Assembly: GCA_943788985.1 (NCBI GenBank)
Contig: CALSSJ010000010.1
Location: forward strand, 160,001 to 224,000
Reading direction: 5' to 3'
From: an uncultured Lentisphaerales bacterium
GTDB lineage: Bacteria > Verrucomicrobiota > Lentisphaeria > JABSQK01 > UBA12247
Length of the DNA: 64,000 nt
The position numbers and the translations under genes were made by a program. This document shows, piece by piece, positions 1 to 64,000 of this stretch. The notes beneath the pieces were generated by a model, which made no database searches, was not told where the DNA came from, and saw only the letters and a list, made by a program, of their open reading frames with translations. Positions within the stretch are counted from its first letter, which is position 1, and every line of letters begins with the position of its first letter.

Positions 1-1040
1 GTGTTCCGGGCAACGGCCGAGACGCGGCTTGTGGGCGCGGCCGGGACGTTGCGCAGGTTGAGTGTGGCTACTACACGCCGTGCAACCGACCCATCGGGAT
101 ACGCAGCAGTGGTGATAATGGTAAATACAACGGTGGGCGTCTCATCAAACGAGAAAAACTGGGATAATTGGGCATGGAGCTCTTGGCCGAGGCAGTCGCG
201 CATGTCGTCGGAGATCTGCCGACCCCTGCCGTGGCAGGTGCGAACGATATCAAGTTCGTCTTCGCTTAGTACGGGCATGGTGGCGAGAATGTAGTTCATG
301 GGAGCGGACCAAAAATCGGTGCGCTGTGGCTGGGGGTCGACGCCGCCGGGAACTCGGTTTCGGGTGTCTTTGGGCGGGATAACACGGAAGTTGTTCCCGG
401 GAATGGTCTCGTCGAAGTTGTAGCGGCCGGAGGGGTTGATCAGGTGCTGGGCGCCTCTGATCCAGTACATTTCTTCGCGGAACTGCATGGGGCCATTCCG
501 TGGAAAGCCTTCGAGGCCTAGGCCCTCGTAGTCTTCAAATTCGAGACCTTCTCCGACGGCGGAGTGGACGTCATCGCGGTCGATGTAGTCCAAGTAAGTG
601 GCAAACATGTCGTCCATCTGGGCACGGCGCTCTTCATCCTCTTCGGCGATGGTGGCGACGATACGCGCTCGGTCGCTGGCCAACCGGTGGATGTTGCGAC
701 CGCGATTGAGGTCGTAAATCTTGACGTTGGCGATGAGTCCGCCGGGCAAGGTCATGTTGCTGATTCCGGCGCCGGGGACCCACCGGGTGGTGCCGGGTTC
801 TTCTTCATCGGTGCCCTTCAGGGGGTTACGGAAGTTGTAGGTGGCAGTTAGCCACATGGCCATGGCTGTGGCGGATTCTGCGGCGTACTTGGCCTCAGTG
901 CGCCGGGTGTGCACGCGCTCGCTGATGGTGGAGATGCGGCCGGCAATCACCATCATGCTGGCGAACAGTGCGTAAAGGAAGACCATGCCCAGCACGATGA
1001 TGAGGGCGATCCCGCGGTTGGCGCGTTTTTGCCTTCTCAT
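1..1040 (-). CDS. gspK: Type II secretion minor pseudopilin GspK-like (runs off left edge)
   Basis: Not in the ORF track because it has no stop in the window. Manual translation from ATG 1040 gives MRRQKRANRG|IALIIVLGMVFLYALFASMM, a GspK-type G|IALI prepilin start lacking E5. ATGA overlap with the gspJ stop. Confidence 0.75.
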   Translation of the reverse strand, partial: MRRQKRANRGIALIIVLGMVFLYALFASMMVIAGRISTISERVHTRRTEAKYAAESATAMAMWLTATYNFRNPLKGTDEEEPGTTRWVPGAGISNMTLPGGLIANVKIYDLNRGRNIHRLASDRARIVATIAEEDEERRAQMDDMFATYLDYIDRDDVHSAVGEGLEFEDYEGLGLEGFPRNGPMQFREEMYWIRGAQHLINPSGRYNFDETIPGNNFRVIPPKDTRNRVPGGVDPQPQRTDFWSAPMNYILATMPVLSEDELDIVRTCHGRGRQISDDMRDCLGQELHAQLSQFFSFDETPTVVFTIITTAAYPDGSVARRVVATLNLRNVPAAPTSRVSAVARN

Positions 1041-1720
1041 TGGACAAATTTCCGTTTGTCCATTTCACGAATTCCGTAGTGCTCGAAGAAGCCGGAACCA
1101 GCGGTTCGGCGCAGCCAGCTGTCGGCGCGGCCATCGGCCCATTTGACGCTGAGGCGGACGGCGAGCGGCAGGTAGTCGCGATCTTCCCAGTCATCGACCC
1201 AGTCCAGTGCGTCTTGGTCGAGGTCGAGATAGGTGAAGGCGACGGAGGCGACGTTCTGCGAGAGGACGGATCGCGAGAGGCGCTCGCTGCGCAGGTCTTC
1301 GGGAAACGGGGGCCGGTTGCAATAGTAGGCGACGAGTTCGTCTTCTTCCACGGTAACATGGCAAAATCGAATGCCGCCTTCGCTCTTTTCCCAGCGATGC
1401 TCCTGGCCTACAGGGCCGATACGATTGACCTTGTGCAAGTAGGCAAAGACGGTGTTGGTCGGTTGCCCGTCAAAGTGAATGAGCTCACGGCGCTGGATGC
1501 TCTCCTCATCACTGGGCCAGCGAAAGGGGATGATGTTTGAGAACATGTTATCGATGGCACGGTCGAGCACCAGAATCTCCTCAAACTCGCTCGCCTGGCG
1601 ATGGATGCGTTCCCAGCTCTTCGAGATGGAGTAGGTGCCGAGGAACAATACACTCATCACCATAGAGAGCAGCAGGATGGCGACCAGGACCTCGATCAGG
1701 GTAAAGGCGTGGCGCTTCAC
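1037..1720 (-). CDS. gspJ: Type II secretion pseudopilin GspJ-like
   Basis: KRHA|FTLIEVLVAI N-methylation motif and C-terminal WVDDW...LPLAVRL typical of GspJ. GTG start at 1720 overlaps the upstream TGA (GTGA). Confidence 0.75.
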   Translation of the reverse strand: MKRHAFTLIEVLVAILLLSMVMSVLFLGTYSISKSWERIHRQASEFEEILVLDRAIDNMFSNIIPFRWPSDEESIQRRELIHFDGQPTNTVFAYLHKVNRIGPVGQEHRWEKSEGGIRFCHVTVEEDELVAYYCNRPPFPEDLRSERLSRSVLSQNVASVAFTYLDLDQDALDWVDDWEDRDYLPLAVRLSVKWADGRADSWLRRTAGSGFFEHYGIREMDKRKFVQ

Positions 1721-2109
1721 AGGTCGTCTTCCGGCAGCCATTTATAAATAATTTGCTCACCGGCGACGTCGCCGATCGAGTTGGTGACCTGGATGGTGTA
1801 GCTAGATAGAACCCAGCCTTGGTACGGGTCGATTGCATATTCCGGGAGACCTTCTTCGATCGGCACCACGGTACAGGAAGCGCTATAGCCACCATGCAAC
1901 AGGTCACCCGGGGCATCTAGCTCGCGTGGATCCTGAAGCAGGTAGTGCTCGATGGCTTGCTCGAGTGCGTGGTGGTCGGCCCAGCGCTCTTGCGCGCGGA
2001 TCAGGTCCAGCTGGGCTTGGGCAGCAATCGCTAGGGTAGTACCAAGTGCAGAGCCAAGGATAGCCACAGCAATCAAAACCTCGACAAGGGTAAACCGGCG
2101 ACGCTTCAT
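1717..2109 (-). CDS. gspI: Type II secretion pseudopilin GspI-like
   Basis: MKRRR|FTLVEVLIAVAILG, about 130 aa, between H-like and J-like genes. Start moved to ATG 2109. Confidence 0.7.
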   Translation of the reverse strand: MKRRRFTLVEVLIAVAILGSALGTTLAIAAQAQLDLIRAQERWADHHALEQAIEHYLLQDPRELDAPGDLLHGGYSASCTVVPIEEGLPEYAIDPYQGWVLSSYTIQVTNSIGDVAGEQIIYKWLPEDDL

Positions 2110-2111
2110 GC

Positions 2112-2645
2112 TCAATAGTACCCCTTTTTCTCGATAACAATCGGTCGGCCAGTCAGTGCGTCGACACTTACCTCGATGCGATCGATGCCGATCAGTAAGG
2201 GCACTACTGGGCCGGATGCCTCGCCGCTCGGGAAGAAGTGGAAGATGGCCTGGCTGTCCTCCCAGTAGCGGTCCAACGAGGCTTCGTCTAGGACTAGGTC
2301 TTTCGGCAGATCGAAGCTGCTGTATTTCCTGAAATGGTCGGCGACCGGGCCTTCCGCCTTCTTTTCCGTCTTGACGGTCCATTTGGGGCCATTGCTAACC
2401 TCGCTGATTGTGGCCTTGTGTGCGTTGATATCCAGAACCAGCTTGGTCTGTGAGCCGCTGGCCACTGCTCGGTTCATCGCAGTATGCAAGGCAATGTTCA
2501 GGCTCTTGAGGGTTTGTGTTTTTTGAATGTGATAAGGGACGTAGCCCATGCGTGGGATGGCGATCCCCAGCACGAGGGCGATGAGAGTCATCACGATAAG
2601 GAGCTCAAGAAGTGAAAAATAGCGCTTGCGCAAGGGAGGCGTCAT
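2112..2645 (-). CDS. gspH: Type II secretion pseudopilin GspH/FimT-like
   Basis: RKRY|FSLLELLIVMTLIALVLGIAIP and C-terminal FHFFPSGEASG...VDALTGRP, typical of GspH. Confidence 0.7.
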   Translation of the reverse strand: MTPPLRKRYFSLLELLIVMTLIALVLGIAIPRMGYVPYHIQKTQTLKSLNIALHTAMNRAVASGSQTKLVLDINAHKATISEVSNGPKWTVKTEKKAEGPVADHFRKYSSFDLPKDLVLDEASLDRYWEDSQAIFHFFPSGEASGPVVPLLIGIDRIEVSVDALTGRPIVIEKKGYY

Positions 2646-2936
2646 GGGGCGATCGTGGCTGCGTTCAAGGATTCTGATTGGGGTAACCGTGAGTTGGCGA
2701 AAAGCCACGCGTTCCAGCCCCATCGCCGGGAAACTGAGCAGGGGCGTACTCGGGCGTGCACTTCATCGGCCGGAAGGTAGGGCCGCGCGAGCGGCGTGCA
2801 CCATCGCTAGAACGAGTTCGTGCCTGCTGGGCCGCAGGGAGGCTGAGCTGGGAAAGTTAGCAGTTCGCTGATATGCGTGGGCATCGGGAGCCTAGTGAAA
2901 GAGTACATCCCGAATCCTAGCGATGAAGCATTCCCT

Positions 2937-4643
2937 ATGGCGACACAGAAATCCTGGCGCGATCGCATCCTACGCGCAGCTCTGCTGGTGGTGCTGGCGC
3001 ATATTCTGGTGAAGTTTATCAGTCTGGCACAGAACCACTATCTGGGCAGGTTCTTCGACGAAACCGAGCGTGATGTCTTCGTCGCGACCTTCAAGTTTAT
3101 CTTCCTGACCATCTTCCTGGTCGGTGAGGAATCGTTCGGGCCAGTCTTTTTGCCGGCGTTCATGCGTTTCAAGGAGCAGGACGGCGAGCGCGAGGCCTGG
3201 CGCTTTGCCAGTGTCATGTTCAATGGCTATTTCGTGGCCTTGGTGGGGATTGCGTTGGTCCTGATCTTCATGCCCTCGCTGGCTACGGACATCTGCACGC
3301 AATGGGGCCCGGAGAATGCTGCGGAACTCTCGTTGGCACATCGGTTGATTCCGCTGATGGCCCCGGGCCTTGTGGGGATGGGCCTGGGGAGCCTGACCTA
3401 TCTGCTGCTGAACTCGCGCGAGAGCTTCTTCTGGGCTGCAGCGGGGGATGTGGTGGTGAAGGTGGGGATCGTGATCGGGATTCTGTCGGCGGGAGTGCTG
3501 ATGAAGCGCACCGACATGAGTCCGGCGACTGGGCTGGCGCTGGTGATGATCGGGGTCGCAGCTGGCGGCACCTGCAAGCTGCTGACACACATTGTGGCGC
3601 TTGGAGCGGAGCGAAAGCGCTGGCGTCTCACGCTTCGCTGCAAAGGGGTACACCTAAAGTATTTTGCCGTCCTCGTCCTGCCCATGCTGGTGGGCATAAT
3701 CTTCGCCAAGGTCCGTGATGTGTTCAATCACCTCTGGATCCTGTCGGAGTTTAAGGGCCTGATCACGGCCAATGCCTTTGGCAAGACGATCGCAGACAGC
3801 GTGCACTTTCTGGTGCCGTACGCTGTCTCGATCGCGCTGCTTCCCTATTTTTGTATGCTCGCAGAAGGCAGCAACGCCTCCAAATTTGCGGAGATTCTGC
3901 GCAACTCCACGCGGGCCATGCTGTTTGTCTTCGTGCCGCTGAGTCTGGCGCTGGTCGTGGTCTCGTTTCCACTCACGCGCGGGTTTTACGAGGCGGGGAA
4001 GTTCACGGCCGAGCACGTCCGCCCCACTGCAACGGCGAATGCCTGCTATGTGCTGGGGCTGTCCTTTGCCGCTGTGGAATCGGTGCTGATGCAGGCGTTC
4101 TTTTCGAAACGGTCCGTGTGGACGCCGGCGATCATCGGCATGTTCTGCTCTTCGCTGAGCATGGCGCTGTCCTTTATGGGCATCAAGGTTCTCGGCGTGG
4201 CGCCGGTGTATGTGGTGCCTGTGGTGGCCTGCGGCTTTGTGCTGTCACGGTTTGTGAAGGTGTTGTTACTCGGTTGGCTGTTCAATCGCGTAGTCCCGTT
4301 CATTGATCTGCCTGCGATCCGCTCAAGCTTTTTCTCGGTGGGCGCCGTCGGGGCGACTTCGCTATGCGTGGCTCTGGGCTGCTATGGCGGGATTGAATGG
4401 GTGCTGTCGAATGTCAGCCTAGCGGCTCGTGCCTTCGGTGCGCTCGGAAATGTGGGCTATCTGGCACAGAGCGGCGCGATCTGCGCGCTTGCCGCGTGCG
4501 GAGTGATCGCCGTCAGCTACGTGCTGCGCCTAGAGGAGTTGGGCTGGCTGCTTTCATGGGGGGCAGAGAAGTACCCACAGCTGAATCATCCGATTCTTCA
4601 GCATCTTCAGACTCGGTTTGCCGCGGAGCGCGAGCGACCCTAG
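2937..4643 (+). CDS. murJ: MurJ/MviN-like lipid II flippase (MOP superfamily)
   Basis: About 14 hydrophobic segments; GEESFGPVFLPAF, VSIALLP, FYEAGKFT and QAFFSKRSVWTP match MviN-type motifs. Divergent sequence. Confidence 0.75.
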   Translation: MATQKSWRDRILRAALLVVLAHILVKFISLAQNHYLGRFFDETERDVFVATFKFIFLTIFLVGEESFGPVFLPAFMRFKEQDGEREAWRFASVMFNGYFVALVGIALVLIFMPSLATDICTQWGPENAAELSLAHRLIPLMAPGLVGMGLGSLTYLLLNSRESFFWAAAGDVVVKVGIVIGILSAGVLMKRTDMSPATGLALVMIGVAAGGTCKLLTHIVALGAERKRWRLTLRCKGVHLKYFAVLVLPMLVGIIFAKVRDVFNHLWILSEFKGLITANAFGKTIADSVHFLVPYAVSIALLPYFCMLAEGSNASKFAEILRNSTRAMLFVFVPLSLALVVVSFPLTRGFYEAGKFTAEHVRPTATANACYVLGLSFAAVESVLMQAFFSKRSVWTPAIIGMFCSSLSMALSFMGIKVLGVAPVYVVPVVACGFVLSRFVKVLLLGWLFNRVVPFIDLPAIRSSFFSVGAVGATSLCVALGCYGGIEWVLSNVSLAARAFGALGNVGYLAQSGAICALAACGVIAVSYVLRLEELGWLLSWGAEKYPQLNHPILQHLQTRFAAERERP

Positions 4644-4649
4644 AAACGC

Positions 4650-4676
4650 AAAAACGCCAGTCGTAATGACTGGCGT
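4650..4676 (-). terminator. Intrinsic terminator downstream of tRNA-Gly (possibly bidirectional with murJ)
   Basis: Perfect 9-bp stem ACGCCAGTC-gtaat-GACTGGCGT followed by a T-run on the minus strand. Confidence 0.75.
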
Positions 4677-4693
4677 CTTGGCTGATCGTAAAC

Positions 4694-4768
4694 TGGAGCG
4701 GGCGATGAGATTCGAACCCACGACCCCCACCTTGGCAAGGTGATGCTCTACCACTGAGCTACGCCCGC
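4694..4768 (-). tRNA. tRNA-Gly(GCC)
   Basis: Reverse complement GCGGGCGTAGCTCAGTGGTAGAGCATCACCTTGCCAAGGTGGGGGTCGTGGGTTCGAATCTCATCGCCCGCTCCA: cloverleaf, GCC anticodon, encoded CCA. Confidence 0.97.
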
Positions 4769-4868
4769 TCTCGAGTTAACGGCCAGCACGATACAAAGGA
4801 ATCGCGATCTTTCAAACACGTTCTTAGAAAAGTCTGACCTTTCTTTGGCTGACACCAGCAAGTGCTGG

Positions 4869-6094
4869 TCAACTTGGCGGAGGCGGCGGTCGTTGATTGA
4901 GTCGCTCTTCAAGGTCTTCTTCCAGGCGAGCAATCTCGCGATTAACGCGGGCCAGCCCGCAAAGTGCCGTGCCGTAGTCGATTACGCCAAGGAGCTCGCA
5001 GACGCTCATAAGGATAACGAAATCCGAAGAAGCGAAGTCGATCTTCTGCTGAAATACTACGTGCGTGGACATGCTGGGTGCACGTTCACCACCACTTCAT
5101 CGCCAACCTGGCTCGTCTCAAAGTAGTCGAGGTTGGTGTTGAAATCCTGCCATTGCAGATCCCCGTTCTGATCACGATACTCGAGCGTTACCAGATTTGT
5201 GGGCTCCTTATCTGCGATGATCGCGATCGCCTCATTCCCGTTTTTTAGCGTTGTAGTCCTTCCAGGCTCCACAGCCAAGCCAGGTGCACATGCCTGTCAT
5301 GCCAACCCCGAGGAGCAGTGTCATGCGCAGCAGGCGCATCCAGGTTCTTTTTGCTCGTGCCTCGCTCAATCGCGCCATTGCTTCTTCATCCACCGCCGCT
5401 GCTGGATTGACTCGGTTGCCGAAGCCGTAGAAATACTTCATCGCGAACGTGAAGTAGTGAATGCCTGCTGCGGATTGTGGGATTTGCGTTTCTCCATCGG
5501 TATGCGTAATGCGGACATACCCCAATTTGGAGCCGGACAGTGCTCCAGGTAGCCATTCGAGGTCCTGCCAGCGGGCGCAACTTGAGCGTCTTGCCGACGA
5601 TCTGAATCGCCTGATCGATCCCCGGGAGCGACCACTTCCTGTGTCCACACTAGCGTGTTGTGCTCGAATCGCGGGTGCCGCCGCCGTTCGACCTCAGCGA
5701 GCAGGTCCAGCCCGCCATTCGGGAAGCTACTGGTGGGAATCTCGAGCTTGGGCGTTCCAGCCTTGAGCTTGATCACAAGCTCAAGAGCCCCGTTCATCAG
5801 TTGAAGCAACTCCAACTCGCTGAGGTCCTACCAGGCTAGAGATACGGTGCCACCGCGATGCTCTCGGCGAATCCCGTCGGGAGTGAAGACGAAGGTAGCG
5901 CCTGCTGCCAGCGTGGCGGGAACAGTATAAAGGGCAACGAGAGAGACGAGCGAACCGCAGATAATCGAACGCCACGGCGGTATGGTCATTCCGCGAGCCA
6001 GAAAGACTCCGGCCAGAAAAAAGATTATCAGGACAGCCCAGGAATTCCGAGAAGTCCCTGGCTTCGGCTCAAATCGCTGTTCGCCGTGACTCAC
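4869..6094 (-). pseudogene. Disrupted membrane protein (PH-like and DUF3592-like segments), last gene of the MoxR operon
   Basis: GTG 6094 overlaps the RDD stop. An in-frame TAG at 5828-5830 separates two same-frame ORFs, and protein-like text then continues across frameshifts near 5600, 5255 and 5075 (TM, IAIIADK...VGDEVVVNVHP, TM). Confidence 0.55.
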
Positions 6095-6852
6095 ACCCTC
6101 TTCTCTCGGTAGATGATGTCAATGGTATTGCGAATGCACTGCTCGTCAGAGACGCCAATGAAGACGGCGTCCGGGAAGCGGACTAAGCTCCGGACATCGG
6201 TTGCGAGGTCCGCAAATAATGTAGCGCGGCTCTGCGGCTCGAGGTTCTCGCGCCGCATCAGGGCGTCGAGGAGCGTCGCCGCCATCTCCGGGGACGTCAA
6301 TTGGCGCAGCCGCGCCGCGAGATGCGGGTAGTCACGCAGTGAATTGTACTTCGGTACCCCAAGTTGGCTGAAGTCCGGCTGCGAGAACCTATTGTTGACG
6401 ATCACGACCGTCCCTGCGGCAAGATCGCCGAGGCGCTGCCCGTGGCGGTTCAGGAGCACGCAAACACCACCGAGCAACCCGGCTACTGGCAGCATATCGA
6501 CCCCACGCAGTAAATTTCGTACGACGACCTGCGGAAAGGACAGCACGTGGCCAGTCTGGTCGACCACCCGCAGCTGCAAAAAGCGCTTGCCCAGAGTCTG
6601 ACCATGCAGGAGCGTTTCGAACAGGATCCCGTAGCCGGTCCAGATGGCGAATCCCGCCAACATCATGGTCGCGCCTGCCAGCGAAGGAAAAACGGAAATC
6701 ACGGCCGTGAGTTGGCTGACGATTGCTGTCACAGCCAGGACCAAGCACAGATCCGTCAACCAAGCCAGGAAGCGCGAAAATGGGCCCGCGATTTGATAGG
6801 CAAAGGTCACCCCATCTTGGGTGCGTATCCGGAGTTTTGGGGCACCGTTCAC
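6091..6852 (-). CDS. RDD family membrane protein
   Basis: IRTQDGVTFAYQIAGPFSRFLAWLTD...GQTLGKRFLQLRVV...RNLLRGVD...QRLGDLAAGTVV. True start is GTG 6852 (GTGA overlap). Confidence 0.9.
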   Translation of the reverse strand: MNGAPKLRIRTQDGVTFAYQIAGPFSRFLAWLTDLCLVLAVTAIVSQLTAVISVFPSLAGATMMLAGFAIWTGYGILFETLLHGQTLGKRFLQLRVVDQTGHVLSFPQVVVRNLLRGVDMLPVAGLLGGVCVLLNRHGQRLGDLAAGTVVIVNNRFSQPDFSQLGVPKYNSLRDYPHLAARLRQLTSPEMAATLLDALMRRENLEPQSRATLFADLATDVRSLVRFPDAVFIGVSDEQCIRNTIDIIYREKRV

Positions 6853-7859
6853 AACTCGTCCTCCACAGCTGGCAACGGCCGAAAGAGGTACCAGGCAAGC
6901 GCCCCAAGCTCGAGACAACCAAAGGAGATCTTCAGGCTGTACGGAATGATCGGCGCGTGCAGCTGCGAGAAAAATGCCTCGACCAGGCCAGCCCAGATCA
7001 GCATGATAATCAAGGCCCCGACAATGGTGCAGAGCGCCGGTGCGATCAACCGCAGTCGCTCTCTGGCTCGGCGATGGTCTGACCAGCCGATCAGGGCACC
7101 AGCCAGCATCAAGCCACCCTGGCCACCCAACAGGATCGCCGGAATCTCGATCGCACCATGCGGGAGCAGCCAGCCCAGCAGAAATACGCTCTGCCCTTCC
7201 AGAATAAAATCTATGGTGACCAGGCCCAGGATGATCCCGTTGTAGAAGAGCATGATGATCGTCCCGATGCCATAGGTCATCCCCAGGGCGAGAGCACGTA
7301 GCGAGACGCGGATATTGTTGGTCATCAACATCGCCGAGAATTCCGTCATCTGGCCACTGCTGGCGACTTCGGGCGCAGATTCCTCCTGCGCCACGCGTTG
7401 GTCGGGGTCCTGCAGAACATGGTGAAACTGGGCGGGGACGAGCGCGGTCTTGGCTGCTGGCTCGACCACCAACATCACGCCCCCGAACGCGCAGCCTAGG
7501 AACATTGAGAGCGTGGAGATCAGCAAGGCCTTGCGGTGGGTCTGGATTGTGCGCGGGATTCCTGTCCACAACCAGGCACTCACTTGTCGCCGAGTGATTC
7601 GCTCGCGCCGAGTCCCGTGCAACTCGCCGTAAGCGCGCGCGGTCAGCTCGGAGAGATAGGCCCCGGTATCAGGGTCTGCCGAGTACGTCTGAATCTTTGC
7701 GAGGTCCGCAGCGGTTCGCTGGTAGAGGTAGTGAAGGCGCGTGATCTCCTCCAGGCTGCGCTTGGATTGTATGGTGTCTGCCTGCACGCCCAGCATGGCT
7801 TCCAGTTCGGTCCAGAAGGGGCGTTCGCGCTGCACGAATGTGTGTAGATCAAGAATCAC
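6849..7859 (-). CDS. Stage II sporulation protein M / DUF95 family membrane protein
   Basis: N-terminal W-x-ELE...LYQRTAADLA; NNIRVS, NGIILG, LPHGAIEIPAI and AGLVEAF motifs. Confidence 0.9.
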   Translation of the reverse strand: MILDLHTFVQRERPFWTELEAMLGVQADTIQSKRSLEEITRLHYLYQRTAADLAKIQTYSADPDTGAYLSELTARAYGELHGTRRERITRRQVSAWLWTGIPRTIQTHRKALLISTLSMFLGCAFGGVMLVVEPAAKTALVPAQFHHVLQDPDQRVAQEESAPEVASSGQMTEFSAMLMTNNIRVSLRALALGMTYGIGTIIMLFYNGIILGLVTIDFILEGQSVFLLGWLLPHGAIEIPAILLGGQGGLMLAGALIGWSDHRRARERLRLIAPALCTIVGALIIMLIWAGLVEAFFSQLHAPIIPYSLKISFGCLELGALAWYLFRPLPAVEDEL

Positions 7860-9181
7860 AGGACTTGCCGTTTTTTGATATCCATATAGCTGCTCACCAG
7901 ATCTGTACAGGTGTCGGTCGCCGACAATGTCTGCAAATTTACGCCCACGGCCCTCAGCTTGACTTTGAGCTCTTGGATTTGCTGCCAGCGCAGGTGCGCG
8001 CTGAGCTCTTCATAGACAGCGGCTGCAGAAGTCACCTTTTCATTTTCAAATAGCGCCTGGGAGAAGTTGGGCGAGACCACGCAGGTGACGACCAGATGCT
8101 GCCGATTCAACAGGCCGATGCTCTCGTAGTAGCTCTCGGCCAGCACCGGGTCATCCAGGCAGGTCAGGACCAACAGCAGCGCCCGGCGTCGCAAACGCAG
8201 GCGAATAAAGGACGCCATCTCGCCAAAGTCGGGCGAGACATGGCTGGCCTTGGCATCGTACAGCGACTCGCGACAAGTCAGGAAGTGGCCATGCCCGCCA
8301 CTGGCTCGCAGGAAGCGGTGTACGCGATCGCTAAAGGTCATCAAGCCCAGCATGTCCCCGGTACGCTCGGTCACCATGGCCAGCGCCAAGGCAGCATTGA
8401 CGTAGCGCTCGAGAATCGGTTCGTCCGAATCAGAGCAGGGCCGGGACAGTAGGCGTGAGGTGTCCATGAGCACGTAGATTTCTTGGGTGCGCTCCACCTG
8501 AAAAATCTTGGTGATCGGGTAGCCGCGTTTTGCCGTTCCCTTCCAATGGATCTCATCATAGCTGTCACCGGGACTGTACTCGCGAAGCTGTTCGAACTCG
8601 CGGCCTTGGCCGACGTGGCGTTGCAGCTTCTGGCCGAAGCCACTCCGGCGCATGAAGGTGGCCGCGATTTGCTTGCGATCCTGGCGCAGATTCGGGTATA
8701 CACGGATCGTCCCTTCCGCCTCAAGCGTTCGGCGCAGCTCCCATAGGCCCAACGGGGAACGATGTTCGCAGACCACGCCCTTTGCGGCAAAATCACCGCG
8801 CTCGCCGCAGCGAACGCGCCAGGCCACCCGGGCCGCACTGGCAGCAGGGAGCGTGGTGCGCTGGACCAACGGCTGTGCCTGACAGGCAGGATCCACGAGC
8901 AATCCCAACCGGACAGAGTGGGCGTTCGGATTCTCGTGCTGCACGGTCACATAAAGCTCGTCTTCCACATCCCGAATCAGCCGCATCTTATCGGCGAACG
9001 ATGCCGTCGGCACCGGCTGGTTCGCCCCCATGGCCACATCGACCACCATCAGCAGCACAAACGCTACCAAAATCAACGAGGCCAAGCCAGCAGTATCCGC
9101 GCCACTTGTGGCCCAGCCCAGCATAGGCACGAACACAAGGGAGGCCCAGAACAGCAGGCGCATGGAAGGAACGATTCGCAT
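7856..9181 (-). CDS. DUF58 domain protein (MoxR partner, VWA-like)
   Basis: Two N-terminal TMs; GREFEQLREYSPGDSYDEIHWKGTAK; LMDTSRLLS. Confidence 0.92.
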   Translation of the reverse strand: MRIVPSMRLLFWASLVFVPMLGWATSGADTAGLASLILVAFVLLMVVDVAMGANQPVPTASFADKMRLIRDVEDELYVTVQHENPNAHSVRLGLLVDPACQAQPLVQRTTLPAASAARVAWRVRCGERGDFAAKGVVCEHRSPLGLWELRRTLEAEGTIRVYPNLRQDRKQIAATFMRRSGFGQKLQRHVGQGREFEQLREYSPGDSYDEIHWKGTAKRGYPITKIFQVERTQEIYVLMDTSRLLSRPCSDSDEPILERYVNAALALAMVTERTGDMLGLMTFSDRVHRFLRASGGHGHFLTCRESLYDAKASHVSPDFGEMASFIRLRLRRRALLLVLTCLDDPVLAESYYESIGLLNRQHLVVTCVVSPNFSQALFENEKVTSAAAVYEELSAHLRWQQIQELKVKLRAVGVNLQTLSATDTCTDLVSSYMDIKKRQVL

Positions 9182-9190
9182 AGATTCCGC

Positions 9191-10141
9191 TCAGCGCGGG
9201 ACGGTGACCACTTGGAGGACACGTTGCAGCACATCAGCCACGGAGATGCCTTCCAGTTCAAACTCCGGCCGCAGCAGCACGCGATGGCCCAGTACATCCA
9301 CCGCCAAGTCCTTGATGTCATCGGGGGTGACGAAGTCCCGTCCCCCGATTGCCGCCGAAGCCCGAGCCGCCAGCAGCAAGCCCTGCGTGGCCCGCGGACC
9401 AGCGCCCACCAACACGGATTCGTGGGATCGGGTCGCCCGCACAATGTTGACCACATACTGCACCAACTCATCCCGTACCGTGATGTCATTCAGACCCCGC
9501 CTGGCGGCAATGAGGCTCTCCTCGGTCAGTACCGCCTGCACATCTCCCAGCCGGGATTCAGGCGGGTCGCCCAGCATTGAGCGCGCCAGTGTCAGCTCGT
9601 CATCGGCATCCGGATAGTCCATGTTCACCTTCACTAGGAAGCGATCCTTTTGCGCTTCGGGCAGTGGGTACGTACCCTCGTATTCCACGGGATTCTGGGT
9701 GGCGAAGACCGTGAAATTCTCCCCGAGTTTGTAGGTCGTGCGGTCGATGGTGACTTCGCGCTCTTGCATGGCCTGCAACAGCGCTGCCTGGGTCTTGGCG
9801 GGCGCGCGGTTGATCTCATCGGCCAGCAGGAAGGTCGTAAAGACTGGGCCTTGGACCAAGGTAAACGCGTTCTCTTTGAGGTTGAACACGTTTGTTCCGG
9901 TGATATCTGCTGGCATCAGATCTGGCGTAAACTGGATGCGGCCAAAGGCACAGCCCATGACATGCGCCAGAGTCCGCACCAGGAGCGTCTTGGCGACGCC
10001 CGGTACGCCTTCCAGCAACGCGTGGTTCCGTGTCAGAATGACAGCCAGCGTGCGGTCCACGATCGCATCTTGGCCAATGATTACCTTGCCAACTTCCTCG
10101 CGAACGCGAGCGACCAGGTCGGGTAGTGGCGTTGTCTCCAT
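9191..10141 (-). CDS. MoxR family AAA+ ATPase
   Basis: LLEGVPGVAKT, RIQFTPDLMPADITG, LLADEINRAPAKTQAALLQAMQE, ATQNPVEYEGTYPLPEAQKDRF. Confidence 0.97.
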   Translation of the reverse strand: METTPLPDLVARVREEVGKVIIGQDAIVDRTLAVILTRNHALLEGVPGVAKTLLVRTLAHVMGCAFGRIQFTPDLMPADITGTNVFNLKENAFTLVQGPVFTTFLLADEINRAPAKTQAALLQAMQEREVTIDRTTYKLGENFTVFATQNPVEYEGTYPLPEAQKDRFLVKVNMDYPDADDELTLARSMLGDPPESRLGDVQAVLTEESLIAARRGLNDITVRDELVQYVVNIVRATRSHESVLVGAGPRATQGLLLAARASAAIGGRDFVTPDDIKDLAVDVLGHRVLLRPEFELEGISVADVLQRVLQVVTVPR

Positions 10142-10143
10142 GA

Positions 10144-11355
10144 TCAGTCCTTCCCGGCCATCAGCCGGCAGATGGTTTTGTAACGTTGTAGAATCTCAGT
10201 GTGCAACTCTTTCGCTGGCAACTCGTCTTGACACAGGCGCTTGATGCGTGTGGCGCGCTCCTTCGGCACCTGACGTGAGCTGCGTAGCGTGCGTTGCCAG
10301 GCGTCATGGCAGGTCTGCAGCAGGTCGCGAGGGCGAATGTTCTGGCGCAGTAAGGCGGTTAGCCCATCCATTCGCGGGCCCCGCACCAAGCTGTCTGCCG
10401 GGAGTTCGTCTGGCGGCAAGAACGCAGCGGATGCCCGCCAGATGTAAAGCAGAACCACCAGCAGCAGGCCGATTGCAAACCCATGCATGCGGTACTGCCG
10501 CGCCAGCCCAACGACACCGAGCTGCGTGGTCACCCCGAGGCGGCTTTCGTCGAAAATCACGGTGGCTTTATCACGGACCAGCCAGAGTATGGCGTCGCTG
10601 GAGCGATCCTTGGCCAGCGATTCGTTACTGAGCCAGTACGAGTCGGCACAGGCCACGATGGAGCCGCGGCCAAAGCTCCGCTCTGCCATCCAGACCGCTC
10701 CTGCGGAGTCGGTAACAAGCGGGGTCCAGGCTTCATCCTCCAATTGCAGCGCCAGTTCGGCTCGCCAGCTTGGCGGCGTTTGCAGACCTCTAGCAGCGGG
10801 GGTGCACGCGGGGCCGACCGCCCTGTGGGAAACGAGGACCAGCCCCCAGTCATGGTACAAGGGGTTGGGCGGCTCTTCTTCTTGTTTTTCTGCGGCGTCG
10901 TCGCTTTCCTTTTTCCTCGCAGGCCAGGGAAGCACGCGGGAGGGCTCTTCAGTTTCCTTCGTCTCTTCCTCCGCTTCCTCGGGATCGACCATGTAGGACG
11001 AGACCTCCCCAAAGCAGACTAGCACGCGGTTCCCATCTGTCGCTAGACGTTGGAGCTCTGTCAGCGGGAGCGTTTCAGAGAAGATAGCCCAGCTCTGGCC
11101 GGTCCCCGCCAGCACCACCAAGCTGTCCTTGGGCTCGAGCATGTACAACGGCCGGATCCAGCGCTTGGCCTCCACCTCTGGCATCGCTTCATAGGCACGA
11201 TACAGCACCTTAGTCCCCAGCGGGTCGCTGCGCAGCGACGAGTACTTCGCGTATTGCGAGGCACCGAGGTTGATCGCCAGCAGGCGCCAGCACACCGCGC
11301 CCAGACCCACCAACAGGACCAACGAGATCAACATAATCGGCCAGTGCTTACGCAT
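10144..11355 (-). CDS. DUF4350 domain membrane protein
   Basis: N-terminal TM, YSSLRSDPLGTKVLY, GRGSIVACADSYWLSNESL, VIFDE, second TM; usual position upstream of moxR. Confidence 0.8.
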   Translation of the reverse strand: MRKHWPIMLISLVLLVGLGAVCWRLLAINLGASQYAKYSSLRSDPLGTKVLYRAYEAMPEVEAKRWIRPLYMLEPKDSLVVLAGTGQSWAIFSETLPLTELQRLATDGNRVLVCFGEVSSYMVDPEEAEEETKETEEPSRVLPWPARKKESDDAAEKQEEEPPNPLYHDWGLVLVSHRAVGPACTPAARGLQTPPSWRAELALQLEDEAWTPLVTDSAGAVWMAERSFGRGSIVACADSYWLSNESLAKDRSSDAILWLVRDKATVIFDESRLGVTTQLGVVGLARQYRMHGFAIGLLLVVLLYIWRASAAFLPPDELPADSLVRGPRMDGLTALLRQNIRPRDLLQTCHDAWQRTLRSSRQVPKERATRIKRLCQDELPAKELHTEILQRYKTICRLMAGKD

Positions 11356-13069
11356 CCGAAAGAATCTCCTCTGTGGTCTCGCGAAACTGCCGGTAGCGTT
11401 CTTCTGTCGCCTCTGTGGTTCCATACCAGATCGTCTCGAAGCTGCGGCGACCGTCCTGGAAATTCTGCAGCAACTCAGGGAGCGCGTGCCCGCGGCGAGT
11501 CAGCTCACGCTCATAGTCCGCGTTGGACTTGAAGCGGGCGACGTGCACCAAGTGGCGGTCGCTCAAATGCGCAATCGACGCCAGAAAGAGCGCGCGGATT
11601 GCCAGCCGATGATCACCACCATCGGCCATCTCGCGGGCCATTGTCATCCAGGCGGACTCAGGAAGTGCCCCGGCGTCTACATTCTCATCCGCGAGGTCCG
11701 GCGCCACCACCACTGGCTCAGCTTCAGTCTCGATCTCTGGAATACGCCGTCGCCAAGCACGAATCATCATGATTGTCAGGTAGATCAGCAATGCTGTCAC
11801 CACGAACAGTAACAGGCGGGTCACCGTCGATTCCCAGGCAATGCCCTCCTTGCCCGAATTCGCCGCACGAGGCTCAGGTCGGAACTTCTCCAGCCACCTC
11901 ATAAACTTTTCATACAGCTCCCGAAGCGACTCCAAAAACTGCTCGTACGGGCCGAGCAGGTCGCCAGCGAGTTCGTCGTCGATCTCGAGCGGATCTCGTG
12001 GCATGCGCCAAGCAAATTCGCGCTCGCTTAGAATTTGGTCTACAGAGCGGTCGAACTCCGGCTGTGACGTGTTGCCGTACGACGTCTGCACGAGCAAGAC
12101 CAGCAGCGCCACCGTGAACACCTTGCGCCAGCGCAGCTTTAGGTCTGCCCCGCTGGTGCGTGAGGCCCCCGCGAAACAGCGAAGCACGTAAAAGGACTTC
12201 ATGATCGGGTCCAGCAAAAAGTACGTAACGCAGGTCACGATCAGCAGAAACGTCGGGCTGGTCATCACCCGACCCGGAGCCATCGTCATCATGGTCTCGA
12301 TGCCCAGACAGATGCGCAGCAAATAGGGAAGGGCCATCAGAAATACCGCGATATTCGCCGCCACGAGCAGCGGCACAGGTGCCATCAGCGCCACCAGAAT
12401 CGCGATGATCATGTACAGCCAGCCGATGCCACCCAGTACGGTACTATCGACCATTGAACTGCCTGCGCCGAGCGCGCCCGCCACGATGGCCACTGCCCAA
12501 ATCATGGCCGGACTCGCCAGCCAGATTGCCAGATGATTTTCCTTTGGCGCCAGCTTGGCCAGCTCCCATGACTCACGGACCAACCGTCGTAGCGTCTGGT
12601 CTGGTTGCTCCCGCGCCGTTAGGTTCTGGTAGAACGCGTAGCACCAGCCAAAGGGCAGGGCCACCACAGCCGCGAGCGGCAGGATGATGATCCCGCTGGC
12701 CTGCAGGACCGCCTGCCGGCAGACCATGTGAAAGATCGTAGCAGGTGTCCACGCGGGGACTTCGTCTCCCAACAGCCGCCGCAGGTGCGTCGTGTAGCCA
12801 GCTTGGCAGGCTTTCATCCAGACGAACGTCAGGCTCAGGAATAGGGAGAATAGAATGCAGGATTCACGCGCCGCGTGACTGAACCGCATATCGCCCCAGA
12901 ATAGGACCAGCGCCGTCCAGAACGGAACGCTCCCGACCAAGTACCAGCCCACCGCGCCAGCAGATCCGCGCGCCAGCCAAGCCGCAGCTTCCATCTCCTT
13001 GAGCGGCAACATCGAGCGGGGCGATCCGGCACCTTTCTTGCGCTTGCGTTTATCTGTCGCTGCTGTCAT
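11348..13069 (-). CDS. Polytopic membrane protein with C-terminal DUF4129-like domain
   Basis: Many TMs; C-terminal GDHRLAIRALFLASIAHL...KSNADYEREL...FETIWYG. ATG 13069 forms an ATGA overlap. Confidence 0.8.
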   Translation of the reverse strand: MTAATDKRKRKKGAGSPRSMLPLKEMEAAAWLARGSAGAVGWYLVGSVPFWTALVLFWGDMRFSHAARESCILFSLFLSLTFVWMKACQAGYTTHLRRLLGDEVPAWTPATIFHMVCRQAVLQASGIIILPLAAVVALPFGWCYAFYQNLTAREQPDQTLRRLVRESWELAKLAPKENHLAIWLASPAMIWAVAIVAGALGAGSSMVDSTVLGGIGWLYMIIAILVALMAPVPLLVAANIAVFLMALPYLLRICLGIETMMTMAPGRVMTSPTFLLIVTCVTYFLLDPIMKSFYVLRCFAGASRTSGADLKLRWRKVFTVALLVLLVQTSYGNTSQPEFDRSVDQILSEREFAWRMPRDPLEIDDELAGDLLGPYEQFLESLRELYEKFMRWLEKFRPEPRAANSGKEGIAWESTVTRLLLFVVTALLIYLTIMMIRAWRRRIPEIETEAEPVVVAPDLADENVDAGALPESAWMTMAREMADGGDHRLAIRALFLASIAHLSDRHLVHVARFKSNADYERELTRRGHALPELLQNFQDGRRSFETIWYGTTEATEERYRQFRETTEEILSDA

Positions 13070-13353
13070 TCCATGTGCCAAGAAGATGGGATAGCCAGGA
13101 GCCCGCGCCCCACCAGATAGGTCACGCACCAGATCAATGCCACCCCCAGCACCAACGCCAGCAGACTGACGATCACAGAATTTCTCTTTTCCTGCTCAGC
13201 GCCCTCGGTTGTGGTGCGAAAGCAGGACGCACAGATGACCTTATTCTCATGCTCGGTGACGCACTCTCGGCAAAAGTAGTCGGTGCATTCTGGACAACGC
13301 GCCACCGCCTCGCGGGCAGCGTGGTTGAAACACCGGGACAGTGAGATTCCCAT
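13066..13353 (-). CDS. Small B-box-like zinc-finger protein with C-terminal TM helix
   Basis: CFNH-x8-CPEC-x4-CREC-x3-H-x5-CASC followed by a hydrophobic helix; translationally coupled. Confidence 0.8.
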   Translation of the reverse strand: MGISLSRCFNHAAREAVARCPECTDYFCRECVTEHENKVICASCFRTTTEGAEQEKRNSVIVSLLALVLGVALIWCVTYLVGRGLLAIPSSWHME

Positions 13354-13361
13354 TGCGCGGT

Positions 13362-14324
13362 TCAGCCCTCCGGCTGCGAAAGTTCAAGCTCGCGATTGCG
13401 CTTCGCCTCTGTGCTCACCGCACCCAGCCCAACGCCGGCCATACCGCCCCAGATCGCGCCCAGAATCAAGTAGCAGATCATGGTAGGAACACTCTCCAAC
13501 GGCTGCTGATTCGCATAGAATTCGAACGCCTGGTACGACGTATTGGCAAACGGGTCTGCCTCGAACTCCAGCATGCTCGGGATCGAAATCAGGGCCAGAA
13601 ACAGAAACGACTTCGCCCCGACCGTGATCCACGTCATCCAATTCAAGCCGGATCCCCGCTGGCGCACGCGGTCCCGCACAGCGAAAATCACAGCCCCCGC
13701 GATCCCCAAGTTCACCAGTATGATCAGCGACACCGTCACCGCAGAGGCCAGGGGGATGGATAAAAACACCAGCGTCGCCTCCGCAGCCAGCATGGTATAC
13801 AACCACCGATGCCACTTCAAGGCGACGACCTCGCCCCCAGTCTTCAGCACGGCTGGCGTGTAGCTTTGGGTCATTTCGGCATCCCACGGGCCTTGTGCAG
13901 CATACACTCTCTCCTGCACCAGGCGAATGAGCTTCCTGGCTTTTGGCATGCGGGTGATAGGCACCTCGAGCTGCTGCACCGCTGTCTGCATAGCCACCTT
14001 ACAGCTGCGCCCCAAGTACAGGTGAACAATCAGGATGAACAGCATTGGTAGATTAAAGAATAGTCCAACTGCACCAAGCTCCGACCAGAGAGAAACTGTC
14101 GGGATGCTGAGAAGTACGAGAAAAAACGACCAAATAATAGTCCAAAAAAGATGGTTAGGTGTTGGCCGTACGATGATCGCCTCGATCTCGTTGTACGGAA
14201 ACTTCCGGTAGACTTCGCGAAAGCCGGCCACCTCAATGCGCACCAGATCGTCATCCCCCATATACAGCAGGTAACGATCTGCCAGAGACATCGAGGACTC
14301 GCTTAATTTTTTATACTTTGCCAT
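13362..14324 (-). CDS. Hypothetical polytopic membrane protein
   Basis: 320-aa ORF with about 6 TMs and YRKFPYNEIEAI; abuts its neighbours (gaps 0 and 8 nt). Confidence 0.75.
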   Translation of the reverse strand: MAKYKKLSESSMSLADRYLLYMGDDDLVRIEVAGFREVYRKFPYNEIEAIIVRPTPNHLFWTIIWSFFLVLLSIPTVSLWSELGAVGLFFNLPMLFILIVHLYLGRSCKVAMQTAVQQLEVPITRMPKARKLIRLVQERVYAAQGPWDAEMTQSYTPAVLKTGGEVVALKWHRWLYTMLAAEATLVFLSIPLASAVTVSLIILVNLGIAGAVIFAVRDRVRQRGSGLNWMTWITVGAKSFLFLALISIPSMLEFEADPFANTSYQAFEFYANQQPLESVPTMICYLILGAIWGGMAGVGLGAVSTEAKRNRELELSQPEG

Positions 14325-14912
14325 CTACCACCCACCCAGCGCACTCGCCGTGCCAATCCCGAGGATAAACAGACCCCAGAACAGCAACTGTAGGACAGCC
14401 AAAGTCCCTGCCATCCAGCGGCGGCGGGTCCCACCACCACGAATCGGACTTTCTGGGGCTTTCCGAAAATAAATCAGCATGCCTAGCGTCAGCGGGGCCG
14501 TAAACACCGTGATCGGAAACATCAGCAGCGGCAGCGCAGCGGTCAGCATAATCAACTGATCTGCGCAAAAGTGCGAATTCTTCACCTCTTCCAGCTTCCC
14601 TTCACTGCGCCCATAGGACAGACAGTTCGAGCACAAGTGCTCCTCTTCAATCTCCAAGTCGCACAGGCTGCACAAGAAGCGACCGCAGCCATCACAGGCG
14701 ATGTCCGCCCTCTGCGTCTCATGATAAAAGCAGCTTGCCTCGTCCGAGAGCAACTGCTCAGCCTTTGCCCCTTGCCGCAGGTCACGCACCAGTGCTGGGA
14801 AAGGCGTCACCTGTACCTTGGCGCTGCATATCTCGCAGGTAGTCAGTGCGCCGTCCAGTACCCTTAGCGGAAGTGGTCCCTCGCAGCCGAGGCAACGCAG
14901 TTGATGCGGCAT
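14325..14912 (-). CDS. Zinc ribbon + B-box-like zinc finger membrane protein
   Basis: CLGC...CEIC ribbon, then CFYH-x8-CDGC-x4-CSLC-x9-CSNC, then two TMs. Confidence 0.8.
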   Translation of the reverse strand: MPHQLRCLGCEGPLPLRVLDGALTTCEICSAKVQVTPFPALVRDLRQGAKAEQLLSDEASCFYHETQRADIACDGCGRFLCSLCDLEIEEEHLCSNCLSYGRSEGKLEEVKNSHFCADQLIMLTAALPLLMFPITVFTAPLTLGMLIYFRKAPESPIRGGGTRRRWMAGTLAVLQLLFWGLFILGIGTASALGGW

Positions 14913-14925
14913 TCTTCGCGTCGCG

Positions 14926-15660
14926 TCAGATTTTTACGACGCGCGTGTCGCACATGCGGTCATGCCAGCCCCGGCGATACTCATCAAAGAACGCCATCCA
15001 CAGGCCCGCGCCCAACGGCAGCGCCACCAGCACCCTGGCAAAGAAGCGGCCAAAGCCACGCCAAAACGTCAGGGTACTACCGTCCGATCGAACTACCTTT
15101 ACCTTTAACAGTGACTTCCCCGGCGTGGAGCCTGATGTGCTGTAGAAGTAACCTTCATACGAAGCAGACAGCCCATACGACAGCAAGAGCCCGACAACCG
15201 ACGCAATGATGATATTCATGTCGTTGTTCACCAGAATTCTGCCGATCAGCAGCGCCACCACGAACTGAATGGCGGTCGCGGCGACCTGCAGGAGAAAGCC
15301 ATCCACCCACTGTGCGACCAAGCGGCGGCCCATGCTGCCCGGCTCCATATCCGCCGTGCCGATTTCTACGCCCTGACGCAGTTTCTGTAGAAAGACCGGC
15401 TTGCATCCAGCGCACACATGCGAGCCTTCGTAGGCCAGCATCTCATACTCGCCGAAGGACTCACCGCACTCATCACACACCTGGTGAGCTTGGCCAATCG
15501 CGACCGATGCCGTTGCCTGCCCATACGCAGTCCAGTCACTCATCGTGGCGTTCCAAACCAGCGTTTCGGCGGTTACAGTCCCTTCCGCGACGGCCTGTTC
15601 CAGGCCCGCATCATCCAGCGGGCCTTGCCGCTCGCCGTTGTCTTCGAAGTACCATTCCAT
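14926..15660 (-). CDS. GYF_2 (DUF4339) + zinc finger + RDD family protein
   Basis: MEWYFEDNGERQGPL...TLVWNATMSDW (GYF_2); CDEC...CAGC; RRLVAQWVD...TPGKSLLKVKVV...RGWHDRMCDTRVV (RDD). Confidence 0.88.
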   Translation of the reverse strand: MEWYFEDNGERQGPLDDAGLEQAVAEGTVTAETLVWNATMSDWTAYGQATASVAIGQAHQVCDECGESFGEYEMLAYEGSHVCAGCKPVFLQKLRQGVEIGTADMEPGSMGRRLVAQWVDGFLLQVAATAIQFVVALLIGRILVNNDMNIIIASVVGLLLSYGLSASYEGYFYSTSGSTPGKSLLKVKVVRSDGSTLTFWRGFGRFFARVLVALPLGAGLWMAFFDEYRRGWHDRMCDTRVVKI

Positions 15661-15711
15661 AGTCTTGCCACCTCGCCCAAAGCTGAACGCAAAGAGGTTG
15701 TCAAAAAGTCG

Positions 15712-15739
15712 ATACTAACCGATCCTGCAATGATTGCAA
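15712..15739 (-). promoter_or_regulatory. Candidate sigma70 promoter for the zinc-finger/MoxR operon
   Basis: TTGCAA-16 nt-TAGTAT on the minus strand in the 81-nt gap. Confidence 0.3.
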
Positions 15740-15741
15740 AG

Positions 15742-17838
15742 TCAGTCTTCCCCGACACCCATAATTTTCGCAATTAAAATTGCCGCGTAGAACATCACCA
15801 CCAGCGGGATCGCCAGCATCACTTGGGACACGATGTCCGGGGGAGTCACCAGCGCCGACAGCAGAAATATCCCGACGATCACGTAGCGGGCGCTAGACAG
15901 CAACCAGCTTCGTTTGATCAGGTTGAACGTCATCAGGATCAACAGCACTAGCGGGGCTTGGAACAACACCACAAACGCCAGAATCAGCTGGAACACAAAC
16001 AACACGCTCCGTTTGTAATCCAGGAAATTCTCCACCGACTCAGGCTTGAACTTCAGGAGAAACTCCACAGCCAGCGGCAGCACTTGAAAGTAGGCCAGCC
16101 AGGCACCTAGGATTGCCAGCGTCAGTCCCGCCCACGTATACACCCGCAGAATTCGCTGCTCTCGTTTCTCCAAGGCTGGCGAGACAAACGAAATGATGTT
16201 GTAGATATGAATCGGTGACGAAAAGACCAACGCCACGTAGCCGGCGATTCGAAACTGCAGCATGAAGCCCTGCTCGGGCGAGGTCATGACCACCTTTCCC
16301 AAAGCCAAGTAAAAGAACGGATCCGTGAAGTACTTGACGTAGTACTGGTAGCCTAAAATGGCGATCACGAACAACACCGCTACGGACGCCACCGAGCGAA
16401 GTACCCGTAGGCGGAGCTCGCGTAGATGCTCCATAAACGGCATCTCTCCAATCGTCTGTGTTGCTGCCTGCCCCGTCTCTTCCGGCGGCTCTTCCTTTTC
16501 GATCGGCTCTGTCGGTTCTTCGCTCGCCGGCACCAACCCTTCGAGGCGCATGCCGCGTGATGCCTTAAGCACCACCAGGTCCCCGTCGCGAACCTGCGCC
16601 AGGCCTTTCCGCGCCGCTGCGATGTCCGCAAAACCGTTGATTCCCAGCGATTGCGCCGCCTCACACATACGCGATCCGACCGGCACCAACACCGCGTCCG
16701 GTAGTTCCTTCGCGAGCTTGAGTACCTGCTCGTGGTAGCTCACCTCTTCCGGTCCCAGCTCCAGCATATCGCCCAGAACCAGCACCAGTCGCCCACCCGA
16801 GGGGGCCCTCACTGTGCGCAGCAGCGCGGTCATGCTGTCCGGGTTTGCGTTGTACGCATCATTCAGCCAACGCACGCCAGCCACCACCGTTTCCTGCATC
16901 CGCATTCCTGGAATCTGCACCTCCGCCAGCGCCGCCGCCGATTCCTGCAGGTCCAACCCCAAACTCAAGGCCGCAGCGATCACAGCCGCCGCGTTGCAGG
17001 CCTGATGCGGCCCCGCTAGGTTCCATGCGACCGTCGCGCACTCGCCGTCCGCCACCAGCTCAAATCGTGCGGGCGGTCCCTCTTCATACGCCTGCACCCG
17101 GATGTCCGCGCCCGCTTCCGTGCCGAATGTAACCAATCGTCGGCCCTGCGCTAGAATTGCCGGATTCTTCGCCTCGGCGTACGGCACCACAAGCGCGCCA
17201 TTTTCCTCTAGGCCAGCTGCGATCGTCGCCTTCTCTTTCGCCACACCGGCCACGCTGCCCAAGCGTTCCAGGTGCACCGGCCCAATATTGGTGATGATCG
17301 CCACGGCTGGTGCCGCAACCCGCGACAGCGGCTCGATCTCGCCCGGGCCGCTCGTGCCCATCTCAAGAACCGCAAACGCCTCATCACCCTGCAGGCGCAG
17401 CACATTCTGCGGCACCCCCACGTGATTGTTCGTATTTCCTTCGGTAGCCAGCACCGGGCCCGCCGTGCGCAGCACCGCGGCCATCATTTCCTTGGTGCTG
17501 GTCTTGCCACTGCTTCCCGTGATCCCCACCGTGCGAACTCCGCAACGCTGGCGATGAAATGCGGCCAATGCCTGATAGGCCACTAGCGTATCCGCCACCT
17601 GCAAGGCTGGCACGCCCCAACCTCCGCCACGATCCACGCAGACCGCCGTCGCACCTTCGGCCACGGCCTTAGCGCAGAACTCATGCCCGTCGAAATTCTC
17701 TCCCCGCAACGCGACAAACAAACCGCCGTCCTGGCGTATCCGCGAGTCCGTAGAGACCCCGCTGACGCCATTTCCGCCGTCCGGCACGTGAACCCACACG
17801 CCGCCGGTTGCCTGTTCTAGCTCGTCCCAGGTGAACAT
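15742..17838 (-). CDS. murF-tatC: MurF ligase fused in frame to TatC
   Basis: N-terminal part: STDSR, ITGSSGKTSTKE, EMG, NDAYNANPDSM, LGDMLELG, KASRG (MurF). After an acidic Pro-rich linker: EMPFMEHLRELR, FVSPAL, TPPDIVSQ (TatC). No stop between them. Confidence 0.85.
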   Translation of the reverse strand: MFTWDELEQATGGVWVHVPDGGNGVSGVSTDSRIRQDGGLFVALRGENFDGHEFCAKAVAEGATAVCVDRGGGWGVPALQVADTLVAYQALAAFHRQRCGVRTVGITGSSGKTSTKEMMAAVLRTAGPVLATEGNTNNHVGVPQNVLRLQGDEAFAVLEMGTSGPGEIEPLSRVAAPAVAIITNIGPVHLERLGSVAGVAKEKATIAAGLEENGALVVPYAEAKNPAILAQGRRLVTFGTEAGADIRVQAYEEGPPARFELVADGECATVAWNLAGPHQACNAAAVIAAALSLGLDLQESAAALAEVQIPGMRMQETVVAGVRWLNDAYNANPDSMTALLRTVRAPSGGRLVLVLGDMLELGPEEVSYHEQVLKLAKELPDAVLVPVGSRMCEAAQSLGINGFADIAAARKGLAQVRDGDLVVLKASRGMRLEGLVPASEEPTEPIEKEEPPEETGQAATQTIGEMPFMEHLRELRLRVLRSVASVAVLFVIAILGYQYYVKYFTDPFFYLALGKVVMTSPEQGFMLQFRIAGYVALVFSSPIHIYNIISFVSPALEKREQRILRVYTWAGLTLAILGAWLAYFQVLPLAVEFLLKFKPESVENFLDYKRSVLFVFQLILAFVVLFQAPLVLLILMTFNLIKRSWLLSSARYVIVGIFLLSALVTPPDIVSQVMLAIPLVVMFYAAILIAKIMGVGED

Positions 17839-17909
17839 GCCGCCTCCGCAGATTGGAAAACCGGTAACATGTGACGACTCGCCGCAACCACCACCTTTGC
17901 CGTCATTGG

Positions 17910-20900
17910 CTACCGGAACTTTCGCACGGGTTGTGCATCCATAAACAGCTGAAAACGCGCTCGTACGCGCAAATATGCATCGTCTGGCACCTCGATCGGC
18001 AGCAGGCTCTGCAGCTTCAAATTCTTCGCGCCCCACGGCTTATCGTTTTCTTCCGTGATGCGTTCCGTAAGGATCCGTGCGTATTGCTCGCGCTCCGCTT
18101 CGTGGGCAATCGTCATGTCAGCCCAAGGCTTCGCCATATTGCGATCCAGCGCGTTTCTCAACGGCAGTAGCTGATAGTTAGCGGCACCGGCCACCAGTAC
18201 CACTTTCTGCAGAAACTGTGCCGAAGCCGCCATGCTGATCGACCAGCGCCAGCTCCGGACTCCCCCGTCGAAGGCCAGGGTCACCGTGAACGGGGCATCG
18301 CCAATCATCCGCTCTTCCTCAGGAACTGCGGAGTCCGCAACTTTGAGCGTGAGAAAGAACAGAAAGGCGCGGAGCGCATCGACCGTGGGATCACTCCCGA
18401 AGATCTTCCCCCTGACCACATCCAGATGCTCGCAGGCACCAGTCTCCGGATCGCGCCAGACGTGACGCAGGTCGCCCGCCAGTTCGATCTCCGCAATCTC
18501 CGGGTTGCCGCAGTGGAATGCTCCAGCCCGTTGCTCGCTGCCCAGGCTCAGGCGAGCGTGGTAGTCGGGCTGCGCGATATTTTGCAGCAGGTCCTCGAGG
18601 CCCGGAGAGCGATCGCCTCCCTTCAGGCGCTGCCCGAGCTTGTCCAGCAACGCGTGCCGGTCGATGTTGCCGAACTCTTCATCAGGAGCGTGTCCCGCGG
18701 CTTGCCGCATGGCATGTTGATCCGCAATCCACTGGGTTCCCAATGCCGTCGCCTGCGTCAGCGTTTCCCCATGTCCAACTTGGTCAATCATCTCATGGCA
18801 CGCATCGAGGACCAGATTCAGCGCCTCGCGCTTGTCCGTAATAAACGGCTCCTGATCAAACGTCGTTGTATCCGCGTCTGTCAGATCCGCCTCATACAGC
18901 CGCAAATGCCGCCGCAACGTCGCTTGCACCGGGTTGTACAGCGCCCAGTACAGATCATCCACCGTGACCCGGTCGCAGTCGGGCTGCGCCTCTTCGCTCG
19001 CCTCCGGAAGCTGGCTCTGGCGCCGCGCGATCGATCGCTTCGCTTGCGCCTGATCCTTTGCCGATAGCTGCCCAGCTGCCGCCAACTCAGCCACCGCTAC
19101 CTCCCATACATCCCGGTCCAGCTGCGTCATCCAGGGACCAGCCTCTTCCGTAAAATAGCGCCCGCTGGTCGCCTTGAGCGGCATCATCGTCAGCGGAAAC
19201 CTCTCGCCGGTCATCTCCCCCAAGTAGTCCAGCACGGCCTGCAAGGCGGACCCCGGATGGTGCACCTGATCCTTCTGTAAATCACGACACACGTAGCTGA
19301 GCGACAGTCGCTGGCGCGCGGAGACCAGCGTCTCGAGAAACCAGTACTGCTGTTGCTCCAGGCGCGAAAGATCCCCCAACCGGCGACGCACCGCCCGCAG
19401 GTCCAGCGTCGTCTGGGTATCGCGCGTCGGAAACGATCCCTCCTGCAAGCCCAGGACGTAGATGTGTCGAAATGGCAGGCAGTGCAGCGCCCGGATGGGC
19501 CCAATCGTAACCCCCGACGCCAACGCCCGACCATGAGAGCCGCTGCCAGCTCGCAGCAGTGGCTCCAGCCGCGCCGTCACATCCTCAATCGTAAGCCGCG
19601 ACTGCGCCCTGCCCAGGTGTCCGCAGCACACATCGTACTCGCGAAGTGTTTCCAGCCCCCGCCGAACCCGACGTCGCATCCGCGCATCAGCGTAGCTCTG
19701 GCTGTCGTCCAAAAACGTGTCTGCCAGTGCACTCAACGCCGCTGCCCATTGGCCCCCGGTTTGCGAACTCCGCACCCCCTCAAGCCTCGCAAACAGCGCC
19801 TCGAGAATCGCCCCGAACTGGCCCACGCGCTCCTCGTCCAACGACGCCAGATCTGCGTACGGCGGCAGCGGAAGTTGCGAAGTCCGCAACGCCAACTCGT
19901 CGTACTCCTCCCCCAGCGCTGCCATGTCGGTCTCGTAGATGTGCCCCAGCCGCAGCCGGCGAAAGGCCTGCATCCAGGTGAACCGCACCGACCCGGACGG
20001 CTGCTCCCGGAACCCATGATAGACCGCCAGCTTCTCGATCCAGACCACCCATTGGTCCACCTCATCTCGCGTCAGCCGCATGCTGCTCAGAAAGCAATTG
20101 TTGCGCAGCAGGCTCACCACCTCGGGTCGCGTCAGGCGCCCTTCCGCCAGCGTCAGCAACGCCCGCACGCCGTCCGCGTAGGCACAATAGCTGCTGCGCC
20201 CCGTTTCCACCGCGCAGTACGGCAACTGCGCTTCGGTCCGGTCAAAAAGCTGGCGAACCACCGGCCAGTACTGATCTATATTCGGCACCAGCACCGCGAT
20301 ATCCGTAAGCTCCAGACTAGTGTCCTGCCCCAACGCCAGCAGAATCGCCTGTTGCACGCACTCCACCTCACGATGAATCCCCTGACAGGCGGACACAGTG
20401 ATCGAGTCGTCGCGGCTCGTGTGCCCATCAGGCGCTGCGCGTGTCAAAATCTGCTGTTGCAGAGTCGCCAACAGCCCGGCCTCTCTCGGAACCGAATCAT
20501 CCAACAACTGCACCTCGCAAGGAACGTGATCCAGCGCCCGTTCCTCGAGGTCACTTAACAACCGGATCATCTCCCGGCCAGCCTTGCCGAACTGTTTAAG
20601 CAGCACGTTGTCACCGGGGTCTGCTGCGATCTCCGCACCCTCGTCACTCTCATTCAGTTGCCAACCGCGCGTGCGCAGCCAGCGGTCCTCGCGAGGCGTG
20701 CTGATATCCTCCCAAAATTCCGAACAAAGATTCAGCTGGTACAGCGACAAATCCATAAACTGCCCGAGGCGCAGTAGCAGGTCACGGTGAAACGAAGACA
20801 CCCCGCCCACCGCAAAAAGGTACGCATGCTTCCCGGTCGCCTTGTCCAGCGTCAGCGACGACAGCACATCCGTCGCGTAGTGCCGCAAGGTCCGGTGTGC

Positions 20901-21476
20901 CGGAAACGCCTGCGGCATCAAGCCTTCCCGGCCGAAGAGATCATGAAACAGCGTGCGTTGCGCGGCCTCGCGGGACGCGTCTTCTGCAGGAAACCGCGGA
21001 ATCGGCACCCCCATCTCCCAATGCCGAACCCAATCTTCCCGGTGGTATTCATACTCGAGAAACAACCGTGCCAGCTGGTCGCACAGCTGGCGTCGTCGCC
21101 GGGCGACGGACGCCGGGGCACCCGCCAGATATTCCTTGATCGGGGCCAGTCCGTCACGAGAGAGGTCCGCGCTGAGGATCGCCGACAGCGCCTCGGCCAC
21201 CAACTCCGTGGGCAACACTTCGGGGGGCTGCGCCGAGTGATCTAGGGTGCCCAACGCCTCGCGAAGGCCGTCCTCGAGATAGCGATACGTCACATTCGCC
21301 ACCACGCCGCAGCGCTCAGAAAGATGCGCCTCCAGCCAGCGTTGGGTCATGCTGTTCGGGGTAATGATCAGCGGCGACTCGAACGGATCCCCTGTCTGTT
21401 GGCGGTCCACAATTGCCGCGCCCAGGCGATCGGCCAGTGGCTCAAGAACCGGGCCGAAATGCAGCTCAATCGCCAT
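17910..21476 (-). CDS. recC: Exodeoxyribonuclease V gamma subunit RecC
   Basis: DPFESPLIITPNS, QLARLFLEYEYHREDW, NLCSEFWEDI, GIHREVE, DIAVLVPNIDQY, LPFRHIYVLGLQEGSFP, FLETLVSARQRLSLSY; about 1190 aa. Confidence 0.9.
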   Translation of the reverse strand: MAIELHFGPVLEPLADRLGAAIVDRQQTGDPFESPLIITPNSMTQRWLEAHLSERCGVVANVTYRYLEDGLREALGTLDHSAQPPEVLPTELVAEALSAILSADLSRDGLAPIKEYLAGAPASVARRRRQLCDQLARLFLEYEYHREDWVRHWEMGVPIPRFPAEDASREAAQRTLFHDLFGREGLMPQAFPAHRTLRHYATDVLSSLTLDKATGKHAYLFAVGGVSSFHRDLLLRLGQFMDLSLYQLNLCSEFWEDISTPREDRWLRTRGWQLNESDEGAEIAADPGDNVLLKQFGKAGREMIRLLSDLEERALDHVPCEVQLLDDSVPREAGLLATLQQQILTRAAPDGHTSRDDSITVSACQGIHREVECVQQAILLALGQDTSLELTDIAVLVPNIDQYWPVVRQLFDRTEAQLPYCAVETGRSSYCAYADGVRALLTLAEGRLTRPEVVSLLRNNCFLSSMRLTRDEVDQWVVWIEKLAVYHGFREQPSGSVRFTWMQAFRRLRLGHIYETDMAALGEEYDELALRTSQLPLPPYADLASLDEERVGQFGAILEALFARLEGVRSSQTGGQWAAALSALADTFLDDSQSYADARMRRRVRRGLETLREYDVCCGHLGRAQSRLTIEDVTARLEPLLRAGSGSHGRALASGVTIGPIRALHCLPFRHIYVLGLQEGSFPTRDTQTTLDLRAVRRRLGDLSRLEQQQYWFLETLVSARQRLSLSYVCRDLQKDQVHHPGSALQAVLDYLGEMTGERFPLTMMPLKATSGRYFTEEAGPWMTQLDRDVWEVAVAELAAAGQLSAKDQAQAKRSIARRQSQLPEASEEAQPDCDRVTVDDLYWALYNPVQATLRRHLRLYEADLTDADTTTFDQEPFITDKREALNLVLDACHEMIDQVGHGETLTQATALGTQWIADQHAMRQAAGHAPDEEFGNIDRHALLDKLGQRLKGGDRSPGLEDLLQNIAQPDYHARLSLGSEQRAGAFHCGNPEIAEIELAGDLRHVWRDPETGACEHLDVVRGKIFGSDPTVDALRAFLFFLTLKVADSAVPEEERMIGDAPFTVTLAFDGGVRSWRWSISMAASAQFLQKVVLVAGAANYQLLPLRNALDRNMAKPWADMTIAHEAEREQYARILTERITEENDKPWGAKNLKLQSLLPIEVPDDAYLRVRARFQLFMDAQPVRKFR

Positions 21477-21966
21477 TTTTCTCCTGGCGTGCGTCCTTTT
21501 CTTCCTGCCGCCGCCGCTCAAAGAACGAGCGCAGCACGTCCAGGCATTCCTCCTGCAGGACACCCGCAGTCACCTCAACCTGATGCAGCATGCCCGGAAA
21601 GCCGGTGATATCCAGCGCTCCGCCCGCAGCCCCGCTGCGCGGATCACCGACGCCGAATACGACGCGACTCAGCCTACTGTTCACCATCGCCCCGGCGCAC
21701 ATCGCACACGGTTCCTTGGTTACGTACAAGGTGGCTTCCAAAAGCCGCCAGCAGCCAAGCGCACTCGACGCCTGCGTCAGCGCCAGAATCTCTGCGTGTG
21801 CCGTCGCGTCTTGGAGCATTTCTACTTGGTTGAAAGCCCGGGCTACCACTTGGCCATTGGCCACGACCACCGCCCCTACCGGGACCTCATTCTGATCAGC
21901 AGCCTTGCACGCTTCACGCAACGCCATGCGCATGAAGGTCTCGTCGTTACGGTTCAATACATCCAT
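21466..21966 (-). CDS. tadA: tRNA adenosine(34) deaminase TadA
   Basis: EVPVGAVVV, DATAHAE, LYVTKEPCAMCAGA, FFERRR. Confidence 0.93.
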   Translation of the reverse strand: MDVLNRNDETFMRMALREACKAADQNEVPVGAVVVANGQVVARAFNQVEMLQDATAHAEILALTQASSALGCWRLLEATLYVTKEPCAMCAGAMVNSRLSRVVFGVGDPRSGAAGGALDITGFPGMLHQVEVTAGVLQEECLDVLRSFFERRRQEEKDARQEKNGD

Positions 21967-22169
21967 CTCTGCTCCCGATCCTGCGCCATCGCCAGCCGCA
22001 CATGTAGTGCACAATTGCCGCTCGGTCCACTTGATCCAGCGCCGGCGTGTCTCCGATTCGTCCGGGCGAAGAAACAATTACTCTCCTCAGCTTTCACGTG
22101 GCAGAGTCCCGGCGCGCCTTTACCATATCCGCGTCAGCACGCATTAGATTTCCCACAGGAACTTGCCAC

Positions 22170-23897
22170 TTGGAAAGCGCACATTACCTAAGCGAAGAAC
22201 ACATCCTCATCTTTCTCCTGCAGCTCTGTCTGTTACTAGGGGTTGCAAAGGTGCTTGGGGAGCTGGGACGTAAGTGGGGCTGTCCGCCGCTTGCTGGCGA
22301 GATCCTGACCGGTATTCTGCTCGGTCCGACCATCCTCGGGCGGGCGCTTCCAGAGTTGCAACTGCATTTATTCCCGCCCGATGTCACCCATCAGACGATG
22401 CTCGACACAGTCTCCTGGCTGGGCGTGCTCTTTCTCCTGCTGATCACCGGCTTCGAGGTTAACGTTTCCTCTGTCTGGAAACAGGGCAGGGCCGCGATGA
22501 CGATCGGTATCATTGGCGTCATCGTCCCGATGGCTGTCGGCTGCGCCGTATTCTGGTGGCTACCTGAGCGATACTACGGCAGCGCGGCCACGCAGCTTAC
22601 CTTTACCCTATTTATGGCCACCGCCGCCTCGATCAGCGCGATCACGGTCATCGCCCGCGTCCTCCATGACCTCGACGTGCTCCGCAGCGATGTCGGGCTC
22701 ACCACCCTCTCCGGCTTCATCGTCAATGATCTGTTCGGCTGGCTGATCTTCACCGTCGTTCTAGGCTTGTCCACGCAAGGCGGCGGCGGGTTCGAGAAGA
22801 CCGTGATGGTCTTCGTGCTCATCGTTTCGTTTGGCGCCTTCTGCCTCACTATCGGCAGCAAATTGGTCGGGTATGTCATGACCTGGCTCAACAAGACCAA
22901 CCTGCCTCAGCCAGCCACCACTCTGGCCGTGGTCTCCTGCCTGGGCCTCGCGTGTGGTGCGGTCACCCAAGCCATCGGCATCCACGCCATTCTGGGCTTC
23001 TTCATCGCTGGCATCATGGCCGGCAGTTCACCTGCCGTCTCAGAGCGTTCGCGCGAAATCATCTCGCAGATGATCCACGCAGTCTTCGTCCCCATCTTCT
23101 TTGCCTCCATCGGGCTCAAAATCGACTTTCTCAGCAACCTCGACGCACTCGTTGTCGTGGCCTTCACCTTGGTCGCCGTTGGCGGCAAGATGGGCGGTGC
23201 TTGGCTTGCCGCAGTCTTGTCCAAATTTAGCGCTGCAGACGCCCTTGCCATCGGCATCGCCTTCATTCCTGGCGGCGCCATGGAGATCATCCTCGGCATG
23301 CTGGCGTTGGAGCTGAAGCTCATCTCAGAAGATACCTTCGTGGCGATCGTGTTTGCCGCTATCCTCTCGTCCGTCATCGTCGGCCCGCTCTATGCCTGGG
23401 CGATTCGCCGTCAGCCAGGGCTCGACATTGGTGGCATCCTTAGCAAAGCCGGTCTGCTCGCCAGCATCCAGGGCCAGGATCGCTGGGATGTAATACCAGA
23501 ACTGTGCCAGCGACTCCCCCACGGGTTGGCCCCCCAAAGCCAGGAAGAGATCCAGCAAGCCGTGCGTGAGCGCGAGGAGCTGATGGGCACCGGATTGGAA
23601 GGCGGCGTGGCCGTGCCGCATGCGCGCTTGCCAGGACTGCAAAAGCCGGTTATTCTCTTTGGGCGCTCGCAGCATGGGATCGAGTGGGATTGCCGCGATG
23701 GCGTACCCGTTAAGTTTGTCTTTCTTATCCTGACCTCAGAAGAGCAGACCGACGTCCAGATTCCTATCCTGTCCGCCATCGCCATGGCCATGACCAACGA
23801 CGATATTCGCACCAGCATCGAAACCACATCAGCCAGCGACCTTCACAAGACACTTTCACGCGCACTGCGCGACGCCTCCAAGAAACGCCGCAGCTGA
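22170..23897 (+). CDS. Cation:proton antiporter (CPA2-like) with C-terminal PTS EIIA-type domain
   Basis: GEILTGILLGPT, GVLFLLLITGFE, VNDLFGW, FVPIFFASIG; C-terminal REELMGTGLEGGVAVPHAR. Likely TTG start at 22170 after AGGA. Confidence 0.88.
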   Translation: MESAHYLSEEHILIFLLQLCLLLGVAKVLGELGRKWGCPPLAGEILTGILLGPTILGRALPELQLHLFPPDVTHQTMLDTVSWLGVLFLLLITGFEVNVSSVWKQGRAAMTIGIIGVIVPMAVGCAVFWWLPERYYGSAATQLTFTLFMATAASISAITVIARVLHDLDVLRSDVGLTTLSGFIVNDLFGWLIFTVVLGLSTQGGGGFEKTVMVFVLIVSFGAFCLTIGSKLVGYVMTWLNKTNLPQPATTLAVVSCLGLACGAVTQAIGIHAILGFFIAGIMAGSSPAVSERSREIISQMIHAVFVPIFFASIGLKIDFLSNLDALVVVAFTLVAVGGKMGGAWLAAVLSKFSAADALAIGIAFIPGGAMEIILGMLALELKLISEDTFVAIVFAAILSSVIVGPLYAWAIRRQPGLDIGGILSKAGLLASIQGQDRWDVIPELCQRLPHGLAPQSQEEIQQAVREREELMGTGLEGGVAVPHARLPGLQKPVILFGRSQHGIEWDCRDGVPVKFVFLILTSEEQTDVQIPILSAIAMAMTNDDIRTSIETTSASDLHKTLSRALRDASKKRRS

Positions 23898-23932
23898 CAC
23901 GCCCTTTCCTCCCATCGAACAGTGACCACCCC

Positions 23933-24223
23933 ATGAAGAAAACGTTCAGCCTCACCCATAAGAAGATCAAACCGGCCCGCGTGGCAGAAGGCATTCGCTG
24001 CGAGATCAACCGTTACCTCAAACGCGAGCGCCGCCGCGAGTTGCCCGAGGGCAAAGATTTCTGGGACTTTGACTGCCGCTATGGCGCGACCGAGGCCGAG
24101 GCCAAGACGATTCACGTGACCGAACTAAATGCTTCGGTGATGGCCGCCGAAGCCGCGAACCTCGGATCCTGCTACATCGAGATTCTTCGCAAGGCTGCTA
24201 AGCGCACCAAGAAGCCCGAGTAA
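23933..24223 (+). CDS. DUF6172-like small conserved protein
   Basis: MKKTF...YLKRERRRELPEGKDFWDFDCRYG...YIEIL pattern. Confidence 0.75.
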   Translation: MKKTFSLTHKKIKPARVAEGIRCEINRYLKRERRRELPEGKDFWDFDCRYGATEAEAKTIHVTELNASVMAAEAANLGSCYIEILRKAAKRTKKPE

Positions 24224-24250
24224 GTCTGCGCAGATTTCTGTGTGTTACTC

Positions 24251-24733
24251 TTAATCTTGACGCCCTCCAGTTAGACCATTCATCCTCGCTCCGCCATCAT
24301 TCAGCGTCGCTATCGGGCCGAGTCCTTGCTCTGCCTGCGCCGTCCTGACTAGCAACGTCGCTACGCCTCCGCCCAGCGACAGGCAGCCATAGAAGCCCTC
24401 GTCCCAGATTTTCAGGTCGGGGGCACTCAGGCATTTGCGCATTGCGCGTAAAACTCAGCCTTCCATGCGGGACACGTGGTTGCCGATCACGTACTTCGGC
24501 TCACGCGGCACAATTGCCAGGCCGTGCAAGTGGTCCGGTATCACGGCGGTCACGCACAACTCGTAGGCTGGGTCTTCTTCGGCGATCTTGCGTCAGGCCT
24601 CCATGAGTCGCTCACCAGCAGGCTCGAGCCCTATGATAGGCGACAGCCATGGTCTTGGCTTGAGTGTGCCAAAGGTGACAAAGTGGGAGCCCTTCCCGCG
24701 GTAGTCATACCCGCGTACTCTCACATTTCCCAT
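24251..24733 (-). pseudogene. REP-associated tyrosine transposase (RAYT, IS200-like HUH) remnant
   Basis: Manual translation: MGNVRVRGYDYRGKGSHFVTFGT...LMEA*RKI...AVIPDHLHGL...MEG*VLR...IWDEGFY, with in-frame TGA at 24593 and 24455. Confidence 0.75.
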
Positions 24734-24794
24734 GTGGCTATTCCTCTTACGTTCTCTATGATGTCCGCCGCAAGCGACGGTATGACCTGGCTCT

Positions 24795-25234
24795 TCAATC
24801 CTCGGGCCCATCCGGCCCGTCTTGCTTGTCGAAGGCATTGCGCATCCGGTCGACGATCGCGCCTCCGCCTTTACGGTCTCCTCGATCGGCACCGCTCGAT
24901 GAAGGCGAGCGATGGAGCGGGTCGTGGACAACGTCTCATTCTTGGAAGGATTGCTGAAGGTGTACTCGACGTACTTGCCAACGCGGACGCGGTCAAGATG
25001 CTGAAGGGGACGCTCGTCGTAGACCTGCTCATCGTTCAGAAAGGTGCCGTTGCGGCTGCTGTAGTCGACCAGAGTGAAGGTGGACTCGTCGTACTTGCGG
25101 ACACCGGCGTGCTCGCGACTGATATCGGCGATGTGCTCGATGATGCAATGGCAGGAGGTCGAGCGCCCAATCAGGTTCAGCGGATGGGAAAGGTGAATCG
25201 TCTCGTCTGCACCATTTCGAATCAAGTCAGCCAC
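24795..25234 (-). CDS. FHA domain protein (probable frameshift near the 3' end, about 24860)
   Basis: LIGRSTSC...ISREHA...DYSSRNGTFLND. GTG 25234 overlaps the aroA stop. A natural-looking tail IVDRMRNAFDKQDGPDGPED* lies in a shifted frame ending at 24795. Confidence 0.7.
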
Positions 25235-26507
25235 CGTCGCGTGTCTCCAGGATTCCACCAAGTGCGCAATAATGTTGCGCAAACTCTGGAAAAGTAACGC
25301 CTGAGGCTTCTGCTGTCGAGATTTTAGTCTCGCCTTCTGCCTGGCTAGCGGCAATTGCCAAGGACATCACGACACGGTGATCATGGTGACCATTCACGGA
25401 TGCGCCGCGCAGGGAGCTCTCACGAATGACCAAACCGTCCGGAAGTTCCTCGATGTCCGCGCCCATTTTGCGGAGTTCGCCACACATCACGGCGATTCGG
25501 TCGGTCTCCTTCATACGTGCCTGCGGGACGTTGAGCAGGCGGGTCGTGCCTTTGGCAAAGCAGCCAACTACGGCCATCATCGGCAAGGCATCGGGGCAGT
25601 CGTTCATGTCGGCCTCGATCCCGCTGAGCTGGGCGGCGCGCACCTGAATCCCCGCTGCGGACTCCGCAATCTCTGCGCCCATCTCACGGAGAAATCCGAC
25701 CACAGCCTTATCGCTCTGGGCATCGCCCATATCGAGCCCGCTCGAGCAGATGGCGTTGTTGCCAAGGGCGCCAGCGGCCAGGAAGAAGGTGGCGGTAGAG
25801 AAGTCCGCGGGGATGGCTCGATCGAAGGCCTGAAAGGTCTGATTGCCGGGTATTTCAAAATGCTCGAGCCCGTCTCGCTCAAGCTTCACTCCGAGGGATT
25901 CGAGCCAGCGCAGGGTCATTTCTACATACGGGCGCTCGTACAACAGCGGGACATCGATGATGGAGTCGCCGTCCGCTAGAGGGCAGCACAGCAGCAGACT
26001 CGTGAGATATTGGCTGGTCTTGCAGGAAATGCTGGTGTGCCCACCACGCAGAACGCCTGCTACCTCAAAGGGAGCAGCCCCGTCAGGTCCAAGGCTGCGC
26101 GCAGTGGCACCAAGGTCGTTCAACGCGTCGACCAACGGTCCACAGCTGCGGCGCTGAATTTGGGCATCGCCGGTCAGCCGTACGGTTCCCGTCGGGAGGA
26201 GGGCGCAGGTGCCGAGAGCGACGCGCATGGTCGTCCCGGAGTTCATCACATCGAGCTCGGTTTGCGGACTCCGCAAACGCCCGCCAATGCCACGAATCAA
26301 CCAGCGATCTTCTTGTTGGTCGATCTCTGCGCCAAGCGCGCCATAGACGCGGACGGCGGCGGCGGTATCGCTGGATGCCAAGGGCCGGTGCAACACGCTC
26401 TGGCCATCACCCAAGCTGGCGAGTAGAACCGCGCGAATGGTGTGCGACTTCGAGCCCGGGATGTTCACGGTGCCTTGAAGCCCGGCTGGCTGACAGATAA
26501 ACTCCAC
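25227..26507 (-). CDS. aroA: 3-phosphoshikimate 1-carboxyvinyltransferase
   Basis: PGSKSHTIRA, NSGTTMR, SQYLTSLL, PYVEMT, RMKETDRI, HDHRVVM, TFPEF. GTG 26507 with AGGAGAG RBS. Confidence 0.95.
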   Translation of the reverse strand: MEFICQPAGLQGTVNIPGSKSHTIRAVLLASLGDGQSVLHRPLASSDTAAAVRVYGALGAEIDQQEDRWLIRGIGGRLRSPQTELDVMNSGTTMRVALGTCALLPTGTVRLTGDAQIQRRSCGPLVDALNDLGATARSLGPDGAAPFEVAGVLRGGHTSISCKTSQYLTSLLLCCPLADGDSIIDVPLLYERPYVEMTLRWLESLGVKLERDGLEHFEIPGNQTFQAFDRAIPADFSTATFFLAAGALGNNAICSSGLDMGDAQSDKAVVGFLREMGAEIAESAAGIQVRAAQLSGIEADMNDCPDALPMMAVVGCFAKGTTRLLNVPQARMKETDRIAVMCGELRKMGADIEELPDGLVIRESSLRGASVNGHHDHRVVMSLAIAASQAEGETKISTAEASGVTFPEFAQHYCALGGILETRDGG

Positions 26508-26571
26508 GATCTCTCCTGAAAAATCGGTACGATAGTCCCGGGCGGCATAAGTTCCCCCCGCGACGAGCCAG

Positions 26572-28449
26572 TCAGGGCGCCTGGCGTTGGAGTACCGATT
26601 CGTCGAGCATGGGCTCACCGCGGATCCACCACTCTCCGGTCTCGCGCCGGGTCTTGGGATCGGCCAAGGTGTAGTCGTAGAAGACCACCCGCAGGTACGT
26701 CGGTGGGGCGTTGGGGAATGGATTATGGGCAAGCAGTGCGGAGACCGCAGCTGGATCGCTCTGGAGCTTGGCAAGCAGGCGCAGGAAGTAGCTCCGGCTG
26801 CCGTCACGGACTTGTTGCTGGGTCTCGATCCAGAAATGGTAGTTGTGCTTTTTTTGGGAGCGTGCCACAGCGTTCTTCCAACCGCTCTTGGAGAAGGCGA
26901 GGAACCAGAGCTGAAAGTCGAATCGGGGCTGATGAGGGGCGATGAAGCGGGGTGCTTTGTCGGTGGCACCGGGCGCATAGTGGAAGCGATAAGGCAGCCA
27001 GGTTTCGCGGTCGTTGCTGCCCTGGATTTCTGGCATGACGCGCTCGCGGGTGATGCTGGCGAATAGGTGATAGACGTTGACGATCCGAAAGGGGGCGTAG
27101 CAATTGCGCAGGCTGTGCAGAGTCGAAATCGCCGGTCCGCTGGACTTACGATCGAGGGCGAATGTCGCAAACGACACCAGCGAGGCGGTCACCAGCAGTG
27201 TGGCTGGCAGCGCTATGAGTGCGGTGCGGGCCATCCGCCACCGGCGTGGACGAAGCCACAGCGGCGCGACTCGCCCGCGCAGCAGCAGACCCCAGATCCG
27301 ATCGTCCAGCAGGAACAGATTCAGGCACAGCGAAAGTACGTTGAAGAAGGCGTAATTGCCGGTGGCGATGATCCCAAGCTGTAGTCCGCTGAACAGCACG
27401 AACAGAACAGCCCGTATCCGCGGAGTGCTGAAGATGAAGACCGGCAGCAGGATCTCGATGACCAGGGTGGCGAGGGTTTCCCACTCGTGAAATGCTGGTG
27501 GCAGATGGTGCAGGATGTGGGTGAGTGGTGTGGGCAAGGGGACTGTTTGGTAGTAGCTGCCCATGGCGGAAAGGTCGAGCCAGCCGCCACGGCTGCCAGC
27601 CAAGACTTTCGCGCAGCCTGACTCGAAGAGAAGCCGAAACAGCATCCACTGCATGACAAATACACCGATGGGCCCGGGAGAAGGCAGGCCGCGGATTTCG
27701 CGGGCGCCGGGCAACAGTCTGGCACCAGCCATCGGCAGCAGCAAGGCAAGCACACCGAGCTCGAGCAGCAGGTTATCCCACTGGAAATTCAGGAAGGGCG
27801 AGCCGACGCTGCAGAACGAGAGATAGAGGCCGACTTGTGCGAAGATCGCAATGCGTGGCAGCATGCGCAGCCAGATCGGGACGCTGAGCAACGCTCCGAG
27901 CAGGGCCAGCCCGCGCAGCGCGCCGTCCGTGGGCGCGATCCAGCGAAACACGCTGGGTGCCCGGTGCCACGGCACGGCTTGCAACCTTTCAGCGGCGTCA
28001 AGGGCTGGCATCAGCCCGTTTTCTCCCAACAGCGGAATAATCTGCGAGCGCAAAGATAGAAAGGCCACGGCCATGACCGCGGCGAGAAGATGAACGAACA
28101 GGTGGCTGCTGACGGCAAAGCTCTGCTGCGCTGGACGTTCACCCAGTTCGGGACGGGGATCCCAAGGGCGCGGGCCTAGGAGCCAAGTTTGTAGCCAAGT
28201 AGGCCAGCAGTGGAGACGCAGGGCGCGGAGGCAGCGCCAGCGCGGATGACAAAGCAGTGCCTCACGGCGGGCACTGAGCCCGCTAGTGAGCGTGCCGTCC
28301 GCCGCCACCAGGGCCGCCTCCACGGCCTCGTCGTCCTCCACCAGGGAAAGCTGGCCACCGCTCAGCCGTTGAAGGATGGAGATCTCCTGCTGGTCGGCTA
28401 TTGTTGCGGTGGGTGCCCAGATTTCGGGCGGCGGCTCGATTGTGATCAC
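26572..28449 (-). CDS. Lipase maturation factor (LMF) family membrane protein with degenerate DCC-like N-terminus
   Basis: QIIPLLGENGLMPA, FLNFQWDNLLLE, FRLLFESG, YYQTVPLPTP, ATGNYAFFN, VNVYHLFA, APHQPRFDFQLWF. Confidence 0.88.
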   Translation of the reverse strand: MITIEPPPEIWAPTATIADQQEISILQRLSGGQLSLVEDDEAVEAALVAADGTLTSGLSARREALLCHPRWRCLRALRLHCWPTWLQTWLLGPRPWDPRPELGERPAQQSFAVSSHLFVHLLAAVMAVAFLSLRSQIIPLLGENGLMPALDAAERLQAVPWHRAPSVFRWIAPTDGALRGLALLGALLSVPIWLRMLPRIAIFAQVGLYLSFCSVGSPFLNFQWDNLLLELGVLALLLPMAGARLLPGAREIRGLPSPGPIGVFVMQWMLFRLLFESGCAKVLAGSRGGWLDLSAMGSYYQTVPLPTPLTHILHHLPPAFHEWETLATLVIEILLPVFIFSTPRIRAVLFVLFSGLQLGIIATGNYAFFNVLSLCLNLFLLDDRIWGLLLRGRVAPLWLRPRRWRMARTALIALPATLLVTASLVSFATFALDRKSSGPAISTLHSLRNCYAPFRIVNVYHLFASITRERVMPEIQGSNDRETWLPYRFHYAPGATDKAPRFIAPHQPRFDFQLWFLAFSKSGWKNAVARSQKKHNYHFWIETQQQVRDGSRSYFLRLLAKLQSDPAAVSALLAHNPFPNAPPTYLRVVFYDYTLADPKTRRETGEWWIRGEPMLDESVLQRQAP

Positions 28450-28451
28450 GG

Positions 28452-30161
28452 CTATGGGGCTACCGAGAGGGCAAAGCAGGCTACTTCTCGGGCATTGCGC
28501 ACATAGAGACGATTGCCGACAATCAGAGGATGGTTCCAGGTTTTGCCCTTTAAGAGAGCGGCGCGGCCCAGTTCTTCGTGGGCATCGGGCGTGATTCGCA
28601 CCCAGACGCCCTCGCCGGTCTCGCTCAACACCAGCAGCGCTTCCGAGGCGGTAACTGCCAGCAACTGGCCCTTTCCATAACGGCCACCGCGCCAGGCGCG
28701 TTCACCAGTTTCGACCGAGATGCAAGTGAGCGTGCCGCCGTTAAAGCCGTAGAGGTAGCCATCCATAATCACGCAGTCGTTGAAGTCTGATTTCAGGTGG
28801 CGGCTTTTCCAGACCGACGCGCCAGAGATAGTGTCTTGGTCTCGAGAAAAGTTGACACGCTGAGCGCCGCTGTTGCCGATGATGATTACGTCATCGCCCA
28901 CGATCGCGGGTTGCAACACCCGGTAGCCGCGCTCCTGCCAGTCATAGTCCAGCAGCACCTTGCCCTGATGATCGTAGCCATGAAGGCCGGCGTTGGTCTG
29001 CATCAGGATGAGTTCCTGGCCCAGAAGTGTAGCCAAGTGCGCTGAGCCGTACGAATGGTCGCCCGCGGGCGCAGACCAGGCAAGCTCACCGGTCTCGATC
29101 TGAAAGGCCATGGTACCAAGCGCACCAGTGCCGCCCGCATGTACGATGACCAGCTCTCCGGTCACCAATGGTGAGGCGCTAAAGCCCCAGTCAGGCGGCG
29201 TCCGCTTGGCCAGTTCCTGCAGCCGTTGCTGCCAGACGATATCACCCGTAGCCGGGCTGAGGCGTAGCAGTGCTCCGTTTGCCCCCAGCGTAAACAGGCC
29301 ACCCGCGGCCAGCGTGGGCGTGGCGCGAGGCCCGGGCCCGCCAAGCGCTTCATCGAACCGCGTCTCTAGAGATTGCACCCAGACCACTTCGCCAGTGGCG
29401 GCCTGGTAGCAGACCACTGCCTCGTGATCGCCGCGCTGCTCTTGGGTATAGAGATAGCCGTTGGCGCTGGCGAAGGAAGACCAGCCGGGTGCGACTTCGC
29501 GGCGCCACAGAGCCTGCGGCGGGTTGTCCGACCAGTTCGTGGCAAAGCGCAGGCCACTTAGAATGCCGTCTCGGCGTGGTCCTCGATATCCAGGCCAGTC
29601 GGGTGCTGAGTCAGCCGCTGACTCGACCTGTCGGGCAGGCCCGTCTACCTTGGTTGCGAACTTCGCAACCGTCTTCCAGCGAAAGACAAAGCTGGCGCTG
29701 TAGTCGCCCCACATCCCGTCATTGCGAACCAGAGCGGCGACTGCAAAGGCGCAGGCGCAGCACCCGAGGATGAGAAAGCGCCGGTGTTGATGGCCCGCGA
29801 AGAGAATTGCGGACAGCGCAAACACGCCCATTCCCAAAGGAACAGCGAGCAGGATGGTGCCCGGGCCGCGCATACTCGGATCCCCCACAACGACCGCAAG
29901 GACCGCGCTCGCGACACAGCCCACGCCCACAAGCGCACGCTCCCGACCGGGAGCACGGCTGAGCGTCAGCCACCAGAATAGAATAAGGGCCCCGCAGCCC
30001 GCAGGGCCCATGGCGGCAACGACCGAGACCCAACTCGGGAGATCGCCGGGTAGCAACGGCAAGCCGCGCAGCACCAAGATACCAACCAAAAGGAATCCCG
30101 CCGGCCAGGTACGAAGTGGCTGCGGGGTAGGGTGGGGATTGTCGCCTGGCTGATTGTCCAT
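28452..30161 (-). CDS. Membrane-anchored PQQ-like beta-propeller repeat protein
   Basis: N-terminal TMs, WPGYRGPRRDG, GPGPRATP, WGFSASP, KTWNHP...LYVRN; PVC-type family. Confidence 0.85.
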   Translation of the reverse strand: MDNQPGDNPHPTPQPLRTWPAGFLLVGILVLRGLPLLPGDLPSWVSVVAAMGPAGCGALILFWWLTLSRAPGRERALVGVGCVASAVLAVVVGDPSMRGPGTILLAVPLGMGVFALSAILFAGHQHRRFLILGCCACAFAVAALVRNDGMWGDYSASFVFRWKTVAKFATKVDGPARQVESAADSAPDWPGYRGPRRDGILSGLRFATNWSDNPPQALWRREVAPGWSSFASANGYLYTQEQRGDHEAVVCYQAATGEVVWVQSLETRFDEALGGPGPRATPTLAAGGLFTLGANGALLRLSPATGDIVWQQRLQELAKRTPPDWGFSASPLVTGELVIVHAGGTGALGTMAFQIETGELAWSAPAGDHSYGSAHLATLLGQELILMQTNAGLHGYDHQGKVLLDYDWQERGYRVLQPAIVGDDVIIIGNSGAQRVNFSRDQDTISGASVWKSRHLKSDFNDCVIMDGYLYGFNGGTLTCISVETGERAWRGGRYGKGQLLAVTASEALLVLSETGEGVWVRITPDAHEELGRAALLKGKTWNHPLIVGNRLYVRNAREVACFALSVAP

Positions 30162-30243
30162 GTGCTGCTCATCCAAAGGAGGTGCTGAGCTAGTAGCATA
30201 AGCGGCACTTCTTGTGCAGGCAAGTCGCCCGATCTCTGTAACC

Positions 30244-30271
30244 TTTACATATCGAGACCTAGCGATATATT
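30244..30271 (+). promoter_or_regulatory. Promoter with overlapping ArsR-type operator
   Basis: TTTACA-16-TATATT overlapped by the inverted repeat ATATCG-N8-CGATAT (30249-30268), about 30 nt before the ArsR ATG. Confidence 0.55.
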
Positions 30272-30299
30272 GAGGTATCTTAAAAAGAGAAGTCAAGCG

Positions 30300-30608
30300 A
30301 TGAATAGAAGTGTGAATTTTCAGCAGGCGGCCGAGTGCCTGAAGGTGTTGGCGCATCCGGTCCGGCTGCAGATGGTGCAGTTGCTGTTGGCTGGCCGCTA
30401 TACGGTGGGCGAGATCGCAGAGGCATGCGGTGTGCTGGATAACGTGGCCTCGGAGCATCTGCGGCTGATGCAGCGCTGCGGCTTTTTCGTAAGCGAGCGA
30501 GAAGGTCGCCGGGTGTTCTATACGGTTTCTGAACCGCATTTGTCGGAGATCATGGCCTGCATCGAGGCGAGATTTGGCGTAGAACCTAACATGGAGGAAG
30601 CAACATGA
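30300..30608 (+). CDS. ArsR/SmtB family regulator (BigR/YgaV/SqrR-like context)
   Basis: AECLKVLAHPVRLQMVQLL...SEHLRLM...EREGRRVFY; several Cys. Confidence 0.9.
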   Translation: MNRSVNFQQAAECLKVLAHPVRLQMVQLLLAGRYTVGEIAEACGVLDNVASEHLRLMQRCGFFVSEREGRRVFYTVSEPHLSEIMACIEARFGVEPNMEEAT

Positions 30609-31114
30609 GTACAGTAGAAACGATCGCCGCGGAGGCTCTGCGAGGGCAAGACGATGTGGTGTTGTTGGACGTAAGAACGCATGCTGAGTTTCGGGCGCTG
30701 CATGCCAGCCCGGCACGAAACGTGCCGCTGAGTGATTTGGACGCAGCTGCGCTGGCCAAAGAGCTGGCGGCTGATTCGGTGTACGTGATCTGCAAGGCTG
30801 GGAGTCGCTCGGAGCAGGCCTGCAGAAAGCTGTCGGCCGCTGGGCTGAAGAGTGCCATCAGTGTTGCAGGTGGAACCGATGCCTGGGTGACTGCAGGGCT
30901 TCCGGTCAGGCGAGGCCAGGATGCGATGTCACTGGAACGGCAGGTCCGCATCGCGGCAGGGTTACTAGTGGTGATCGGCGTGATCGGGGCTCAGTTGTGG
31001 CACCCTGCGGTGATCTGGCTGTCGGGCTTCGTTGGGGCTGGGCTTGTCTTTGCGGGCATCACCAACACCTGCGGCATGGGCCTACTCTTGGCGCGCATGC
31101 CCTGGAATCGCTGA
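30605..31114 (+). CDS. Rhodanese domain + DUF2892 membrane protein (YgaP-like)
   Basis: LLDVRT, active loop CKAGSRS, VAGGTDAW, MSLERQVRIAAG, AGITNTCGM...MPWN. Confidence 0.9.
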   Translation: MSTVETIAAEALRGQDDVVLLDVRTHAEFRALHASPARNVPLSDLDAAALAKELAADSVYVICKAGSRSEQACRKLSAAGLKSAISVAGGTDAWVTAGLPVRRGQDAMSLERQVRIAAGLLVVIGVIGAQLWHPAVIWLSGFVGAGLVFAGITNTCGMGLLLARMPWNR

Positions 31115-31224
31115 GGCGGCTCAGGCTGGTCGGGCAGCTACGGTAACAGCCAGTTGCTCGGCAAACTCTGCGTAGTACACAAACTCTTCGTCTGTAAATG
31201 CGTCTTTGTGGGTGCGGGCCACAA

Positions 31225-32577
31225 TCAAGAGCGCGTGGACTCAGCTGTCTCTGGTTGCTGGACATGACGCGTGCCGTCTACCAGTGCGGGCGCAGCGAAT
31301 AGATCGCTCTTGTCCACTGGAAGCCTAAGCAAAGGCCCGGGCGCGCTCTTGGCGATTTTTCTGTCCATTGTGGGGGCGGTGGTGCCGTCGAGCGGTACAT
31401 AGACAGGGCCATCGATATCCCCGCGCCGCTCTAACGCTTCCAGCACTGTGGCAATCGACTCGGCACCCGTGGCGACGCGACGCAGGTCCTCGAGGAGTCG
31501 CAGGCGGTTCTTGTAGACCTCGTAGCGCCCTGAATCGAGCCGGCTTAGCGTTTGCGCCAGCACTGATGCAAGCGCGCGGGCCAACTTGCGTTGTGGCTCG
31601 CTCAGGGTCTTCACCGGCTCCTCAGCGCGGCGGAGAGTCCCGAGCAGGCGCGCGTTAACCGTTACTGGAAGCAGCAGAAAGGCTGGCCCCAGCTCTTGGC
31701 ATGGAGTGGCACGCGGGAGGTCATGACCTAGCCAAAGGACTCGAGGCGACTGACATCGGTGGCCGCGGTGCGCTGGTCGGTCGCGCAATAGCAGACCAGC
31801 TGGCGGGCTTTGTCCCAGAGCCCTACGGCGGCCTTGCTGCCTTGGACGGCTTGTTCGATTTACTCGATGGCGATTTTGGCCAGCTGGCTGTGGTCCGCTG
31901 TCGCAGGCAGTCTTGGCGCATGCATGCGTGAGCGTGGATAGCACCCCCGGTCTCATGGCGTAGCGACGCCTCTGCCTGGCGGCACCGCCGGCGCGCTCGC
32001 AGGTGGCCACGTAGTTTACGCCCACGGTAGAAAGTGGAATAGGGACCAATGCGACGTACTCCTTCTCCCAGCGTTGGTTGACCATGGTGAACTCGCCCTC
32101 GCTGTTCAACAGTGCGGGTGCATCAGGCGAGGCGTGGAGCGGAATGCCGCCTGCCAGCGATGTCGCGACAGCCCCGCGCAAGTCTGCCATACTGCCGCGC
32201 ACCAGCGGTCGATCGGCAGGCAACTTTGCCAGATGCACCAGGCACGGCACGTCCTCGCCCTTGCTACTGCGATGGGTTCACTCAAACTGCACGATTTCGC
32301 CGCGCAGCGCCCGTTCGACGTACGCCTTCGCGAGCTCTTTGGAGCTCCGGCCGTCCGGCTGTCGTGTCGGGCTGATCTTGGCCGGCGATCTGCGTAACAG
32401 CTGCCCGCGTGACATGCCGAACATCTGTTGGGCCATGCCATTTGCCTCGATAAAGCAGCCGGCCTCGGCAGCGAAGAGCACGATCGCCTCTGGCGCTTCG
32501 TCTACCAGCACTCGAAACCGTTCCTCGCTGCCGCGGAGCGCGTCAAGTGCCGTCCAGGTATCGAAAATATCCTGCAC
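31225..32577 (-). pseudogene. Decayed PAS/GAF sensor protein
   Basis: SEERFRVLVDEAPEAI...ISPTRQPDGRSS...FE*THR (TGA 32278 where W is expected). A GAF-like segment in a shifted frame has stops at 31860 and 31728. Confidence 0.65.
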
Positions 32578-32962
32578 CGTGCTGTCTAGATTGGTTGGCC
32601 ATGCTCGTCTTTGAACACACGAGCCTGGCGCTGAACTCCTTCAGCGCGATCGGCTTAGAGATGTAGTCATCGGTACCAGCGGTAAAGGCGGACATCAGCA
32701 TTGACTTGTCCGAATACCCGGTCATCAGAATGATATAGGGCTACAATCCGCCCTGGGCGCGAACGCCGCGGCAGACATCGATCCCATTCATACCGGGCAT
32801 GCGCCAATCCAGCACTGCCAGCTCGGGAGTGTTGGTTTCCAGCATCACCTGCAACGCTGCGGAACCATCTCTTACGACCACCGCGACGTGCCCCAATTGC
32901 TCGACCACACGCGCCACTAGCCGCGCACACATCTCATCTTCTTTAGCGACAAGAATGTGCAT
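32543..32962 (-). pseudogene. Response regulator receiver pseudogene
   Basis: LAVLDWRMPGMNGIDVC...GGL*PYIILMTG...GTDDYISKP, with in-frame TAG at 32741. Confidence 0.75.
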
Positions 32963-33015
32963 CTACCACCTCCGTGCTCACCACACGATACCAGCAGCTT
33001 GTCCGCATGAAACCA

Positions 33016-34923
33016 TTACTCGGCAAGAGGAATCTTTTCGGCCAGGTCAGCCAAGTTTTCCCGTACCCATGAGTCATTTGGAGCGAGTGCACGGGCTCGC
33101 TCCAAAATCTCCACCGTGCGCGGCAGATCGCCGGTCAAGCGCAAGGCGACCGCCAGGTTCTTCAGCGCCACCAGTGATTCCGGGTGGATGGCGACTGAGC
33201 GTTCCAACAGCGCCACAGCGCGCTCGGGCTCCTTTGGGCGCTCGGTGAGGTAGCGCAGGCCCGCGTTGTAGTGGGCCGCAAACCCAGCCGGCCGGATCCG
33301 GGCGGCCTTGACATAGTACTCGAGCGCCAGCTCTGGGCTCTCGACCAAGTCGTAGGCCCGGGCCAGCTGGAAGGCAGTGTGATAGCGCTGGCCAAACTCC
33401 TGCTCGATCGCCAGGAAGATGGGAATGGCCTGTGCTGGGTCCCGCTCATTCCAGACCATGCCTAGTGACTCCCGGGCTTGGACAAAGCTCGGCAGCAAGG
33501 CGATTGAGCGCTCCAGGTAGTTGACCGCCGCGTCCAGCTTCACCGTGCGTTCGAGCCCCTCTGGCAGCGCCTGCGCCTGCTCGTACAAAACTGCCGCCGC
33601 AGCGGCTGTGGCCTTCACACTTCCCGGATGCGTATCCGCATCGGCCAGAGACAAGGTGTGGGAGCTCTCCCAGTCCCGGTTCCGGTTCACGGTCATCCCA
33701 CCGAGGACGAACACCAGCGCCAAGGTGGCCAACTGGGCACTTCGCCGCCTCAGGATCGCAGCTGGCAGGCGAGACATCAGCCAGCCGACAACAAGCGCCA
33801 AGGCCAGTGACGGCGCATACAGAAACCGCTCTGCGACGAACACGCCCACAGTGAACACCAGATTGGACACGGGCAGCAACGAAAGCGCGTAGACTGCGAA
33901 GGCAAAACCGCCCCAATACTGCCTTTTGCGAACTCCGCAAACCGCGAGCCATGCCAGCGTTCCGTGCACTGCCAGGCTAGCCCAAACCTGCAAATCTCCC
34001 CAAGAAGACACTGTGATCACGAACGGATAGTAGTCTACCGTCAGGCCCACCGGGCAGACAAGCAGCCGCAGGTAGGTCAGGCCGCAGGCCACAGCCGTGG
34101 CGATCCGCGCTGCCGAGCCGACATTCATAAATGGGTCGTTCAGGATCGTGTTGACTTGGCCTGGCACGGCCCCGCCAATGACCGCTTGGCGGACGATTAG
34201 AAACAGGACGCCTCCCGCGATCATCGGCACACCCACGTGCAGCAGCCGAAAGCGGCGGCCCCCGCCAAAGCAGAGCAGGCTGAGCGGGACCAGCACACAC
34301 CAGACGATCGCGCTCTCCTTTGACATGGTCGCCAGAAAAAGCAAAACTCCAACGGCAGCCATACCGGCCGCATTCAGCGGGCGTTCGCGGCGAACTGCAA
34401 TCCACCAGGCGATGAAGACGAGGAGCAAGGCCAGCACCTCGTCGCGCCCCTTGATGTTTGCCACTGCTTCGGTATGGACCGGGTGGACAACAAAGAGCAA
34501 GGCGGTTGCGAACCCCGCAATCTGCGGACTCCGCAAGCGCTGCAAGGACCACAGTCGCTCGACAATCAAGAACAACAGGCAGCCTGTGAGCATGTAAAGC
34601 AGGACATTGATGCCATGACTCACGTGCGAATTGAGGCCGAACAACTGGGCCTCGAGGGCAAAGGTGATTAAGGACAACGGCCGGTACCTTCCGCCGACCA
34701 CGTCGCCTTTGTACGAGTTGCCCAGAAAGCCCGCGAAGGTGTCCTCGCTTAGTAGCTTCCAGATGCCGCTGATGCCACTTTGCGTATAGGCATTGCGGTG
34801 GAGGACGATCTGGTCATCCATCGCGTAGTCATGGCCAAGGGTATTGGCGTACAGGGCGAAGGCCACGGCAGCAATTGTCGCCAGAGCCCAGACTCTAGAT
34901 CGCTGTGGGTTGTTCTTATTCAC
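33016..34923 (-). CDS. TMTC-like GT-C glycosyltransferase with TPR repeats
   Basis: YAMDD, RYRPL, HPVHTEAVANIKGRDE, SKES, AERFLYAPS, RNRDW, then TPRs. Confidence 0.85.
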   Translation of the reverse strand: MNKNNPQRSRVWALATIAAVAFALYANTLGHDYAMDDQIVLHRNAYTQSGISGIWKLLSEDTFAGFLGNSYKGDVVGGRYRPLSLITFALEAQLFGLNSHVSHGINVLLYMLTGCLLFLIVERLWSLQRLRSPQIAGFATALLFVVHPVHTEAVANIKGRDEVLALLLVFIAWWIAVRRERPLNAAGMAAVGVLLFLATMSKESAIVWCVLVPLSLLCFGGGRRFRLLHVGVPMIAGGVLFLIVRQAVIGGAVPGQVNTILNDPFMNVGSAARIATAVACGLTYLRLLVCPVGLTVDYYPFVITVSSWGDLQVWASLAVHGTLAWLAVCGVRKRQYWGGFAFAVYALSLLPVSNLVFTVGVFVAERFLYAPSLALALVVGWLMSRLPAAILRRRSAQLATLALVFVLGGMTVNRNRDWESSHTLSLADADTHPGSVKATAAAAAVLYEQAQALPEGLERTVKLDAAVNYLERSIALLPSFVQARESLGMVWNERDPAQAIPIFLAIEQEFGQRYHTAFQLARAYDLVESPELALEYYVKAARIRPAGFAAHYNAGLRYLTERPKEPERAVALLERSVAIHPESLVALKNLAVALRLTGDLPRTVEILERARALAPNDSWVRENLADLAEKIPLAE

Positions 34924-34931
34924 CCGTACGC

Positions 34932-35600
34932 TTAGCGCTCCAAGGTCACCAGATAGGCCGCGATGTCACGGAGCTGCTCGTCGCTGATCTGATGTACTGC
35001 TTCGGCCATATTGAGCCCAGCAGTGTCATTGTCATCTACCGTGCGCAAGCCGTCGCGATAGTTCGCCGCCTGGCGGACGATGTATGAGCCGGGTAGTCCC
35101 ACCAGAGGCGGTGCCTTCGCGACGCGTGAGCCGCTGCCGCCCGGATGGCAGCGATTGCAGTGCAACTCGAACAGGGCGCTGCCGACCTCGGCATTGCCCT
35201 CAACGTCTGGCTTACTGCGCTCATGCGGCAGGCGCGAGAGAAAGGTGACGAAGCCTCGCATTTCTACCATCGTATTGAGATTCCGTACTGCCTCGCGCAT
35301 TGCCACTTCAGGGCCATTCTCCCGGCGAGAGCCACGTTTTCCGGTGGAGAACTCGGCCAGCTGCTTGGCGAGGTACCAGCGTGGCATGCCCGCGACCGGC
35401 GGTGCGCCGAATCCGGCATCGGCCTGGTGGCAGATTTGGCAGTCTGCGTACACCTTGTGAAAATCTGCAATGGAGCGAATCTCCGCGGCTTCCCGCGTTT
35501 CGCGTCGTTCTACCTGTTGGCAACCGGCGACGGTGATTACGATGGCCACCAGTGTGAGCAAGGCCTTCAGATTGAGACAAGGGTGGACTGGCCTACGCAT
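34932..35600 (-). CDS. Lipoprotein dihaem cytochrome c (c4-like)
   Basis: Lipobox VAGC; CQICH and CNRCH; AP-x-(V/L)-x-G...Y motifs; distal Met in both domains. Confidence 0.85.
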   Translation of the reverse strand: MRRPVHPCLNLKALLTLVAIVITVAGCQQVERRETREAAEIRSIADFHKVYADCQICHQADAGFGAPPVAGMPRWYLAKQLAEFSTGKRGSRRENGPEVAMREAVRNLNTMVEMRGFVTFLSRLPHERSKPDVEGNAEVGSALFELHCNRCHPGGSGSRVAKAPPLVGLPGSYIVRQAANYRDGLRTVDDNDTAGLNMAEAVHQISDEQLRDIAAYLVTLER

Positions 35601-35650
35601 TCAGCTCCAATGGTGGTATTGGTTTTGTTTTCTGAGAGAGAGGGAATACC

Positions 35651-36289
35651 ATGCTGCGGATCTTTCTGTTCGCCATGATCGCAGGCGCAATCTGCGGCTG
35701 TGGTTCAAATCAGGCGTTGGAATCGGCGTTGCTCGCCGGAGAAGAGGTCGAGCCTGGCCGGTATAGCGCCTGTATGGCGTGCCATGGGCTGATCGCGCAG
35801 GGCGACCAAGAGAAAGGCGCGCCAGCCTTGTCGCAGTTGCCTGCGGACTACCTCGTGCTGCAGATGGCAAACATCCGCGATGGCATTCGCACCGCCGCTG
35901 GCTGTGCTGAGGCGTTGGCCGCACATGAGGTGGCCGACGAGCTTGCGGACCTCGCAAAAACCATCGGGTCCTACACGGCTGTCTGGCCGGCCCCCAGCCA
36001 GCGTGGCGGAAACGTGAAGAATGGGAAAAAGATCTTCAGTACCTGCCTGGCCTGTCATGCGCCGGACGGCAGCGGGTTCCCTGCTTTGGCCGCGCCGCCG
36101 CTTATCTATCAGCATGATTGGTACCTGCGGCACACGCTGCAGGAATTTCGGACTGGTGCCCGCGGGACGCATGAGCTTGATCGCAACGGCAAGCGGATGT
36201 CCGTGGGAATCGGCTCATTCGTGCCCAGCGATGCCGCCGTTCTCGATGTTGTCGCCTACATAAACTCACTCAAAGAGGACCACCAATGA
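35651..36289 (+). CDS. Lipoprotein dihaem cytochrome c (c4-like)
   Basis: Lipobox ICGC; CMACH and CLACH; APALSQL-x-x-DYL; APPLIYQHDWYL. Confidence 0.85.
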   Translation: MLRIFLFAMIAGAICGCGSNQALESALLAGEEVEPGRYSACMACHGLIAQGDQEKGAPALSQLPADYLVLQMANIRDGIRTAAGCAEALAAHEVADELADLAKTIGSYTAVWPAPSQRGGNVKNGKKIFSTCLACHAPDGSGFPALAAPPLIYQHDWYLRHTLQEFRTGARGTHELDRNGKRMSVGIGSFVPSDAAVLDVVAYINSLKEDHQ

Positions 36290-37199
36290 CCCAGCTCGAC
36301 GCAGTCGTCCTTCAACCCTTCGGCGGTCCCGAGCGCAGCGAAGACGTCGTCCCGGTTCTCGATAATGTGCTGCGCGGGCGCGGCGTGCCGGAGTCGCGTA
36401 AACTCGAGGTAGCAGAACACTACCGGGAGCTGGGCGGGACCAGCCCGGCCAATGCCTGCAACCGGCGGTTTTCCGCCCATGTTGAGGCCGAACTGCGCCG
36501 CCGTGGGCGACCGCTGCGCCTGTTTCTGGGCAATCGTAATTGGCACCCGCTGTTGCCAGACACGCTTGCGCAGATGAGGGATTGCGGAGTTGGCAACGCC
36601 GCAGTCTTTGTCACTAGCGCCTTTAGCAGCTATTCCGGCTGTCGTCAATACCAAGGAGACCGAGAGCGAGCGACTGCGACCGTGGACGATGCGCCAGCGC
36701 TGCTGCCCACTGCCAAGTTCTTCAACCACCCCGGCTTCATCGAGGCAAATGCTGATCAGGTCCGGGCTGCCATAGCCTCGCTGCCCCCCCGGCCCCCATA
36801 CCTACGCTGGTCTGCACGGCGCACAGTATTCCGTGCGTCATGGCCGATTCGTCGCCCTATGTCGAGCAGCTTCGTACTACAGCCCGGTTGCTGGCAGAGG
36901 CGGTGGGGTTGGCGCCAGCACCGCTGGCTTGGCAGAGTCTCAGCGGGCCGCCCGACCAGCCTTGGCTCGAGCCCGATGTCTGCGATCATGTGGACACGCT
37001 GGCTGCGCAGGGATGCGACCGCATCGTGGTCGCGCCCATTGGCTTTTTGACCGATCACGTCGAGGTGCTGTTCGATCTTGATGATGAACTTCGCGCGCAT
37101 TGCGAACTCCGCAAGATCACGATGGCTCGCGCCAACACCGCCGGTACTCATCCGGCCATGATTCGCTTGACCGCAGACCTGATCGAAGAGGCTGCATGA
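36286..37199 (+). CDS. hemH: Ferrochelatase, frameshifted in the C7-GG-C5 tract at 36784-36797
   Basis: FGGPE, HYRELGGTSP, RNWHP, SSYSGCRQY in one frame; TAHSIP, WQSLSGPP...WLEPD, PIGFLTDHVEVLFDLD in the next frame. Confidence 0.85.
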
Positions 37200-37348
37200 A
37201 CGCCTGCGTTTTGCGCCCCCAGTTGCTGTCCAGCGAGCCCGGGAGGCCCGCATCCACGCGGCGAATAAACGCCTTTTTCGAGTATTGATTTATTATCGAT
37301 TAGATCCACGGAATAAAGAAAACCTATGGAACGGGGAGAAGGCAGCAG

Positions 37349-38482
37349 ATGGCGAAGGAATTCCAGCTATATGGAGCGCGCTGGCAGAAAGGCCGGCGCG
37401 GCGAACTGCCAAGGCAAATCTATGATGCGTTCGTCAAGGAGATCGTGTCCGGTCGCTGGAGTGTAGGCGAGCGCTTGCCTACATATGAGCAGCTGCGTCG
37501 CGATACAGGGGCCAGTCGCACATCGATCGAGACAGCGCTGAATCGGCTGGATGAAACCGGCTTCATCACGCGTGTGAGTAAGAAAGGCATGTTTCTCAAG
37601 ACTCTCCATCCTGGCCGGCATGCGCAGACTGGCACAGTGGCGGTGATTACTGGTACGCCTGGCGCGCGCAACGGAACCGAAATGGTACGTCGCACCGATT
37701 CGTTTGGCCTATTCGATATCGATACGATTCGGGGTGAAGCCCGAGAGATTGGGCTGAATGCGGTCCCCGTCTCCGTGAACAGCGACGCTGTGGAGATCAC
37801 AGCGAGACTGGATGAGTTGTGTGCCGAGCCGGACTTCCACGGCATCATCTCGATGGTCTCAAAAAAGCGGATGAAGCACGTGGATACGAGGTTGGCGCCG
37901 ATTGTCTACCTCGGCGTCGCGGACCTTAATTGCGCGCCCGCCGTGGTAGGAAGTCCTTATCGGGCGATGTGCTTGCTGACCGAGCATCTGGTGACAGCGG
38001 GACACCACAAGATTGGAGTCTTCATGCCGCCTAACTGGGCCTGCGAGGTCAGCGACCTGATGCTTCGGGGGCATCGCCAGGCGATGGCGGAGGCCGGGCT
38101 TGTCTGCCAGGAGGAGCCGATCGCGCTGTCCTCGGCGATCGAGCACTTGGACGTGGCCGCGGTGAAAGGTGTCTTGGGAGCGTGCTCGGACTGCACTGCA
38201 TTCATTGGCGGCTCGATCGAGGTGACGAGGAAGATTGCGGAGACCGCAGATCTGTTGGAGATCGCGATTCCCGATCAGCTCAGTATCTGTTCGATGCAGG
38301 CAGGCGTGCTGCGGGAAGGCCGTAAGGACCCGGTGCTCGGCATTAGCTACGATTGGCACACGGTCATCACCACCTGCTTTGAGCTGCTGCTGAGCGAAGA
38401 GAAGCGCCGACATCTGTCGCGGCTCGTGATCAGCCCTGAGATTATCGACTCCGCATCGCTCAGCGTGCGGCAAGTTCAGTAG
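37349..38482 (+). CDS. GntR-HTH regulator with LacI-type ligand-binding domain
   Basis: IVSGRWSVGERLPTYEQL...SRTSIETAL...KKGMF; HLVTAGHHKIG, IPDQLSI. Confidence 0.85.
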   Translation: MAKEFQLYGARWQKGRRGELPRQIYDAFVKEIVSGRWSVGERLPTYEQLRRDTGASRTSIETALNRLDETGFITRVSKKGMFLKTLHPGRHAQTGTVAVITGTPGARNGTEMVRRTDSFGLFDIDTIRGEAREIGLNAVPVSVNSDAVEITARLDELCAEPDFHGIISMVSKKRMKHVDTRLAPIVYLGVADLNCAPAVVGSPYRAMCLLTEHLVTAGHHKIGVFMPPNWACEVSDLMLRGHRQAMAEAGLVCQEEPIALSSAIEHLDVAAVKGVLGACSDCTAFIGGSIEVTRKIAETADLLEIAIPDQLSICSMQAGVLREGRKDPVLGISYDWHTVITTCFELLLSEEKRRHLSRLVISPEIIDSASLSVRQVQ

Positions 38483-38485
38483 CGC

Positions 38486-39375
38486 TTAGGCCTCGCGCAT
38501 CGGAAAGTAGACCGCGGTGACGAGGTCGTCCTCTGAGGTTTTGCCCTGGCAGGATTCGTAGATCTCGAACGGCGGGATCTTCTTCTGCAGGCCAAAGACC
38601 TTTGCCTACGAATGCATCATGCCGGCTGACCAGGCGTTGCCCAATTGCCGATAGAGCCCGGTTTGGCGGATGCAGTAGGCATTACAGGTTGGAACCTGCC
38701 CCGCGACAATTCCGGCCGCGGCTGCCGTGCCAGCTGGCATCTGCAAGCCGCATGTGTACTCGGTGGATTCCCTCACAGCATCAAACGTATGATAAATCGA
38801 AAAGGTCGGGCCAGTGGACTAAAAGGCCGCTTTGCTTTACATGGTCGATCAGCTTCTTGAAGTCTGCCTTCATGGCTGGGCCGGTATCCGCAATCATACA
38901 TTTTTTGCGAATCCCGTGGTAGTGACAGCCCGCGAAGGTCTGGCGCTGGTCTAAGCACAGGATCGAGGGGATACTGCCGCGCTCGACTCAGTCATTCAGT
39001 ATCAGCAGGCCGCGTTCGTAGTCTTTGCCGATCCAGGCAATCATCGACTTGGTCATTCAGAACATGAACTAGGGCAGAGAAGTGTTCGTCTACCAGTTGA
39101 CGTCCAAGCCATTTTCGCCGGGCTTGAGGAGGGTTAAGTCCAGGTAGAGTTGCTCGGCGGGGGCTTCCGCGAGCAGTCTCACCTTGCCGGCGCCGAAGAC
39201 CTGCCCTTCCCAGTCATAGCCGCTGCCGTCTTCCTCGTCGTTGAGTAGGCAGTCAGGTTCGGCGATCAACCATGGAGACCACTGGCGCCAGGTCTTGCAT
39301 TCACGGATGGCAGCAACGACGGAATCCGTCGTGACCTGGACTGTGATTGATCTGGACAACTGAAAAATTTGGCAT
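38486..39375 (-). pseudogene. SRPBCC + GyrI-like protein pseudogene
   Basis: WRQWSPWL...SLP*FMF*MTKSMIAWIGKDYERGL...YRQLGNAWSAGMMH...PFEIY...VYFP, with five in-frame stops and two frameshifts. Confidence 0.8.
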
Positions 39376-39470
39376 ATCCGCTACGTGTACAGGCTTCACA
39401 GTTACAGTAGCAGCTAGACCGACCGCGTCTACTGTGTCGTAGCTTCGTAATCACTCAGGCCCTCTAAACC

Positions 39471-40277
39471 GTGCGCGACGACCTATACAGGCAATTGCAA
39501 GTCTCCTCAGAAGCAAGCTTCGGGGAAATCAAGAAGGCGTACTACCGCTGCGCCAAGGCCTGTCATCCAGACTTGCACTGCGGCAGCAGGCAAATGGAGG
39601 AGCAGTTTCTCCAGGTTGTCCATGCCTTCGATGTGCTATCGGACCCGCTGCAGCGAAGTGCCTACGACAAGTGGTGTGCGGAAGCCGCAAAACAAGGGAA
39701 GCAGTCGCTCAGTAATTTCCATGTGAAGCGCCCCTCCAGCATTATGGACAGCCCGGCAGACGACATCTTAGAAGAATTGATCGTTGGGAACCGGGTGCCC
39801 ACCGGCAGCTCGCTTCAGACGCTGCTCACGGATCTGGAGGGAACGGAGTGGTTTATGACCTTTCGCGAGGGCAAGACTTACTTCTACAAGGGGAACTATG
39901 ACGCGGCCTATCAGCTGTTTCGGCGCTGCACAGGGAAGTGTGGCGTGAACATTCTGTATCACTACTACATGGCTGAAGCCGCGATGAAGCTCGGTCGCTA
40001 CCGGCGGGCGCACAAGCACTTTCAGCGGTGCTTGGATCTGGGGCAGGAGCGAGTGCCAATCCAGCGCTTGGAGCGGGTGCACCGTCGCATGGTCCGGCTG
40101 CGCGATAAGCGCCATGGGATCCTAGCAAAGGTCATCAATATGATCGCCGGGAAGCCCGAGCTTCCAGCCAAAGCAGGCACAGATGCCGTGATCGCCGAAA
40201 CTAACCGTGCCATGGCTCGGTTGCTGCGGGAGGCCGAGAAAGAGGACCGCGAGAAAAACCAGAAGCGGTTGAGGTAG
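39471..40277 (+). CDS. DnaJ (J-domain) protein with TPR-like region
   Basis: DLYRQLQVS...EIKKAYY...HPD...AFDVLSDPLQRSAYD, followed by helical repeats. Confidence 0.85.
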   Translation: MRDDLYRQLQVSSEASFGEIKKAYYRCAKACHPDLHCGSRQMEEQFLQVVHAFDVLSDPLQRSAYDKWCAEAAKQGKQSLSNFHVKRPSSIMDSPADDILEELIVGNRVPTGSSLQTLLTDLEGTEWFMTFREGKTYFYKGNYDAAYQLFRRCTGKCGVNILYHYYMAEAAMKLGRYRRAHKHFQRCLDLGQERVPIQRLERVHRRMVRLRDKRHGILAKVINMIAGKPELPAKAGTDAVIAETNRAMARLLREAEKEDREKNQKRLR

Positions 40278-40285
40278 GCCCGCAG

Positions 40286-41176
40286 ATGTTCGAAGATTTA
40301 CAGGATTTTCTGGCGGTCATTAAGGTCGAATATGGCTTGGCCGATGCGACGGTCACGGCCTACAAGCGCGACCTGATTCAGTTTGCGGAGTTCGCACTCG
40401 ACGTAGGCATTGGCGATTGGGACCAAGTGACACTCGACCATGTCTACGACTTTCTCGACCTCCTGCAGGAGCGCGAGCTCGCGGCCTCTTCGATTGCTCG
40501 TAAGCTCGTGGCAGTGAAGGTCTTTTTTCGCCACCTGCTACAGGAAAGGCGGGTCGAGCGCAACGTGACCGAGGTGATGGAAGGCCCGCGTCTGTGGCAT
40601 ACGTTGCCCGATCTGCTCAGTGAAGCCGATGTGCGTAAGCTGCTGCGGCTACGGGCACGGGCGACGGATCCGCTTCATCAGCGCGATCACACCATGCTCG
40701 AGTTGTTGTACGCCAGCGGGCTTCGGGTCAGCGAGTTGGTCGGCTTACGCGATGACGATGTTCGCTTTGATATGGGCGTGCTGCGGGTGACTGGAAAGGG
40801 CGATAAGACCCGGGTGGTGCCATTCGGGCAGCCTGCGCGCCGGGCGCTCGACATCTACCGGCGCAAGACCCGGCCGCAGCTTTTGAAGGGAGCGAACATC
40901 GCCACTTTATTCCTGTCCCGAAATGGGAGGCCGCTGACGCGTGAGCGCATTTGGGGGATCGTGCGGCAGATGGGCCGCGAGTCCGGAATTCGGGTCCACA
41001 TTCACCCGCACATGCTGCGGCACTCCTTTGCCAGCCACTTGCTCAGCAACGGCGCCGACCTGCGCGTGATTCAGGAGATGCTCGGCCATGCGGATATCGC
41101 AACTACCCAGGTTTACACCCATGTCGAGCAGGATCGCTTGCTCTCGATTCACAAGCAATTTCACCCTCGCGCCTGA
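40286..41176 (+). CDS. xerD: Site-specific tyrosine recombinase XerD
   Basis: LELLYASGLRVSEL, GKGDKTR, HPHMLRHSFASHLL-x-NGADLRVIQEMLGHADIATTQVYTHV, C-terminal HPRA. Confidence 0.92.
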   Translation: MFEDLQDFLAVIKVEYGLADATVTAYKRDLIQFAEFALDVGIGDWDQVTLDHVYDFLDLLQERELAASSIARKLVAVKVFFRHLLQERRVERNVTEVMEGPRLWHTLPDLLSEADVRKLLRLRARATDPLHQRDHTMLELLYASGLRVSELVGLRDDDVRFDMGVLRVTGKGDKTRVVPFGQPARRALDIYRRKTRPQLLKGANIATLFLSRNGRPLTRERIWGIVRQMGRESGIRVHIHPHMLRHSFASHLLSNGADLRVIQEMLGHADIATTQVYTHVEQDRLLSIHKQFHPRA

Positions 41177-41209
41177 TAATTTTGCGAAGCGAGGCAGGCA
41201 CTTTAGGTC

Positions 41210-41400
41210 AACAAATGAGACTTTGCGGAGGGCAGTGATACCGCGTCCGTCAGCTGGTTTGGGACTTGACGTCGCCTTGACTGCGAAAGGAAAAAGGCGA
41301 CGGCCATATTCCAAAATCAGATCCACTTCGGCGCCGCTGTAGGCACAAGTGCCACACCAAGGTTGATTTGCCAGCCTGGCGAGCGCCAAGAACTGCAACC
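41210..41400 (-). pseudogene. Fragment of ATPase/DUF4143 (PD-(D/E)xK) gene
   Basis: GAEVDLILEYGRRLFPFAVKATSSP resembles a DUF4143 C-terminus (EVK replaced by AVK); the rest of the gene is missing. Confidence 0.5.
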
Positions 41401-41551
41401 GCCGGAAAATGCCCGCAAAGCTCCCTCAATCGTTGTTCGAGTAGGCAGGAGGTGTCGACGTCTTACTATTCGTATCTTGAACCCAATCCTTAATCATAGG
41501 AGTTCAGCTCCCATCATTCGCGATTAGTTTGTGGGGGCGAAGTGGCCTGCT

Positions 41552-43072
41552 TCAGGCTGGCTTTTTCTTGGCCTTCTTCTTCTTGGGCTCTGGGCCTGGA
41601 TCGTGGGGCACCTCGAACTCGGTGCGTAGCCGGTCGAGTTCCTGGTGCAGCTTGGCCCGGACGGTGGCGTACTCGGGGTTGTTGTAGAAGTTCCTGGTCT
41701 CGAGGGGGTCGGCCTTAAGATCGATCAGCTGCCACATGTCGACGTCTTTCTCGTAGAAGTGAATGAGCTTGTAGCGGGTGTCTACGACCGCGTAGTGTCG
41801 ACGTACGTCGTGTGCACCGGGAAATTCGTAGTAGTGGAAATAGTGGGTCTTGCGCCAATCATTCGGGGTGCTGCCTTGTAAGAGAGGCATCAGGCTGCGT
41901 CCTTGCATGTCGCCTGGATCTGGGGCGCCGGCCAGCTGAAGAAAGGTCTGGGCAAAGTCTATCGGAGAGACAATGTCGCTGTTGTGGCTCCCGGGCTTGA
42001 TGATGCCAGGCCAGCGGGCGACGAAGGGCGTGCGTAGGCTTTCTTCGTAGGCCCAGCGCTTGTCAAACCAGCCGTGCTCGCCGAGATAGAAGCCCTGGTC
42101 GGAGCTGTAGATAACGATGGTGTTTTCGGCCAAGCCTGCCTCTTCTAGATAGTCAAGGACGCGGCCAACAGCGTCGTCCACCGAGTCGATGCAGCGCAGG
42201 TAGTCCTTGACGTAGCGCTGATACTTCCACTGTAGGAGCTTCTTGCCCTCGAGTTTTGCTTCTTTGAAAGCCCTGTTCTTGGGATCGTAGGCAGCGCTCC
42301 AAGCTTTCATTTGTTCTGGGTTCAAGCGCGGGGGCGTGAGTTTGAGGTCTTTGGGGAACATGTGCCGCGAGATGGTCATGGTCTGGTTCATGGCCGGCGA
42401 GCCGAGACCTTCGTTTTCGGTAAACAGCGTGGGGGGCTCTGGGATGGTGACGTCGTCGTACTTGGTCAGGTACTTGGGGCCGGGCTGCCAGTTGCGGTGC
42501 GGTGCCTTGTGCTGGGTCATCAGCATGAAGGGTTTGTCGGGATCGCGCTCTTCTTTGAACCACTTGAGCGTGAGGTCGCTGATGATGTCGGTGGTGTAGC
42601 CGGTGTGGTTGACGGTGCCATCGGCGGTCAGCATCGGCGGGTTGTAGTAGGGGCCCTGGCCTTTGAGCACTTCGAAGTAGTCGAAGCCCTGAGGCTTGGA
42701 TTTCAGGTGCCACTTTCCCACCACGGCGGTCTGGTAGCCGGCCTGCTGGAGGAGCTTTGGAAAGGTCTGCTGGTCGCCGTTGAAGGTGTTGTCATTGCGA
42801 ATGAAGCCGTTGAGGTGGCTATATTTTCCAGTTTGGATGACGGCGCGCTGCGGACCACAGATGGAGTTGGTGACGTAGCATTGCTTGAAGAGGATGCCTT
42901 CGTTGGCAATGCGGTCAATGTTCGGGGTCTTGTTGATCTTGGACCCGTAGGCTGAGATGGCCTGATAGGCATGATCGTCTGAAAAGATGAAGACGATGTT
43001 AGGGCGCTTTGCTGACTCCGCAAACAGGCTCCCGGCGACGAGGCAAAGGAGTAGGGCAAGATGGCGAGGCAT
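41552..43072 (-). CDS. Secreted S1 sulfatase (N-acetylglucosamine-6-sulfatase-like)
   Basis: Signal peptide, [20 protein letters not shown] (CxPxR), [29 protein letters not shown]. Confidence 0.93.
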
Positions 43073-43277
43073 ATAGAGGCTCCAGACTTAGGACCTTCTT
43101 AAACTACACACCGAATGGTCAGCGACAACCCCAACTGACGGCGGTCGCTAGCAAAGCTTGTAGTACCCTAGCTAGAAGTGATTGGATCCTAGTTGCATGC
43201 AGCTGGACGCTATGTATACTTTTTGGTTGGCATATCAAACAGATGGTTTACATGCGGATCAGCGCGGAGGCGAGAGG

Positions 43278-45467
43278 ATGAAATTCCTAGGAATAGTGAC
43301 AGCGATATTGGTTGCGATGTTCGCAACTGGGGGAGAGGAGAGGGAAGCGTCGCAGCTGAGCGATACGGTGATTATTGGGGATGCCGCGGCGGTGATGGCG
43401 CTTTCTGGTTCTGGGGCGGTGTTGGAGACGGCAGCGATCCGCACGCAGTCCTATGATGACGTGAATCGCGTGCTGCGGCGCGTGCCTGGCGTCTATGTGC
43501 GTGAGGAGGATGGCTTTGGGCTGTTCCCGAACTTGAGCCTGCGCGGTGTGGACACGAACCGCAGCAGCAAGCTGACGATGATGGAGGACGGGATCCTCAC
43601 GGCGCCCGCGCCGTATTCTGCGCCTTCGGCCTACTATTCCCCAACAGTTGGGCGCATGAGCGGCGTGGAGGTGCTAAAGGGCTCCAGTCAAGTGCGCTAT
43701 GGACCGCATACAACGGGCGGGGCGATCAACTACCTATCTACGCCGATTCCAGAAGCGGAGCAGGGCTATTTAAAGCTGTCGCTGGGCACTGACGAAGAGA
43801 TGCGGATTCACGGGCACTACGGGACTGTCGTCGAGACGGAGCTGGGCCGTGTGGGCTTGTTGGTGGAAGGCTACTACCGGCAGGCGGGGGGCTTTCGGAT
43901 TATTGATGGCGTGGATGGCGAAACGATCAATCGTGACGATACGGGCTTCGAGAATATGGAGCCGATGTTGAAGCTGAGCTGGGAGCCGAAGACGTACCGG
44001 TACCAGCAGTTCGAGCTGAAGCTGGGCTACACGGATCGCGTGGCGAATGAGACCTACCTGGGCCTGACCGATGCGGACTTCGCAAAGGATTCGACGCGTC
44101 GCTACGCAGCGACGCGCTTTGATCAGATTGAAGCAGATCACACGCGGAACTATTTGAAGCATGTGATCGACCTGTCGGATACGGTGATGCTGGAAACGAC
44201 GCTGTATCACAACCGCTTACACCGCAATTGGTACAAGCTGAACAAGGTGAATGGGAATGACTTGTCCGGGGCGCTTGCCGCTGGTGGCGCCGATCTGGAT
44301 ACCCTGCGGGGTTTGGCCGCCGGGACGTTTCGGGTGAAGGCGAACAACCGCAACTATGAGCTGTATGGGGCGCAAACGACGGCAAGCTGGGATCTGGACG
44401 GGCATCAGCTGACGCTGGGAGCCCGCTATCACACGGACTGGATTCGGCGCTACCAATGGGAGGATCGCTATACGCAGGACGCCAGTGGCGCGATCACGGG
44501 GATCGAAAGCTTCTACAAGGGCCCCGACAGCGCTGGAGACCGTTGGCAGGAGACGCAAGCGGTGGCGCTGTTTGTCGAAGATGAGATCACGGTGGGACAA
44601 CTGACGCTGACGCCTGGAATTCGCTTTGAGAGCTTGGAGTATGAGCACATCCGTTATGACAATGGAACGCGCGGACGCGGCTCGCTAGGAACCTGGGCAG
44701 CTGGCCTTGGAGCAACCTATGAGCTCGATGAGCAGAACACCGTGTTCGGCGGCATCCACCGCGGGATTTCGACACCGGGCCCGCGTGCGAACCTGGCAAA
44801 TGGGATCGAGCATGAGACGAGCCTGGCGTTGGAGCTGGGCCTGCGCCACGACAATGGCAAGGGATTCAGCAGTGAGCTTGTGCTGTTTCGCAGTGCCTTC
44901 GACAATCTATTCGTGGATGGAAACGTGGGTGGCACGGGATCGGGGGATTCCGACAACGCTGGGAGCGTGATCTCTCAGGGCCTGGAATTGAAGGCGAGCT
45001 ATGATGCTGGCGAGGCCAACGACTGGTCCTTCAGTCAGCCAACCTTTGTCTCGCTTACCGCGACTGACGCGACTCTTGATGGGGACGCAAAGGCAAGTGA
45101 CCCTGAGTCGATCTTTGCCGGTGGGAAGGACGGGAATCGCGTGCCCTATATTCCGCAGCTGCAGCTGACGGTCGGGACCGGAATTGCCTTTGAGCGCTGG
45201 GGGCTGGAGGTCCTGGGGACGTGGGTAGACGAGACTTACACGACAGCGGACAATGTCTCGAACTCGACGACAGATGTCCGGTTTGGTAAGACGGATGATT
45301 ATCTTGTGGTGGATCTGGCCGCATGGTACAGCGTCAGCGAGATCGTGAAAATCACCGGCTCGGTGCGGAACCTTCTCGATGACGAGTATGTCGTAACGAG
45401 GCATCCACATGGTGCTCGTGGGGGCCGTCCTATTTCCGCAATCCTTGGTCTAGAGATTCAGTTCTGA
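43278..45467 (+). CDS. TonB-dependent receptor (FecA-like)
   Basis: Signal peptide, LRRVPGVYVREEDGFGLFPNLSLRG, EVLKGSSQVRYGP, NLLDDEY, terminal Phe. Confidence 0.92.
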   Translation: MKFLGIVTAILVAMFATGGEEREASQLSDTVIIGDAAAVMALSGSGAVLETAAIRTQSYDDVNRVLRRVPGVYVREEDGFGLFPNLSLRGVDTNRSSKLTMMEDGILTAPAPYSAPSAYYSPTVGRMSGVEVLKGSSQVRYGPHTTGGAINYLSTPIPEAEQGYLKLSLGTDEEMRIHGHYGTVVETELGRVGLLVEGYYRQAGGFRIIDGVDGETINRDDTGFENMEPMLKLSWEPKTYRYQQFELKLGYTDRVANETYLGLTDADFAKDSTRRYAATRFDQIEADHTRNYLKHVIDLSDTVMLETTLYHNRLHRNWYKLNKVNGNDLSGALAAGGADLDTLRGLAAGTFRVKANNRNYELYGAQTTASWDLDGHQLTLGARYHTDWIRRYQWEDRYTQDASGAITGIESFYKGPDSAGDRWQETQAVALFVEDEITVGQLTLTPGIRFESLEYEHIRYDNGTRGRGSLGTWAAGLGATYELDEQNTVFGGIHRGISTPGPRANLANGIEHETSLALELGLRHDNGKGFSSELVLFRSAFDNLFVDGNVGGTGSGDSDNAGSVISQGLELKASYDAGEANDWSFSQPTFVSLTATDATLDGDAKASDPESIFAGGKDGNRVPYIPQLQLTVGTGIAFERWGLEVLGTWVDETYTTADNVSNSTTDVRFGKTDDYLVVDLAAWYSVSEIVKITGSVRNLLDDEYVVTRHPHGARGGRPISAILGLEIQF

Positions 45468-46090
45468 TTTTACTCCGCACGCTTCTTGTCCTCGTCACTC
45501 TGGCGTTGGTTGCGAACTGCGCACCGGCGCGGCCCGTGGTGCTGTTTATGGGAGACAGCCTGACCGCTGGTTATGGTGTGGACCCAGATGAGGCCTACCC
45601 AGTCGTCGTGGCTGCTGGGTTGAAAGAGCAGGGCGTGGCGGCGCGCGTGATCAATGGCGGCGTGAGTGGGGAGACGACCGCCGGCGGGCGGACCCGGATT
45701 GGGTGGCTGATGAAGCAGCAGGTAGATGTCCTGGTGCTCGCACTGGGGGCCAACGATGGCCTGCGTGGTGTGGCGCCGGAGGCGTCGGCGAAGAATTTGA
45801 GTGCGATCATCGAGTTGGCTCGTGAGGCGAACCCGAGAATTAAGATCTTGTTGGCTGGGATGAAGGTCCCGCCCAACATGGGTGCGGAGTTCTCAAAGAA
45901 GTTCGAGGCGATTTTTGCGGAGATTGCGAAGGAGGATGAGGTGGCGTTTCTACCCTTCTTATTGGAGGGGGTAGGCGGGGTCGACGCGATGAACCTAGCG
46001 GATGGGATTCACCCGAATGCTGCGGGGCAGCGAGCGATCGCCGCGCTGGTTTTGCCGAAGTTGCTGCCGCTGCTGGGGAGAGCGGAGTAA
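45464..46090 (+). CDS. SGNH arylesterase/thioesterase (TesA-like); start uncertain
   Basis: GDSLTAGYG, NGGVSGETTAGG, LGANDGLRG, DGIHPN. An in-frame signal peptide extends back to CTG 45464. Confidence 0.88.
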   Translation: MILLRTLLVLVTLALVANCAPARPVVLFMGDSLTAGYGVDPDEAYPVVVAAGLKEQGVAARVINGGVSGETTAGGRTRIGWLMKQQVDVLVLALGANDGLRGVAPEASAKNLSAIIELAREANPRIKILLAGMKVPPNMGAEFSKKFEAIFAEIAKEDEVAFLPFLLEGVGGVDAMNLADGIHPNAAGQRAIAALVLPKLLPLLGRAE

Positions 46091-46357
46091 GCCGAGCGAG
46101 TGGGCCGGTCCGAACGGATTGCCTCGCGATGCCAAGCCTAGGCGTAATAGGAGAAGTAGGATCAATGTCCGTTAACGCGCCTGCCGCGTTAGAGTGCGTA
46201 ACCTGATGAATGTGACAGCGTTAGATACGTCTCTGGCGCGTCAGAATCCTGCCTAGGATACAGCTAAAATTGTGAACTCCGACGGGCTTCGCCGTTACCC
46301 ATTTCTACACCAAATTGCCCTTTGGACGACCCAATCAACAGATCGCGATGGGCTAAC

Positions 46358-47599
46358 TCAGCCGAAGTCGTCGAAGCTGATCATATCGCGTTCTACACCG
46401 AGGCTGTCGAGCATGTTCTCGACGGCACTAAGCATCATCGGCGGGCCACAGAGGTAGTACTCGCAGTCCTCTGGAGCGTCATGATCCCGGAGGTAGTTCT
46501 CGAACGCCGCGGTATGAATGAAGCCGCGCATCCCGGTCCAGTTGTCCTCGGGCATGGGCTCCGAAAGGGCCACGTTGAAGGTGAAGTTCGGGAACTCCTT
46601 CTCAATGGCGCGAAAGTGGTCGTCGTAGAACATTTCGCGCAGGGAGCGGGCTCCATACCAATAGGAAACTTTGCGGCCGGTTTTGAGTGTGTGAAAGAGA
46701 TGGAAGATGTGCGAGCGCAATGGCGCCATACCTGCACCACCACCGATGTAGACCATCTCGCGCTCTGTCTCTCTGATGAAGAACTCTCCGTAGGCACCGG
46801 AGATGGTGACCTTATCACCTGGCTTCCGGCTGAAGACGTAGGAGGAGGCGAGGCCTGGGTTTACATCCATGAAGCCGCCTTTGGCGCGGTCGAAGGGCGG
46901 CGTAGCGATGCGAATGTTCAGCATCACGATGTTGCCCTCGGCCGGGTGGTTGGCCATGGAGTAGGCCCGGATGACTTCTTCGTTGTTGACCGTCTTGAGG
47001 CCCCACATTTTGAACTTGTCCCAGTCGCCGCGGTACTCTTCATCAATATCAAAATCTTCGAAGGATGCTTCGAACTTGGGGACTTCAATCTGAATGTAGC
47101 CACCGGATTCGAAGGGGAGGGTCTCACCTTCGGGGAGCTTGACGACGAATTCTTTGATGAAAGTGGCCACGTTGTCGTTGGAGACTACTTCACATTCCCA
47201 CTTGTTGATCGAGAAGATCTCAGCAGGAATCTCGATCTCCATGTCTTCTTTGACCTTGACTTGGCAGGAGAGGCGCCAGTTCTCACGCTCCTCCTTGCGA
47301 TTGATGTGGCTTTTCTCGGTGGGGAGAATTTCGCCACCACCGCTCTTGACCTGGCATTTGCAGACGCCGCAGGTGCCGCCGCCACCACAGGCTGACGGGA
47401 GCAGGACGCCGTTCGATGAGAGGGTGTTGAGCAGGGTGGTGCCCGCTGGGACCTCGAGAGTCTTGCTGGCGTCACCGTTGATCAGGATATTGACGGCACC
47501 CTTGTTGACGAGTTTCGACTCGGCGATGAGGATGGCGATGGTCAGCGCGACTCCGACTGCGGTCAGAATGAGGATGCTGGCGATAATAGTAGTTGTCAT
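46358..47599 (-). CDS. nqrF: Na+-translocating NADH:quinone reductase subunit F
   Basis: [46 protein letters not shown], terminal DDFG. Confidence 0.97.
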
Positions 47600-47623
47600 G
47601 AGTAAGCTCTGCCTGAAGTCGTG

Positions 47624-48247
47624 CTATTGCGCTAGATTCATGCCGGCGAAGGCCATGAAAGCCATGGATATCAAACCGGTCACAAGCATGGTGATCCCAA
47701 GGCCGCGAAGGCCGACTGGGATGTTTGAGTACCGAAGTTTCTGTCGGATTGCGGCCAGGGCCATGATGGCAATTGCCCAGCCAAGGCCGGAAGCGAAACC
47801 AAACTCCACAGATTGAACCAAGGTGTATTCGCGCTCCCACATGAACAGGGATGCGCCGAGGATGGCGCAGTTCACGGTAATGAGCGGGAGGTAGACGCCG
47901 AGCTTGTTGTACAGGCCCGCAGAGAACTTCTCGATGAACATCTCGATGATCTGCACAAACGCTGCGATGACCGCAATGAAGGCAATGAAGTTGAGGAAGC
48001 TGAGATCGACGCCTGGAAGACCAGCCCAGGCGAGTGCACCATCACGAAGCAGGAACTCACCAAGTGCCCAGTTCAAGGGGGTAGCGAGGGTCAGGACGAA
48101 GATCACTGCTAAGCCGAGATCCATTGCGGTCGAGACCTGCTTGGAGCAAGCGAGGTAGGTACACATCCCGAGAAAGAATGACAGTAAGATATTCTTGACG
48201 AAGATCATCTCGATGATGAAATTCAAATGGTTTCCAATGTCGCCCAT
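47624..48247 (-). CDS. nqrE: Na+-NQR subunit E
   Basis: [32 protein letters not shown]. Confidence 0.95.
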
Positions 48248-48250
48248 GAT

Positions 48251-48886
48251 CTAACTCTCCTCTTGTGGACTGAGGGTTCGTTGCACCCAGATGATCAGGC
48301 CGAGCAGAATAAAGGCGCCTGGGGCTAGGACCATCATGCCGTTGTTCGAGTAGCCGAGCTCGTAGGCTTCTGCAGGAATGACTTTGACGCCCATCACGGA
48401 GCCGGAGCCGAGTAGCTCGCGAGCAAAGCCAACGAGCGCGATGATGAATGCGTATCCGAGCCCGTTGCCGAGACCGTCAAGCAGCGATGGCCAAACTTTG
48501 TTGCCCATGGCAAATGCCTCGAGACGTCCGAGAACAATGCAGTTGGTGATGATCAGTCCGACGAATACGGATAGCTGGAGCGACATGTCGTAGGCGAAGG
48601 CTTTGAGCAACTGGTCCACGAGAATCACCAAGGTGGCGACGACGATCATCTCGATGATGATCCGGACCTGACCGGGAATCAACTTGCGGATCAATGAGAC
48701 GATGATGTTGGAGCCACAAACCACAGCGATTACAGCCAAGCCCATGACAATGGAAGGCTGGAGCTTGGCGGTGACGGCCAGTGCGGAGCAGATTCCCAAA
48801 ACCTGAATGGTAATGGGGTTGTTATCACTAAACGGGTCGGTAAAGACCTTTTTATTCTCGTCCGAGAAGAGTTCGCCGGATGCCAT
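48251..48886 (-). CDS. nqrD: Na+-NQR subunit D
   Basis: NNPITIQVLGICSALAVT, LSVFVGLIITNCIVLGRLEAFA. Confidence 0.95.
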   Translation of the reverse strand: MASGELFSDENKKVFTDPFSDNNPITIQVLGICSALAVTAKLQPSIVMGLAVIAVVCGSNIIVSLIRKLIPGQVRIIIEMIVVATLVILVDQLLKAFAYDMSLQLSVFVGLIITNCIVLGRLEAFAMGNKVWPSLLDGLGNGLGYAFIIALVGFARELLGSGSVMGVKVIPAEAYELGYSNNGMMVLAPGAFILLGLIIWVQRTLSPQEES

Positions 48887-48888
48887 GG

Positions 48889-49671
48889 CTACCTATCTCC
48901 CTTTCTTATCTTCTCAAAGTAGGAACCGTATGCCTGCAAATAAAGCTTGAGCATGTCAGTGACGCCGTCGCTGGTGATGGTCGCCCCGCTGATGCCGTCG
49001 ACTTCATGCAAGGAGTCTTCGTCTGCCATTCCCGGCTTCATTACCTTTACGGATTGGAATGTGCCTTCGATGTCACGAACGGCCTTGCCGACGAAGTTCT
49101 GCTGGAACCAAGGCTCGGTTATCTCTGCGCCGAGGCCTGGGGTTTCCTTATGGGAGTAGAAGGTGATGCCGCGGAGCGTGTTGAGGTCGCTGTCGAGTGA
49201 GACATAGCCAAAGATGCGTCCCCAGAGGCCGTCACCAACAATCGGGATGGCATAGGCGGCAATGGTGCCGTCGTCGCCACGAAGCTGATAGACAGGGAGC
49301 TGGATGCCAGCGGTCTCTTCTTCCGAGAGGACGGTGCCTTTCTCTTCGCTCAAGAGCAGCTTGTACTGGTTCTGGAGCTTCTTGGCGAGATCGAGCTTGG
49401 TGATATCTGCGCCCTCAATGGCCGTCCCGGTGCTGTCAACGACGACGCTCTCGATTGTGGTGTAGGCTTTAGTGATGCCAGCAGCAGTGGGCTTGGCACC
49501 CAAGTCCACATTAAAGGCCTTGAGGATGTTCCGCTGCTTGTCCAGTTTGACGTTGGCCTGCTTGCGGGACTTGAGCCCCTCAGAGGCAGCGGACAAGAGC
49601 AGGGAGCTGATCACCAAGATAATCCCGGTGAAGAGCAAGACCTGGATACTTGATTTTTCAGGCTTCGACAC
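48889..49671 (-). CDS. nqrC: Na+-NQR subunit C
   Basis: GDGLWG, HKETPGLGAEI, FMN attachment motif VDGISGATITS. Confidence 0.95.
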   Translation of the reverse strand: MSKPEKSSIQVLLFTGIILVISSLLLSAASEGLKSRKQANVKLDKQRNILKAFNVDLGAKPTAAGITKAYTTIESVVVDSTGTAIEGADITKLDLAKKLQNQYKLLLSEEKGTVLSEEETAGIQLPVYQLRGDDGTIAAYAIPIVGDGLWGRIFGYVSLDSDLNTLRGITFYSHKETPGLGAEITEPWFQQNFVGKAVRDIEGTFQSVKVMKPGMADEDSLHEVDGISGATITSDGVTDMLKLYLQAYGSYFEKIRKGDR

Positions 49672-50836
49672 GTTTCATCCTCCAGGCCATGTGGCGGGAA
49701 ATCACGAAGTAGTCAATGAGCGGCGCGAAGGCGTTCATGAACAAGATTGCGAGCATCATGCCTTCAGGGAAGGCTGGATTAAGAGTACGGATGACGATGG
49801 CGAGGAAGCCGATCAGAAACCCGTAGATCCATTTTCCGGTGTTGCTCTGGGCGGCTGAGACCGGATCGGTGGCCATGAAGACGAGGCCGAAGGCAAAACC
49901 GCCGCTGACTAAGTGGTAACAGAATGGTAGCGCGTTAATGGCGGTGTTATCCTTGCATGCCTGATTGAGCAGGAAGCAGGTGATAAAGGCGCCGATGAGA
50001 ACGCCGAGCATGGTGCGCCAACTGCCGATCCCGGTTGCGACCAAGTAGACCGCGCCCAGCAAACAGCAGAGGGTGGATGTCTCACCGATGGAGCCCGGAA
50101 TAAGCCCAAGGAAGAGATTGGACCAGCCACCGAAAGCTCCGCTGACGCGATCGACGACTTGGACACCGTCTTGCGCAGCTGCGACGAGTAGGGGAGTGGC
50201 ACCGCTAACACCATCGACGCCATCCTTTACGACTCGCCAGACCTGATCGCCGGAAATCTGAGCGGGATAGGCAAAGAAGAGGAAGGCACGAGCGGTGAGA
50301 GCAGGGTTGAAGATATTCATCCCAGTGCCACCAAATACTTCCTTACCAATGACGACACCAAAGCTGATACCGACAGCTACCTGCCAGAGCGGTATGGTGG
50401 GGGGTAAGACAAGCGGGAATAGTAGACCAGTAACCAAGAATCCCTCGTTGATCTCATGTTTGCGGACCACTGAGAAGACCAACTCCCAGATGCCACCCAC
50501 AGCGTAGCTACAGATGACGATTGGCATGACGCGGAGAGCGCCTTCCCAGAGGCACCGGTGGATATCGGTGGGCTGCCCCGGGGCGATGCCGGTCAAGTAT
50601 TGATAGCCAGCATTGTAGATGCCGAACAGCAGGCAAGGCATTAGGGCAACGATAACGCTGGCCATGTAACGCTTGCTGTCGATGGAGTCCCGCACATGGC
50701 ACCCACTCGCGGTGCGCTCGCGGGATACGAACAAAAAGGTCTCTTTTGCTTCGAAAAGCGGATAGAGAAGCTCTAGTTTGCCGCCCTTCTCGAAAAGAGG
50801 CCGCGCTTTGTCAAAAGCGTCTTGAATAAATCGCAC
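49658..50836 (-). CDS. nqrB: Na+-NQR subunit B
   Basis: HVRDSIDSKR, KEVFGGTGMNIFNPAL, DGVSGATPL, FMATDPVS, PEGMMLAILF. Confidence 0.96.
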   Translation of the reverse strand: MRFIQDAFDKARPLFEKGGKLELLYPLFEAKETFLFVSRERTASGCHVRDSIDSKRYMASVIVALMPCLLFGIYNAGYQYLTGIAPGQPTDIHRCLWEGALRVMPIVICSYAVGGIWELVFSVVRKHEINEGFLVTGLLFPLVLPPTIPLWQVAVGISFGVVIGKEVFGGTGMNIFNPALTARAFLFFAYPAQISGDQVWRVVKDGVDGVSGATPLLVAAAQDGVQVVDRVSGAFGGWSNLFLGLIPGSIGETSTLCCLLGAVYLVATGIGSWRTMLGVLIGAFITCFLLNQACKDNTAINALPFCYHLVSGGFAFGLVFMATDPVSAAQSNTGKWIYGFLIGFLAIVIRTLNPAFPEGMMLAILFMNAFAPLIDYFVISRHMAWRMKRVEA

Positions 50837-50853
50837 TCAATTACCTCTTGGTC

Positions 50854-52222
50854 TCAAGCTTCTGCATATAAAAATTCGAGGCCTTCGCGAATAATCTTCT
50901 GCACCGGCGTCTTAGACGGGCAGACATATTCACAAAGCGCCATTTCTTCCTCAGTGACCTCGTAGATCCCGAGGCCAACCATCTCGTCGATGTCCTGAAT
51001 CATGCAACTCTTGACAAGAAACAAAGGAAACATCTTCATCGGTAACACCTTGCCATAGGCGTCGGAGGCAAATAGGGCACGATGGCCACCCCACACCTTG
51101 GTGTCGAGCCGATGTTTCTGCTTGGGCAGCCACGGCGACACATAGGTGCGAAACATACTGTGCTTGCGGAAGCCGGGTTGCATCCAGCCAACGAACTCTG
51201 AATCGATAGACTCAGGAATGAGGGTGACCATGTCATCGTAGAGGCCCACAAATCCCTCAGCGCCAATATCGGTGCCGGTCAGCACGTCTCCGGAAATGTA
51301 GCGGATGGTCTCATCGGCTACCTGGCCCCGAATCACGTTCTGCAGTGGGGCACCATTGATGGTGCGAAAGTAGCGGCGGTCCAAAGCGGAGGTCCCAGCG
51401 ACGCTGACGATCTTTTCCGGCGAGACGCGGCCCAGCACAAAAAGCTTGCCGAGCTGAATCAGCCCTTGGACGGTGATGGTCCAGACGATGTCCTGACGGC
51501 TGCGAACTGGCGCAATGTGGTGAATCTGAACGCCGACAACGCCAGCAGGATGCGGCCCGCTGAATTCGTGTATTTGGCAGTTCTTGGCGCCGCTAAAGGC
51601 GCTGCAGACGGAACCGGTGCCCGGCACGGAGAGATGAACCGCGCCAAGCGTGAGCTTGGCGCAGGCATCAATGCCAGCCTGAAAGTATTCTTCGTTGCCT
51701 TCGACCAGGACGGCGGGGTCGGGGGCAAGTGGCGCGGAGGCAATCGCAGAGACAAAGATGTCACGCGGTGTGTGCTTGGCGCGAGCTACATGTCCAAACG
51801 GACGCTCTCGAAAGAGTGCGAGTTGGCCGCTTTTGACTAGGGTCTCGCGAAGCTGTTCGCTGGATTTCCCCGGGATTGCGGCGGCTGACGTGGCCTCGAA
51901 GCTCACAGCTTCGTTCTTGCCGTCGGACTCAATGTTGACGGCAAGTAGCACGCGGCGATCGCCGCGCACAACGCCGCTGACTTCGCTGACAGTGCCGCTG
52001 ATCGGGGAGGTGAATACCTGTGATTCGTCGTCCTTGGCGTGGAACAACGGGGGTACCAGCAAGAACGCTGTCGCCGTCGCGAACGAGAAGGCGCGGCTTG
52101 ATGCCGATGAAGTCAGCAGGTCTGACCGAGGCAACGGTCGCGAGCGCGCCGTCGACAACTTCAGGATTGCTGTCGCCGGCGATGGGTACGTCATACCCTT
52201 GCTTTAGTGTAAATCTTGCCAT
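50854..52222 (-). CDS. nqrA: Na+-NQR subunit A, one extra base in the G5 run at 52049-52053
   Basis: MARFTLKQGYDVPIAG...GIKPRLLVRDGDSVLAGTP continues as LFHAK...FTSPISGTV, GPHPAG, CEYVCPSK once one C is removed. Confidence 0.92.
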
Positions 52223-52226
52223 GGGC

Positions 52227-52442
52227 TTAATCCTCGTCGCTAGTCGACTGGTTGGGACAAATTTCGCCGGCTTCCTTCCCACAGAACGGGCAGCTGTCCT
52301 CTCCCTGCTGGCGCAGGAATTCATTGTTGGTGCTGCAGGTGCCGTGAAATTGGCCGTCTTTCAGCAGCAGGATGCGTGCGCACAGTCCAAGCATGAACAG
52401 TGTCATCGCAATTAGAGTAACAACGAAGGTAGTTTGCATCAT
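52227..52442 (-). CDS. Small Cys-rich single-TM protein (NqrM-like maturation factor)
   Basis: 71 aa: TM, then KDGQFHGTCS...CPFCG...C; immediately upstream of nqrA. Confidence 0.7.
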   Translation of the reverse strand: MMQTTFVVTLIAMTLFMLGLCARILLLKDGQFHGTCSTNNEFLRQQGEDSCPFCGKEAGEICPNQSTSDED

Positions 52443-52443
52443 G

Positions 52444-53100
52444 CTAGTCACGCAGTTGCTCCTTCTCGCCCGGCGGCACATCATCGAGGCGGGCATGCTG
52501 GCTGCGCTGCAAGGCCCGGATGTAGGCGACAATTGCCCAGCGGTCTTCCACTGCGACTTGGTGGGCATAGCCTCCCATATTTTCGTTCTCGCTGCCGTTG
52601 GTGATGATGTTGAAAAGCTCGCCATTTGGCCGAGCACGGCTTCCAGCTGTGTGGTAGCTGGTCGGCATCATCGGGCCCTTGGTCGTGATGATGCCGTCGC
52701 CATGTCCGGCTTCCCCATGACAAACGCTGCAGTATATGCCATAGCGCTCGCGACCACGCTCGAGGAGGGCTGCATCGACTGTGACTTCGTCGGGGAAGCC
52801 CGTAATGAATGTGCCGGTCGCTGCGTCGGAGGTCCTGCCGCGATAGTAATCGGACTGCTCTTCGAGGAAATCAGCCCGATCATCCTCGGTGCGGCCCCAA
52901 ACAACGGTGTGTTCGATACGCGGGCGCATTGCCCGGCCGTCGGCAAAGATCTCAGCGTGTGACTGGGCGTTATATTTAAACTGCTGGTCCATGTTTTGGT
53001 TCAGGTGCACCGGGGGCTTGCGCGAGACACGTTCGCGGCAGCCTGTAATCATCAGCAAGGCGACCGTACTCAGCAACAGTGTGGTAAATAGCCTACTCAT
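52444..53100 (-). CDS. actE: Alternative complex III monohaem lipoprotein ActE
   Basis: Lipobox ITGC, NMDQQFKY, FADGRAMR, CSVCHG, MGGYA...DRWAIVAYIRALQRSQ. Confidence 0.9.
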   Translation of the reverse strand: MSRLFTTLLLSTVALLMITGCRERVSRKPPVHLNQNMDQQFKYNAQSHAEIFADGRAMRPRIEHTVVWGRTEDDRADFLEEQSDYYRGRTSDAATGTFITGFPDEVTVDAALLERGRERYGIYCSVCHGEAGHGDGIITTKGPMMPTSYHTAGSRARPNGELFNIITNGSENENMGGYAHQVAVEDRWAIVAYIRALQRSQHARLDDVPPGEKEQLRD

Positions 53101-53644
53101 TGGGAATCAGCACCTCAACGTTTTTTCCGCCGATTGACTGCAGGAACGCGTAGCATTTTTTAGCGTCGAATCGCTCGTCCTCAGCCTCGATGCTAATAAA
53201 GAACCCATTATCCGTCGCCTTGCGAAAGTTGTCGGACTCAAAGACGGGGTGCGTATACCAAGGCAGGAAGTTCATGATAAACATGCCGATGACCGTGCCG
53301 AAGCAGGCACCGAGAATAGTCAGCTCAAAGGTAACCGGGACATAGGCCTGGAAGGCGAAGTATGGCTTGCCGGAAAGATTCATGGCGTAGCCGTGGTTGT
53401 GCACCCACCATTGGAGGGCGAAGGCAATGCTACCACCGGCGATACCACCAGCTGCCGCGACCCAGCCAAGGATTGACTTCTTTAGTCCCATAGCGGCGTC
53501 GAGACCGTGCACGGGAAAGGGTGAGTGGCAGTCGTACTTGTCGTAGCCAGCGTCGCGAACCTTCTCGGCTGCGTGGAGCAATACCGCCGGGTTGGCGAAC
53601 TCGGCCAAGACGGCAACTGCTTTTTGATTAGAGGATGCGCTCAT
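53093..53644 (-). CDS. actD: Alternative complex III subunit ActD (DUF3341)
   Basis: HSPFPVHGLD, GKPYF, VPVTFELTIL. Confidence 0.92.
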   Translation of the reverse strand: MSASSNQKAVAVLAEFANPAVLLHAAEKVRDAGYDKYDCHSPFPVHGLDAAMGLKKSILGWVAAAGGIAGGSIAFALQWWVHNHGYAMNLSGKPYFAFQAYVPVTFELTILGACFGTVIGMFIMNFLPWYTHPVFESDNFRKATDNGFFISIEAEDERFDAKKCYAFLQSIGGKNVEVLIPNE

Positions 53645-53654
53645 TGTCCGTAGC

Positions 53655-55055
53655 TCAATGTTCGTCGTGATAATTGTGCGGATCGGCTTCCGGCATGACG
53701 CCCTTGACTTCAGCAATGGCTATGACAGGCACGAAACGCAGGAACAGCAGGAACAGGGTAAAGAAGAGGCCAAAGGAGCCTACAAACATGCCGACGTCGA
53801 TGATGGTCGGTGAGAAGTAATCCCAGCTTGAAGGCATGTAGTCCTGAGAGAGAGAAGTGATGGTAATCACGAAGCGCTCGAACCACATCCCAATATTAAC
53901 GAAGATGGAGACTACGAAGAGGATGACCAGATTGCGGCGAGCGAAGCGGAACCAGAAGACCTGTGGAATGATGACGTTACAAGTGACCATGATCCAGTAG
54001 GCCCAGGCATACTGATCGGAGGCACGCAACAGGAAGATGCCACTTTCGTAGGGGCTACCGCTATACCAGGCGATGAAGAATTCGCAGGAATAGGCGTAGC
54101 CGACGAGCATGCCCGTGAGCATGATGATCTTGGCCATGTTGTCTAAGTGGCGCATCGTGATGAATGATTGCAGACCATAGATCCAGCGCACCACCACCAT
54201 GAGGGTGATCACCATAGCAAACCCTGAGAAGATCGCGCCCGCGACAAAATATGGCGGGAAGATGGTGGTGTGCCAGCCAGGAAGAATACTGACCGCAAAG
54301 TCAAAACTCACGACGGTGTGTACGGAAAGCACGAGGGGGGTGGCGATGCCGGCGAGAATCAAGTAAGCCTTCTCGTAGTTACTCCAGTGACGGTTGCTTG
54401 AGCGCCAGCCGAGGGCGAGCAGACCGTAGATGATCTGGCGCCAGCGATTGGTCGCACGGTCGCGCATGGTGGCCCAGTCCGGGATCAGCCCGACGTACCA
54501 GAATAGCAGCGAGACGGTGAAGTAGGTGTTGACAGCGAACACATCCCACAGCAGTGGGCTGCGAAAGTTCGGCCACATCGCCATCTGATTAGGCAAGGGG
54601 AAGAGGTAATAGACGGCCCAGACGCGGCCGACGTGAATCCCGGGGAATACAAGGGCACAGACGACTGCAAACAGGGTCATGGCTTCGGCGGCGCGGTTAA
54701 TGGACGTACGCCATTGCTGTCGCAGGAGGAAGAGGATGGCGGAAATGAGTGTACCGGCGTGGCCGATACCTACCCAAAACACGAAGTTCACAATCGCCCA
54801 GCCCCAGCCAGCCGGGTTATTCAGCCCCCAGACCCCTGTGCCTTTCCAGAACAACCAGAAAATCTGGAGTCCGAGTAAACCTGCGACGCTCGCAGAGATC
54901 GTAAAGGCGACGTACCAGCCGATTGGGGTCTTAGCTAGCTCCTGCTCGGCGATGCGACCGATTGTGTCGGACACCGAATGGAAGTCGTGATTCCCCTGAA
55001 CCAAGGGCTCTTGTGTTGTATCTGTTGCAGCAGCCATCTCAGCCATCTCAGCCAT
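53655..55055 (-). CDS. actC: Alternative complex III quinol-binding subunit ActC (NrfD family)
   Basis: [59 protein letters not shown]. Confidence 0.95.
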
Positions 55056-58000
55056 TCAGTCTTGGGTTGGGATTCCGCAGCCTAGCCATGTAAGTGGTCC
55101 TCGGACGGGTCAGCAATTCGGGCAATAGGGCGTAGTTTCGCTCGTTTGCCTTCCATGCTGAAACATGGCTAGTCTTGTCGTTGATATCGCCAAAGGCAAT
55201 TGCGCCAGCAGGACATGCCTGCTGACAGGCAGTCGTGACATCGCCGTCTTTGAGGGCGCGCCCATCTACTTTGGCAGAGATGCGCGCCTGACTGATGCGT
55301 TGTACACAGTAGGTGCACTTCTCCATGACCCCGCGGAAACGGACAGTGACGTCGGGATTCTGCGAGAGCTTCTGGGTCGTAGTCTCAGCCGTCTCGCCAC
55401 GCACGTTGGTCTCGGGGCCGTTCTTGGTGAAGTTAAAGAAGTTGAAGCGTCGGACCTTGTAAGGGCAGTTGTTTGCGCAATAGCGCGTCCCGATGCAGCG
55501 GTTGTAGGTCATAGCGTTCAGGCCGTCCTTTGTGTGGCTGGTCGCACCGACCGGACAGACCTGCTCGCACGGTGCCATCTCGCAATGCATGCAGGGTACG
55601 GGCTGAACGCGCAATTCCGGATCGTCTTCGTCGCCTTTGAAGTAGCGATCGGTCCGAATCCAGTGTAATTCACGACCGTAGCCAGCATTCTCTTTGCCGA
55701 CGACAGGGATGTTGTTCTCGCTCTGACAGGCGGTCACACAGGCGTTACAACCGGTGCAGACATTCAGATCGATTGCCATGCCCCACTGATTGCCCTCGGT
55801 GTATTCATGCTCTTTCCAGAGGGCGCCGACCGTTGGGTTATGCACAGGTGGCGTCAGAGCGCTTTCGCCTTTCTCAGCGAAATTGAGGAGATCCGCTTCG
55901 AGAATCAAGGGCCGGTCGCCGCTGATTTTCTTGACCAGCTCATTGCCGTCCATGTTATGGTGCTTTTGCGTGGTTGAAAGCGGATAAGTGCCAGATGTTT
56001 TGGTAACCTTGGCTTTGCCGCCGGAGTAGGCAGCAGAGGTTGCAAGTGGGTAGGCATTGACGCCTGCGCCTTCTGCAACTGCACCAAGGTTTCGGCCGAA
56101 GCCGAGGTCTACGGAGACAGATTTATCCGAATGGCCAGGCAGAACAAATACCGGGAGAGTGAGTGTGGTGCCAGCGGTAGTCACGGTCACGAGATCTTCT
56201 TGACTCACCCCAAGGTCACGGGCCGTTGCCGGACTGACAATAGCGGCGTTGTCCCAGACCAGCTTGGTCACTGGCGATGGCAGTTCCTGCATCCAGCCAT
56301 TATTTGCAAACCGGCCGTCGTAAAGCGTGGGCGACGCAGCGAGTGCAATTTCGAAATCGGGGCCAGCGGTAAGCGTCTGGCGCTTCAATTGGGCGGTCAG
56401 TGATGTTTCGTTGATCGAGGCGTAGGGATCGCCGTACTTGGTGCCTTCGGCGACGCCGTTGTGCAGAATTGATTTCCAGGCAGCATCATTCTTGCCGACC
56501 GTAGCGCGGCAGAGCTCATAGCCGCTTTCAGCGTTGCCAAGTAGCAGACTTAGTGCTTCCAGTTCACTGATGGAATGGTGCAGAGGGGCGATGAGTGGCT
56601 GGGTAATGCCGATGGTCCCATCGGTAGTGCGCGGAGTGCCCCAGCATTCCAGCTCGAGGCTGCGTGGCAGGTGCCACTTACAGAATTCGCTGGTCTCGTC
56701 GTAGTAGTGACTCAAGTGGACCGAATGCTCGATCTTTTCGAGGGCCTCGGCAAACTTAAGATCAGCCGGGGCAGTCAAAACAGGATTGGGGCCAACAATG
56801 ACAAGCGTTGTGATTGCGCCGCTATTCATCGCCGTGACCAGTCCCGTCAACTCAGTGAGTGAGGAATCACGAGCGTCGGGGGCTTCGACGTAGGAGAGGG
56901 TGCCATCCTGAGCCGCGTTGCCCAGCGCATCATTCAAGGCTGCGATCACTGCATGGACGGAAGCGCTTTGGCCGCGGCCAGCTAGGACTACGGAGTGTTT
57001 GCCGGCTTGGGCGAGGTCAGCGGCAACGGCACCAATCCAAGTGTCGGTGACTCCTGCGGGGAGCGGAAGTTCTGGGATTGCGGCGAGTCCGGGGATGCGC
57101 TTGGGTGTGAAACCATCTCCGGACTTGGGGGCGGCTAGCCGACGGGCTAGTGCCGCGACGACGGCTGGGATGTCCGAACGGCGAACGCGGACGCGATGGT
57201 CAGCCATTCCGCCGGTGACGCTAAACGAGTGTTCCGCGACATAGAGGCGGTTCATGGCGTCCTTGCGACCATGGACTCGCCGGCCGTCTGCAAAGGCCTT
57301 GGTGTGCCGTACTGCATCGGTTTCGAGGTGAAGAAAGTCCGAATCGAGCGCGAGGATGACTTTTGCGTCTGTCAGGTCGGGGACGCCACGAACAGCCTTG
57401 CCCATGGCCGCCTTCTGGCCATCGTGAATGTTGGAATCGCTGACGGGTGCCCAGGCTGCGGTAATGGCAGCGGGGTACTTCGCCTTAAGTTTGACCATCT
57501 CAGCCTGAATCGCAGCAGAGTGATACGGGTCTACCAGAACGGCAAGGCCCAGGCCATTGGGGGCGACGGGATGTGCCCTCCAATCTTCCAGGAATGCGTC
57601 CCAAGTAGAATCTCCACCTGTGTAGGTGACGTCACGTGGGCGATCGGGATCAGCGAGAGTAAGAATTGATGCGAGCTCAAATGAGCTGACGCCGCCTGCG
57701 CTGCCTGGATGGCTGGGGTTGGGCTCGATCTTAGTGGGACGGCCTTCGTGGCTCTCAACCAAGACGCCGACTGCCTCACCGTCGCGGGTAAGCGTGGTGG
57801 CAAAGTAGACGGGCTTGCCGGGAACATATTCGGGGGGCTGGGTGCTGTAGGGAACGATCGTCTGCACGGGGCGTCGACAGCTGGTCAAGCCAGCCAGGCC
57901 CATGGAGGCTCCCATCAGCTTCATGAAGCTGCGACGATCAATTTCGCCAGCGTTATCACCAGATCCAATAGGATCCGCGGGCCCAGTGGGTGTTGCGACG

Positions 58001-58083
58001 CTGCGGTCCTGACCGCTGAGTGCGTCGTCGGCGGCACGCCACAGGGTCGTTTTAGCAGGGCTTTCCTGATTCATCGATGACAT
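55048..58083 (-). CDS. actB: Alternative complex III subunit ActB (molybdopterin-reductase-like + Fe-S)
   Basis: Tat/lipoprotein leader DRRSFMK...[41 protein letters not shown]. Confidence 0.95.
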
Positions 58084-58724
58084 GCGGCACAGTCCTCTGG
58101 GGGGCTCAACTCTTTTTCTTGGATAATTGCTTCGGCAGCGTTGTATTGGCCCTTCGCAGGCTGCCATTCCATGTCCGTCACACTTGTCTCGGTGAGGTCG
58201 CGGATATGTTGGTGCGGATGGCGATGGCAATCGAGGCACCAGCCCATGCTGAGGGTCTCACGCTGGGTGACGATCTCCTGGCGGTCGATATCACCGTGGC
58301 AACTGGTGCAGCCAACTCCAGCTTTCAAATGAACGCTATGGTCGAAATAGGCGTATTCCGGCAACTTGTGGACGCGGACCCAATTGATAGGCTTGCCAGT
58401 TTCATAGCTTTCGCGAACTGGTGCAAGCGCCTCGCTGTTCTTTTTGATTGAACGATGGCAGTTCATGCAGGTTTGTGCTGGTGGGATATTTGCCTCGTGC
58501 GACTCTTCGATACTCGCATGGCAGTATCGGCAGTCGATTCCAAGATCGCCGGCATGCACCTTATGACTGAACGGAACGGGTTGTTCCGGCTGATAGCCGA
58601 CATCCGTATATTTCGGGGAGCCGAACCACCATAGGAGTCCTGCGATAAGCAATGGTGCTGGTGCGGCCGCGTGGATTACCACTAATGTCACCGGCGTCGT
58701 CCATGTAGGAAAAATCTGTGCCAA
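58071..58724 (-). CDS. actA: Alternative complex III pentahaem cytochrome ActA
   Basis: GYQPEQPVPFSHKVHAG and five CxxCH (CRYCH, CMNCH, CTSCH, CLDCH, CAACH). Confidence 0.95.
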   Translation of the reverse strand: MAQIFPTWTTPVTLVVIHAAAPAPLLIAGLLWWFGSPKYTDVGYQPEQPVPFSHKVHAGDLGIDCRYCHASIEESHEANIPPAQTCMNCHRSIKKNSEALAPVRESYETGKPINWVRVHKLPEYAYFDHSVHLKAGVGCTSCHGDIDRQEIVTQRETLSMGWCLDCHRHPHQHIRDLTETSVTDMEWQPAKGQYNAAEAIIQEKELSPPEDCAACHR

Positions 58725-58743
58725 AATATTACCCTCGTACGCG

Positions 58744-59628
58744 CTAAGCGCCGTATCTCCAACGATTAAGACCAGTCATCCCCTCTAGGATGATAACGCT
58801 GAATAGCGCCAGGAGATAGACAATTGAAAATAGAAAGAGGCGGATCTCAGATTGGGCAGTGCGCTCTTTGTAGGCCAAGAGCATCTTCTGCATGAAGATG
58901 ACGCCAAGCACGATTGCGGCTACGACATAAACATAGCCCGTCCCGAACAGGCCGAGTACTAAGGTTACGATCACTAGGGCGATAGAATACCACACCATCT
59001 GCTTCAAAGTGGCGTCAATACCATGGACGATGGGCATCATAGGCAGCTTTACGGTTTCGTAGTCGCTTTTGCGGTAGAGCGCTAGTGCCCAGAAATGCGG
59101 CGGGGTCCAGAGGAAAATAACCAAAAACAGTAACCATGGCTCAATGGCGCTACCATTGGTGGCTGCAGCCCATGAGATGACCGGTGCCATGGCACCCGCT
59201 GCGCCGCCGATCACAATGTTTTGGGCTGTATGTGGCTTCAACAACAAGGTGTAAAACAGGCCGTAAAACAAAATGGTGCCTAGAGCCAGCGCAGCGCTTA
59301 GGATGTTGAAGCGAATAGCAAACAGGGCGACGCCTGCGAGGCCAATAGAAACGGCGAAGGTGAGAGCAGCGCGGCTCGTGATCTCTTTCAGTGGCAGGGG
59401 GCGGCGGTCCTTGGTGCGGGCCATCTGCGCGTCGATATCCCGTTCGAAATATTGATTGAGTGCGTTCGCCGAGCCGCCCGTCATGAACAGCCCGAGCAGC
59501 ACCAAGATTGCGTCCAGCGGCCGTGTCAAGAAGGTTGCTTCCATCACCAGCGCAGCGGCACCAGTGATCACCACCAACAACATGATTGTTGGCTTCGTTA
59601 GCATGAGATACGAACGGACGACTTTCAC
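58744..59628 (-). CDS. ctaB: Protohaem IX farnesyltransferase (haem O synthase)
   Basis: LTKP, NQYFERDIDAQMARTKDRRPLP, YTLLLK, NIVIGGAAGA, WTPPHFWALA. Confidence 0.95.
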   Translation of the reverse strand: MKVVRSYLMLTKPTIMLLVVITGAAALVMEATFLTRPLDAILVLLGLFMTGGSANALNQYFERDIDAQMARTKDRRPLPLKEITSRAALTFAVSIGLAGVALFAIRFNILSAALALGTILFYGLFYTLLLKPHTAQNIVIGGAAGAMAPVISWAAATNGSAIEPWLLFLVIFLWTPPHFWALALYRKSDYETVKLPMMPIVHGIDATLKQMVWYSIALVIVTLVLGLFGTGYVYVVAAIVLGVIFMQKMLLAYKERTAQSEIRLFLFSIVYLLALFSVIILEGMTGLNRWRYGA

Positions 59629-59669
59629 AGCGGCTCTGTCAGGTTTACGGCGAGAAAAATGAAGCAGGG

Positions 59670-59698
59670 AATTTAAGTATCGGACCCGCGTCCGTCAA
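59670..59698 (-). promoter_or_regulatory. Sigma70-type promoter for the ctaB-act-nqr operon
   Basis: TTGACG-17 nt-TAAATT on the minus strand, about 40 nt before the ctaB GTG. Confidence 0.6.
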
Positions 59699-59852
59699 CG
59701 CGGTTTAGACAACATTCTATCCATCAATTCAATTCCCCTACCTAGATTGGCCCTGCCAGCTCGCCAAATTGGGGCGTGAAGTATGGCGTAAAACGACGTG
59801 AGCGCGATCTTGTAGCTATTTGGTCCTCATTTTTGGGAGCGTTCCGTGGCTG

Positions 59853-60713
59853 ATGTCTGCACCTGATCCATCATTTGACCCGCACGAGACAGAGATCGTG
59901 CCGATGTCCCCGTGGCGTGGCATCGACTGGGCGGAGCTCTTTTGCCACCGTGATCTGTTCTGGTTTCTGGTTTGGCGCGAAATCAAGGCTCGATACGCGC
60001 AAAGCATCCTTGGCGTTGGCTGGGCTGTGTTGCACCCGCTCATTCACATGGTGGTATTCACTGTTGTGTTTGGGCGATTGTTGGAGATAGACAGCCAGGG
60101 GCGTCCCTACGCGCTATTCTCATTCGTTGCCTTGGTTCCGTGGACCTACTTCGTGAGTGCGACTAATGCCTCCACGAATAGTCTGGTGGGGAACACCCGG
60201 CTGTTGACGAAGGTCTACATGCCCCGCCTGTTCTTCCCGGCAACGCCAGTGATCGCCAAGCTTATCGACTTCATTATCGCTAGCTGCATGCTTGTTCTGC
60301 TGATGCTCGCCTACCTTGCTACGGGCCATCGTTTTGCCCTGTCCGCCGATCTCTTGGTGTTGCCATTGCTGATCGCAATCATGATGCTCACTGCCCTCGG
60401 ATTGGGGATGTGGCTTTCCGCGCTTGCCGTTAAATACCGGGACGTGCGCTTCGCCCTCGGCTTTATGACACAACTTATGCTGTTCGCGGCTCCGGTTGCC
60501 TGGCCAGCATCCAAGATTCCCGAGACGTACCAGATGTGGTATGGGTTGTACCCAATGGCCGGCGTGATCGAAGGCTTTCGTGCTGCAATCCTGCAGACGC
60601 GCCCTATGCCTTGGGAACTGATCGTGCCGGGTGCCGCCAGCAGTGTCGTCATTTTTGTGGGAGGGCTCGTTGTTTTTCGACGAATGGAACGGTACTTCGC
60701 GGATGTGGCGTAG
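59853..60713 (+). CDS. wzm: ABC-2 polysaccharide export permease (Wzm/RfbA)
   Basis: LVWREIKARYAQSILGVGWAVLHP, LTKVYMPR, YRDVRF, PMAGVIEGFR, MERYFADV. Confidence 0.9.
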   Translation: MSAPDPSFDPHETEIVPMSPWRGIDWAELFCHRDLFWFLVWREIKARYAQSILGVGWAVLHPLIHMVVFTVVFGRLLEIDSQGRPYALFSFVALVPWTYFVSATNASTNSLVGNTRLLTKVYMPRLFFPATPVIAKLIDFIIASCMLVLLMLAYLATGHRFALSADLLVLPLLIAIMMLTALGLGMWLSALAVKYRDVRFALGFMTQLMLFAAPVAWPASKIPETYQMWYGLYPMAGVIEGFRAAILQTRPMPWELIVPGAASSVVIFVGGLVVFRRMERYFADVA

Positions 60714-60870
60714 ACCTGTTTTCTGACGTTTTTCTCCGGAGCCCGTAAGAGCTAGCTTGCTCGTGCGGCCAGCCAATATGCAGCACACAGTTCTCGCAAT
60801 AGGGGAAACTAATTCTATGCTGGAACATATGGGGCTCGCGCGAGGGCCTGTATCTCGCTCGTCATGAGGG

Positions 60871-61947
60871 GTGGAGCGCCGCAATCTTACAGAAACGATT
60901 TCCCGAAAGAAGATTGATAGGTCGCATCCCTCGCACCGGATTGCCCAGCTGGGGCAGTTTGACCAGGCGATGCGGAGCCTGACGCGGGGTGATCATGACA
61001 CGGCGGTTCGAGAGCTATACATAACGCTGCAGCGTGACTAGGATTCTCCCAAACTGCTGTACGCCGCTAGCCTCTGCGCGCTGAATGCCGTTGATGCCGA
61101 GCGAGCGCAGGAGAATCTTGATTCCCTGCGACAGATCGCTCCGGATTCCGGCTTGACCGCACATCTGGGCTTTCTCCGCGATATTAGAAACGGAAACTTT
61201 CAGCGCGCCCTATCAGCTTCAGAGACGCGAAACTCTTTTAGCAGTCAGGAGCTCCCGTTTCTACTGGATAGGGGCATGATTTTTCTGCAGCAAGACGAGC
61301 GTCTGGCGGCCGAAAGTAGCATACGCGCGGCCATGGTGCATGCAACATTTTTCGATTTTCAGCGACTGGGGGCAGTGGACGCGTTGAGTCGATTGCTGGT
61401 CAGTTCGGGCCGCTCAAAGGAGGCGACAGCTGTCGATGTGACGGTTCACGAGGGTGCCCCTGCGTCTGCGCAGCTTCACGCGAATCATGCGATTGCGCCT
61501 GAGCACTCCGGGAACGGAGCGGAGGCCAAGTCGGCGTTACTGAGCGCATTGGCGGTGAGCCCGGACGATCCGGTGGCTCTTTATTTGGTGCCCCATGATT
61601 CTGGCTCAGAGCGACGGATGGAGCACGGCCTGCTGTTGATCGGTGAGCACAGCAATGAATGCTGGGCAGTAACTCTCATGGCGGATCGATACACGATCGA
61701 CGGAGAGGAACACAACTATGTTGTTGTTGCCTCGCGTTTTGCTTCAAGGCATCATTGCGAGCTTGCATGCATGGAGGGCCGGCGGGTCTTGAACGACCTA
61801 AACACCAGAAATGGAGCTCTCGTGAATGGTGAGAAGCAGCGCACGGTCGTGCTGAAAGACGGCGACTTGATTGAGTTGTGCGACACCAAGCTGTGTCTTT
61901 ATTCAAGTTCACTCAAAAGCCTGGCTAGAAGTCCGACAGGCTCCTAA
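60871..61947 (+). pseudogene. TPR + FHA domain protein with internal stop
   Basis: Frame open from GTG 60871, broken by TAG at 61039-61041, then continuing into the 61153 ORF. TPR-like helices, then ASRHHC...DLNTRNGALVNG...LKDGDLIEL. Confidence 0.6.
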
Positions 61948-61956
61948 AGTGGTGAA

Positions 61957-63114
61957 TCATAAATTCGTGGGACAAATGCGAGGGCCTTTCGGCGCTCCGC
62001 AGGCCTGGTTTTGCAAACACTCCGCAACGACGTCGCGAGTGGCTCGCTCCAGATTTACGGCGGTGTCGCGCAACTGCTCAGCTAATGATTGGCTTGCTGG
62101 GCTTATCGCGCGCAAGATCGTGGCTCCCGGGAGGCCGCTTGCGCGCAGTTCGTCGCTGACTGAGCCGGATAGGACGACACAGGGCCGGTCGAGTGCCGCT
62201 GCTCGTGCGCAGACAAAAGCACAGGCCTTGCCGTTTGGTGTCTGGGTATCGGATCTGCCTTCTCCCGTCAGAATAAGATCTGAGTTGCTGATAGCTGCGT
62301 TGAGTCCGATGATGTCGGCAATAAGTGCCGCGCCCGGCTCCAGGTCCGCGTTGCAGAAGGCTTGCAGCCCAAAGCCCAGCCCGCCAGCTGCACCGCTGCC
62401 GGGCCGTGCGGCGAGCCCGGGTGCCGTCGTTTCTCCGAGATGCCGCAGGCCTTCGTCGAGCACCGCCACGTCAAGAGAAGTCGCGCCCTTCTGCGGGCCG
62501 TAGACCGCCGCCGCGCCTTCGGTCCCGTAGAGTGGGTTGCGGACATCGCAGGCGACTCGAAGCTTGATTGTCAGAGTGGCTGGTGCGTGCACCCTGGCCA
62601 GATTCACGAGCGAGGCCCCGCCTGGCGAAAGCGGAACGCCGAGGGCATCAAGGAAGCGGTAGCCGATCGCGCTGGCCATTCCGGTTCCTCCGTCAGTCAT
62701 CGCGCTGCCGCCGATTCCGATGATGATTTCGCGCGCATCGGCATCGAGTGCCGCGCGCAGTAGCTGGCCAACACCGAACGAGCTCGCCCTGCCAGCATCG
62801 CGCAATGCCGGCGGGATCTGGGCGAGGCCGCAAGCGGCTGCGCTCTCAATCACTGCAAGTTTGCGGTCAGAATCCCACAGCCAAGTCGCGCTGACAGGGC
62901 GCCCCAGAGCATCCTGTACGACTGCTTTCTTCCGCGTCAAAACCGGAATTGCCGCCTGCACGGCATCCAGCATCCCCTCTCCGCCGTCGGACATCGGCCG
63001 GGGAGTCACGTCTGCATTCTCCAGCGCCGATTCGATCCCGCGCTCCATTGCCTCACAGGCCGCTGGGGCAGAAAGAGACTCCTTGAAGGAATCCGGGGCT
63101 AATACAATTCGCAT
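61957..63114 (-). CDS. glxK: Glycerate kinase
   Basis: APDSFKESL, PMSDGGEG, GIGGSAMTDGG, YGPQKGA, GAAGGLG, TGEGRSD-x-QT-x-x-GK. Confidence 0.93.
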   Translation of the reverse strand: MRIVLAPDSFKESLSAPAACEAMERGIESALENADVTPRPMSDGGEGMLDAVQAAIPVLTRKKAVVQDALGRPVSATWLWDSDRKLAVIESAAACGLAQIPPALRDAGRASSFGVGQLLRAALDADAREIIIGIGGSAMTDGGTGMASAIGYRFLDALGVPLSPGGASLVNLARVHAPATLTIKLRVACDVRNPLYGTEGAAAVYGPQKGATSLDVAVLDEGLRHLGETTAPGLAARPGSGAAGGLGFGLQAFCNADLEPGAALIADIIGLNAAISNSDLILTGEGRSDTQTPNGKACAFVCARAAALDRPCVVLSGSVSDELRASGLPGATILRAISPASQSLAEQLRDTAVNLERATRDVVAECLQNQACGAPKGPRICPTNL

Positions 63115-63132
63115 GCAAAGCCTGTTCTGTTA

Positions 63133-63160
63133 TTGAATTATTTGAGGCGATTCGTATTAT
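63133..63160 (+). promoter_or_regulatory. Candidate promoter for tRNA-Thr
   Basis: TTGAAT-16 nt-TATTAT, 20 nt upstream of the tRNA. Confidence 0.45.
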
Positions 63161-63180
63161 ACCGTTTTGCCTCGCGAAGC

Positions 63181-63256
63181 GCCAATGTAGCTCAGTCGGT
63201 AGAGCAGCTCACTCGTAATGAGCAGGTCAGCGGTTCGAATCCGCTCATTGGCTCCA
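63181..63256 (+). tRNA. tRNA-Thr(CGT)
   Basis: GCCAATGTAGCTCAGTCGGTAGAGCAGCTCACTCGTAATGAGCAGGTCAGCGGTTCGAATCCGCTCATTGGCTCCA: cloverleaf, CGT anticodon, CCA. Confidence 0.97.
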
Positions 63257-63308
63257 GCGTGCTGGTCAGGATGACCGGCTAATTTCCACTAGATCGCGGA
63301 TGTCGGCC

Positions 63309-64000
63309 ATGAAGCTTTCGCTTTTTCCGCTCCCTCGAGAAATCGAAGCAGGCGCTGGAACGGTGCGACTCGCTGGAGAGTGGATCTGTCTCCCTGCAGC
63401 GTGTTCAGATGCGCTTCGTGACCGGATTCTTGAGATCAGTCGGCAGGTGGGGCAGATACTCAGATGCCGCTGTCGCGTGTCGGCGGCTTTGCCAAGCTCC
63501 GGAGTTGTCTTGCTGGCAGCAAAGCTGGAAGCTGAATCAGAGCTTCCCGCAGACGGCTTTACGCTCAGCACCGGCCCGACTGGTATTCAGGTGCGGGCTG
63601 CGACCGAATCTGGCGTCTTCTATGGCGTGCAGGCTGCGGCCCAACTGCTGCGGCAGTTCGGGCGCGAGAGTCCCGTGTTGAAGATCACTGACAGCCCAGA
63701 TTTTCCGGCGCGCGGTGTGATGCTGGACGTGAGTCGTTGCAAGGTCCCGACAGTCGCGACCTTGAAGCAACTGATCGATCGTCTGGCATCTGTGCGGATC
63801 AACCAGTTACAGCTTTATATCGAGCACACGTTTGCGTTCTCGGCACATGAAGCAGTCTGGCACGACGCCAGCCCATTCACACACGAAGAGCTGGCGGATC
63901 TCGATCGCTATTGCCGTGACCGCTATGTGGAGCTGGTGCCGAATCTAAACTCGTTTGGGCACATGGAGCGTTGGTTGAAACATCAAGCGTACAAGCATCT
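63309..64000 (+). CDS. GH20 beta-N-acetylhexosaminidase (partial, runs off right edge)
   Basis: Not in the ORF track. Manual translation: MKLSLFPLPRE...GVFYGVQ...ITDSPDFPARGVMLDVSRCKVP...NQLQLYIEHTF...ELVPNLNSFGHMERWL. Confidence 0.9.
   Translation, partial: MKLSLFPLPREIEAGAGTVRLAGEWICLPAACSDALRDRILEISRQVGQILRCRCRVSAALPSSGVVLLAAKLEAESELPADGFTLSTGPTGIQVRAATESGVFYGVQAAAQLLRQFGRESPVLKITDSPDFPARGVMLDVSRCKVPTVATLKQLIDRLASVRINQLQLYIEHTFAFSAHEAVWHDASPFTHEELADLDRYCRDRYVELVPNLNSFGHMERWLKHQAYKH

Follow-up and report, generated by a model that had tools for sequence, protein, structure and literature searches.

Genes for alternative complex III adjoin the Na+-NQR genes in an order of uncultured Lentisphaeria

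The 13-gene unit and its central junction

The window (the whole 64,000-nucleotide stretch of an uncultured Lentisphaerales genome analysed here) carries 13 consecutive genes on its minus strand between positions 46358 and 59628, in the order ctaB, actABCDE, a gene for a 71-aa protein, and nqrABCDEF (Table 1). A first-pass annotation had described these genes as lying on one strand with no gap larger than 24 nt, and the assignment of gene families with Pfam and NCBIfam, together with the ORF coordinates, bears this out; the largest gap is the one between nqrE and nqrF. The spacing it gave for the central junction also holds in the sequence, with one base between the actE TAG and the ATG of the small ORF and four bases between the TAA of the small ORF and the nqrA ATG. 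Other genes of the window include a sulfatase, a GH20 protein, a TonB-dependent receptor and a glycerate kinase.

Table 1. Features of the act-nqr region, in window coordinates
Feature	Position	Strand	Evidence or comment
Promoter candidate, sigma-70-like TTGACG-17-TAAATT	59670-59698	-	5' of ctaB; scores 9/12
ctaB, haem O synthase	58744-59628	-	PF01040; NF003349 292.8 bits (cut-off 246); TIGR01473 273.7 (cut-off 210.3)
actA, pentahaem cytochrome c subunit of ACIII	58071-58724	-	217-aa product, five CxxCH; multihaem cytochrome families
actB, molybdopterin-like + 4Fe-4S subunit	55048-58083	-	ORF extends to 58239; 58083 is an inferred start
actC, NrfD-like membrane quinol-binding subunit	53655-55055	-	PF03916, E 7e-23
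actD	53093-53716	-	PF11821 ActD, E 7e-63; likely start ATG 53644
actE, monohaem lipoprotein cytochrome c	52444-53100	-	Cytochrome c domain, one CxxCH, N-terminal LLMITGC lipobox
nqrM-like, 71 aa	52227-52442	-	One transmembrane helix, four invariant Cys
nqrA	50854-52222	-	1-nt frameshift in assembly; TIGR01936 373 bits from residue 49 of long ORF
C5 run, site of nqrA frameshift	52049-52053	-	Sequence
nqrB	49658-50836	-	NF003756 535.4 bits (cut-off 414); SGAT at 211
nqrC	48889-49671	-	TIGR01938 201.3 bits (cut-off 144); SGAT at 228
nqrD	48251-48886	-	NF006777 300.7 bits (cut-off 235)
nqrE	47624-48247	-	TIGR01940 285.4 bits (cut-off 247.55)
nqrF	46358-47599	-	TIGR01941 653.9 bits (cut-off 295)
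GDSL lipase gene, convergent, after nqrF	45506-46090	+	Downstream neighbour

All six proteins NqrA-F score above an NCBIfam equivalog cut-off, and SGAT is the flavinylation motif of NqrB and NqrC; by membership in these sequence families the nqr genes are those of a Na+-NQR. On the alternative complex III (ACIII) side, the actB product has Molydop_binding and Fer4 domains (at 819-934) and QrcB/QrcC-like matches, and its likely start at 58083 lies just ahead of a twin-arginine signal, MSSMNQ... being followed by DRRSFMKL. The ActC of the unit is 60-74% identical to ActC from other ACIII loci, and the genome yields no second match to ActD. The window lacks actF, the orthologue of which (466 aa) lies on another contig (C27) with sco-coxBACD, so ACIII is still tied, as is usual, to a haem-copper oxidase. 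The genome encodes SCO, and its oxidase subunit II is of the caa3 type and carries a fused cytochrome c domain. Thus actABCDE are present in the unit, as first annotated, but they do not make up the complete complex; ACIII may be complete in the genome, whereas the 13-gene unit alone is not. The genome (83.6% complete) shows a single haem-copper oxidase; cytochrome bd, cytochrome b and the 49-kDa subunit of NDH-1 were not found in it.

The assembled nqrA lies in two frames, a point that the first-pass annotation overlooked. Residues 1-59 begin at 52222, the remainder is the ORF at 50854-52194, and PF05896 positions 2-55 fall in the other frame; it is because of this frameshift that NqrA clears TIGR01936 only from residue 49. 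The cause is an extra C in the C5 run. One letter is missing at 52049 in a DNA run (X4, depth 8.86) and an RNA run (X15, depth 5.57), the extra letter is retained in another DNA run (X1, depth 4.16), and nqrA is in a single frame in every relative where both halves were matched. The frameshift probably reflects either an error or an allele that was rare in the source sample. A programmed +1 frameshift at the C run was considered and set aside, since the extra base is absent from relatives and from same-population runs.

In this draft genome of 48 contigs, a junction between two respiratory systems might be a chimera of assembly or binning; the chance of this is practically nil. Coverage across the junction had been proposed as a check, and DNA contigs of two studies span it, one from X1 (47238-57990) and one from X4, which belongs to an independent study (51506-60000). 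Of the 24 runs listed, 16 contain 50% or more of the words of 50000-54000, and the same junction occurs in eleven other genomes; these eleven and the independent spanning contigs refute a chimeric origin. Habitat records are marine or estuarine.

The small gene upstream of nqrA

In 20 sequences of the small protein the N-terminus is hydrophobic and C36, C51, C54 and C62 are invariant. NqrM reportedly has this form, a single transmembrane helix followed by four conserved cysteines, a description attributed to Kostyrko et al. in 2016. The NqrM family PF04400 matches neither the window protein nor any of the 20 family members, no protein of the genome passes its cut-off, and Pfam and NCBIfam searches with the small protein and 19 relatives returned weak zinc-ribbon-like noise only. 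PF04400 likewise gave 0 matches in 301 genomes of the phylum, although control genomes also gave 0, so that this result carries no weight. A connection is made by an intermediate sequence: protein P0256, which the family profile matches at E 1.8e-9, itself reaches 42.3 bits with PF04400 (one of 80 profile matches scanned). Comparison of the family alignment with a PF04400 member by hhalign gave a probability of 98.3% (E 1.7e-14) with all four cysteines aligned, so that the original label "nqrM-like" is upheld. An NqrM cluster at rank 29 in the ESM Atlas (score 0.87) was a lead later confirmed by these other means.

The position of the gene points the same way. It lies directly 5' of nqrA in 19 of 21 loci, and in the remaining two only the C-terminal part of nqrA was matched, about 300 nt off. 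In metagenome contigs nqrF is convergent about 1.1 kb from the small gene at 32 of the 52 loci with enough flank, and apbE lies between the two in both cases checked. The small gene also heads stand-alone nqr operons in family f9 (below) and in genome G009. As judged from its sequence, it is a divergent homologue of NqrM, and it would serve maturation of NQR, as NqrM does, and would be no linker between the complexes. This family of small "membrane or secreted" proteins is widespread in Lentisphaeria, and some homologues carry the labels Bacteroidetes and Chitinophagaceae. As a divergent NqrM it escapes the current models of Pfam and NCBIfam, which matters for the annotation of NQR maturation genes.

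Gene order in the Lentisphaeria order and in other lineages

A search for the actE-nqrM-nqrA order in other genomes had been suggested, and it turned up no one-off: wherever a genome of the order contains ActD as well as nqrA, act adjoins nqr (12 of 12). These 12 represent five families, and their proteins are only 35-58% identical. The distance from the actE stop to the start of the small ORF is 1 nt in the source genome, -4 nt in G001, -1 nt in G006 and 16 nt in G003; in four genomes, which belong to three families, the two codons thus overlap or abut, and eight genomes, of families f3 and f5, have a spacer of 117-307 nt. The two systems are separable, as G010 has actABCDE without nqr and G009 keeps the small gene and nqr with no match to ActD or ActF. 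Like G010, G008 is without nqrA, and in it nuoBCD, genes of another NADH dehydrogenase, occupy the slot after actE. The actF gene was found in 14 of 15 genomes of the order, in each apart from the act-nqr locus. It follows a polyprenyl synthase gene at 14 of 14 loci examined (13 genomes plus G000), and it lies ahead of SCO at all 12 loci whose contig extends far enough, and ahead of coxII as well at ten of these. Literature searches found no description of an act-nqr arrangement.

Elsewhere the genes are arranged differently. Among 80 ACIII loci from other lineages, collected by a search seeded with an ActD alignment, actF lies no more than 2.5 kb after actD in 71, and coxI is also within 8 kb in 51 of the 71. 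Only five of the 80 have nqr nearby, and all five are duplicate loci of the Lentisphaeria order itself. The ctaB gene precedes actA in 15 of the 80; the closest ACIII loci, those of Zixibacteria, Ignavibacteria, Caldithrix and Gemmatimonadota, have it in front as the source unit does. The presence of actF after actD/actE in 71 of 80 loci suggests a split of an ancestral act-cox supercluster behind actE, with its front then joined to nqr. The supercluster of the Rhodothermus marinus type, actABCDEF(G) followed by oxygen-reductase genes (PMC5928083, excerpt), has the same six Act families, a caa3 subunit II with a cytochrome c domain, and SCO; in the source genome it is cut after actE, with actF and the oxidase on another contig and nqr next to actE instead.

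Family f9, a sister family within the class (represented by G025, G028 and six more genomes), likewise has both systems, with the NqrM-like gene leading nqrA, but differs from the source genome in that its ACIII cluster is unsplit, actABCDEF-sco-cox, in the two genomes examined, and in that the small gene and nqrA lie on a different contig or 1.66 Mb from act (8/8 genomes). In an ActC tree the sequences of the order, including that of the nqr-less G010, form one group (SH-aLRT 92). The tree does not separate one from more than one ACIII acquisition for f9 and the order, so the polarity of the rearrangement rests mainly on outgroup phyla.

Three further systems resemble the unit in part. The Vibrio-type nqrABCDEF-apbE-nqrM operon (PMC12174285, excerpt) also combines six Nqr subunits with a small, one-helix, four-Cys maturation-type gene; in the source genome that gene is first and not last, apbE is elsewhere (contigs C18 and C21), and ctaB and five ACIII genes lie upstream. 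In Nitrospirales, actABCDE-only modules that also end at actE are reported to be missing ActF and ActG and to have a bd-like oxidase downstream (PMC12342949, excerpt), whereas the source genome has actF elsewhere and an NADH dehydrogenase follows its act genes. A chain of NQR, ACIII and A-type oxidase has been proposed from genome content, for example in Marinamargulisbacteria; the three complexes are the same, and the excerpt of that account used here does not mention a joined gene cluster (PMC6349859).

Expression and origin of the arrangement

The "clear promoter" first annotated at the head of the unit, at 59698-59670, is present as a sequence match, but its clarity is not borne out: a scan found 3 sites against 7.3 +/- 2.5 in shuffled sequence, so the match is no better than chance and is only a candidate. 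Promoter and terminator scans weigh little here, and the host's own promoter type may differ from the sigma-70 pattern used. Among the spacers of the order, that of locus L006 has one promoter-like site against 0.2 expected, and no terminator-like sites were found in the three of three spacers scanned. Metatranscriptome contigs from two studies cover the act and nqr genes piecewise; among the pieces listed no RNA contig crosses 52203-52447, but contigs cannot show transcript ends, and the RNA pieces therefore weigh neither way. The overlap or abutment of actE and the small ORF in four genomes of three families argues for co-expression, and given the tight join in the source genome its 13 genes are most likely one transcript. 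In f3 and f5, the spacers of 117-307 nt, one with a promoter-like site, mean that a single transcript is not guaranteed and that nqr may keep its own promoter. For the unit itself we infer co-transcription and translational coupling.

The arrangement is probably a lineage-specific fusion of respiratory operons, in which an act-cox supercluster was split and its front joined to nqr, with transcriptional coupling of the two. From the layout common in other phyla, ctaB-actABCDEF-(small TM gene)-sco-coxBACD, the cut would have fallen between actE and actF in an ancestor of the Lentisphaeria order. The front half, ctaB-actABCDE, would have been placed right upstream of an existing nqrM-like-nqrABCDEF operon, and the back half (actF, a 109-aa one-helix gene, sco and the caa3 genes) would have been left elsewhere, behind the polyprenyl synthase gene; this direction of change is inferred. 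With translational coupling at actE/nqrM-like, the effect would be to co-regulate one linear aerobic chain that leads from NADH through Na+-NQR, quinone, ACIII and caa3 to O2, the ACIII subunits being supplied by both operons.

It seems rather unlikely that the adjacency is instead a retained accident between separate transcription units, in which tight junctions are mere compaction and have no regulatory meaning. The 117-307 nt spacers in eight genomes of f3 and f5, the promoter-like site in one of them, and the loss of one system alone (nqrA in G008 and G010, ActD and ActF in G009) would suit an accident, but adjacency in every genome with both systems, across five families of such diverged proteins, would not, nor would the overlapping or abutting codons of three families, the spacers free of terminator-like sites, or the second kind of NADH dehydrogenase in the slot after actE in G008.

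A putative NQR-ACIII supercomplex, whether an NADH:cytochrome c module or a respirasome with caa3, whose co-assembly the gene order reflects, is a good deal less probable. The conserved adjacency and coupled stop and start codons are consistent with it, as are the known ACIII supercomplexes with caa3 or aa3 oxidases (PMC5928083, excerpt) and a chain that looks linear in this genome, with one enzyme per step. Both enzymes, however, work via the free quinone pool, so no direct NQR-ACIII electron path is needed; the gene between them belongs to nqr alone, as in the stand-alone operons of f9 and G009 and beside apbE and nqrF in metagenomes; and ActF is encoded beside the oxidase and not in the act-nqr unit. 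Similarly improbable is a version in which the split of the ACIII genes reflects assembly of a single putative membrane respirasome, NQR-ACIII-caa3 with ACIII as hub, where the actE/nqrM-like overlap would serve co-translational, co-localised assembly of the Na+ pump beside ACIII and nuoBCD would mark a conserved "NADH dehydrogenase slot". Reverse electron flow, from cytochrome c or quinol to NAD+ and driven by the sodium gradient, is very improbable indeed as the role of the unit: nothing specific favours it beyond the discussion of reverse transport by NQR in nitrifiers (PMC12342949, excerpt), whereas the sulfatase, GH20, TonB-dependent receptor and glycerate kinase genes are a heterotrophic context, and ctaB, sco and caa3 indicate aerobic forward respiration.

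The proposed operon fusion leaves the understanding of how NQR or ACIII works unchanged. ACIII clusters have been described beside oxygen-reductase genes, and here such a cluster is broken, with each half tied to a different neighbour in the chain; these genomes thus allow a natural test of what operon structure tracks, be it the succession of steps in a pathway, the assembly of complexes, or neither of the two. For this uncultured group of marine heterotrophs the genes suggest an aerobic Na+/H+ chain that is simple and probably unbranched, and that would be encoded as a whole in two operons, with complex III divided between them.

The act-nqr unit and its junction

The 13 genes of the unit (ctaB-actABCDE-small ORF-nqrABCDEF), which were assigned to families with Pfam and NCBIfam, are listed in the table below. 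Their packing on one strand is exactly as the first-pass annotation gave it: the actE TAG and the small-ORF ATG are 1 base apart, the small-ORF TAA and the nqrA ATG are 4 bases apart, and the widest intergenic gap (nqrE/nqrF) is 24 nt. Because the gaps are this short and the actE/small ORF junction measures only 1 nt, a single transcript is likely in the genome that holds the window (G000), as is translational coupling. The clear promoter claimed at the head of the unit fared less well; its hexamer pair is present, but a scan found 3 promoter-like sites where 7.3 +/- 2.5 are expected in shuffles, so it is a candidate promoter only. The genes flanking the unit point to a polysaccharide-degrading heterotroph.

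Features of the act-nqr unit, its surroundings and related loci
Feature	Position	Strand	Assignment or content
13-gene unit	window 46358-59628	minus	
TTGACG-17-TAAATT	window 59698-59670		candidate promoter
ctaB			haem O synthase; NF003349, 292.8 bits (cut-off 246)
actA			five CxxCH motifs
actB	likely start, window 58083	minus	molybdopterin-like and 4Fe-4S domains; twin-arginine signal DRRSFMKL after start
actC		minus	NrfD family
actD		minus	PF11821, E 7e-63; sole ActD match in G000
actE		minus	one CxxCH motif; lipobox LLMITGC
small ORF	window 52227-52442	minus	71 aa; between actE and nqrA
nqrA, nqrB, nqrC, nqrD, nqrE, nqrF		minus	all six above NCBIfam equivalog cut-off
nqrA, residues 1-59	start, window 52222	minus	match NQRA_N positions 2-55
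nqrA, remainder	window 50854-52194	minus	TIGR01936 match from ORF residue 49
five-C run	window 52049-52053		nqrA frame change
flanking genes	window 37349-45467 and 59820-63998		GntR-type regulator, DnaJ-TPR protein, XerC/D-like recombinase, sulfatase, TonB-dependent receptor, GDSL lipase, ABC-2 permease, FHA-domain protein, glycerate kinase, GH20
contig of run X1	window 47238-57990		DNA, spans act-nqr junction
contig of run X4	window 51506-60000		DNA, spans act-nqr junction
second respiratory operon	G000 contig C27 (L109) 5003-12306	minus	polyprenyl synthase to caa3 subunit IV
short NrfD-like ORF region	G000 contig C32 (L110) 6818-8462	minus	second NrfD-like ORF (189 aa), adjoining a 4Fe-4S dicluster protein
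ApbE (flavin transferase) genes	G000 C18 105677-106372; C21 67959-68924		
small-protein homologues, metagenome contigs	L143 3995-6486; L199 3980-6517		tail-to-tail with apbE; apbE after nqrF
actC-D-E-nuoB-C-D	G008 contig C278 (L139) 2-3396		all on same strand

In the G000 assembly nqrA is split over two frames. Four sequencing runs were compared with window positions 46000-60000; X4 (DNA from another study, contig depth 8.86) and X15 (RNA, depth 5.57) lack one letter at 52049, and X1 (depth 4.16), which may be the source of the G000 assembly, keeps the extra C. The two halves share one frame in every relative where both matched. The frameshift is thus peculiar to one sample, as an error or a rare allele, and no property of the lineage.

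The act-nqr junction is real and conserved. Positions 52200-52500, for which read mapping had been proposed, are spanned by assembled DNA contigs of X1 and X4. Of the 24 runs listed, 16 contain half or more of the words sampled from 50000-54000, and these are all marine, estuarine or plankton metagenomes save one coded organism. Among the 15 genomes of the order in the collection, ActD is present in 14 (not found in G009) and nqrA in 13 (not found in G008 and G010, which are 88% and 92% complete). The 12 genomes with both carry them on one contig, separated by about 1 kb or less, always in the order actD-actE-small ORF-nqrA, and the actE-nqrM-nqrA adjacency seen in the window is therefore kept in every genome of the order in which it could occur. 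The spacer from the actE stop to the small-ORF start is 1 nt in G000, -4 nt in G001 (family f2), -1 and 16 nt in G006 and G003 (family f4), 117-143 nt in four genomes of family f3 and 120-307 nt in four of family f5. Three long spacers scanned have no terminator-like sites, and in one of them (locus L006) the gene strand bears a promoter-like site.

actF and the caa3 oxidase operon

Gene actF is absent from the 64-kb window, and the alternative complex III (ACIII) gene set of the unit is incomplete. The only haem-copper oxidase of G000 lies on another contig, in an operon with the order polyprenyl synthase, 466-aa protein, 109-aa one-helix protein, SCO1, and caa3 subunits II (with a fused cytochrome c), I, III and IV. 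The 466-aa protein has no Pfam match; it was compared with 80 ACIII loci from other lineages, and in 71 of them its counterpart lies no more than 2.5 kb behind actD, with coxI following within 8 kb in 51 of the 71. The nine loci with no such match are five that bear nqr, three with less than 500 bases of flank and Zixibacteria locus L030. By homology, then, the protein is orthologous to ActF; it also bears a weak similarity to ActC (20-25% identity). In the order actF is found in 14 of 15 genomes and at the act-nqr locus in none; a polyprenyl synthase gene precedes it in all 14 loci examined, and SCO follows in the 12 whose contig extends far enough. Since ctaB precedes actA in 15 of the 80 ACIII loci, its position there is no speciality of this lineage. 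The arrangement is best read as an ACIII-oxidase supercluster that was divided, with the front half fused to the nqr operon.

Passages of PMC5928083 describe six conserved Act subunits, clusters that often continue into oxygen-reductase genes, and an ACIII-caa3 supercomplex, and part of PMC12342949 describes actABCDE-only modules with the oxidase behind. The first-pass annotation knew of no described case of act and nqr sharing a cluster, and searches of openly available main texts likewise found none.

The 109-aa protein of the oxidase operon is possibly ActG-like. The NrfD-like ORF region on contig C32 appears to be fragmented and to belong to some further quinone-linked complex. In Vicinamibacterales/Acidobacteriota loci (L034, L036-L038, L042, L045 and others) actC and actF-like genes are the only ones flanking the ActD match, and a divergent cox cluster (coxI identity about 36%) comes next; actA, actB and actE are missing from this cluster, and some of these loci have them in a second act cluster nearby.

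The small gene between actE and nqrA

Twenty homologues of the small ORF have in common a hydrophobic N-terminus and four invariant Cys, and match neither Pfam NqrM nor any NCBIfam model. At E <= 0.001 their profile retrieved 480 representatives from 1.84 billion proteins, and the family takes in proteins titled Bacteroidetes and Chitinophagaceae. A Pfam scan of 80 of the best 150 profile matches gave one PF04400 member, P0256 (profile E 1.8e-9; 42.3 bits against a cut-off of 22), with which the family aligns in hhalign at a probability of 98.3% (E 1.7e-14), all four Cys being aligned. On metagenome contigs retrieved with proteins of these last two titles, nqrF lies convergently about 1.1 kb away in 32 of the 52 loci whose downstream flank reaches 1.5 kb or more, and apbE lies between it and the small gene in both loci checked; these neighbors tie the family to nqr there too. 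Locus L164 has nqrCDEF, a gap and the small gene, one strand throughout. The link to P0256 and the nqr neighborhood bear out the earlier "nqrM-like" label, and the predicted protein is best described as a divergent NqrM travelling with nqr rather than as an ACIII-NQR linker. Unlike the Vibrio and metagenome-contig arrangements, G000 has its apbE genes far from the nqr operon. The role of NqrM was reportedly addressed by Kostyrko et al. in 2016. According to part of a review (PMC12174285), NqrM seems to be required for insertion of the intramembrane [2Fe-2S] centre into NQR.

Origin of the arrangement and the respiratory chain

Only five of the 80 ACIII loci carry nqr; all five have Lentisphaeria or Verrucomicrobia in their titles and, with identical spacers, repeat loci that the genomes of the order had already given. 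A sixth locus titled "uncultured Lentisphaeria", L072, has the canonical order of actE then actF. In a quick ActC tree of 77 rows it places among Marinimicrobia, its ActC being almost identical to those of Marinimicrobia loci L035 and L041, and on this account L072 is probably a binning or label error. Across a sample of the class (201 genomes), ActD is confined to the order of G000 and to the sister family f9, where all eight genomes have it, plus one weak match. Two f9 genomes examined have an unsplit actABCDEF-SCO-coxII-I-III cluster and a small ORF-nqrABCDEF operon on another replicon, and in all eight ActD and the small ORF are 1.66 Mb apart or on separate contigs. The ActC proteins of the order, including that of nqr-less G010, cluster together (SH-aLRT 92, not starred); those of f9 are placed elsewhere with weak support, which does not indicate whether acquisition was shared with the order or separate.

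The simplest history takes three steps. At the outset the ctaB-act-cox supercluster would have been unsplit and the nqrM-like-nqr operon a unit of its own; a single rearrangement in the ancestor of the order would have severed the supercluster after actE and attached its front to the nqr operon; and nqr would later have been lost in G010 and G008, act having been lost or never present in G009, where a divergent gene precedes the small ORF.

Within the order NDH-1 was detected in G008, G010 and G001 only, the first two being the genomes that lack NQR. In G008 the actC-D-E contig continues into nuoB, nuoC and nuoD after a 390-nt actE-nuoB spacer with hairpins, so that on this one 4.6-kb contig of a fragmented draft complex I genes occupy the position that nqr has elsewhere. 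This gene order tentatively favors a functional tie; in G010 the nuo genes are on a separate contig from act.

In the G000 genome (83.6% complete) NQR, ACIII and caa3 oxidase were each seen once, and no cytochrome bd, cytochrome b or NDH-1 49-kDa subunit was seen in it. This set fits a linear chain NADH -> Na+-NQR -> quinone pool -> ACIII -> caa3, which would end in an oxidase carrying its own cytochrome c on subunit II; an NQR-ACIII-oxidase chain is predicted in part of PMC6349859. The genes for the chain are shared out between the two operons, along with those for haem O synthase, the NqrM-like factor, SCO and a polyprenyl synthase as helpers, and ACIII subunits derive from both. A minority reading would have NQR and ACIII form a putative physical supercomplex, but the quinone pool makes contact between them unnecessary. 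The co-expression originally proposed for the unit remains likely, the unit being real and tightly packed, but its ACIII gene set is incomplete and the unit is best read as the front of a split supercluster. The observation is thus real, and stronger than a first reading of the sequence alone could establish, and its interpretation needs to be re-centered on the supercluster split: through its predicted transcript linkage, the fused layout most likely gives regulatory coupling of the linear chain.
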